Origin: Tricharina praecox
Lineage: Eukaryota
Length of the DNA: 50,772 nt
Direction: 5' to 3'
Assembly: GCF_024521635.1 (NCBI RefSeq)
Contig: NW_026250408.1
Coordinates: forward strand, 1,488,001 to 1,538,772
Made by a program: the position numbers and the translations under genes. Below are positions 1 to 50,772 of the stretch, piece after piece. Under the pieces are notes generated by a model that searched no databases, was not told where the DNA came from, and was given only the letters and a program-made list of their open reading frames with translations. Numbering within the stretch: the first letter of the stretch is position 1; each line of letters begins with the position of its first letter.

Positions 1-1208
1 GCAGGACCTGATGTCGGATGGCAGCGCAGTCTCCTATTGCGAAGACATCGTCGAGCGGCGCGGGACGTTCGCTGTCGAACGGTGTGGTAAGCACCCGCAG
101 GTGGGTATCCACGCCGATCTGCCCGCTCTTGGGCGTCTTGAGGATCTCCCACTCGCTCGCCTTCGGGTCGTCGGGGTACAGTTTAAACGGCCGTCCGAGC
201 GCCTCCTTGACAAACGGATTCGTCGCGAGCCCGGTGCTCCACACCACAGCGCCGACGGGCACGCGGCCCTCCTCCTCCGTCACCACGGCGTCGGCGAGCA
301 CCTCCAGCACGTGGTGCGACGTCTGGATGCAGATGCCCTGGCGCGCGAACACGCCCTGCGCGTACCGCTGCAGCTTCTTATCGAACATGCCGAGGATAGC
401 GGGAGCGACGTCGAAGACCGTGATCTTCGCAGCCTCCTTAACCAGCCGCGGGTAGATCTTGGCCAGGTCCTCCTGCAGCAGATCGTGCAGTTCCGCCGCG
501 AACTCAATGCCGGTGGGCCCGCCGCCGACGATGGCGAAGTGCAGCAGCTCGCGCGCACGCTCCGGCGAGCACGTGGGCAGGTTCGCGTCCTCGAAGCGCT
601 GCAGGATCCGCCGCCGGATCCGCCGCGCGTCCCCCACGTCCTTCAGGAAGAAGGCGTGCTCCTTAACCCCCGGAATGTTGAACGTCTGCGCGTAGCACCC
701 CACTGCCACCACGAGCTTGTCGTATGGAACGGAGAACGTCTCGATCCCGGACCCGGAGTCCTCGACGGTGCCCGAGACGTGCAGGGATTTGTTGGCTACG
801 TCCACCCCGCTGGCCCACCCGCGTATCACCTCCACCCCCTTCAGCGAATGTGAGCTCTCCATCGCCGTGCGGAACTCGAGCGTGCCCACGGCAGTACCGG
901 CGAGCAAGGGCGTAAAGACGAAGTAGGTGCGAGGTGTGACTATGACGGGCTGGTAGTACTTGGTGTCCAGGCTGCGGGCAAGGCCGAAGCCGCCCCAGCC
1001 ACTGCCGAGGATGAGGATGCGTTCTCGGTCCATGGAGTGTCAGCTATGAACCGGAGAACGACGAGGAGGAGGGAAGGCATCTACCTTTTCTGGCGGCATC
1101 GAGTTCTTGTAGCGACAGATGGCGGCGCTGTACCGTGGAGAGTGCTGGTATCGAGAAGCAGGGCCGTGCGTGCAGCCGTGGTAATCGCGAAAGCTGACGG
1201 GATGACAT
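1..1208 (-). CDS. Type II (alternative) NADH:ubiquinone oxidoreductase, mitochondrial; 3' end lies outside the window
   Basis: Manual minus-strand translation gives ERILILGSGWGGFG (FAD-binding), YFVFTPLLAGTAVGTLE, YDKLVVAVG, FFLKDVGDARRIR, IVGGGPTGIEFAAEL (NADH-binding) and VFAIGDCA. Exon 1 (1208-1085) encodes an Arg/Ser-rich presequence, MSSRQLSRLPRLHARPCFS. The intron starts at 1084 (GTAGAT). Confidence 0.93.
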
Positions 1209-2102
1209 GGTGTTATGGTCAATTGGCGGTGCTGTCTCGTCGAGTTGAGAGGAAGAGTCCGTGGTAATAGTCACGGCCACGTCTCTGACAAAGCTCCGAC
1301 GTCATATCAATCGGACCCACGGCACCGTTAAAGATCGGAACAAGTGAGTAGTAATCCAGCGCTACAACGGCAGGAACCGGGCGTCGGAGCAAACGCCACA
1401 CGGCACGTGGACCGGGATCGGCACCACTAGAGTGATCCTTGCTGCGGATCCCGCTCGCATAATTCCGACTCGTGTGCATGGGGAGTGAGAATACAGCACC
1501 GGTACCAGTACCTGCAAGACGAATGGTATGTAGCGGGGTATCGTAAGCATGAGACGCGGATACGCACAGCTCTGAGCAAAACGGTGGAACCAACATCAGC
1601 ACGTCCCTGCACAGCTGGACATGGATTCTCACTCGCGGGAAGCAGCTAGAAGAAGTCAGTGTTATGCGGTACAGTGGCCTCGGACGACAATAGATTGATG
1701 TTCTCTCTGTGCTGTGCTACCTGTAATGTGCGAAGAGTGCGGGGTGTACATACATTTCATTGTGGACGTGATGCTTGACGTCCGAGAGCTGAGGTTCACA
1801 CGACAGCTTCATCCGACCAAGGCTGCAGCAAGCTTGCTGCAAGCTGTACCGGGACAAAACAATAACACTAGCCAAAACAAAAATATCGCCGCTTCTACTC
1901 CCCTCTCAACCACCGCCAATCCTTCCTCGCCTTCCTCACTTCTCCACTCTCCTTCCAACCTCCATCTCCCCACCTTCCTTTCAACCACCACCTCTCCACT
2001 CGCCATCCAACCACGACTACTGTCCCCAACGCTCATTCTGCAATCACCTAGCACAATCAATCTCCCCTCACAGTCATGTATTCCCAACCCACTCCCCTCA
2101 CC

Positions 2103-2860
2103 ATGAAGATGGTAGCCGACAAGCCTGCGCCTCCCGACACCTCCAAGTTCTACACAGTCTCCGACCTGCAGAAGGGCTTTCCCACTAATGAAGCCGGCTG
2201 CTTCACCCCACTCACCAGCTGGTTCTGCAACCTCTTCACACCCACAGTTCCCGCTATCGAACCCGACTACACCATTGGACCCCGCCAACCGGCCCCAGCG
2301 TCCCCGTCCCCCTTCCCCGAGTGGACCCCACAGGAGCTCGAGACCCTGATCACCCGCTGGACGTGCACCTACCCAGGTACCTTCCCTCTCCCGCTTCCCT
2401 CCGTCTTACTCCACTAACCATCTCAGGCCCACACACGCACCCTCAGAACGTCGGCATCTCGAGCCTGATCTCGTTAGTGGACAGCAACTCCGCAACCATC
2501 ACCGACGCGGCGAACCTTCACTCGTCACTGATCCACCGCCTGCGAATGGACCACCACATCGAGCTTCTAGCGCGGGACCTCGGCCTTCTATGGGAGGAGC
2601 TCGACGTGCCCGCCATCGAGGACTTCGAGCCGCCGCCCACGTGCCCGATGACGACCGAGGCGCGGCGCCTCCTCCTCCAGTGCAAGGGCGAGTGGAAGGA
2701 GCGCGTCATGCCACTCCCTGACGTTGGCGTCCGCATGCGCTACAGGAAACCGAAGTACTGGATCGTCTCGCTCATGGCCAAGGCGGGGTGGTCGCCAGAG
2801 GTCGTCGATGTTTGCATGACTGCTTGGTTTGAGGAGAGGGGTGGGGAGCTGTTTGAGTAA
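2103..2860 (+). CDS. Hypothetical protein, 2 exons
   Basis: ATG at 2103. A phase-1 intron at 2377-2426 (GTACCT...CTAAC...CTCAG) joins ORFs 2076..2417 and 2321..2860 in frame. Coding-like GC-rich codon usage; no recognisable domain. Confidence 0.7.
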
Positions 2861-3307
2861 CTACTTAGGTACCGGACTACTGTGTACATTGCTGGGATAT
2901 AAGGTATCTGGATGAGGATTTGCTGCGGACGGATAGGATTCCATGAAATTACCTAGCATAGTACTGGCTGGTTAGAATAATAAGGGAATAACAAGGGAAT
3001 GAGCAAAGTTGAGAGTTGAGAGTTGAAGCGTGATATGTGCTGACTGTAGTACTGATGCTTGACTGTGATGTGTAGGTAGAGTAGCCTGGGGTAGCCTGTG
3101 TCATCTCCAGCGTAACAACCACTCTCCACACACCACGAATCAAAGCCATCATTGTAGAGCATTGCTACATTATACTCGAGTAAAACAGAATATGTCTTCA
3201 TTCATGATCATCATAACCCACTCAGCACCAAAACTCATCAAAAAAATACAAAAGTACACCAAAAATACAACAAATACACCATTCGTATCATGTAATAAGT
3301 ATAAAGA

Positions 3308-6300
3308 CTATAACGAAATCACCCCCAACCCCGCCACCAGTCCAACGAGCAAACACGCCCCCGCCACCTTCCTCCTCCCTTTCCTCTCTCTTCCATCACC
3401 ACCAATCCCATCCCTCCCACCACCCCCACCACCACCACCAGAATCAAACACCCCCAACACCACCACCGCGGGCGCGGCAAGGGCAAGTATCCACACGAAC
3501 GCGCGCAGGAAAAAGCCGAGCCAGCTCATACTTGTCGCCTCGACTGCGGCGGCAGCGGCGGCGGCTGAGGCCGCAGCGACGGCTGGCGCAGTGATTATCG
3601 TTGGTGGTGCGGAGGGGTACAGGAGTGGCGCGATTAGGATTGCGAGGATCGTGGTGAGCTGGAGTAGTGTGGGGCTTTGGGGGAGGCGGGTTGTGAGCGG
3701 TTGGGCTGCAGCGGGGGCGGGGGTTGCAGGGGTTGTGGGGAGGGGTGAGGGTTCGGGTGGGGGGAGGTGGGAGGTTTTGGCTGGGGAGAGAGGAGGAGGG
3801 GGAGGAGCAATGGCCAGAGTGGCAGGAGTGGGTGCAGGTGCAGGAACGTGAACTGTCACGGAATCGGGCGGGGAAGGCGGCTTGGGCAGGCGCCCGAGCG
3901 CCATCAGATCGTTTCCGTCGTCGAGGAAGTGCGCCTCCTTCGCAGCTACGGGATGGCACTCCCTTAGCCAGCCCCGAAACTCGGCCACGTCGTCTTCCTC
4001 GGCAGCGGGGATGGTGAGAGTATTCTGGTATGCTTTTACCGCCTCATCTAATTCATCCGTCAGCAATCATCACACACACAACGCATCGGGGTGTAGAATC
4101 TAAATCGACTTACTATACTGCCCCAACTTCCAGGCAATAGCACCCAGCATCTGCAATCGCTGCTCTTCCCGTGGCGTTGTCATCAGTCTTCGGCGATTAC
4201 GCAGGTTGGCTTCCGGCTCGGCTTCGAGCTTGTCCAACATTGCCGACATCTCGCTGATTTCGTCCTGCATGTGCAGGAGAATGCGGTGGTTGAGTGCCGT
4301 GAAGCGCCGGTATACTTGTCGCCCCGGGCAGGTGGCCATGGTCTTGGCGAGAAGCGGGTAGCCTGTGTCGAGCGGTGATGGGTTCTCGGGGATGAAGACA
4401 GTGGCTTGAGTTGGTGCTGAAGGAGCTGATGGAGTTGATGGAGCTGGAAGAAATGATGGAGCTGGAAGAACTGATGGAGCTGGAAGAACTGATGGAGCTG
4501 ATGGAGCCGGAAGAGCTGATGGAGCCGGAAGAGCTGGTAGAGCTGGTGGAAGTGGCGGTGGTAATGGCCAGACTTCAACCGGCGGCATCTGTTCCGCTGC
4601 TGGTTGCTCGGCAACTACTGAACAAACTTCTGCTGCCAGTAATTCCTCTTCTTCCGATTCCGAGCAGATAGCTACGCCATCTGACTCCGATACTGCCGGG
4701 CCAGGATCAGAGATGTGTTCCGGTAAGGCTACTTTCGCTGGCGAAGATGTGACGTCGGACTCGGCTTCATCCGGTTCGTCCTCATCGACCCATTCATTCT
4801 CTGGCTCGTTCTCCCCAGGCTGCTTGGTCTCGGGTTCCTTCTCGGGCTGGCTGAACTCGGGTTCATCATCCTCTGACATCTCAGTCTCAGGTGGCTTATC
4901 CTCTGGCTGCTGGATCTCGGGCTCCCCATCCTTTGGGAGGTTAACCTCGGGTTCCAGCCTAATCGGTTCGGGCTGCTTGATCTCAGGCCCCTTCACCTCA
5001 AGCTCTATCTCTGGCGCCTTCTTTTCCATCCGCTCGATCTGCAACTGAATCTGCCTCTGTTCCTCTTGCTGCCTAACCCTTAGCATCCCCGCCTTCTCCC
5101 GTTCCTCCTCCTCCTCCCTCTCCCTCTCCTTTTCCCTCGCGAGTTCAATCCCTAACCCATCCACGACCGCCCTCTCCTCAGCGGGACTCCCACTCCTAGT
5201 AGTCCACCCACTCGCGCTCCCATCCGTAGCGAACTCCTCACTCTCTTCGGTCGCCGTCTCCTCTCCACGGACCTTAACCATCGCGTCGCCTTCGCCATAG
5301 TACTCCCTATTCAGCCCACCCGCGGGCTTCCTCTTCCTGCGCCTGCCGGAGCGCTCCGGCGCCGGCACCAGCTCCGACGGCGGCGTCATGTACATGAACG
5401 GATCCGGGTGGTCGAGGTCATGGCTCGGGCCGGGGAGGGAGTAGGCGGGGTATGCATTATACAAGTCGTACGGATCGTAGGGGGGATACGCATGAGCACC
5501 CTGGAGAGGCGGGGGAGGCAGTGGGGGGGTAGGAGCATAGCCGTAGCTCTGCTCGGGGAAATACGAGGGGACGGGCGGCGGCGGGTACGGGTTCGCGCTT
5601 GCGCTGCGACTGTGGTGTTTTCCGCGCGGCGTGGGCGCGTCGTCTTCGATGTAGGGCGTGGGGGTCTGCGAGAATGATAGTGGGCGCTTCGAGCGCGGGC
5701 GCGCGTTGCTCTGGAATGATGACTGCAGCGGGAAGTAGGGGCCTATTCCGGCCGCGTAGTCGGCCGCCGCCGAGTGAGGCGCAATGTAGCTGCGCCGCGG
5801 GGAGGCGTTGCGCTGCGACTTGTTGGGTTGCGCTTGGATCAAGGGGGATTCGGTTAGGTTGGTGGCGAGGATTAGGGCTGGGGTCGAGGCGTGTGAGCGC
5901 TTGGAGAGGTCCGGGGGGTTGGGTGGTGCCGTGGTTATCTCGGAGATGCTGGGCGACGGCGGGCGTGGGGGCGGGTCGGATATTCTGGGGAGCTGTGGTG
6001 GTGTCGAGGAGAGGCGTGTGGGTGGCGGTGTGGGGGCTGAGCGAGATGGTGGTCGTGATGGCCGCGATGGTGGTGGTGGTGATGCTGCTGGCGCCGAGTC
6101 GGAGATTCTGGGGGTTGGATCCGAGATCCGGGGTGGTGTGGATTGGCGCTTGGGCTCGGTGTTGAGTGAGGTGAGTGTGGGCGCTGTCGCAGCACTGGGT
6201 GAGCGGCGAACCGTCACGATGCTGCTGCCGGCAATGGAGGGACTGGTGGTTTGGCTGCGGTAGAGGATCGGGGCTTGCGATTGCTGGGCTTGGTGAAGTT

Positions 6301-7581
6301 GCTGGACTGCATGGAGGATTGGCATCGCGTGTGGTGTCACAACTGCTAGCTCCACTGGCTCGGGCTTTTGCTTCCTCTCCTCGATGGGGGATGCGGGCAT
6401 GGATTTTCGCCCTGGTTTGGGAGCGAGAATGCCGTTGCCGTTGGTGATGGTCGGGCCGGAGATTGGAGTTGACGCCTTGGGCACGGCTACAGACGTCGGA
6501 GTCTTGTTCGTGATGGAAGGCTTCACGATGTCTGGCGGCGACTGGGGCGGAGTGTCCGAAGTATCGGTATCTCGTCGGGCATATTCCGGAGGCGGGGTTG
6601 CCTGCTGGCGCCCACTCCTTGCGGACCGAGGAGGCGAAGGAGGTGCCGCGGGCACGGTGCGCTGCTGCGGCGATACCGATGTCTCTCGTCGTTTGGGCTC
6701 GGTATAGGCGGACGGAGACGGGGCGGCAGGTATCTCCATGGATGCGGGACGACTGGCACGGTAGCTGCTGGGCGGTGACTCGCGGAGTCGGATACCGCCA
6801 TGTGGGCTATCATCCGCGGCCATGATGGAAATTCCCGAGCTTTCTCTCTTGCGCTCTGCAGAGCCCGTCAGCATTCATTCATTCATCTCGGATGGTGAAG
6901 ACATACCGTTCTTGGCCCGTTCCTTCTCCATCTTGCTCAGCTGCTTCTTCTGCCGCTTCTCCTCTCGCCGCTCCTCGCGAGCCCTCTCCTTCTCGCGCTC
7001 CTCCCTGTTCTTGGCCTCACGTTCTCTCTCCATCCTCTCGCGTTCTCGCTCCCGCTCCCTCTCGGCTCTTTCTCGATGCCGCCGCTCCTTCCTCAATGTC
7101 GCCGCCGAAATCTCCTCGGAAGTACCGCCGTTCTCCCAGATGAACAGGTCACGATCACTCGACCTAGCCGTGCCAGCACTAAGCCGTCTAATGTTTGCGC
7201 CGACGGCCTCGCGGGCGATGCTATGCTCCCTGCTGCCCGCCGTCGTCGTCGACCTTCTCTTGATCTGCTTGCTGCCGCTGCCGCTGCGAAATCTGCCACC
7301 GACGCCAGTGGTGTCCGAGTCGTCGTCGTCGGAGCCGTTCTCGCCGCGCAGAGTGTCGTGGGGCGAGGCGGGCGGTATCGAGTTGGCGGGAACGGACTTG
7401 CTGTGGCTGTGGTGGTGGTGGCCGCTCAGGTGCTGGTACCGGGCGGCTGCGGTCGTTGTCGCCTGCGACGCGTACTGGTATAGGGACTCGCGGGAGCGGT
7501 CGGCCTGTTTGTTGCCGATGCAAACGGTCAGTTGGTCTGCTGGTCGGGTTTCTACTCGGGATGCGGGTTGGTGGTCACCAT
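3308..7581 (-). CDS. Large Pro/Ser-rich, low-complexity protein with a C-terminal DUF6594-like domain and transmembrane helices
   Basis: GYPLLAKTMA...VYRRFTALNHRILLHMQDEI...KLGQY/NEA...EAHFLDDGNDLMAL matches the fungal DUF6594 pattern, followed by hydrophobic C-terminal segments. Introns at about 4049-4113 and 6861-6906 join ORFs 3308..4066, 4100..6874 and the frame of 6875..7096. The 5' end (an ATG-only exon at 7581 spliced to ADRSRESLYQY) is tentative. Confidence 0.75.
4420..4548 (-). repeat. Coding minisatellite with 9/18-bp units encoding (LPAPSx)n
   Basis: Repeated ggagctggaagaactgat-like units; the protein reads ALPAPSALPAPSAPSVLPAPSVLPAPSFLPAPS. Confidence 0.85.
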
Positions 7582-9990
7582 GGTTTTCTTTTCCTCAGGT
7601 ATGTGTGTATATGTCTATGAGGTATGTACCTAATGTATGTAGGCAGAGGTAGGTACGTATGCGAGGGGATATATCCTCTCCTGCACGAACGGGCGGAAAG
7701 CTGCTGGTTTGTTGATGTCGTGGACAAACAATGTGTGCCGGTCTCAGATGCAGCTGCTATGTATGGCCTTTCTTCTTTCGTTCTTTCTCTCGATCTCTGC
7801 ACGGGCGTATGCTGCCTGACGATTCGCTACCTGTGCCGGCCGGGGGATGAATGGTTGCGAGAGGAAGGAGAAGAGTAGGAGGAGGACTGCGGATGGCCGT
7901 TATGTTCTGTCCGTTGTTGTTGTATGGATGTGAGTATCCCCGTCCCTTCGCTTTCACAAGCTAAGCTGGCGGCCGTGATCGATCCCGCAAATGCAAACAC
8001 CCACTTTGCTATCCGTACGTATAGTGGCATGTACATACACACACGCAAATATCCCACCATGCAGTCCCGGGGGGTCACACCCACTCGTTTTGTGCTATTT
8101 CTCTGCCCTTCGATTCGCTGCCCTTCTCAAATCACCAAATGGTCACCCACACGCATTTCTAAAGATACTCGGGCCCTATCCCTCCCTCTGTTCCGGAAAC
8201 GGCAATTAGCCTCCCCCACAACAACTTCAAACGTCTGCCAAATTCACCGTAAAGTGCCTAGGGTAACTACCTGCTGGGGTATCACGTCAGGAGTTTCACC
8301 ACCGTCATGCAAAACCAAAAAAACCTCGCGATCCTGATCCTGGCCCGGCCGTCAGGCTTATCGTCCACTCGTCTGTCTCAAACGCTCAGGTCGCCACCTC
8401 CACACAATTGACGTACTCTAGAGTAAGTAGGTACCGGCACGCTACACGGCGATCCGGAAACCTCGACCTCTGATCTCGACCTCTGATCACCCCAGGCGCC
8501 CTCGCGTCGTTGTCCTCGTCGCTGTCGTTGTCGTCGAGACTCGAAATGCTGAACTTGGTCTCTTCCAGCTCGGGTGCTCTCCCCCCGACGACACCCCCGA
8601 AAATAGCGGGCCAATCAGGATTTCCTTCCATCTCGCGATTTCCCCTTTTCGTTCCTTTTGTTGTTCCGTCTGCTTTCGTCCGGTGACGTACAAGAGAATT
8701 AATTCTCTTCCTTTTCCTTTTCTTTTCCTTCTTTTTCTTTCTTTTCTGTCCGCATAGCTAGCCTGCTCAAGCCTCGCGCTGATTCGTCCATACCGGCAAT
8801 AATTAACACCCCACTCTATCCGAAGCGACCACGCAAACTCAGGATTGGACGAAATTTGTTCCCAAGGACCGCCATGATTGGTGGATCTGCCCGGATGTTG
8901 GTGTTTGAGAAATCGAGACGCACTCTACCCACCGCACCCCTTCTCTCGTCTTGTCTTGTCCCTTCCCCCCGCCCCCATCCACCCCCAGGACGGGACCCAG
9001 GTCGCTACGGATACGGATACACAGAAGTTTCACATTCTTCCTGCACTTCGCATTCCAGCGCTGACTAGAGCTGAGATCGCTGGAGCTGAACTGAACTGAC
9101 TGGTGGGTGGTGGAATACGGCATGTAGTCGAGAGACGTCGTTGCATATCTTCCCACCTTACATACTTCATACCATATTCTGGAGTCTGGACGGGACCAAG
9201 CTCTTCCCCACACCCGAATTAACAGTCAACAGTGAATACTGGCCACCTGAAAAGGTCATGCAAACGCACCCCTAACCTGCTCCTCCGGGGGAGGGATGTC
9301 GTCTGACACTTCTCTGCGAGCGTGCGAGCGGATGTGCGCCGATCTTTCGGGTACGCGTGGCGATAAGAGGGAGGGATTCAACGGATTCAACGGATTCAAG
9401 GGATTCGAGGAGACGGTGGGGAGGGGGGGAGGGAGGGACGGGGAGTGCTGCAGGTCCGGAGTGGTCGATAGTTCTCTACTCTTCAAGAGTGGAGTGGGAT
9501 GGGGGAAGGGGGAAGGGGGAAGTGCAAAGTGCAGTGGAGTGCAGTCAGCCGCAGAGTAGATATGATGTAGAGTAGAGTGACAGGTATAGGGCGGTGCCTG
9601 GCAAACTGGCCGAGGCGAGACTCCAGATACTACTCTACATACAGGTACTATACGGTATCTCACACCACATGATTTACATGATTTACATGATTTGCAGGAT
9701 ATGTACCGGTATTACCGCTACAATGTGTGTAGCGCAGGGCCGCAGACTGCGCAGCGGCATGTGGAGTAATACCACATAGTACTCTACCTACATGTTTAGT
9801 CATGGAGAGGGGAGAAGCAGGTACCACTGCAACGACCACTGTATAGTATCATACCAGGTACCACGGCCCGCGGCGCTTGCGGTACGTACTCTACGGGGGA
9901 TCGACCGTGGGATAGAGTGCAACGGAGTAACTACCTGTAACCTGTAACCTGTGTCGAAAGGTGTCGTGTCGTCTTGTATCGTATCGCCTT

Positions 9991-10030
9991 GTATCGTATC
10001 GTATCGTATCGTATCGTATCGTATCGTATC
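9991..10030. repeat. (GTATC)8 microsatellite
   Basis: Perfect pentanucleotide tandem repeat read directly from the sequence. Confidence 0.9.
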
Positions 10031-10793
10031 GCGTCGTAACTGTCATATTCAGATTCCAGGTAGAGTACACAGAGTAAAAGGAAAGGGGTAGTTGTTACAG
10101 CCGAACCGTACTACACCAAACCCGCTGAAAGCCTGGAAGCCTGTGAGCCTGGAACTACGTAGAAGCCTGGAATACCGGTACCGCTATGTGCCGGTACCGA
10201 CCCCTTGGACTGGGCGGGCGCCTGGCGGCTTTGGGACTTGTCACTTGTGTGCCCACTTCCCAGGCCCAGGCCCCATCGACGGTTACGGGGAGCTGGGAAT
10301 TCGAATTTTGGATCTTGGAGGTGGATACTGGAGGTGAGGTGAGGTGAGGTGAGGGGAGGGGACCTAGGGGAGGGAATGGAGGGGCGAACGGAGGGGGAAT
10401 ATGAAAAGAAAAAACCGAGTAACCACACCCGACGCTGGTATCCGCGAACGGACGTCGACTCCTCGACTCCTTGAGGGTTGTATGTAAATAGCGTATTTGG
10501 TGCTCTATCTGCGTTTGCGCTTCGGGGAACGAAGGAGTTACGTAGGATTCTGCGAGAGCTGAGGTGTTGACGTAAGAGCTTAGGGGCGGATACCTACCGT
10601 AATCGTGCACTGCCGCCCCCTCTTCCCCTCACAAAATCACTCGTATCTCGAGTGATAGCCTATGATTATGATCGTAATCGTTATTTCAATATTTATTTAT
10701 TCACCATGTATTAACGGTGCATCAAAGTTCAAAGTTCATAATTCATCAACCCATCCATCCATCCATATTTACATGCAGCAGACAACTGCCAGC

Positions 10794-12608
10794 TTACACC
10801 ATGTGCTCGTCGACCACGCGCTTTTTGGCCAGCACCTTGACGCGGCCCACCAGGTGCCCAACAAAGTGGTCGACCATCTCCATGTCCTTCTCCGTGGTCT
10901 CGAATAGCTCGAGCTCGAAGCGCCCGAAAAGGTTGCCGATCACGAGCTGGATCTCGGCGTATGCGAGACTATTGTTTTTTCCCGCGTTAGTAGCTTTCCT
11001 TTGATGTGGGAGTAGGAGGAAAAGAAGGAAGACTTACTTAATTCCAATACACCCTCTGTCACCCTTATTGAACGAGAGCAACCACCTGTCGAGCTCGCGC
11101 CCGCTCTGTCCCATCCACCGCTCGGGCAGGAACTCATCAGGCTGGGTAAAGATGCGCGGGTCGCGGTGGAGCAGGTCGATGTGGAAGGCGATCGAGGTGC
11201 CCTCTGGCAGGAACGTGGCTCTTCCGGGTTTCGAGGCCGAGATAGTCAGTCCGCCCGAGGGGACCACGCGCGGCCAACGCGCTGGCGTCGGCGTGTTGAA
11301 GCGGAGGGTTTCCTTGATGAAGGCGGTCTATGGGGAGGGGCGTGTTAGCGAAAAAAATGTTTCGGGGTGAAAACAGGGGGACACGTACGAGGTACGGGAG
11401 TTCTTCGAGCTGTTTCAGCGGCAGCAGTCCGTTCGTGTCCCTGCGGACAGTTGACAGCTCGTCGAGAAGCGTTTCGCGGACTTCGGTGCGAGTGAGGATG
11501 TTCCATACGCAGCATTGTAGCACGGTAGCACTGGTATCCGTGCCGGCAGTGACCATGGATATCGACTCGCTGACGAGCTCTTCGACGGATGGGCGCTGCG
11601 CCTTGGACGAAACGGGGTTCAGCAGCGCGTCGTAGATGGTCTCGGGTCGCTCCTTGGGTGGAATGCCGGCGGCTTTGGATTTGGCGTCCTGGTCGATCGC
11701 GAGTTTGACGCAGCGGTTGCATTCCTTGGGTATCGTTAGTGACGAGGAGTTATGGGGAGGGAAGAGCCATGTAATTACCTGAAGGAGCTTGACGAACACC
11801 AACGGCGTGAGTGAAGGGAAAATATTCCCCAGTGTTTCCATAATTCCAAGGACCTTGGGGAAATGAATTCTAGCCTGGAGCATTCCCGTAAAAGAGAGCA
11901 CACCCTCAACCCACTCGCCAGTAAAGTCCTTCTCATCGAGCATTCCCCAAGGGGTACCGAACGTGAATGTGCTGATGATGTCGACGGTCACGCAGTAGAA
12001 GGCGTTGGACAGGGGCACGGGCCGGCTATCTTCGCAGAATGTGTCGAGGAGTCCACAGAACTTTTGGACTACACCTTCCATGATGGCACTGGCCTCGGTG
12101 ATGCGGCGCTTGGAGAACATGGGGTTGAGGATGCTGCGGCGGGCACGGTGGACGTGTGGGTTGATGGTTCCGAAGGCTGCGGTGGGCACGCCGATGCAAT
12201 CGTAGAAGGAAGGGTCTTTGATGTATTGTGTTTGCATGGAGTGCACACTGGAGACGAACGTCAAAACACTGTTCGTTTGGGAGCCACTGGAGAGGGAAGA
12301 GTGGATGGTACCCACCGATGGAACAACTCGGGATCGCCATGAATCTGCACTTCCGTCGGACTGATCCTCACCACCGGTCCGTATTGTGCGTGCAGCTGCG
12401 GCATCTTATCGCGCAGGAAAGTGCCATTCCTATAAACATCCCAATATGCGACGTAAAGATTCGATACAGCAGCGAGCTTGGGTCCCGGAACGGACGACAG
12501 AGGGTGGAACCATATCCGTCTGACGACAATGAAGGAGATGTAGAAGAAGAGCGATGAGATGGCAAACCGCCAATCCAGCAGGGAGAGGAGGTAGGTGGTT
12601 ATGATCAT
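10794..12608 (-). CDS. Cytochrome P450 monooxygenase, 5 exons
   Basis: N-terminal anchor followed by HPLSSVPGPKLAA, YGPVVRISPTEVQI, I-helix AGTDTS, ExxR (ETLR), PERW and heme motif FNKGDRGCIG. Introns at about 12315-12248, 11778-11725, 11389-11328 and 11038-10969. TAA at 10796-10794. An alternative ATG lies at 12641. Confidence 0.93.
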
Positions 12609-15053
12609 TTTTGTATGTGATGGGGGGGCATCTCTCTGCATGCAGAGTGTGAGGTGGACCTTTTATTCTCTCCCATCATCCATCCGACGTCCAGCGGACG
12701 GATAGTGAGCGTGCGGGGTCGGTCAGTCAGTCGCTCGCTCCCTGGCCGGCTACGGCTGGATATCTCGAGCACAGCTAGCATCTGTGTTCGCTATAGTCTT
12801 TTGCATACGTGTATAGCATGAAGCCAATAATGCATCGACAGTAGTTCGTAAATATGCACCCACGCCGAAAACCTGCGAGCCAGGTTAGCGGGTTTGATGA
12901 TTCCACATCGGCCACGAGCGAACAGGGAAAGGCTCGGACCGTAGCGGTGCACCAGCCATGCACGAATGCCGCCATGTAATCATGCCACCATGGAGAATCC
13001 CGTTAGACATCGCTTGCGGTGAGGATAGGCGTCATAGTTGGCCGCGCCAGCCCTTGCGATTATGCGCGTCCCAGGAAGTTGAATGCCCCGTATCACGGCT
13101 GGACTGCTCGGAGCGGGAACGGTCCATGGAGATGGGTCGGGCACGGACTGGGTCATTCTTTGTGGGTTGGGTGCGGGTTGGCAAGAAGAAGAAAAAGAAG
13201 AGGAAAAAGGAGAAGGAGAATGACAAGATGAAGCAAGGCGCAGTCATAAAGACCGGTACCGTATTCCATCAATACAGAGGAATCATAACCACACGAAGGA
13301 TCCACAACGTTGAGCTGTACGTCGAGCTAGGTGGAATCGGTTAGCCCCTGAGCGTCCTGATTGGTCGGAGAATTCCCCACCTTCCATGTCGTCGTTGCGC
13401 TCCGATGATCGATCTTCAAGAGTTGCGGGTAAAATAATAATAATGGACGGAAAGCCCGTCCGTGCATCAAGGACTTATGTACACTACCCACATATATACG
13501 AGCCTACATACCTGTCTGCAGAGAAGCAATACAGTAGTGCTTACCTTGAGGCGTGCATCGAGGGGGGTTTCTGTAATCTGAACGGCGCACTCAAAGGGCA
13601 AACCATCATCACATAGTTATCATGACCGGACGGGATTGCTCTTGGTTGCTCTACTCTCCGCCACATAGCTTTCAAAAGGCGAGGGACAAAATGTGCGAGT
13701 TCAAAATAAGAAGAAAATCACCAGCGTTGCCACGTTTTGAGGGATCAAGACCCCCGCTGTTCTCAACCACGCCGGATTTTCGAGGATGTCTTCTCAGTAC
13801 ATGCAAAAGCACCTGGGTGCTATATATACTGTACATACAGTCAGGGTGAGGAGAAGAGGAGGTGGTTGCGATGGCATATTCCGGGCGGATGAGGAAAGCA
13901 CCGGCGCACCGCCATGTTCTTGAACTAAGATGTAGTTATGCGCACGTGGCCGTGTGTGGCAAACTGTTGAAGCTGCAGCTATGTCTGTAGAGTACCCACT
14001 GCCATCTTGCAGACGGATGCGTATTTCCCGATTATGGAATGAGGCTGCTACTACCGTGTTTTGACTCTCGTTAACTGCGTATTCCAAGCGTAAAGAGAGT
14101 CGTTATTTTCCGCTGGACGGATATGCTGGTACCGTATGTATCGTGAACAGAGCATTTTGACCATGTTGATACCTATGTCACGACCACATTTTTTGTTCCC
14201 CCCACGTGGACCACGCAGCAGCTAAATAAGTACGTAAGTGAGTCTATATTTATGCGTGCATGCAGTGCCTCTTCGGAAACGGTGGGTGGGTCTTAACGCC
14301 ATACCGGTGGTTGCTTGAGGTGATTGGTGCGAAGACATGCAGGCTTTTTTCGATAACTCCAACTCGGTCTTTCAAGTTCAGCCACTCTGCTCCGAGAACG
14401 CATTAATCTATGGGGGATGTATCAACCTCTCAAGTTCTCTCACACAACCATCTACCGTATGGGGATATATTGGTTTCTGAAGTTCACTGAGCGGGAACAG
14501 TGGTGATACTCATAAACGATCACTCGCACCTGATTTTCAAGCGGCGATGTCGTGCACTCCGAATTCGGTGTAAACAAGTATATGAGTACTTGGGTACTTA
14601 GCTGAGAGCAGTTTACTCAGTCCTAGTCCTGCCCGCCCGCCCGTCCTGCATGTCACTGTCCTATGGCCTCATGGTGTCGAGAGGTGGCAAACGTTTGGAA
14701 TCGATTGAAGCAAAATACCAGCCTAAGTACAGTGTACACCCATATCCCGCTAGCCGACAGTGTTCCGTAATCGTGTTTTCTCACTGCTCACTCCTGTCAT
14801 TCTGCTCGTAAAGTAACCTCATGGCCAAACACTAGTCCGTCACGTCCGTCGGTAGCCGTACACCATACTCCGCCGTGTCAGTGCGTGACCTTTGACGTCA
14901 ACGCATCACCCCCCGCCCACACTCACCCACCAGCCCACCACCCCGCCTATATGATGTAGGTATCTCTCCAAGCCACATTTTTTTCACCGCCCCCCCCCCC
15001 CCCCTCCCCCTCCATGACCACATTCCCCCACAACCACGATGTAGGTAGTATCA

Positions 15054-16313
15054 ATGGACCTCGCAATCACCACCAGCAACGTCCTCGTCCTGCTCCCGTT
15101 CCTCGTCCTGACCATGCTGCTCCGCCTCGGGATCTACCCATACCTCGCCGTGCTGATCCGCCACCCCCGGATGGCACCGACGAAATTCCACCTCCCCAGC
15201 GGCGTAGCCGAGCACGCAGTGTTCCCACCGCCCGCCGCCCCGCGCCGCATCCTCGACCACTCAAAGAACATCGACAACGGCCGCTACGAGTTCCTGAAGC
15301 GCCTCGGGCTCGGCCGCGAGGGCTGCGCGAGCATCTACGTCGACCACGAGCGCGGCGGCCAGAAAGTCGTCATAAAGGAGTTCTTCCGCGGCGTGCGCAC
15401 GAACCCGCTGCCCGCGCACCTCCGACCACTGTTTGGTGCGTACAAGGACTGGCCCGCGGAGATCCCAGCGTCCCTGTATTTCTCGCCGGGTCATGGCGAG
15501 AATGGCATGGGCAGGTTCATGCGCGTGGTTGATTACTTCTGGGTGGACAGCCCCGCGTGGCGCGGTAGCGGGTGGAGGCTCGTCACGCCGTTCCTCAAGT
15601 CGGGCACGCTCGAGACGCTGGCGGGATTGGTGCATATGTGTGGCCTCTCGCCGGAGGACGTGGATGGGATATATAGGCGGAGGTTCAGGGGCGTGTTGAT
15701 GGCGCTGAAGGAGATGCACACCAGGGGGTACACGCACGACGACGTCAAGACGGATAACATCTTTGTGGCCGAGAATGGCGAGTTTCTGCTGGGTGATCTG
15801 GGGAACGTGCGGGAGCACGAGCACGGATATCACTCGCATGCGCCGGATATGCACACGGGACACAAAGACTACCGGCAGGGGGATACCGAGCGCGCGGTGC
15901 GGAGCTATCTGACGTTTCTGAGGTTTGCGTGTGGCGATCAGAGGGTATTTGATCGGGACTTTAGGGAGATGCGGGCTGAGTGGAGCGAGTTCTTTTGGAG
16001 ATACAAGCGGAACTGCTCGACGGCGGAGGATTTGCTGCGGAACGATGTGTTCTGGGGGGAAGGCGCCGGGTGGGCGGAGTCAAGCTGCCGCGAGTTTGAG
16101 AAGCGCGTGGAAACGCTGCGGGAGGAGATGGAGAGGCGCAAGAGGCAAGGTCTGAGGTTGCAGCAGGAGGAGAAGGAAAAGAACGGTTGGACGGTGCCGG
16201 AGGCCGTGGAAGAGCAGACGAGAGAGGTCGACAGCGCGCTGGCGTGTGTTAGTCCCACGCTCATGGAGAAGATCCTGCCGTGGAAGAGACAACTGTCTCA
16301 CAGCAGCTATTGA
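15054..16313 (+). CDS. Atypical protein kinase-like protein with an N-terminal membrane anchor, intronless
   Basis: 419-aa ORF with a hydrophobic N-terminus, Gly loop LGLGREG, VVIK (catalytic Lys), catalytic loop HDDVKTDNIF, DLG in place of DFG, and a C-terminal charged helix. Confidence 0.85.
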   Translation: MDLAITTSNVLVLLPFLVLTMLLRLGIYPYLAVLIRHPRMAPTKFHLPSGVAEHAVFPPPAAPRRILDHSKNIDNGRYEFLKRLGLGREGCASIYVDHERGGQKVVIKEFFRGVRTNPLPAHLRPLFGAYKDWPAEIPASLYFSPGHGENGMGRFMRVVDYFWVDSPAWRGSGWRLVTPFLKSGTLETLAGLVHMCGLSPEDVDGIYRRRFRGVLMALKEMHTRGYTHDDVKTDNIFVAENGEFLLGDLGNVREHEHGYHSHAPDMHTGHKDYRQGDTERAVRSYLTFLRFACGDQRVFDRDFREMRAEWSEFFWRYKRNCSTAEDLLRNDVFWGEGAGWAESSCREFEKRVETLREEMERRKRQGLRLQQEEKEKNGWTVPEAVEEQTREVDSALACVSPTLMEKILPWKRQLSHSSY

Positions 16314-17646
16314 AGTGTGGTGAATCAATCATCGACGTTTTGCATTTGGTCTTGATATCGTGAGAGATTCTTGAACATACGAAGCTTCTGTTTTTTTGGT
16401 TGATACATTGTACATACTGGCACCCAGCTTACCTTTTTTTGCGTGCGCAATTGCGAATCGATGCTTCATTATCAGAGCCCGCGGGCGATTTGCCATAAAT
16501 CCTCCAGTTTCCAAACAGCTAAATGATGATACAGCGACGACGTTAGGAACAGTCAGTTGGGTGGCACAATAGACGATCGGCGGCCAGCACGCTAATCTAG
16601 GTAGTTCGACCCAAACGGCGTCTCTTTCGGAGAGGCCCGTCGACCGGGTACCGTATTAAGCAACCGGGCGTTTAATCGAGTTTCAGCCATCCAGCATCAA
16701 GCGGCGGGAACACGTGCGGGCGCCGTGCGGACACCATTGGTTGGTCGGTTGGACTTCGCTACCAGGGAGAGGGTGAAGATGCTGACCGGACGTGACCATG
16801 GGTGCCGTACATACATCCTAATAGGTAGTCCCATCCATCGTTATAGCTATGGGCTATCGCGGGTGGGAGGTGTCTCAGGGTTTGGTCTGCAGAGACAGAG
16901 ACAGAAGCTGGACTTCACTTCCCAGTCGAACCTCCTGGACACCGAGAGATCTAAAAAGGGGCGAGGAACAAAAACGTGATCAATTGGATTAAAGCTTTCG
17001 GTCGACGATGAAGATGATTTATTGTACAAGATGATGATGACCAGAGACCGACCGACGAACAGGAAGAACAGAAATAGTGACAGCAGAAACAAATAAACGT
17101 TGACCGACCGGATCCGGTCTGCAGCGGGGCCCACCAGGTCTCAGCAAGGTCTCCCCTCTTCGGCGCTCACCGATGCCGCCAAGCCGCCTCCGCGCCCCTC
17201 AACACCAGACTACAGACGCCACATCCGCGCCACGCCCTCATTGCCCGTCACTCGCGGCTGCGGCGATGACTGCTTATTGCGTACCTCGCCAAGGACGTAG
17301 CGACGCAAGGATCTGCGGGGCAGGGGGGTGGGTGAGATTGCGCACATAGAGTGCTTGGAGCCTTGGGCATGTAAGATGGTGGGTGATTTAGGGCGACAGG
17401 TGGTGGGTGGCGTTTGGGTTGTTTCGTCCTCAGGTCTACTTCGGTGAGGCTGCTCTGAAGCCCAGGAAGGTTAGTTACCCCACTTTTCCCCGCCCCACCC
17501 CGTTCAACGCTCCTTTTCCTTCCTCCCTTTTCTTCTCCCCAATTCCTCTCGCCTTCCTCAATTTCTCCATCTCCATCTCCACCGACCTCCACCAAATCTC
17601 AAGAAAACCAGTGTTTGTTATCAACAAACCCCACACAACCGCCAAC

Positions 17647-18491
17647 ATGAGCAACGTTTTCTTCGATATCCGCTACTCCGACCCCCAGGGCAAAGGTATT
17701 TCCCCCCCACTCCGTCTCTGCCGGTGGTGATGATGGAGACGCGGAAGCATTGGTTATAATGCCTCCTACGTCGTTACTATCATCACCATCATCACCATCA
17801 TCAACAGCATCACCACCATCACCATATCTCCGCATCTCCGACTCCCGCACAATCTGCGGATTAATCAATCTGCCCCGCTAACATATCCGTGTGACTCAAC
17901 AGCCGAGGACTGGGGCCGCATTGTCTTCCAGCTCTACGACGACGTTGTCCCCAAGACCGCCAAGAACTTCCGTGAGCTCTGCAAGATTGAGTCGGTCGGC
18001 CAGGGTTACACCGGCTCCAAGTTCCACCGTATCATCTCCAACTTCATGGCTCAGGGTGGTGACTTCACCCGTGGAAACGTATGCTCTTCGGATTCAAGGC
18101 TGGATGATTGAAGGGTGGTCGATGCTGATGCACAGCGTGATAGGGTACCGGTGGCCGGTCCATCTACGGTGAGAAGTTCGAGGACGAGAACTTCATCAAG
18201 CGTCACGACAAGCCCTACCTTCTGTCGATGGCCAACGCTGGCAAGAACACCAACGGCTCGCAGTTCTTCATCACCGTCTGTACCCCCCTGCCTCCCCCGC
18301 TTTGCCATGCCAGCCACTGACGTCATTGGAATGAACAGTTCGTGAAGACCCCCCATCTCGATGGAAAGCACGTCGTCTTCGGAGAGGTCGTTGAGGGATC
18401 GGATATCCTTAACAGAATGGAGTCCAAGTCCATCGACCAGTCCGGCCGCACCTCGGGCACCATCTCCATTGCCAGCTGTGGAGAATGTTAA
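17647..18491 (+). CDS. Cyclophilin-type peptidyl-prolyl cis-trans isomerase (CypA-like, single domain), 4 exons
   Basis: Spliced translation reads MSNVFFDI...[23 protein letters not shown]...[36 protein letters not shown]...[18 protein letters not shown]...[11 protein letters not shown]. Introns at about 17696-17901, 18079-18143 and 18276-18338. Confidence 0.96.
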
Positions 18492-19976
18492 ATCACTTCC
18501 CCTCGTTCTCTTGATCTTTCTCTCGAGTAGTTAGTATCTATTGCTCGCTCGCTGGAATAAAATACTGGGTTGGGATCTGACTAAGAATCACTTTGCACGC
18601 GGGGGGTTGGGGCGGGGTGGGGGTGAGGTGAAAACTGTGACATCTGGAGCTATGCTCGACCGCCCTGTCCAGTGGAGAACTTTGACGAACCCCGGCGGAT
18701 GTGATTACCCGACCAACTCGCCAAGACGCTATTCATCGCCAAGTGAAGGGATGAAGATGCAGAAATCGCAGAGAGCTCGGTCGCAGGGTCTGAAGATTCG
18801 AAGATTCGCGTGTCCCGTCCACGACATAATCGGTGCTCCTATTGGCCTTTCGTGGGGCTAGACGTGATTTACGCCGTCCCCTCGACATCGCTCTTTCGCG
18901 TTCCCGCTCATCAGCATCTCAACGACTCCGTGAACGCAATCCCGAACATGGTCTTGACTCCCGCTTTATCTACGTGTCCGGAGTAGCTATTGAGCTCAGC
19001 GCAGGTACTATTGTAGGCTGAACGCCCGAATCATGCCATGATAATACCGTATCCCATGCCCGGTGTCAAAGCAAGCTCATGCCTAATTCCGAGGTCTCGT
19101 ATCGCACCTCGATCCCTACTATCGACGCCTCCATGATCGTCGGTACCAACCTCTAAATAGTAGTTATTGTCTCACTCTCACACGCCCTATTCCGCAAGCG
19201 TCTACTCGCCGTTCCGGTGGATAGTAGAGTAATCACGTGACGATGGAGAGTGCGGTCCCTGGCCACCAGAGAAGCGCACAGAGGAGTTTGGAGGAAGAAA
19301 CACAAGCGGGCTGCATTGTAGAGCGGTTAAGGAGCACTACGATCTACGGCTACAGCTACAGCGCGCAGGATGGAAGATGGAAGATCAACAGAGGCATCGG
19401 GAATTCGTGGAGGACGGGGACGTCGCGACTCGCCAGGAACAGTGGGACTGTAGTCTGTAGAACGCGGTTCCTGCCACCACCAGCACCAGTCATTCATTCA
19501 TACTCAGTCCAGAGAAAACTGACGGCCAGCGGGTGGTGGGTATTTCTCGACTCCTGGGTGCTCGGGTAGAGTGCGATGCGGCGAGGGCTGGAGTAATGGA
19601 AAGGACAGGCACAGGCGGAACGAGAGATAGGTATTGATGAACGGACACAGCGCCCATGGGCGATGGAGGAAGATGAAGAGTCGGACAAGATTGTGGAGTT
19701 GACTACCCGGGGGTTGGACGGGCATCGGGACTTGATATACCGTAATCTCCATGGTGCGCACATTTTGGAAGGGCTAGGCGGAGAGTGCTGGAGATTCTGG
19801 AACCCACGTTGAGTTTGCAGCCAGCGGGCGGTCGGGACTCGGGACAGTGGGGTAGAACCAGTTATGTAAGTGCCGCGATCGTGGTTGGATGGAATTACCC
19901 GTAGATAATCACGTGCCAAACCAACCGAAACTTGCATCCCCGCATCAAATTACATCCATACGCGTTCCCCACCACC

Positions 19977-21774
19977 ATGCCTCCACCGCGCCTCCTCCTC
20001 CCCCGCCGACCACCGTTAACTCTTCTATGCCGTCGGTTCCTCCCACATCCGCGCTTCTACTCATCAAATAACACTGTCACCGGCGAATTCCAAAAGTCCC
20101 AGAAACGCTCGCTGAAAGACGTCCACCACGGTCACAAGGAGAAACGGCAGGATGCTAACATTGCTTTCACTGAATCTCCCTGGGAGGTGATTTGCGGCCT
20201 CGAGGTGCATGCACAGTTGAACACGGAGCGGAAACTGTTTTCCGGTGAGTTTTCTTTTGGGTTGAAGTGATTGGGGACGTGGTCTTGGGAGGCGACGGAT
20301 GGCTGATATTTGAACTACAGATGCGACCATGTCCACCACCGCCCCGCCGAATACTCACATCTCCGTCATCGACGCGTCACTTCCCGGAACGCAGCCAACG
20401 TTAAATCCAAAGATTCTTCTGCCAGCACTACGGGCAGCAGTTGCGTTGTCCTGCAAACCCGAGCAGATCTCGCGGTTCGATCGGAAACACTACTTCTATT
20501 GGGACCAGCCGGCGGGCTACCAGATCACACAGTTCTATCAGCCTCTAGCAAAGAACGGTACGCTGCGGTTGACAAAGGATGCGGACGGGATGGATCTGGA
20601 GGTCAAGATCCGACAGGTGCAGATCGAGCAGGACACGGGAAAGACAATTGCCGCGCCGCCGAACTCGCTGGTGGATCTCAACCGTGTTGGTGCGCCGCTG
20701 GTCGAGATCATCACTGATCCGTTCCCGTTGGCGGAGGCTGCTACTGCGGGCAAGGTACTCGCTAAGATCCAGGGCTTGTTGAAGGCGGTGGATGCGTGTG
20801 TGCTGGGCATGGAGTGGGGTGGGTTGCGCGCGGATGTCAACGTTTCCGTTCGGCGGCGTGGAGAGACAGAGCTCGGCCGGCGCTGCGAGATCAAGAATCT
20901 TTCGTCGTTCAAAGCGGTGACCGAGGCGATCCTTTCTGAGTCGCAACGCCAGATCGCGATTCTGTCTGCAGGTGGGACGATAGGTGGTGAGACCCGCGGG
21001 TGGGACGCGGAACATTTCACCACCAGACGACTCAGAGGGAAAGAGGGAGAGGTGGACTACAGATACATGCCCGACCCCGACCTTCCGCCCGTCGTTCTCA
21101 CCAGAAGACTGATCGATAAAGTCAAGGGCAACATGCCGCCACTTCCCGACCAAATCGTCGAGGAACTCACCTCGAAATACGGCCTCACGGCAAAAGACGC
21201 GCGCACCATCCTCCTCTGGGACGACGGCCGTAGCGGCGATGTGGTCGCCTATTACAAGTCTGTCGTATCCCTCGTCACACCGAACGACAAGACGACCGGC
21301 AAAATCGTCGGAAACTGGATGATCCATGAGCTTGGGGGGCTGCTCACCATACACGAGATTTCCTGGGCCGAGAACAAAATCACCGCGCATGGTTTGGCAG
21401 AGCTGATCTCGCTGTTGGTAGGAGGGAAGATTACGGGGGCTACGGCGAAGGCCCTACTGCCGCGACTCCTCACCGACAGAAAAGCATCCGCCGCGAAGAT
21501 CGTCCAGGAGGAGAATCTGGCAATCACGGAAATAAGCGACGATGAACTTTCGGTGTTGATCAAGGGCGTGCTGGATACCGATGAGGGGAAGAACGTGTTG
21601 CAGCAGCTGGAGGCGAACTTGGAGAATGAGAAGAAGCGGAAGGGGCTGCGCGGGTTCGTCGTGGGAAAGGTTATGCGCTCGATGGGTGGAAAGGTCAAGG
21701 CCGATCGAGTGGACGGATTGCTTTCTACCATGTTATCACAGTCCCAGTCCCAGTCCCAGTCAGAGTCACAATAG
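19977..21774 (+). CDS. PET112: Mitochondrial glutamyl-tRNA(Gln) amidotransferase subunit B (GatB/Pet112)
   Basis: Mitochondrial presequence followed by GLEVHAQL, FDRKHYFYWDQPAGYQITQ, IEQDTGK, DLNRVGAPLVEI, LRADVNVS, EIKNL, ETRGW and DYRYMPDPDLPP. Phase-1 intron at 20245-20320. Confidence 0.97.
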
Positions 21775-22560
21775 ATATGTTGCATTACCTGTCGTTAATG
21801 GTGAATTGGCTTATCACGAAATACGATATTATACGCATTCATTCACTCATAGCCGCCTCCAAATCCAACAACACTACGCAAGTAAAGGCTTTTTTATAAC
21901 GGAGGTTTTCTCGCAGATTCCAATCTTTTTTTCCCCTTTTGATTTGTGGCGAAGTGGTGGCGCCTTTTGAAGAGACTTTGTTGCGCAAGGGTGATACCCT
22001 GACCGGCGAGCGGATGTCGATGTATGGGCAGGTATGTAAAATGATGGGGGCGATGACGGTGCCCCCCGTATTTATGTACTCTGCTGCGGGGGAAGCGGGG
22101 TAAACTGGGATGCGGTAGGTACCTAGGTGGGAGACAATGTGAACGACAATCGATCATACACCGTATCCTATCAACAGTGAAGTTCGACACCAAGGATATG
22201 TGGGAGGTGGCTGGATATCCGGAGCTTCGTGAATAACTTCCCAAGCTGAGTGACTTGCTCCTCCGAGTCGCCAGGCCAGTGCCATGTCTGTCGCATCAAT
22301 AACAACGCACCCCATACGCAACATTCGAAGCGCTATAACTGAGGCACACCTGCCTATTGACCCCTTTCCCCGCGAGCTCGAAGATCAAATACTGGTATGT
22401 GCTGTCCTGTGCGGGCGATCCAAGGGTAATGACCCGGTACCGGCGAACATGGCTATCAGCCGGTTCGCAGCGCGGGAGGGGGAGTCTTACCGATTATGCT
22501 ACTCCAAATTACCACTCCTATATAGTCCTGTCTGTGGCCCATTTAACGGACTGGATGTCG

Positions 22561-22613
22561 AGAGAGAGATCTTCAGTTTATCTCGCATGCAGCCTATCTA
22601 GACCATGGCGAAC
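22561..22613 (+). repeat. Left arm of a 53-bp inverted repeat flanking GTPase copy 1
   Basis: agagagagatcttcagtttatctcgcatgcagcctatctagaccatggcgaac matches the reverse complement of 24646-24698 at 49 of 53 positions. Confidence 0.85.
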
Positions 22614-22973
22614 AGACTATGTGTCGCCTCGAGCCCTGCACGTGATGATATAGATATATGGTGACTGCTCATGTGATTAATCATAAATCAGCACTCGAGC
22701 GGTTCATAAAGGCCCAAACTCGACTGTGCATATGCACATGCAACAAGGATGTGCAAGCGGTCGCCGGTGGCCCAGTGGCAGGCGGGACGCCACCTGGTGT
22801 ATGATACATCGTCACCGAGCCCCCCGCTTCACCGTACAACTATACTCAGCACTGTCGTCGACACCCTTATCAAGCAATCAAACATCCTCTTATCTCCGAC
22901 TCTAAACGCTCGTTCGCATTCCGCTTCTACCACAGCCTATTATCGCTGCCAGGCTTCCTGATCCATCGCGACA

Positions 22974-24457
22974 ATGGGCAACTCAGCGTCCGCTGTGGCG
23001 GACACCGCGCAGCGCGTTCGTACTGCCGTGGCTATACTAGGTCTGTCGCCGGTAGCTTCCCGAATCCCGATTTCTCTGTGCTTCGGCGGCGGGGAAGTTG
23101 AGTTCATGAGTCCCCAACCAAGCCCGCGACTCCGCGAGATCGTATGGTTCCCTGTACTGATTGACGTCCCTACCTAGCAAAACTGCCTCTGCCGGCGGCG
23201 ACTCGCATTCCAATAATCGCGGGGATATGTGCAGGCGCGGTTCTGGTGACCGTCGTCGAAGTCTTTCGGAAACCACCCAAGCCGGAAAATCCTACTGTGG
23301 AGGCCATCCAGGCCTACCTCGCGGGTGAGGAAATGCGACTTCTCGTATCGGAGGATGAACTATGGCCTGAAAAAGAGAGTGGACACAAAGGTAATGGTGG
23401 GCGCTCTGGGAAAGGTCAAAGGATGAAGGGCAAAAACAAACGCACGATACAAGAGGAATGTGATGAGATCCTGGAACACATCCGGGTGCAGGAGGAAGCG
23501 GCTGAGTCGCAACGCAAAGCGGACGAAGTGAGACAGGAACTCGAAGAGACCAGGCACAACCTCAAGAACGGAATTCAACCGGTGGTCTGGCCGACGAAGC
23601 AGGAATTCGAAGCTGCTAAGGTCAGAGTCGAGTACCAAAGAGACCTCTTACACTTCGCCATCAGCGGCCCATCCGGCTCGGGGAAGAGCTCTCTCATCAA
23701 CGCATTTCGAGGGCTGAAGACCAAAAGTCAGGAAGCTGCGCCAGTGGGAGCTGTTGAAACGACAACCACCATCACTCGATACCCGGATGCGCGCCAGGAG
23801 ACGGAGTATCGGCGGTTCGTGTGGTACGATGTTCCGGGTGCCGGCACCATCAATATACCAAGTTGGCAGTATTTCAACCAACAAGGACTGTTCATATTCG
23901 ACTTCATAATCCTGGTGTACGATGCTGTAAGTCATCTGCTCCAGTATATGGGCTTTCCTAACTCCTGCTAGCGTTTCACCGAGATCGATGCCGATATTCT
24001 CGAGAATTGCCACAGGTTCGACATTCCCGTGTTCATTGTCCGCTCCAAGGCCGATCAGCATATCGCCAACATGATGATCGAAGACGACGACCTTACCTAC
24101 ACGGAGGCACGCGATAGATACATCGCGGATACCCGACAGAACCTCGAATCCAACCTCAAGAAGCGCAACCTCTACGACGAAAACACTCGCTGCTACATAG
24201 TCTCAAGCACATGTTTGTATGATCAGACAAAGAGCACGGAGACAACAAACAACGTCCCGCCGGCCCGAAAGAGAAGCAAGGAAGTGTACATAGATGAGGA
24301 GCAATTGCTCGCCGATCTCCTCAAGACGGGGATTCAACGGCGATATAGCGAGTCCGCGCACATCACTATTAGATCATCCGCCACTACAATGGAAGAAATC
24401 GCTTCCTCCGTGCCGGAGGTTATGCACGGCGGGTCTTCACCTTCTACTGCAACGTGA
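22974..24457 (+). CDS. IRG/IIGP-like (interferon-inducible GTPase family) P-loop GTPase, copy 1, 3 exons, ~433 aa
   Basis: G1 GPSGSGKSSLINAFRG, switch I AAPVGAVETT, G3 WYDVPGAG and G4 VRSKAD. Introns at 23041-23177 (phase 1, restores the frame from MGNSAS) and 23927-23971 (after YDA). Confidence 0.88.
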
Positions 24458-24645
24458 TGCGATGGTTATGGTTTTATCGAGCTGCCGTATCTGGGATATT
24501 CATGACTTCTCAACTACTTATGATGTCTTTTTCTTTTCCTCTTATTTTCATGGTGTTCCTGGGTAGGATAGCAGGCCGGTTTATGCCCGACATGGCACCC
24601 TCAACACTTCCGGCCAGCCGCAGTGGGCAGGAGAAGAGTGCGACG

Positions 24646-24698
24646 GTTCGCCATTGTCTAGATAGGCTGCATGCAAAATAAATTGAAGATCTCTCTCT
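24646..24698 (-). repeat. Right arm of the 53-bp inverted repeat flanking GTPase copy 1
   Basis: Reverse complement of 22561-22613 with 4 mismatches. Confidence 0.85.
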
Positions 24699-26977
24699 AT
24701 CTCTCTCTCTCTCTTGCCCGTAGTACTTCCGGTGGTGTGACTGTACTCTCTCTTCAAGATTACCATCGCTTTGTGGATGACATTCTACCATATGACGGTC
24801 AATTGTTGCTTGAGTTTGTATGTAGTCCTCGCAGCAGGAGATTCGTATATTTGGAAGCCAGGCCAGCCGGTGGGGTTGCACCCGAGGTCTGTGAACTCGA
24901 GGGAGAATGAATTTTCGTTGCTCTTAAGGTGCCGAGTGACCGAGTCTGACCAAAGATCGGGCCGAAACCATGAATTCATGGCCCCTATCCCACTGAACTG
25001 TCACCGGCAGAGCCAACGTGGTGGTTCAGTGAAGTTTACCGGTGCATCTACACCCTTATTTATACTACTATGGTGTGTTCCTACTCCACAGACAGTGACA
25101 GACGTCGCCACGCGAGCAATACCTTCAAGCGACGAAATCGCAGCATTATACGGCCTAGCCACCTGATATCACATGCCTAGGTAGCCAGTAGCCAGTGCCC
25201 AATGATCAATCGAATGTCAGCACTGCAGGGATTCATAGTGATCTTGCTAACCTGATGATTGATCAGAAATCAAACAACTGGATCCCAATACCCAAGCGAG
25301 CAATAGTGATTCGCGCTGACACCCACTCAATTGCCATCACTCATTTACCCCCAGACTGAAACTTCACGAATCAAAGCGAGCCCTTGGAAGCTCCAAGCTC
25401 ACAAACTGAGTCTGCAACAACTGTTCGCACAATAGGTACTCGCATCAGGTCCCCAGAAGCCAAATTGCTATTTCATCGTTTCACGACGGCTCACTCGCGT
25501 CTCGCCACATCACCGCATCAACACATGCAGCGAAGACACTGTTGGATGGCATGGCTGGCGCTGCAGCTAGAATGAGCGTGACAGCTGCGTGTGTTTATCT
25601 ACTTGTGCTTTCTGCGGTGCTTCTCTACCTCTATGTAATTTCGTTGGTGCACTCGAAGAGGAGCTGGGCGGAGAGTAAAGAAGCCACACCTTGAACCGGT
25701 AGGAAATGGCATTTGTACACTACCCTGCCATGATCTACCAAGGTCGAATGACCTATATGGTGATTAAACCAAGAGAAATAGATGGCGTGTTTGAAACGGA
25801 AAGGAAGTATGCACCACTTTACCGCATGCAGCGGCAATCCAATAGGTAGCCAAGCGCTCGGACACGAACCTTGACATGAAGCTGGTGCAGTGGTGGACTC
25901 GTAACTGATATCGTCCCACTTCCCCGCCCCGCCGCCGCAGTAATTCTCCCAAACGCCGCCCTCGGGCCTTGGTGACTTGTCCAATCTCACATTTGCCTAC
26001 GATATAATACCCGGGACCGGCTTAATTATCTGCAGGACTGCTATTAACTTCCTCTGACCGACCGCACAGACAGGCGATTTCCGCTGCGGCCAATCATCGC
26101 GCCGTGCTGTGGTCTTGCGGATAAACATCAGTTGCCACTTGCGGACTTTCTCTGGGCCCAGCGGTCTTCAGCCGGTGCCATGTCACGTGACCGTAGGTTT
26201 TCGGTGGATTGGCCGTGCGATCCCATCCGAGTATTCTACATACCGGTGAGTATGATACGAATTTCTCCCCCGCTGAGACTGAAGCGCAAGTTCTCGACTC
26301 TGGGGGTTGGATTACCCCAGCGGCCCAGCCCGTCGATAAGTTTCAGCCTCCGATTCCAGCCTTCCGGCTGCCAGCGAGAATTTTCTTCGCAATTATTGCA
26401 CCTCGCATATGCACACGCATGCACGTGCGATGTCGACGATTGGGCGCGCGGCAACCAGCGGAAATGCTGGGTCGCACGGACGGGCCACTAACAACACACA
26501 TTCAGGCCCTTCGACAGGGGCTTCGATGCTTCTTACTGGCACTCGCTTGTCCACAAATAAGCTGCGCTCCTGCTGTATAGGGCATTTATACGCAGCCACA
26601 ACAATCAACAGCTTGCATGATCTGATGGTTCTGTAGGGCCTGCAGCAGCGGGAAGAGCCGCTCCCTTGTGACGGGATGGATCGATGGAAGGATGGCGGGT
26701 GTATTTATTGGGGAGTGGTGGTGCGCGCTGGCCACCTCCCTTTTTTCTTACGCTTTCGAAGCCTTCTGGAATCGTTCACTCTTCCATCGTCAGTCTTGAT
26801 CTTGCCGGCCTTCTACGCCTGCGTCCATTCTTTTGCCCGAATCAGTATCAGTATCAGTAATCCGACGGAACACCGGAAACTATATTCTCACCAACCTGTC
26901 CCTCGGATCACCGGAAAAACCATATTCTCACCAAAATCCCTCGAAACGAACAGTATTATACATACTAAAAGCCTACA

Positions 26978-27811
26978 ATGCGCTCGTTCGCCCTATTCTC
27001 TCTGCTGTGCGCCGTAGCAGCCGCCACCGTCGTTGAAGGACCACCGGACGCCGCGATAATATCGGTTGCGGAGGCAGTAGTTGTTCCTCCCCCGAACAAT
27101 GCGATCGTCGATATCGCTGCGGCCTACGCCACCACGACTCTCGCGGGCTACGCATCAGCAGTAGAAACACCACTGTCGACGCCAATCCCGACGTCGAGCA
27201 CATACACGGGCTCGGATCTGCCCAAACCCGAGACATCGGTCCCGGTCACGGTCTACAAGACTGTATCGGTTTCCGTGAGCTACACCACCACACTCACTGC
27301 CTCCGCGAACCCCTCCTCGCAAGCAACATATCCCGCGAGCGATATTCCCTCGTTGACGTGGTACAGCGCCGGCCCCTCGGCGTACCTCAACTCGACCACG
27401 CACTCCAACAGCACACTCTCTCACTCGCAGAGCGCCACCAAAACGTCGTTCAAGCCCGCGTCGCAGTCCAAGTCCAAGTCGGCAAAGCCCACCACCTTCT
27501 CGACACGCACCTACACCAGCGCGCACTACAACTCAACAGTGTCCTTCAGCACCCCCTCCTTTTCTCCCACGCCTTCCGTGCCGGCCGAGACCCCGTCAGC
27601 CTCAGCCTCAGCGACTGTCTACCCCGGCGGCCTCAGCGACCCCACGCTCGACACCCCCTGCTACAATTCCAGCTGCGCCAATCCCAGCAGCGACATGAAC
27701 TTCCATGTCACCATCACACCGGCCGAGCAGGATAGTGGAGCGGGCACCCTAGGCGCCAGCCTACTGTGTGGCATGGCAGCGGTTCTTCTCGGACTTGCGG
27801 TCGGATTGTAG
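26978..27811 (+). CDS. Secreted Ser/Thr-rich, probably GPI-anchored cell-surface protein
   Basis: Signal peptide MRSFALFSLLCAVAAA, Ser/Thr/Pro-rich body with NxS/T sequons, omega-like DSGAG and hydrophobic tail LGASLLCGMAAVLLGLAVGL. Confidence 0.85.
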   Translation: MRSFALFSLLCAVAAATVVEGPPDAAIISVAEAVVVPPPNNAIVDIAAAYATTTLAGYASAVETPLSTPIPTSSTYTGSDLPKPETSVPVTVYKTVSVSVSYTTTLTASANPSSQATYPASDIPSLTWYSAGPSAYLNSTTHSNSTLSHSQSATKTSFKPASQSKSKSAKPTTFSTRTYTSAHYNSTVSFSTPSFSPTPSVPAETPSASASATVYPGGLSDPTLDTPCYNSSCANPSSDMNFHVTITPAEQDSGAGTLGASLLCGMAAVLLGLAVGL

Positions 27812-28659
27812 CGATAACTAGAATTGGGGGGTTTGCGGCTTGTTTATTTATCATACTGTAATCAGCGGGTCTAGCTGCCGGTCGGTCGGTTGGGTTGGGT
27901 TGGGGGAGTTATCTACATATAATTTTCGTACTTTGTTACATAAGTACCTACATAGAAGTTGCGCTGTCTGTCCGTCTGTCAAGTATCTGTCTGTCCGTCT
28001 TTCCGTCTTTCGGTCGTTGTGTTGTTAATAATAATGTGTATGTGTCTACGTACTCGGCCGGTTGGTTTTGCGGGCGTGGGGCTCAGCAACAGTGCAACAC
28101 TCACTAGCGGCCGTGTGGGGCCGCTCGAAACGGTGTTACGGCGATTCGTCTAACCGGCACGGCACGGATTCCGGCAACTGGCCATTTCACCATTCACGGT
28201 AGAAATCTCTCGGTGGTGATACGTACTTGCATTTTACATACTTGCAAATACACCACAGAGAATAAAGTCACCAAAGAAAGATATACAGGCCGTAACGTAC
28301 GGTATCGTACCGACGAAATATGAGGAAAAGAATGGAAGACATCACAGGTATCGTATAGGTGCTCGGCGGTGTAACGGTTCGAGCTGAGCAACATGCTGAC
28401 AGACAGACAGACAGACAGTCTATTCCACCTTCGAAACCGCGACGAACAAACGAACAAACGCCCGAGTCCAAGCATCGACATGCGCGCCTACGAGGCTACG
28501 ACGACGTCTTTCGCACTGCCGCGGTCACAGCCGACCAACCCTCGAATCCACACCACGCATTCAAAGCCAAAATAGCAAGCAATGGCTCCCAAGCTCTTCG
28601 TGGAAGCTGCTCGAGAGTCGAGTCCTGCACTGCCGCGGTCAAAGCCGCCAGGTTCATCT

Positions 28660-30255
28660 CGAAGCCGCGTTGCCGCTTGGTCGTACATAGCAAGGACGAG
28701 ATTCGAGACCGCCGACTCAGCAGGTGACACCGTGAACTTCGTCCATGCAATCCGAGGGATCCTTTCCCGGCAGCAACACCGCGCCGTCGGGGGTGATCTC
28801 GACTCGGTGGGTTTGCCGTGAGCTCGGAATCGTGTCCGATCCGATGTGGCAGCGAGAATAGGTAGGCGTTGTCGACATTCCGTTTCGTGAGGTTGCTTGC
28901 GAGGCTTTATGAAAGGTGACGGTTATTTTGATATTCGTGAGCAAAAATAGTATAAGAAAGTCCTCTATGGGGGCTTCGATGTAGTCGTCGTCTTCGCCGG
29001 CTGCTAAGTACGTAAAGCTGCGGTTTCTCATCATCATGCTCTGGATGTGCTGTTCGGCATCGGTGCGGACAAGAAACGCATGAACTTTGAGCCTGCTGCA
29101 GAGGTAGGCGTTAGAGACTTAGAGTACGCTGCACCAATATCGTAGCGGGTCACTTATAGATTCATATAGTGGAAGGATGGAATCAAAGAAGAAGACGTAC
29201 TAGAATAGACCTTGCCGGTTGAAATAGGTAGTGCAAACCTGGTATATCGTAGGTGCCTGCATTCGCAATATCGTACCATGCACTCTGTTGCTAGGGCATC
29301 CCCTAGCGAGCATCGAGATATCGCGTGATGGCGGGTGACGATTCGGCAATATCTATTTCCGCTGCTTGAGAGCTCGTCTCCTCTCCTCTCCACCTTGCAA
29401 TACGTTGATCAAAAAGGTCTTCCCCAGTTGGCAGGACCGCTGATAGCGAAGTGTAACCGGTCATCACTATACGGTACGCGAGCCTGGTTTTGGCTCCCTC
29501 GTATTCGTTTGCCATCCGCCAAACGACCAGAAGAACTCCTTTTCCTAGGCCGATCCTGGTCTGTTCAAAGCGCTGCTGCTTTCTGGCTCCCTTCTTGACC
29601 TCCAGGAGTATCCTGCCCTGGGGCCTGCTCTCCCACTTTGTGCTGCCCGAGTTTCCGTTTGGCTTTGTCCACCAACCGCTCGCTCGCCTCTTCCTCCTGC
29701 CGAATAGCGGCCGCCACCGCACTTCGTGCCTGCGCCTGTATCCCCAGAGCCTCCGCAGCCTTCGGGCGTCGCCTAGTCATTGCTGCATTTCCAGCCCGAC
29801 TTCAGCTCCAGCCTCCAGCTTGATCGTCACTTCTAGCACGCCACTTCCGCGTGCATCTTCGCGCCTCTTCCATCTTACGAGCGGATCCGAATCTTTGTTT
29901 CCGTCGCCTCCTTCTTTCCTGACCGCTCGCACACAGATAATTTTCTGTTTCCTCGCGCCCAAGCCTCGTTTCATCCTCCCTCAAATCTCGATTGTTTTCA
30001 AGTGCGATGTGTCGTATGACTTTCCTCCTGACCAAGCTGCTACACACAGAGGCCGAGGACGTCCACACTGAGAGCCGGGCAACGAGACGTATAGAGCGAA
30101 AAGGGGTGCAATTTGCACTAGGTATGTCGTCCGAGCTGGTGTCATTCTCGATCACTCGCTCAATAGTGTTATTCATGTAATCGGGGTTGTCATCTGTCAC
30201 TCGGCGGATAGCGTTTGAGGACTCCGAAGATTTCATCCAATAGAAACCATCCATC
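28660..30255 (-). pseudogene. Decayed fourth IRG-like GTPase copy
   Basis: Frameshifted fragments are collinear with the intact paralogs: NPDYMNNTIE, coiled coil, RFEQTRIGLGKGVLLVVW...AKTRLAYR, HFAISGP / GKTFLIN, ITRYLDAR*, WYDIANAGT, YFNRQGLF, FFFDSILPLYES plus a mutated donor ATAAGT, AFLVRTDAEQHIQSMM, LASNLTKRN, SRCHI. Ends are approximate. Confidence 0.85.
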
Positions 30256-31179
30256 CAATGGACACCTTTCTTTGGAAAGCCCAGGCGGCGGACATGCAAC
30301 GATCCGGTTCTGCAGCGAGCGCAGCACCGAGACCGCAGTCGGGACAGTTGTATGTACAGTGCACTGATTGTCATGATCTGGGTACGGCCGGTAGGTTGCA
30401 TGCTATAAATGACGAACCGAAAAACCATCCGACGGATAGCTGCGTCGTGAGGGACGATAGAGCGGGGGTCTTGATCACGGCATGCAGGCTGCATTCCTCC
30501 ATCCCAGCTTGGCGACCGGCGACCAGCGGCTCTGCGCAGATCGTGTTCGCGGGTCGCGACGATTTCGCAAGCGCATACGTGAAGCGGGGTTCGGTACGTA
30601 TTATTGGTTCGAGTGCGGGCCTCGTGGTTAGGCTTACATGCTACAGGCTACAGCTGTTAGCTGACAGTCTGGGACTCGAGAGGAGAAGACAGTACGGCTG
30701 ATGAAGTACGGTACCTTTTCATTGTGTGATACGATACTCTGGTGGCCCCACGCCAGGAAGTCCTGCTGCCTGATCTACAGGTGGGTATGGCTGCCTAGGC
30801 CGTATAGCTTGCTGCAGAGTTGTCGCCAGTAAGAAGAAACGTAGTTATCTGTATGCGCCTGGGGATCCGGGATGGCCTTGGGTTTGGCCAGAGAGCGAAG
30901 ACTGGCCCGGTTCGCTAGATATCGAGACGACTGTCGCTCTAGCCATCGGGATTACCTCTTCTACCGAAACCCGCATAGGTATGTTCAAGCCTGACGAGCG
31001 ACCAACATCACAGTAAGCGGTGATAATTAAATAAACTATGGAATGTAAAATCAGTAGACATTGACTTAACCCGCATCCCGTACCGACCAACCACCATAGA
31101 CCATCAAAATATTAAAAATGATAACAGATCAAACTGATTCCCCAAATCCAAAGCCCCCAAAAATAGCAAGTCAAGAGAG

Positions 31180-32819
31180 CTATTTTACCGTAGAAGAACC
31201 CGAAGACGTTCCGAGCCCGAGCTTCGACACGGACGAGGCAAGCTCGCCAACTGCGGCGGTAGCTGCGGTGAGCGTCTGTCTGACAGCGACGTGCGAGCGC
31301 GAGTCCCTCGTCTTATTTGCGGAATGGTACCGGCGCTTGACGGCGGCGTCGAGCAGATCCACAAGCAGTTGTTCCTCGTCGATGTAGGCGTCCTGATTCT
31401 TCTTTCGTGCTGGCGGTTTGCCGGAGTCGTCAGCAGTTTCGGCAGCCTTGACCAAATCGTACAAACTGCTATTCGAGACAATATAGCAGCGCGTATTGAC
31501 GTCGTGGAGGTTGCGTTTCTTCAGGTTCGATGCGAGATTCTGGCGGGTTTCCTCGATGTATTTCTCGCGTGCTTCCAGGAATGTCAGGTCGTCGTCTTCG
31601 TATAGCATGTTTAGGATGTGCTGATTGGCCTTGGAGCGGACGATGAAGGCGGGAATCCGGAATCTGCGACAGTTTTCGAGGATGTCGGCGTCGATCTCGG
31701 TGAAACGCTGTAGGCAAGGGTTAGGACTCCGGACGACAGATAATGGAATAAGTAACTTACAGCATCGTATACCAGAATTATGAAGTCAAAGACAAATAGT
31801 CCTTGCTGGTTGAAGTACTGCCAACTGGGCATATCGATGGTGCCGGCCCCCGGAACATCGTACCATACGAACCGCTGGTATGGCATCTCCTGGCGAGCAT
31901 CCGGGTATCGCGTGATGGTGGTTGTCGTTTCGACGATTCCTACTGGTGCTGCGTCATGGCTCTTGGTCTTCAGACCTCGAAAGGCGTTGATCAGAGAACT
32001 CTTCCCCGAGCCGGAGGGCCCGCTGACGGCAAAGTGCAACATATCTTTTCGGTAACCGAATTTGACCTTGGCTTCGTTCAATTGCTGCCTCGTCGGCCAG
32101 ACCACCGGCTGAATTCCTTTCTTGAGGTTTTCTGTGGCCGCCTCAAGTTGCTCCTGCAGTACAGCTCTCTGCTCATCCTCCTGATGTCTCCTGGTCTCCT
32201 CCTTAAGCCTGAACTGCTCCTGTCTCCGAACGGCCTCGTTCTCTTTGCGTCGTGCCTCGGCCGCAACTGCCATCGCCTCCTTTCCCCGCTGGACAGAGGC
32301 CTCTTCCGCCGCTCGTGCGCGCTCATTTGCTTCCCGCGTCTCCACTACCATCGCCGCCACTGCATTCTCCATCCTCGCGACCTCCTCTTCCTTCATCTTA
32401 GCCGCCCCCTCTTGCGCCCTGATCTCGTCCTGCTGTTGCCTGATGCTTGCTGCAATCTCCTCCATCTCGCGAGTAACCCGATCCCGTTCCTCGCGCATCA
32501 TTCGCTCATGGTCGTCTCTCACTCTCTGATCTTCCTCGTCGCGCAAACGACGCTCTTCATCCTCGCGCCAGCGGCGCTCACGGTCTTCGTCGTCTTCCCT
32601 CCGCCGTCTCTCCTCGTGCTCCCTCATCCGACGGTCTTCCTCCTCATCACGCCGCAGCCGGTAGGCTTCTTCTACACGCTGCCGCCGCTCCTCGTCCTGG
32701 TGGTGGTGGTATGCTTCGATCGCGTTCACGGTCGGGTTCTGCGCGTCCGGTGTCCCAGTGAAGATCCCGGCGAATGCTCGGACGACCGCCGAAGCGACCG
32801 CGGATACTACACCGCCCAT
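31180..32819 (-). CDS. IRG/IIGP-like GTPase, copy 2, long coiled-coil N-terminus, ~528 aa
   Basis: MGGVVS start at 32819, an E/R-rich coiled coil, GPSGSGKS, AAPVGIVETT, WYDVPGAG and VRSKAN. The intron at 31760-31708 is in the same position as in copy 1. Probable 5'-UTR intron at 32924-32831. Confidence 0.92.
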
Positions 32820-34271
32820 CGATGATTGAACTGATAACGGCAGATAGGTTAGCGATACCGTGCCTGGGTGCACACCGCGGTGTGGTGCGGTGCCGGCTGT
32901 GTGGGCTGAAAGCGGGGGTCTTACGGTGGAGAGTCTTGGTGACGAAGTGATTGATTGCTATGATCTGAGTGTTTATTTGTTTGTTTGCCTGGCGGATGGA
33001 TTGCGTCGATGAGGGGATGTGCGGGATGAGTGGACGGCCAAGTACTAAGTACATAATCTGCTACTCATCCACTGGTCCCACCGCAAGAACAACAAAGTGG
33101 GGTCATAACATCTGCTTTCGGCGACCGGCGACAGTATGTAGACCATGTTTGCATTCCTCCTGCAGGTAAATCTGCACGGGGATACCTAAAGGGTCTTTCT
33201 TATTGGCGCGAGTGATGAGTTGTGCATACAGATGGGCTAGGCACCTTTGTTTCAGGCTTCGTGTTTGCGGGTGATGGAAGTTAGAAGGGCTGGGGCGGCT
33301 GCTGGAATATTGAGACGGGAGTGAGGCTTAAGGCAATGCGCAGCCAATGAATTGGCTACCGAACTCCACTGTCGTAGTCCCCGTGATGGCCGTCCGCAGC
33401 GAATTAAATTCTAGCCTTCTAGATGGCTTTGGTGACTTGGAAAAGGGCCGTCGGTCTGTGGACTCTGGACAGGGAGAATTGTGCTCCGATTCAAATTTTA
33501 GTCATCACAGTAAGTTACTAAGAGCTGTCTAGATACGGAGCGGGACTTTATCTAAATCTACACTTTTCTCGGCAGCGATCCGCGTGAGGTTTGTCGACCG
33601 GAAATGATCTAGCCTCTAGACCAGCCGCCGCAATTTTTTGGCCGAAACTCGAAAGGATCCCACCGCAGGCCTGCAGAACTTCATGTATCACCATCATCAT
33701 CATCACTATCATCATCACTATCATCATCGGACGTACCATTCCAGCGGAGACGTACAGGGCAGTGCGTAATACTTTGAATGAAGCTGCAGCAGACTTCCGC
33801 ACCGCACTTCTCCACTCGCTTGCAAGTTGCTTCCCCTCTCCAAATGTGATAGTATTATGCACACTTGCCCATTGCGCCTCAGCGTTCACTTCACCACACT
33901 GGGCCGCACAGGGAACATGCGGAATGGGCCGGCGTGAACAGTTGCATTCATAGACGACGATAATTTTGTTTTCGAGAGACTACCTAGAAGATGAGAAGGC
34001 TTGAATGAACACCGGTAATTGAAAGAACCACCTCACGTACGTAAGTAGGTAGTGATCAGCATCTCTCCCCCGAAGATATCACATTAAAATAACAGAAGAA
34101 AGCAAGTCTTCCGGACTCCACAACTGGATACAGTCATACCTGCTTAGCGATTTAGTATCTTGGAATTTGGAACGTCCCCAAGAACGACCGAGCCAAAACC
34201 TCGAACCAACTAGTCCCTCCCACGGCGGTAGCAGTGGCGGTTTCCCCTTTTGCCTCGACATGGGCAGTAGT

Positions 34272-35711
34272 CTAGGTGGCGGAAGTGTAACGCCGTTTGA
34301 CAGCCGTGTCGAGGATATCGACGAGTAACTGCTCCTCATCGATGTACTCATCCGTCCTCGTCTTTCTTGCCGATGCCCCTGCGTCGCCGGTAGCCCTTGC
34401 ACTTCTGATCAGGTCGTAAAGAGTGTTGCTTGAGACGATGTAGCAGCGGGTGTTGGCGTCACTGAGTTGGCGTTTCTCGAGGTTGGATGCGAGGTTCTGT
34501 CTGGTCTCCTTGATGAACATCTCGCGTGCTTCGGCGAGCTCAAGGTCATCGTCTTCGTCCATCATGTTGCGGATGTGCTGGTTGGCCTTGGAGCGGACAA
34601 TGAATGCCGGAATGTTGAACCTGCGGCAGTTTTCGAGGATGTCGGCGTCGATTTGAGTGAACCGCTGTACGGGCGAGGGGTTAGAAAAGAAAGAAAAAAA
34701 GTGGTTGGATGTGACGAAACAGTGACTTACAGCATCGTACACCAGGATAATGAAGTCAAAGATGAAGAGTCCTTGCGTGTTGAAGTACTGCCAACTTGGT
34801 ATATTGATGGTGCCGGCACCCGGCACATCGTACCATACGAACCGCTGGTATGGCATCTCTTGGCGATTGTCGGGGTATCTTGTGATGATGGAGGTGGTTT
34901 CGACGATTCCCACTGGCGCTGCATGGGGGCTCTTCTTGGTCAGGCCTCGGAATGCGTTGATCAGAGAACTCTTCCCCGAGCCGGACGGGCCGCTGACGGC
35001 AAAGTGTAGACGGTCGTCCCGGTATCCAAGCCTGATCTTGGCGTCCTCCAACTCCTTCTTCGTCGGCCAAACCTCCGGCTGAATCCCATTTTTGAGGTTT
35101 TCTTTGGTCTCTTCAAACCTCCTCTTCAATTCTTTCGCTTCGCGCTTCGCCTTGGCCGCGGCAACCTTTGAATTTTCCTGCTGCTTGAAAGCAGCCTCTT
35201 CCGCAGCGTGCGCCCGCTCCTGAGCTTCCTGTGCCTGCCTTTCCTTCCCCTGAACCTCCTCTTCCGCAGCCTGTGCCCGCTCTTTGGCCGCCAGCATCTC
35301 CTTCTCGTTCCGCCTAACGTTCTCTTCCATCCTCGCCAACTCTGCCGTGTGTGCTCTCTCCCGGGCCTCCCGGGCCTCCCGGACCTCCGTTTCTATTCTT
35401 CGACTCTCCTCTTCCGCCGCCTGCACTCGCTCCCGAGCAGCACGCGTGTCCCTCTCGCTCTGTCGAGCATCCGCTTCCATCTTCGCCAACCGCTCTTCCA
35501 TCATCCGGACCGCAGCCAGATTCTCTTTGTGCTGCTCCTGCCGACGACGAGCATTCGACTCGCAACTCTCGCGATCTTCTTCTTGGATTCTCGCTTGAAT
35601 CTGCCCCATCGTTTGGTTCTGTGAGTCCGGTGGCTTCATGAAGAGGCTCGCGACGGCCTGGACGATAGGTGGAATGGCAATCCTTGCGATGGCAGTTACG
35701 AAGGCCCACAT
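34272..35711 (-). CDS. IRG/IIGP-like GTPase, copy 3, ~457 aa
   Basis: Same motifs (GPSGSGKS, GIVETT, WYDVPGAG, VRSKAN). A 66-nt in-frame intron at 34730-34665 occupies the conserved position. Probable 5'-UTR intron at 35779-35717. Confidence 0.92.
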   Translation of the reverse strand: MWAFVTAIARIAIPPIVQAVASLFMKPPDSQNQTMGQIQARIQEEDRESCESNARRRQEQHKENLAAVRMMEERLAKMEADARQSERDTRAARERVQAAEEESRRIETEVREAREARERAHTAELARMEENVRRNEKEMLAAKERAQAAEEEVQGKERQAQEAQERAHAAEEAAFKQQENSKVAAAKAKREAKELKRRFEETKENLKNGIQPEVWPTKKELEDAKIRLGYRDDRLHFAVSGPSGSGKSSLINAFRGLTKKSPHAAPVGIVETTSIITRYPDNRQEMPYQRFVWYDVPGAGTINIPSWQYFNTQGLFIFDFIILVYDAVSHCFVTSNHFFSFFSNPSPVQRFTQIDADILENCRRFNIPAFIVRSKANQHIRNMMDEDDDLELAEAREMFIKETRQNLASNLEKRQLSDANTRCYIVSSNTLYDLIRSARATGDAGASARKTRTDEYIDEEQLLVDILDTAVKRRYTSAT

Positions 35712-36959
35712 CGGAACTAGAGAGCGGGTGGTTGGTCAGCGACACAGAATAAGTCGGCAGTGAGCCCGCGAGGCCTTACCGTCGTTCTTAGAGAAGTGAA
35801 TTTGTTGATGGTTTGGTTGTTCGATGGCTGGGTTGCGTCAAAGAAGGAGGTGTGGGATGGGACCATGCGGCGTATCGGCTCCTTTATGGTTCACTCCCCG
35901 CCGTGCGAGATCGAAAGCTGAGCGACTCTGTAATCGAAGAATGTAAAGTACCAGTCATTGAATCCGCGGACAGCTTTCCGCCCCTCCCGTTTTAGCGGCC
36001 GTAGGCAGCTGGCTGTGGAACATGTCCTAACTCCTGACCACTACTAACCTCGTATTGTCGATGGCGGGCCTATTGAGATCAGCCAACTGTGCAAACATGC
36101 ATGTGTCGGCCACGTCTTCCTGCATACCCGACGTAAATGGTTCGACGTTTCTCATTTGCTCCAGTGCTTGCAGGGCGAGGATTTCCGAGATCCGGCTTCG
36201 AGCCTCATCTCTGCAAGTGGGGAGAGGACGGCGGTGCGATTGATGAATCGGATGGTATGTGTAGGAGGTATGATAGGAGAGGTCTGGAGTAGCGGTAGGG
36301 TAGCTGTGCAAGTCTTGTTTATTGGCTTAGACGACACCGGCAGTGTCGAGTCGAGGCGTGCAGTGGCCCGTCCGCCGCTCTTTTTGCTCGAGTTCCACAA
36401 GGAGTACTACACACAAGCCCAACTTGCCCCCCGCACTCGGCAGCCAAATCATCCATTCCCCCAATTCTTCTCTTACATGTGGAGTTCCAGAGAATCAGAT
36501 CTCAAGGAGGTGTGATGTACCAACTACCAATCCGTTTATCGGGCGTTCGTGGTTGGAATTATTTCACAACTTGACCAAGCCTGGTGTTTTGGTCGATCAG
36601 CCTTAGAAAGTACGATTAGTGGCGCCGAGAGCGACTATACCCAGCATCGCAAGGGGATGGGTGATGTCCGACGGAATGACAGCCTGAAGATCTGGGGTGA
36701 AGAAAGGTTAGCGAGAGACGCTCCTCTTTGATGGATGCCGTAAGTTGCACTCGACATCCCTAACCTCATTTCTGCTTCCGCCTTGGCCACCCCACAAACA
36801 CCATTCTTCGCCTCATCCGAGCCTCTCGCACGTGCCCACATTCTCGACTCTCGAGTTCTCTCCATAAGTAGGAAGAAGTGCTGAAATAGCATCGAGAGAG
36901 TGATGAATGTGTTTTTTTTGCTCGATTGTGGCCCCGCCGGAGCCTGGCTGCGAGCCTAC

Positions 36960-38195
36960 GATAACTATTCGGTACTACGTAGCTGTCGCGGCATCGCGAC
37001 GAGCTCGAAAGGGAAGGATACGAAGGTATTGGGGATGCAGCTATTGATGATAAAACTGCAAGAGAGAAAGAATACTCCCTCAGCCCTATGCCTCTTCCGC
37101 CTCCTCCTTGCCTTCCATATCCTCCTGCTCCTCTCCGTCTCCCTCGTAGTTCTCATCTCCCTTCTCTTCAATCTCCTCCTTGCCTTCCATCAACTCCTTT
37201 TCCTCTCCACCTCTCTCGTAGTTCTCGTAGCCTTCATCTTCTCGTCGGCGGCATCTTCAATCGTGAAACTGGCGGCGAGTTCGGCTGGGAAGGCTGAAAT
37301 GTCGAGGTACTCGGTAAGGGCCTCGAGGGTCTTGTTCTTGGAGGCGGGGGTGATAGTCTTGAAAGAAGGAGTGTTAGTAGTGGCAGCCATAATTTCCGTC
37401 TCTGAGTGATTTATGGTGGTGGTTTTGCGAGCGGTTCGTTGGCCAAAAATCCTCCCGGCCGGAGGATGGATCTAGAAAAAAGCACACACCGACGAAAAGA
37501 GAAAATGTGAGGGTTGATCGTCTAATTGGATGACAATGATGACAATGATGATGATGATGAAAAGAAAAAAGAAGAAGCAGAAGCAGACGCAGAAGCAGAC
37601 GGCGTAGTGAGCATACGGCACAACTGGCCGACCCCCCAACGCTGGACCCCCAAATGCTGGACCCCCCAAGGCTGGTGCTGCCTACCCACCCCATTCGCCT
37701 CCTCCCGCAGCCACGTCCTCGTCATGCTGCCTCCTTTCGCCGACAGCTCTCCCATCGCCCTGCAACACTGAGCACGAATGGCTTTTAGTTGCAACTTGTA
37801 GAGGGGAGCGGTGGGGGGTTATCGTCCGATCGATAGTGTGAGAGGAAGAAGGGAGAGAGAGACTCCAAAAGAAGCGGGGAGGACCAAGCTTCTGCAGAGA
37901 AACGAGAGAAATTACGAGGTGGTTGGAACTCAATCGCCGTTGAGAGTCGTTATCGAGGCTTGTCGCTGCCACCGAGGCATACGGTGTCACTCGCCCCTCG
38001 CCTAATGACGTGTGAAGCGCCGCCCGAGAACCACGGAGCCAGCTGGTAATTACGACAGCTTTGATTCCGTACACAACCTCCAGTACGGAGATATCAACAG
38101 TTTGATTTGTAGGGGAACGCATGTTGCGTATAGTACCGCCGCCTCGAGGCGCAGCCGGCAAGTCCATGATTAGTACCAGTAGAGCTGGCTACGAC
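36960..38195. repeat. Degenerate dispersed repeat, copy A, containing a frameshifted acidic ORF on the minus strand (~37390-37085)
   Basis: Blocks such as cgcgacgagctcgaaa...ttggggatgcag.tattg, ggaactcaatcgccgttgag...gaggcttgtcgct and agtccatgattag recur in the same order at 44365-45070. Confidence 0.8.
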
Positions 38196-38673
38196 TCGAG
38201 GCGGCCAGTCTCCTCTATATACAAGACTCCATACATATCGTGAAGGACCCCTATCGAAGCAGCAGCCAGGGGCGCTCGGTCACTGAGCGCGTACTGTGGT
38301 AACAAGATCATCCTTTGGTACATGATCTCCGGACAACTGCTCCGGACATCCACCATTGATAAAAAACCAACACTACGTGGTGTCAGAAAGAAACTTGTGG
38401 CCTTAGAGTTTCAAGTGGTGGCTACCATAGTAGCACTCGTATCCGCCAATCTACCGCAGCCAGTTTCTCCACATCTGAGAATTACGGAGGGGACATCTCG
38501 TGATGTCTAGAGAGAAGGACAATGGCGGCCGGGGGTGTTATATGTAGTTATGATACCCGAGCATAGTGTGCTGAGATGGAGAATACAGCTGGCCTCCTGT
38601 TTATTTGCAATATTCCCTTCTGCAATGGTACGCCGTTCGCCAATTTAGGTATCCCATGTTCACAAAATCTTGC

Positions 38674-39054
38674 TCACCATTGGAATACAAGCGTTGGATT
38701 GATCATATGCATGAGCATACCCTCCCTCCTCCCCAGAGCGCGGTCCCACTCAAGCCAGTGTGCACAAGACGGCATATCATAGCGGTAAACCAGCCACCTG
38801 CGATCCACCCCACCGCAGCCCCAGCTCACTTTTGCATGGTGGCTACTGACGTCGTGGTAGCATTCGTCGACCCTTGGCGGCGGACGTTGGGAGGATTCGT
38901 TGTTAAGACGTTGGGACCGGCTGTCGATCCTGGGGCTGCAGGGGGGACCTGCTTTGTTTTTCTGGTTGATTCTGTTTTGTTTTGATCGCTTTTGTTGTTC
39001 TCGGCGGTGGTGCGACGATGCGGTGTTGGTGAAAGTTGATATCACGCTCGACAT
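38674..39054 (-). CDS. Possible small hypothetical protein or gene relic
   Basis: 126-aa ORF with a good ATG context (ACCATGT); no recognisable domain. Confidence 0.2.
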   Translation of the reverse strand: MSSVISTFTNTASSHHRREQQKRSKQNRINQKNKAGPPCSPRIDSRSQRLNNESSQRPPPRVDECYHDVSSHHAKVSWGCGGVDRRWLVYRYDMPSCAHWLEWDRALGRREGMLMHMINPTLVFQW

Positions 39055-39369
39055 GGTCTAGTCCGGTCGGCGAAAATTGGCCGACTCGTTCTATTTAATC
39101 CGCGGGGGGCCGCACTTTTCTGGAAGTCTGTATCGTTCATCATCTCATTTCCTTTGCTTGTTACTTTTCTCAGTCTAGGACCGCTTGCTTTCATCAAGTG
39201 TGCCTTTCCCATCATTGGGTCTTACTACAACGCAATCAACTTCTCATTTCTTCCCCAACAAACATCAATCGATGATTCCTATACCACTACACCATGTATG
39301 ACTCATGTTTCCCCCAACAACGATCGCTCGAGTTCCTAAACAGTCTGATGGGACTCCGCTGTTGTGTAA

Positions 39370-41190
39370 GTACCACAATCAAATTGAGAAGTCCTCACCA
39401 TCAACTAACATTCCTCTAGTAGGCTCAATCGAGATTGAACCTCCTCAACCAAAGAACCACAGGCTACTGGGACTCAGCTGTCGTGAAGGTACGGTTTACC
39501 ACAATCGAATCGAGATGTCTTCACCATCAACTAACATACCTACTAGAAGGCTCAATCGAAACCGAACCACCTCAACTGAAGACCGTAAGATCTCTGTCCC
39601 ATATACCGGCCGAGGCTCAGGGTCGCCAAGCTGACGATATCCTCCGCAGATTAGCAAGAAAGCACCTTCTCATCCACCATCACCACCTGCTCATCCACCC
39701 TCCACCTTCACACCCACCATCCTGAATATCTGTTGTACCAATGGCCCGAAGAGGAAGCTATCGTTCAACCAGATCGTCGTTCGCGGCCGACACGCTTCGG
39801 CACGACAGATGCCCGGTCATTGAGGCTCTCGACAGCGCTCTTGAGCACTTCCCAGATATGCCCCTCTAACCAATCGACTGCACCGTTTGGCGTGATCCGG
39901 CGGGCGATAGGCCTGTTTCTGCCAGGATAGACGTTGGCTGGCGTAGCAATTCCAAGGTGTGCTTCCTAGAGATAGTTGCCAGGGCCGCGACGACGGTGCT
40001 GGGGGAGTACAGCCCGGGCTTATTCAAGGTCGGCGTCGCCATTAATGATTACAAGGGCGGGGAGGAGCCTGCCCAGACGGTGGAGCCGGAGGATCAGAAG
40101 GACCAGGTGCAAGAAGCTCTGGCGACACATACTTTGCGACATTCGGAAGCAGACGTGGGACCTTGGCCTCGGCCGGGGATACCACTTGTCGGTTCAGCTG
40201 AACCGAATCGACGAGGATTCGGCCCGACACGCTTCGGCACGACAGATGCTCTATTATGCACGTTCGCCCCATGCCAGGCCCGCCCCGCTTCCCGTCACCG
40301 CTACTCACCAGCCGGACTTCATCCCACCACCTACCTCTACCCCCGCTATTTCCCACCCCTCTTCCCGTCCCCGCTACTCACCAGCCGGATTCAATCCTGC
40401 CGCCTACATACCGATCCCGCTATTTCCTGCAAGCACCTGAGCGGGTACAGTCCGGCTCGAGCAGAGGCTACCCGCACCTAGCGAGAAGGAGGCCATTGGG
40501 AAGAGGCGCACCAACTTGATCAACATACTGTTGAAGTTGGTTGTTTATTCTTTCCATGGCCGGGAAAAGGACTTTCAGCCGAGCGGGATTATGATTCCCG
40601 TCAAGGCGCTGTCGGAGACGGTTGATCCCGCGGAGGACTTGCAGGAGATTGCAAGGGAGTTGTCTGCAAAGTGGGAGGACTTGTAGGAGAAGGCAAGGGA
40701 GTTGTGTGCAAAGTGGGAGGAGGGGGATTTTGCGCAGAGGCTGCTCACTACCAGCCCCGCGCCAACCCCGAACCCAGAGGATGAGGAGGAAGCAGTTGAT
40801 GAGGAAGCGGTGGTTGAGCAGTTCACTGAGCCCCCTGCCCACGGGGATGAGGAAGAAGCGGTTGATGAGGAGTTCATGGGGTACGCTACGCACGAGGATG
40901 AGAAGGAGGAGAACGATGTGGAGACGGTTGATCTCGGGGAGGGGTTTGCAGGAGATGGCAAGGGAGTTGTCTACAAAGTGGGAGGAGGGGGATTTGGCGC
41001 GGAGGCTGCTCAGTTCCAGCCCCGCGCCAACTCCGGAGCCAGAGGATGAGGAGAAAGCTGGGGAATGCACCGAGCCTCCAGCTCACGGGGATGGGGAAGA
41101 AGCGGTTGATGAGGAGTTGATGGAGTACGCTAGTCACGAGGATGAGAAGGAGGAGAACAACCCACCATCGTGGATGATCAGAGAGTGATG
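39370..41190 (+). repeat. Patchwork of short direct and tandem duplications with a disrupted Glu-rich ORF
   Basis: caccatcaactaacat..cta..aggctcaatcga occurs twice (~39397, ~39522); ccgacacgcttcggcacgacagatgc twice (~39786, ~40224); ccgctactcaccagccgga twice (~40297, ~40371). A ~300-bp unit encoding ETVD..E.LQE.ARELS.KWEEGD.A.RLL..SPAPTP.PEDEE...HEDEKEEN is duplicated at ~40615-41160 with a stop and a frameshift. Confidence 0.75.
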
Positions 41191-41886
41191 GAGGTTTACG
41201 AGAAGGTGGTGGCGGATGATAAGACATAAATGGAGGTTTACGGAGAGAAGTATTGAGTTATGCTAGTGTTTCTATTTGAACGATCCCGAAAGGGTCACAC
41301 TGAAGATCCGAAAAAAGTCCCTCTGTCAATTGTGATTAGTGAAAAGTCTGATACTACTTAATCCTATCCCGCAGTCCTACCCCCACAATTCAGACAAGTT
41401 GTACCGCTCATAGTGATCGTAGGGCTCATTACATCCTGTAGTAATCAGAACTAATGTGCTAAGCAAAGGTAGCGAGTCTAGCAACACATCGGCAGCTGTG
41501 ACACTTGTAATACTCCATGTTCTCGTAGATGGAGCAGCGGACGTAGGCGCTCTTGCTACTGTATCCTTTTGTTCCAAAGTTACTGTTGTATGGAAACTCA
41601 AGATTTTTCGGAACACTATAAAAACCTACTCATCATCACGATAAAGATGAACTTGGAGTGGTGCAATGTACTACGGCAACATGTGTTTAATCGGGTTGCC
41701 TCGGTTACCTTTTTTCTGTGGTGGCATTCGAAAATACAACCCAGATACACAGCTTGGCACAGGATATCACTCATAGAAGGTTGATGCGAGGTCTGATTTT
41801 ATTTGTGCTCTTCAGACGCCAATCAGGTTATTCGCCTTCTAAGGATACAGGATTGCCTCCATCTTTTGCCGTCGGCATTGACGCTA

Positions 41887-42708
41887 CTACAATTCGTTTG
41901 CACGAAACACATCATCCCGCCGGCCGCCCCCCTCTGCACACACCTTCTCGACGGCCTCCCAGGTGACATCGAAATTGAAGAACGTTCCGGGGAAAATTTC
42001 GGGCTGGTACGTGAAATGCCACCATTCCGTCTCGGTCGCTACGAACCCCACACTCTCCAACGTCCGCCTCAGCAAATCCCTATTGACCCTCTGCAACCCC
42101 ACGATCCGCTCGTCGTCCGGCCAGCTCAGCCTATCAAAGCAGTCGAATCCCGTCCCCATATCCACCGAGTTATCGGGAAACCTCTGCTCCTTCGGCGCAG
42201 TGCAGTGCAGCAGCTTCTCTCCGGGGATGAACTCGCGCGTCGGAACGACAGGTAGAGCGACAATGGTGATGTCCACCGTGCTGCCGCGGCTGTGTCCCGA
42301 CGTTGGCGTCATATACGTGTCTGCAAAGAGCTGGGCCTTGTCGACTCGCGGATAGAACTCGTCGCGCATCAGCGTGTCGGAGAGGTTCGCGGCCCATGAA
42401 ACGAATGCGTCCACTGCACGCTGGGGCCGGTAGCAGTCGTAGACTTTCAGAGAGTAGCCCTGCGGAACGAGCAGGCGTTGCGCGGCGGAGAGTGCATGTG
42501 CGGCCGGGAGCGTGAGGAGGCAGACCGGGTCTACGACGCCGGGAATCGGATGGCCGATGAAATTGTGCGGTGTGGTGTAGCGGATTTCGCGGAGGATCGT
42601 GCGGTCGATGCAGGAGAGTTCGACGAAAGCGGAGGGAAGCTTAGAAGAGAAGGCAGAAGTGATGAGGATAACGAGAACGGTGATGAGAAGCCGAGGAAGC
42701 ATCGTCAT
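41887..42708 (-). CDS. Secreted D-alanyl-D-alanine dipeptidase (VanX/DdpX, peptidase M15D family), intronless, ~273 aa
   Basis: Signal peptide MTMLPRLLITVLVILITSAFS, then IRYTTPHNFIG, YDCYRPQRAV, SGHSRGSTVD (Zn ligands His and Asp), DMGTGFDCFD and EWWHF (catalytic Glu, Zn-binding His). Confidence 0.93.
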   Translation of the reverse strand: MTMLPRLLITVLVILITSAFSSKLPSAFVELSCIDRTILREIRYTTPHNFIGHPIPGVVDPVCLLTLPAAHALSAAQRLLVPQGYSLKVYDCYRPQRAVDAFVSWAANLSDTLMRDEFYPRVDKAQLFADTYMTPTSGHSRGSTVDITIVALPVVPTREFIPGEKLLHCTAPKEQRFPDNSVDMGTGFDCFDRLSWPDDERIVGLQRVNRDLLRRTLESVGFVATETEWWHFTYQPEIFPGTFFNFDVTWEAVEKVCAEGGGRRDDVFRANEL

Positions 42709-44364
42709 GTTGGTTGTGAGTACGAGAGTTAAAGGCACCGGTAGGCTGGGTTGAATGGAGGGACGACTCGGAGGTGTTGGAAAAGCTCGGCAGAGCTCAA
42801 TTTCTCGGCATTCTATAGGTCTCCGTGGTAACACGACATCAGCTCATGGTTGTCTCGTTGCTGACGCAGCAACCGCGGATTAGGACGGGCTGGTCGTGTT
42901 GGCCGTGTTTCCTTGGAATCGTCTATCCGATCCAATGCTGGCGGCGTCACCCAGCACTCACTCATCGTCTGAAAGTTATGATGAAATCAAGTGCATTTTA
43001 CGGTCTTGCTAGTACAGTCCCTCCGGCAGTGAGATCATCATCTCAGCTGTAGCCTTGGTAGTATTTTCTTCTCACGACGTGGACGAGGAATCGATGGTGA
43101 CAGATACAGGTATCTTGATTCTTGATAGCTGTTGAAAGTAGTCTTGAAACGGAAGGATTGTGAAGAGTTGAAGGAGTTGCGACGATGTTGCTTCTAAACG
43201 ATTCGGTGGAATTCTAATCGGCCAGCCACATAATTCGACTCCAAAATTTCAGAAAGTTGCAGTCCGTGGCGGCAGCAAGTTCTTGGACGGTCTGACTACA
43301 CACGTCCATTCAATCCAATGGAGTGGACTATCTGGAGCTCTGGGTGTTTGAGAAACGCGATGGAAAAGTGTAGGTTTTTGAGGCTGGGAGTGGACAAGGC
43401 GATTGATGCTCGAGACTCGCGGTAAGCATTCGTGGCGATACATACTGCCGTTGCTTACGAAGCCATGGTATGTCTGTCATTGCATGGGACCTATCTAGAT
43501 CATGGCCTTATGTACCCGTGCACCCCCGCGTTTCTACGCCACTGTCCAGCCCCACTTTCATCGAGCAGCCCGATGTGGCTTTACCCACCCTCCGCCCTGG
43601 TATGTCCCATCGGTAGAAAGAGAGCGCACCAAAGAATTGACACAAGGAAAAGACTCCCACGTCCGCTGCAACAACTCGTCCCCTCCTTCGGCTTGCCGCC
43701 CTTTTTCACAACTCGTCCACTCCGTCGACTCGCCCCTACTCAGCCGCGAGTTCCTCATTCGCCTCGCCGCCTGTTGGCTCTTCAGAATGGGACGCTATGA
43801 ATGGGGTTGCAGTGGGAAGGAATGATGGAGGAAACCCTGGCTTCTCAACCTCAGCAACCCGAGTCCTCCTTGAGGCACCACAGCTCCTCCCTCTCTTCCT
43901 GCTATATGAGCTCTCACTCCGACACCTCGCTTGCTACATCTTTCTCAGCAACCTCCAGGATCCATCTACTCACATCAACGGAGGAGAGGAGATCTAGGAT
44001 GGCCTGGAGGCCGGCTAAACCGCTCGTCTGTGAAGAGGTATCGGATTTTGAAGCGGTCCTTGCCCCTCCTTTTCCACTTCCGGACCTGTGCCCATGGTAC
44101 CTTTTGCTGACTTTTCCATCCCCGACAAGACTTGAAAAGGTGCTACCGGGTCTGGGTCAGAGAGAAGGTCCCGAGCCTCGAGTATCGCTTCATGTACATA
44201 CTACATACATTGAGGAGTACTGGACATCTGGCTCAAAAGCATGCCTGTCGGGTGGATCTTAGGTAGTTGGCATCGGCTTATGCCGACGGAGATGTGATCA
44301 TGAAGGTCTCCCGGGCCACGGTGGCTTTGAATCGACTCGGGGATACCTTGGCTTTCAGTACTAT

Positions 44365-45070
44365 TGATAACTATGGAAGTATCTGGTCTGTACATAACTG
44401 TGGTGCGCCGCGACGAGCTCGAAAAGATGCAATTAGAAGTCATTGGGGATGCAGTTATTGGCGATAAATTGAATATTGAAAAAAAAAAATTAAAACATAC
44501 AGCTCCCTCTACCTCAATCCTCCTCCTCGTCCGTACCGGCGTACCCTAGTCCTAGTCCTCCTGGTCCTCTCCCCCTACCTCCTCGTCCATCTCCATCTCG
44601 TCCTCATCCTCGTCCTCCTCGTCCTCCTCCGCGTCCTCCTCCTCGGTTTCCATCACTTCCTTCTCAGCACCTCCCTTCTTGTCCATGTCAACCTTTATTT
44701 CCTCGGTAGCGATGGCGGCGGTAGTGATGGGGATAGTATCGCACATGTTTTTGGTCGTCGAGTGGATTCTGGTGGCTGCTTCGATTGTGTTTATTTGCGA
44801 CTTATTGAGTGTGGGTTATCGTGCGGTTGATGGTGTGGAAGGGCGAAGCAGGAAGAAGGGGGAGACAGAGAAAGGGGGGGAGAGAGAGAGAACTGGAACA
44901 CAGGAGGTGCGTGGAACTCAATCGCCGTTGAGTTGTTATTGAGGCTTGTCGCTACCGTCCAGGCATGCGATGTCACTCGCGAAACTGGTGATGCTGTGTG
45001 AAGCACCGCCCGAGTTGCCTCGAGCCTCAGCCGGCGAGTCCATGATTAGGTAGTAGAGCTAGTTACGATG
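44365..45070. repeat. Degenerate dispersed repeat, copy B, containing a 64-aa acidic ORF (44746-44552, minus strand)
   Basis: Collinear direct homology with 36960-38195, with internal deletions. Confidence 0.8.
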
Positions 45071-45395
45071 CAAGTTGATCTAGTCTGTGTATGTTCCGAT
45101 CTGCACCGTGGAATCCGCCTTCGCCGAAGGAGATGTGATGGTGAAGGACTCCCGGCCCCGTCGGCTTTCATCTGTCAACTTTACTCTACTAGGTATGTAG
45201 GACCCTGGCTACGAGCCTCTAATAACTACTGGATACATAACTGGAGTGCTTCACGCCGAGCTCAAAGGGGTCTCGATCCGGTGGTGGTAAGTTAAGGACT
45301 CAAAACCCCGACTGAGGGGCGATGTTACCACGGCTTCCATCCACACGAAAGTCACGCGTGACCATTCCGCCAATTACGTGATATAAACATTATCA

Positions 45396-46883
45396 TTACA
45401 GCGCCCTCCCCAGTGTATTCACGCTCGGCGCACTGAGCTCAGTATATCCATCGGGCGCCTCATCGGGGCACTCATCGGCGCCCTTCAGCCTCTCCTGACT
45501 CGACGCCGACGACCGCGCCCAATCCTGCAGTTCCACCGCCGTATGCACCGGCGGACGCTCCTCATCGACCATGCCGAGGTACTGCGTGACCGTGACATCA
45601 GTCTCCATATAATCCCTCTTCCTCCCCGGACCCGCGGGCTTCCCGCGGGTGCCTCGCGAACTCCCGCCGACCGTAACATCCGCCCGCCCCGACTGCCGAC
45701 CAGACGCACTGCGGTTCTTACTACTCCCCAGCACGCCCCCCGGGCCGAAGATCCGCACTAGGTGCCGCCGGAATAGCGGCAGACAGAACGCGAGCATCGC
45801 GGCGGAGATCTCGACGATGCCCCATACCTCGACGGTCTTGCGCCGGGTGTAGTTCTCGGCCGCCGTGCTGTCGTTGTGCAGGATCTTGTTCATCACGATG
45901 TGGCGCACGATGGTTGCCGCCAGCGCGACTCCGCCGAGGAGGAAGGCGAATATCAGCGCGATTCGGACGTTCCGTTCGAGCAGTAGCCGCGAGATGACGA
46001 GGATCGGTAGGAGGAGGACTGCGTATTGTATTAGAGCTGTTATCCAGTACGGAAGAGGGGAGGGAGGAAGTCGGATGGCTGTGGCTGGTTCGGGACATCA
46101 TAATTGTCACCGCCGGTGTGTGCCAGTCAATGATGGCACAGCCCAGGGAGGTTTCCGACTTCAATAGTAGCAGGGGCGGGGTAGTTTACTTAGAACATCA
46201 GTGCTGATGTTGAGGGCGCTTTGGAGGATTAGAGTGAACCGATTGCTGAGGTAGGCGCATTTGACGTAGACTTCATAATCGGAAGCCCTGATGTTGTGTA
46301 AGCAAGCTGAAATGGAGGAGAATGGCAGAAACAAAAGAAAAAAACTCACCAGTTGTTCTGAATGGGCGTACACCACGTCAAGTACATTATTATCACGGCG
46401 ATGCCACTGGCCGCAACAACGGCGATGCACATGTGGAGGAGAAATCGCAATCGTGTCTGTGTGCGATTGAAGAGTCCCCAGTAGAAGGAAAGGAAGGCGG
46501 CCTTCATGCTCCATAACTCGACGATATTTCCGAGACCAATGACGTAGGTGATCTGATGGTTGGTCAGCTCACGCATTCCTCTGCGGATCGATGGACGGCG
46601 GCGGACTCACTCGTGTCCAGTAGGGCTTGTACATGTACGCGGCGACCAAGGTGAGATTGCCGCCCAACAGGTCGAGTGCGCGGCGCTCCTCTCGCGCCTG
46701 CGTCATCATCAAGCACAGCAGCGAGAAGTTGATGGAGAAGGCCAGCAGGAAGGAGGTATCCGCGATCCAGTCGTGCGCATTGCGTGTGTGATGCCGCAGA
46801 AGCATGAAGCGCGTCACGCAGATGCCGACGTCGATGAGCTGCATGGAGATTAGGAAGGCGAGGTTCTGTTCCGGTGTCATCAT
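45396..46883 (-). CDS. PTH11-like (fungal rhodopsin-domain) integral membrane receptor without a CFEM domain, 4 exons
   Basis: Several transmembrane segments with the PTH11-like pattern: TRF...DW...D, KAAFLSFY, CTPIQNNW, LNISTDV.ILLLP, A.IVR, WGIVEISAAMLAFCLPLFR. Introns at about 46610-46553, 46349-46289 and 46188-46019. Confidence 0.88.
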
Positions 46884-49558
46884 GTTGGGTGCGGGTTGGC
46901 GAATCCGTGGTCGCTCCACTTTGTCGTAGCCTTCAATATCTCGGTCATGATGAGCCGCTGTGACGGGGGGCCTCCGTAGGTTCTTAAGGGCGGAGCCAGA
47001 AGCCGTGCACTGCGTCGAGATTGTCGTACCCTATCATGAATACTAGGTATGTTTCGTGGCTATGTGGGCATCCGCTGCGTTCCTATGTCGCCACTGTCAC
47101 ACATCGACGCAGGGGGGAAGGCAGGGACCGGGGGTTTCTCAGCTGCGACAGCACGGGTGCTGGGGGTGGTCGATGGTGAACATGCTGTTACATCCGAACC
47201 ATGAAGATGTGTGACGGGAAAAAAACGATCGCTTGTACCAGCATGTCACTGTCAGTGTCAGGATCCGAGTCTAGTATTGACCGGGAGTCGGGAGTACGTA
47301 CCTGGCCTCCCCGTCACTGCAGCGCACACGCCACTTACATGTTCCCCTGAAGACACGCGAGTTCGAGACACATCTAACTCAACGGGGAGTCATGGCCAAG
47401 GGTGACTATGTATGTACCAGTCAGTCAGGGCTTCAGGGTCAGCGTGCGGAATACTAGATACAAGGTACAGCAAGACTCGCACATACTCGCATAGACTCGC
47501 ACAGACTGGTGGGCGACGATCTGGTTATAGTACAGGATGGCTTCGATTGATTTCCAGCGATCAATGGCCGTCGTGAGAGAATCAGTGCGGCGGCGGCGGC
47601 CACTGGCCGAGGTTCCGTCGATGCCGATACGTCCGTGATGTTGCGGGGCCAATCCCACCCACCATTGCCGACCGATGGAGCAATGTCAGCACTCAGCGGC
47701 AGCAGCAGCATCAGCAAAAACAAGCGAGATATGTAGCGTCATTATGCCGGCGGTATCCGCCGTCCGGTGAGCCAACCGTGACAAAGTCCCCGATGGTCAT
47801 TTTTTGTTTACTGGCCGCGAATGGTGCGCTCGGAGAAGTGCGTAAGTGTTTTTCCAGCCCGACCACGACTGGGAATGTGGATCGCACGGCGGTGACAGGT
47901 TCTGCCTGTATACCAATAAGTAAAATGTATGTACCGTACTATATGTGAGCGTGGAATATTCTTCGAACGTCGCCGCTAACACACGACGGGAATGCGAGCT
48001 CACGCCTGAACTTTGAAGATATGTAGGTGTGGATGCAAATTAAGGGTATTCGACGAGTGGGTGGGTACGGTTGGAGCCTTACCCGCAGGGATTACCGCTG
48101 CCGCCGCGTCCGACGGAGGTCGATAACCGCCGAGTTTTCTGCACAGCACAGTACATAGATAGGTAGCGGCGGGATCTCTCTACCGGCGGGATCTTACTAT
48201 GGGTCGCGGCCGTCAACATGCGTTCAGTGGGGAGTCGTGCGAATCCTCCTACCGATCCATCCCATCTCATCTCCTGTATGTCGAAGATTCGGTAGTTTGC
48301 GCAGCGCCTCGCCTCGGGGCAGTTACAGATGGTAGTAACATGGAGGGGTTGTCGGAGATTCGCCAGGCAAGGCGGTGCAGCAGCGAATGGGGGAGGGTGG
48401 AGCGAAGGAGATGGGACATCGGATGCAATGTGGGCGTGGGATGAGTGACAGGATCTACCGAGCACCAGGGTCTCTAGAGTACAGAAAGAGGTAGATACCT
48501 GGCGGCCGTTCTGATGCGCGACGATCTGTGCCGCTACGGTACATACAGACGGGAACGTGACAAGTTGACAGGAGCGCGTGTCTCGTCGCCTCCGATCGTG
48601 ATCGATTCACCTCCGTTTAGTCTCCTCAAACAAGCGAGAGGTGTGTGGCCGCTGTCACAACCGCATTGGCGACTGGCGACTGGACTCCGCTTCCATCCCT
48701 CGTAGTTATTCCCTGGTAAATCTACTCCACTCAACAAACCAGGTAGGTAGTCGGTCAACGCGGTCATCCGTCGCAAAGATATTGCCCACTACCACCACGG
48801 CTACCACCACCGTGATTTCGCAGCAATTAAGCATAGTATGTACCTACATAGGAGAAGCATCTCCGTCAACTGCGGTCGCTGATCGGCTAACGGCACTGGC
48901 GGCGGCGAGCAATCGCACGACTACCACGGTACCACTACATACTCGGATATATTGCTGGACTGCGAGGAAGGCGTGACTACTGGATTACACATCGCCTGCC
49001 CCCTCGCTTGGGAGATTTGCCCTGCTAAATACACCGTCGCAGATTGACAACTCGGTGACGGGTGCTATTATTTATGTAGTGTATGTATTGGATGTGCTTG
49101 CCGCATGTTTGGGGGAGGGGGGGCCTGTCCCCAACTTGGCAGGCTGAAAACAATGCCTGCCTCAACCCGGTTTTACCCAACCACAGCACTCATGCACGAG
49201 AATCGGAAGTGCTGTAGAGTAGTGATAGGGCGATGGAGCAGACACGAAAGCACCTGTCGCGGGGCCGAAGAAAAAGGGCCATTTATTACTTACATACTGA
49301 AGTAGTATCAAAACAGTTTGCGTGGTGTGCTCGATGAATATCACGTGCCTCTACTGTTTTCAGAAGTGCCTAAAGAGGAAACACGAGTGAGCCGCTGTGC
49401 GAAGAGCCTGGAAACTTGTCAGTCAGCAGTCCCCAGTCCATCCGACCAGCTCGCTTGTATAGAGCAAGGCTTAAGCACCGTTCGATTGAAACACAGTGAA
49501 GCAGAATCGCTCGGATTGTTCATAACATCGCCGAACGAAAAATACGATCGTATGTAGT

Positions 49559-50610
49559 TGTTCTAGCCTGCCGGGCAAAACTAGTATTTTATAAATGGAC
49601 CGGCCACCAGACCGAGTGACCGGCCACCAGACCGAGTGACCGGCCCCCAGCCGAAGTGACTGGATATACGAAGTGACCGGACTGTGGGGAATATTTATAC
49701 GGGCAGACTGGTCTCCTCGCATATTGGTGAGGAGGCCAGTCTGTTCGCAAATTCCCGGCGCTACTCGGTAACTAAAACGTTTTGGGGTGCCAGTAAAGAA
49801 AATATTTTTCTCGCTACCATGAAAGAACCGTTTCTCTTGCCACCACAAATGGACAAATATCACTTTTGACACATTTAATATTCGGCTTCACATCTTCAAG
49901 CATCATGCCTTTACATATCACATAATCACCGCCCTTACTGTGATGGTACTAGAAGCTACAGATGCCTCTTCCGAACTTTCCAGTATTGATGGACAGAACT
50001 GAGAATACTCCACGAGTCGCCGCTGTTTTACCAGCACCCGCAACAAGCCGCCGCAGTCTCCTCTCAGGTTCCCAAGCAGCAGTCGCCTCCAAGGTGCCCA
50101 AGCGGCATCCAGCCAGAATAGGGCTCGGCCTACTAGCAACACAACGAAAGTCATCTGTAGCACTGGTTATATTCAGGGCAGCTGGAGGGGAAACTCCTGG
50201 GCAAAACATTGGACGGGTGTTGAGAAAGAGAAAAAGAGTGCACGGCTGAGGGGACGATGACTTGTAGATTCACCTCAGCGCCGTGTAAAGATTTGAGTAG
50301 GTATTGACTCGATAGAACATTATTGACTGCTGATAGTATACTTCAATCCATCGCCGTAAATGTGATGCCCACGGATATGCACATAAAGCATGTCCGGCAG
50401 GCTGGTCTACTCGTAAAATATTCCCGGTGGATTGGCCAGGCGACCAAAATCACCCAGCAGGCCGGTCTATCGGGTTAAAAACTATCTGCAGAGACCGGTC
50501 TATCCAGAATATTTTCTGACTCGGCAGTCTGGTCAGATCGCATATCCAGTCATTTGCCCCCCGGGCTGGTCTATTTATAAAAAACCCATTTTGCCCGGCA
50601 GGCTAGAACA
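49559..50610. mobile_element. Non-autonomous TIR DNA transposon (MITE-like, 1052 bp) with TGT...ACA ends and a 4-bp TAGT target site duplication; Ginger-like termini
   Basis: Perfect 22-bp terminal inverted repeat TGTTCTAGCCTGCCGGGCAAAA that continues imperfectly for ~150 bp. TAGT directly flanks both ends (49555-49558 and 50611-50614). Subterminal 20-bp tandem repeats gaccggccaccagaccgagt. No transposase ORF. Confidence 0.9.
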
Positions 50611-50772
50611 TAGTCAATCGCGGGTAATTCATTAGCCATGAAAAACATCAGACTCCCTGCCTGTAACCATGCAAGCAGACCGTGAGGGTTTCCTACTCAC
50701 ACACACGGTGCCCAGTACGTACCTACATAATGTACCCAGTACTGACTTAACCCTCATCCTGAGCCAGCCGCT

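Follow-up and report, generated by a model that had tools for sequence, protein, structure and literature searches.

Lineage-specific tandem GTPases with IRG-class G domains in the fungus Tricharina praecox

A tandem family of GTPase genes, specific to its lineage, is expressed in Tricharina praecox (Pezizales, Pyronemataceae), and the G domains of these proteins are of the immunity-related GTPase (IRG) class. In the window, by which we mean the whole stretch of 50,772 nucleotides that was analysed, three paralogs are intact and a fourth copy has decayed to a pseudogene that is still transcribed; all lie together at positions 22974–35711, which confirms the gene cluster that had been observed there. 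The explanation that fits best overall, to which we give a probability of roughly one half, is an IRG-class tandem family of membrane-tethered, assembling GTPases with an accessory and probably conflict-related function.

Copy 1 lies on the forward strand at 22974–24457 (exons 22974–23040, 23178–23926 and 23972–24457; 433 amino acids), and copies 2 and 3 lie on the reverse strand, at 31180–32819 (exons 32819–31761 and 31707–31180; 528 amino acids) and 34272–35711 (exons 35711–34731 and 34664–34272; 457 amino acids), respectively. The earlier note on this DNA had placed three intact genes here, and this is borne out by gene models that are spliced in RNA and match the NCBI proteins P0014, P0002 and P0001 (copies 1, 2 and 3) letter by letter, all of which already had the name “interferon-inducible GTPase-domain-containing protein”. 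Each of the three has an intron (GTAAGT...CTAAC...AG) between VYDA and RFT, and RNA contigs from two runs (X1 and X2, from two studies) splice exactly at this site in every one (joints 23926/23972, 31707/31761 and 34664/34731), so that the same-codon intron (YDA/RFT) described earlier for the intact copies is real. The first-intron joint of copy 1 (23040/23178) is also seen in both runs, within a 4-base joint ambiguity. Correctly spliced contigs cover all three genes in the runs from both studies, and in the intergenic region 24785–26612 the contig depth is 0 to 2.9. The three genes are thus expressed; the contigs bear on transcription, not on induction, and the expression may be simply constitutive. 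They further reveal introns in the 5′ UTRs of copies 2 (32831–32924, reverse strand) and 3 (35717–35779, reverse strand), the latter copy also having an out-of-frame upstream ORF that overlaps its start codon. No shared 8- to 10-mers hinting at co-regulation were found in the three upstream regions. A separate observation concerns copy 1, the sole copy in inverted orientation, which is flanked by a 53-bp inverted repeat (22561–22613 paired with 24698–24646, 92% over 53 nt by self-BLAST; right arm 24646–24698), where an “opposite strands” joint (22603->24654) appears in the RNA contigs.

The motifs GPSGSGKS, G(A/I)VETT and DVPGAG occur in all three copies and align to Irga6 and Irgb10, and the proposal that such motifs place the proteins in the IRG/IIGP class holds for the G domain. 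When the three are compared to Pfam, IIGP (PF05049; cutoff 24) is the best family, with 87.3, 90.5 and 92.4 bits (the last for copy 1), followed by MMR_HSR1 at 28–35 bits. A phmmer search of the PDB returned 13 matches, all of them IRGs (E 1.8e-17 to 1.3e-12), and among the Foldseek matches listed IRG entries occupy ranks 1 to 38 throughout, with EngB and mitofusin from rank 39. The comparison to Irga6 structures that had been suggested gives the same answer, since IRGs are the best fold matches in VIA alignments (Z 18–21, rmsd ~2 Å, 176–190 residues aligned), compared to Z ~16 for mitofusin (194–216 residues), ~15 for EngB and 14.2 for BDLP (207 residues). The switch-I Glu, rightly described as conserved, lines up with the switch-I Glu of Irga6; across 68 relatives it is retained in 90% or more, and E271, T272 and T273 are each either invariant or conserved to at least 90%.

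It might be argued that all this reflects generic P-loop similarity, the true class being EngB/YsxC, dynamin/mitofusin, septin or AIG1, as there are weak secondary matches beside MMR_HSR1. For instance, copy 1 reaches 28.4 bits against NCBIfam TIGR03598 (EngB/YsxC; cutoff 124.45) and 21.9 bits (E 2e-5, coiled coil and P-loop only) against LeoBC (Eleos) in the PADLOC LeoA/LeoBC library, which has no curated cutoff; copy 3 matches neither, and EngB and mitofusin do appear in Foldseek from rank 39. We nevertheless consider this very improbable: IIGP leads the other Pfam families by more than 50 bits, every PDB sequence match is an IRG, IRGs are ahead in VIA by 4–5 Z units at ~2 Å, and septin and AIG1 give no Pfam match at E<=0.01 in any of the three proteins, nor does Dynamin_N at this threshold. 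Since Pfam, PDB, Foldseek and VIA all favour IRGs, no other GTPase class is a better match, and that the G domain is of the IRG class is close to certain.

The likeness to IRGs is limited to the G domain, and the rest of the protein lies outside the IRG/IIGP class. The Pfam match spans profile positions 30–214 of 375, with the helical domain (~215–375) unmatched, the VIA alignments stop at about residue 257 of Irga6, and after the G domain there remain only 50–100 residues. The fungal proteins lack the helical domain, which in IRGs is composed of helices from the N-terminus and a C-terminal helical region of ~150 residues. They have a four-part layout, made up of an N-terminal anchor-like segment, a Glu/Arg/Ala-rich coiled coil of 110–190 residues whose length differs greatly from copy to copy, the G domain and a short C-terminal helix. 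Copy 1 begins with MGNSAS and a 20-residue hydrophobic stretch and has the shortest coiled coil, copy 2 begins with MGGVVS and has the longest, Glu/Arg-rich one, and copy 3 has a hydrophobic N-terminus without Gly2; copies 1 and 2 thus carry the MGxxxS myristoylation consensus, and all three copies a hydrophobic N-terminal helix. In an AF2 model (pLDDT 82.8, pTM 0.70) helices at 33–135 and 158–207 precede the G domain at 218–420, the tip of the coiled-coil hairpin (residues 128–162) being of low confidence. Among 113 Met-started relatives, 49 start with MG (40 of those with MGxxxS), and in 57 a 15-residue window close to the N-terminus is hydrophobic. Passages of Bekpen et al. 2005 (PMC1297648) report an MGxxxS signal in 11 mouse IRGs and myristoylation of Irga6, and myristoylation and membrane binding of the fungal proteins are predicted from the motif. 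In such a design the N-terminus would tether the protein to an intracellular membrane, nucleotide-dependent contacts between G domains would drive assembly there, as in IRGs and other dynamin-like GTPases, and the coiled coil would serve as a stalk or spacer. A membrane-tethered, assembling GTPase strikes us as somewhat better than an even bet. There may also be a looser, stalk-like resemblance to the dynamin superfamily: in mitofusin and BDLP, the second-best structural class, long helices from both termini likewise flank the G domain, though the identity is only 13–15%, Pfam Dynamin_N does not match and the scores are clearly below those of IRGs.

The Asp of the G4 motif reads the guanine base, and here the copies part. 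The VR(S/T)KxD motif, attributed earlier to the family, stands for copy 1, which has VRSKAD with a canonical SKAD at 24044–24055, and fails for copies 2 and 3, both of which have VRSKAN (SKAN at 31635–31624 and 34592–34581); in the phmmer alignment to the PDB, Asn355 of copy 3 lies opposite the Asp of the Irga6 TKVD. When we considered 120 relatives, 96 had a detectable G4, ending in D (63 cases), N (15), R (8), K (6) or another residue (4), meaning that the Asp is lost in 33 of the 96, or about one third, with the losses confined to particular clades of the tree. Asn is common to most of the Pyronemataceae clade holding copies 2 and 3, and as it is also found in relatives from Trichophaea, Wilcoxina and Sphaerosporella it is old and maintained. 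Copy 1 retains every guanine-nucleotide motif, and the Asn of copies 2 and 3 may alter or weaken guanine specificity. Animal IRGs also have irregular members, namely the GMS subgroup (GxxxxGMS) and the IRGQ “quasi-GTPases”, and altered members have been proposed or are known to regulate the canonical ones (in passages of Bekpen et al. 2005, PMC1297648). The fungal family similarly mixes canonical and altered nucleotide sites, though its change is at G4 (Asp to Asn/Arg/Lys) whereas that in animals is at the P-loop Lys. By analogy with GKS versus GMS/IRGQ, there may be an effector/regulator split among the copies, with a putative regulatory role for those with altered sites. Its repeated loss at G4 poses a well-defined question for biochemistry, one open to direct testing, namely what becomes of the nucleotide site without the Asp.

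Self-BLAST among the three genes gives matches of 803–877 nt at 74–77% identity, with E values (1e-151 to 1e-174) that put the likeness beyond chance. The G domains had been called nearly identical, which goes too far: they share 78.6–81.1% over 201 amino acids and 85–89% over a 121-residue core. Within the G domain dN is 0.11–0.14 against a dS of 0.70–0.83, a ratio of ~0.16, and the N-terminal part shows no sign of positive selection (pN 0.36–0.51, below pS 0.65–0.78), in a comparison limited by saturation at synonymous sites and by a poor alignment. A further G-domain remnant lies at ~28880–29620 on the reverse strand, identified by tblastn, DNA identity and an RNA joint. It consists of fragments 27–37% identical spread over three frames, and its DNA is 67–70% identical to the intact G domains over 255–323 nt. 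A 1-nt deletion splits the P-loop, the sequence has gained three insertions (5, 5 and 4 nt) and carries TAG stops in frame, and no intact ORF emerges even if the splices seen in RNA are applied, all in agreement with its description as a pseudogene. It is transcribed and spliced (joint 29095/29201), and of 437 positions at which the intact copies all agree it deviates at 139; the pseudogene is old. One could suppose from this copy, and from the missing G4 Asp of two others, that the whole cluster is in decay and has no function left. Selection and expression both contradict that idea, which is hardly credible to us, since three genes are open, transcribed and correctly spliced, and the G4 Asn is old and maintained. 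The ratio of ~0.16 together with correctly spliced RNA over all three genes argues that function is retained.

The family comprises 295 clusters at 50% identity (E<=1e-30). Among the best 120 of 631 matches, from which the patchy distribution is judged, named relatives come from Pyronemataceae and Agaricomycetes only, with none from the classical model fungi. In the tree the three copies form one Tricharina-specific clade (SH-aLRT 98), nested within a clade of Pyronemataceae (96), and with three genes and a pseudogene within 13 kb this fits the earlier suggestion of tandem birth and death. Multiple paralogs are found in Phlegmacium, Astraeus, Suillus, Pisolithus and Rhodofomes, probably on one contig in each, as their contigs are of equal length. 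From this evolutionary behaviour only, we infer an accessory, fast-turnover function that is most likely conflict-related, unlike core housekeeping. The function could be to fend off microbes or viruses inside the hyphae, or to take part in non-self reactions; we hold a conflict or defence role tentatively, at a little under even odds.

How far the animal parallel extends can be judged by comparison to the mouse IRGs (Irga6/IIGP1, Irgb6 and Irgb10; PF05049). The G domains agree (E ~1e-17, Z 18–21, ~25% identity), as do G1 GxxxxGKS, the switch-I GxVE(T/V)T with its Glu, a residue that is small or hydrophobic where Ras has Gln61 (DVPGAG), a G4 of (S/T)KxD type in copy 1, the MGxxxS N-terminus of copies 1 and 2, and the tandem clusters that include pseudogenes. 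The fungal proteins differ in having a coiled coil of 110–190 residues ahead of the G domain in place of any IRG helical domain, and in the Asn that replaces the G4 Asp in copies 2 and 3. To our knowledge fungi have no interferon system. Another relation is seen, for example, in a 367-residue cyanobacterial IIGP GTPase (ORF L001:1660-2763 of a Synechococcales MAG; Pfam IIGP 139 bits), which shares 34% identity with copy 1 over 167 amino acids (E 1e-24) as well as the motifs GPSGSGKSSLINA and GVVETT. It differs in being bacterial, with an N-terminal G domain, a canonical NKLD G4, no coiled coil and another C-terminal region, its profile match running up to position 256.

Mouse IRGs disrupt the Toxoplasma vacuole, and a cell-autonomous immune or allorecognition system in the fungus, as the earlier note proposed, would likewise be induced on challenge and would coat and disrupt a foreign or altered membrane. 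The IRG-class G domain, the MGxxxS signal, the tandem cluster with its pseudogene and species-specific clade, the recurrence of multi-copy contigs in other fungi, and the presence of canonical and non-canonical members reminiscent of GKS and GMS are all consistent with this. However, both RNA data sets with transcripts of the genes come from possibly unchallenged cultures, the animal helical domain is missing, the upstream regions have no common 8- to 10-mers and a signal of positive selection was not found. No NLR, HET or other immune-type genes are among the neighbours of the cluster, where we found GatB, a P450, a kinase-like ORF, a peptidase M15, DUF6594 and a fungal rhodopsin domain. Moreover, walled hyphae do not phagocytose, so that the pathogen vacuole, the animal target, has no obvious fungal counterpart. 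We regard such a system as doubtful.

The expression in both data sets and the strong purifying selection on the G domain would suit a non-immune GTPase of membranes or organelles, with a part in the dynamics of the ER, lipid droplets, vesicles or septal pores or serving as a GTP-switched coiled-coil tether, and with paralogs specialised by tissue or stage. Membrane-fusion GTPases are structurally next best (mitofusin Z ~16, BDLP Z 14.2), and a mouse IRG relative, GM4951, is reported to act in metabolism, being tied to fatty liver disease (PMC9288484). Yet the narrow spread of named relatives, as judged from the best 120 of 631 matches, the lineage-dependent copy number with species-specific clades, the decay of one copy and the loss of the G4 Asp in 33 of 96 members make the family unlike a typical core housekeeping enzyme, and we regard this role as unlikely. 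The accessory, probably conflict-related family of tethered GTPases is still the better account.

IRGs are textbook vertebrate defence, and here G domains clearly of the IRG class occur in a fungus, within proteins built to another design and in a family so far known in databases under automatic names only; a full-text literature search found no paper on fungal IRGs. Unambiguous IRG homologs were said to be absent outside vertebrates in passages of a 2005 survey (PMC1297648). In its most specific form, which is quite unlikely, the proposal would be a membrane-directed, cell-autonomous defence built on N-myristoylated, coiled-coil-stalked GTPases under tandem birth and death, with canonical effectors such as copy 1 regulated by altered-site partners such as copies 2 and 3 (G4 Asn/Arg/Lys), much as in GKS/GMS. 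If true, IRG-type immunity would predate the split of fungi and animals or have been recruited independently from a bacterial-type ancestor, and a non-NLR arm would be added to fungal innate immunity. Should a defence or non-self role be true, the family would provide a second effector class beside NLR-linked cell-death domains, and would make it possible to test how IRG-type GTPases act without the animal helical domain.

The cluster is a lineage-specific tandem family that is expressed, is kept by selection and has a G domain of the immunity-related GTPase (IRG) class. From stop-to-stop open reading frames and intron borders we modelled its three intact paralogs as copy 1 (plus strand, exons 22974–23040, 23178–23926 and 23972–24457; 433 aa), copy 2 (minus strand, exons 32819–31761 and 31707–31180; 528 aa) and copy 3 (minus strand, exons 35711–34731 and 34664–34272; 457 aa), in each of which an intron of the form GTAAGT...CTAAC...AG separates VYDA from RFT. 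The models show no difference from the deposited proteins P0014, P0002 and P0001, respectively, of the pyronemataceous cup fungus Tricharina praecox, and all three copies are already annotated automatically in NCBI, under the name "interferon-inducible GTPase-domain-containing protein".

Full-length Pfam scans match the three proteins to the IRG profile IIGP (PF05049) at 87–92 bits, compared to a cutoff of 24, with the match limited to profile positions 30–214 of 375. All 13 matches of phmmer against PDB sequences are IRGs (Irgb10, Irga6, Irgb6 and GM4951; E-values 1.8e-17 to 1.3e-12), and the alignment covers the entire G domain. With copy 3 modelled in AlphaFold2 from 68 relatives (pLDDT 82.8, pTM 0.70), ranks 1–38 among the Foldseek rows listed are IRG entries, followed by EngB and mitofusin; VIA-align superposes it on IRGs with Z of 18–21 (rmsd about 2 Å over 176–190 residues), above mitofusin (about 16) and EngB (about 15). 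Together the profile, PDB-sequence and fold matches place the G domain in the IRG class, and the two comparisons proposed in the earlier note, with the Pfam IIGP profile and with Irga6-type structures, both came out in favour of it. Membership in another GTPase class is effectively excluded. PADLOC and NCBIfam profiles gave nothing beyond weak generic GTPase matches. The structural alignments to IRGs stop at about residue 257 of Irga6, and the IRG helical domain is missing from these proteins, so the assignment to the IRG/IIGP class originally made for the proteins holds for the G domain but not for the helical domain.

Outside the G domain, the model of copy 3 consists of a short N-terminal helix, long helices at residues 33–135 and 158–207 joined by a loop of low model confidence, the G domain (218–420) and a C-terminal helix (437–452). 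The long-helix region is rich in Glu, Arg and Ala and is 110 residues long in copy 1, 191 in copy 2 and 165 in copy 3. A homodimer prediction for copy 3 returned "no answer" with a score of 0.00, which weighs neither way. The proteins begin with MGNSAS (copy 1), MGGVVS (copy 2) and MWAFVT (copy 3), and all have a hydrophobic window close to the N-terminus. Among the relatives, taken as the best 120 of 631 protein matches, 113 start with Met; 49 of these 113 begin with MG, 40 with MGxxxS, and 57 have an N-terminal hydrophobic window. Bekpen et al. (PMC1297648) describe MGxxxS as the myristoylation signal of 11 mouse IRGs, and Irga6 as myristoylated and held to the membrane via this motif. The N-terminus of the fungal proteins probably tethers them to a membrane, with assembly driven by the nucleotide state and the coiled coil serving as a stalk.

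At the nucleotide site, all three copies keep intact G1, switch I and G3 motifs. The G4 motif is SKAD in copy 1 and SKAN in copies 2 and 3, where the Asn aligns to the Asp of TKVD in Irga6; the VR(S/T)KxD motif that had been attributed to the family is therefore present in copy 1 only. A G4 is recognisable in 96 of the best 120 of 631 relatives, ending in Asp (63), Asn (15), Arg (8), Lys (6) or another residue (4). In the tree the losses of Asp are clade-wise, lying in a Pyronemataceae clade and a Polyporales/Russulales clade, and Asp is retained in Boletales and Phlegmacium. In Ras-like GTPases the G4 Asp recognises guanine, and its replacement by Asn shifts the preference towards xanthine nucleotides. 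From this role we infer that guanine binding is altered or weakened in copies 2 and 3, and Asp-type and Asn-type copies may divide function between them.

The family is wide. Searched with copy 1, a set of 1.84 billion representatives yields 2051 proteins at E≤1e-3, of which 1144 pass E≤1e-10 and 295 pass E≤1e-30. A 367-aa IIGP protein from a Synechococcales MAG (139 bits) is 34% identical to copy 1 across 167 aa, and an 883-aa protein containing three full-length IIGP units reaches 30–33%, so the fungal proteins are roughly equidistant from a bacterial and a full-length IIGP member. Nearest neighbours in the ESM Atlas are IIGP clusters of Basidiomycota, Chordata, Rotifera and Bacteria. Some long relatives, several of them from Agaricomycetes, carry two tandem IIGP G domains (P0003, P0004, P0006, P0007, P0012, P0020 and P0026) and resemble the mouse tandem IRGs, though these may be fused gene models; the same applies to a protein kinase domain ahead of IIGP in P0188 and a partial DEAD helicase behind it in P0144.

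A quick IQ-TREE tree of 95 fungal rows with a cyanobacterial outgroup (25 incomplete rows of the 120 left out) groups copies 1–3 in one clade (SH-aLRT 98), which includes one long-branch metagenome row and is nested in a Pyronemataceae clade (96) with Trichophaea, Wilcoxina and Sphaerosporella. The deep forks between the Pyronemataceae and Agaricomycete clades are unresolved, and the outgroup branch is very long (6.3). A possible horizontal transfer from Agaricomycetes to Pyronemataceae is not supported by this tree, where the Pyronemataceae clade stands apart amid those unresolved forks. Several other species among the best 120 of 631 matches have paralogs whose contigs are equal in length, which probably places them on one contig.

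Within the cluster, the G domains of copies 1–3 are 78.6–81.1% identical across 201 aa (85–89% in the core), with dN of 0.11–0.14 and dS of 0.70–0.83. Synonymous sites are saturated in the N- and C-terminal parts, and the coiled coil aligns poorly. The similarity between copies does not extend beyond the coding sequence of the G domain and the C-proximal part, and they are thus not recent segmental duplicates; that origin is rejected, given likeness over only about 800–880 nt of coding sequence at 74–77%, none in the flanks, and a G-domain dS of 0.7–0.8.

Two sequencing runs from two studies, X1 and X2, have their type marked "RNA?" and depth unsuited to ranking genes; we treated them as RNA because their contigs skip introns and intergenic DNA is uncovered. 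Contigs on 22500–36200 splice out exactly the predicted introns 23926|23972, 31707|31761 and 34664|34731, and a further joint in copy 1, 23036|23174, equals 23040|23178 within a 4-base ambiguity. They also reveal 5′UTR introns in copy 2 (32830|32925) and copy 3 (35716|35780). Depth is 0 to 2.9 over the intergenic stretch 24785–26612, and this together with the intron skipping shows that the runs are RNA and that all three copies are transcribed. In the leader of copy 3 (35780–35870, minus strand), a 35-codon out-of-frame upstream ORF overlaps the start codon once the 5′UTR intron is removed.

The fourth copy is a pseudogene at about 29620–28880 on the minus strand, where tblastn finds pieces 27–37% identical in three frames and the DNA is 67–70% identical to the G domains across 255–323 nt. 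One nucleotide is missing from its P-loop, three insertions (5, 5 and 4 nt) and TAG stops in frame interrupt it further, and it deviates at 139 of the 437 sites invariant among intact copies. RIP as its origin is rejected: transitions account for 74 of the 139 changes, and C:G>T:A (43) versus T:A>C:G (31) is without RIP-like bias. A single contig runs from copy 2 exon 2 into this region with joints 30647|30715 and 29095|29201, and an intact GTPase frame is absent from the spliced transcript. Between copy 2 and the pseudogene lies a transcribed 281-aa open frame (29802–30647, minus strand) with no Pfam match, linked to copy 2 exon 2 via the intron 30647|30715.

Copy 1, the sole copy in opposite orientation, lies between the arms of a 53-bp inverted repeat (22561–22613 and 24698–24646; 92% identical, preceded by (GA)n), at which the RNA contigs show a strand-switch joint. 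The repeat may be the footprint of an inversion or what remains of a mobile element. The 700-nt upstream regions of copies 1–3 share no word of 8, 9 or 10 nt (shuffled means 0.4, 0.04 and 0). The neighbours are ordinary genes: GatB, P450, a kinase-like ORF, peptidase M15, DUF6594 and a fungal rhodopsin domain. The M15 ORF (41887–42843, minus strand; 100 bits) has a domain of the VanX-type D-Ala-D-Ala dipeptidases, enzymes of bacterial cell-wall metabolism, here within a fungal genome. The DUF6594 domain is C-terminal in a 924-aa open frame (4100–6874, minus strand) otherwise lacking Pfam matches. A Ser/Thr/Ala-rich ORF (26969–27811, plus strand; 280 aa) has hydrophobic termini and no Pfam match, and is spanned by RNA contigs at 26767–28182. 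Local tandem duplications occur at 40614–41158 and 39340–39582 (for instance, 40681–40914 versus 40946–41158, 81% identical).

The genes and their family are already in databases under automatic names only. Full-text searches of the papers themselves found no study of fungal IRG/IIGP-type proteins; the only fungal-looking match (10.1101/580746) concerns mouse IIGP1 in macrophages. That the cluster is a functionless relic is effectively excluded. The strongest rival is a membrane function unrelated to immunity. We favour an accessory role that is probably conflict-related, a reading drawn only from the family's evolutionary behaviour. The case currently rests on homology, and what distinguishes these proteins is an architecture of their own and a recurrent change at G4.
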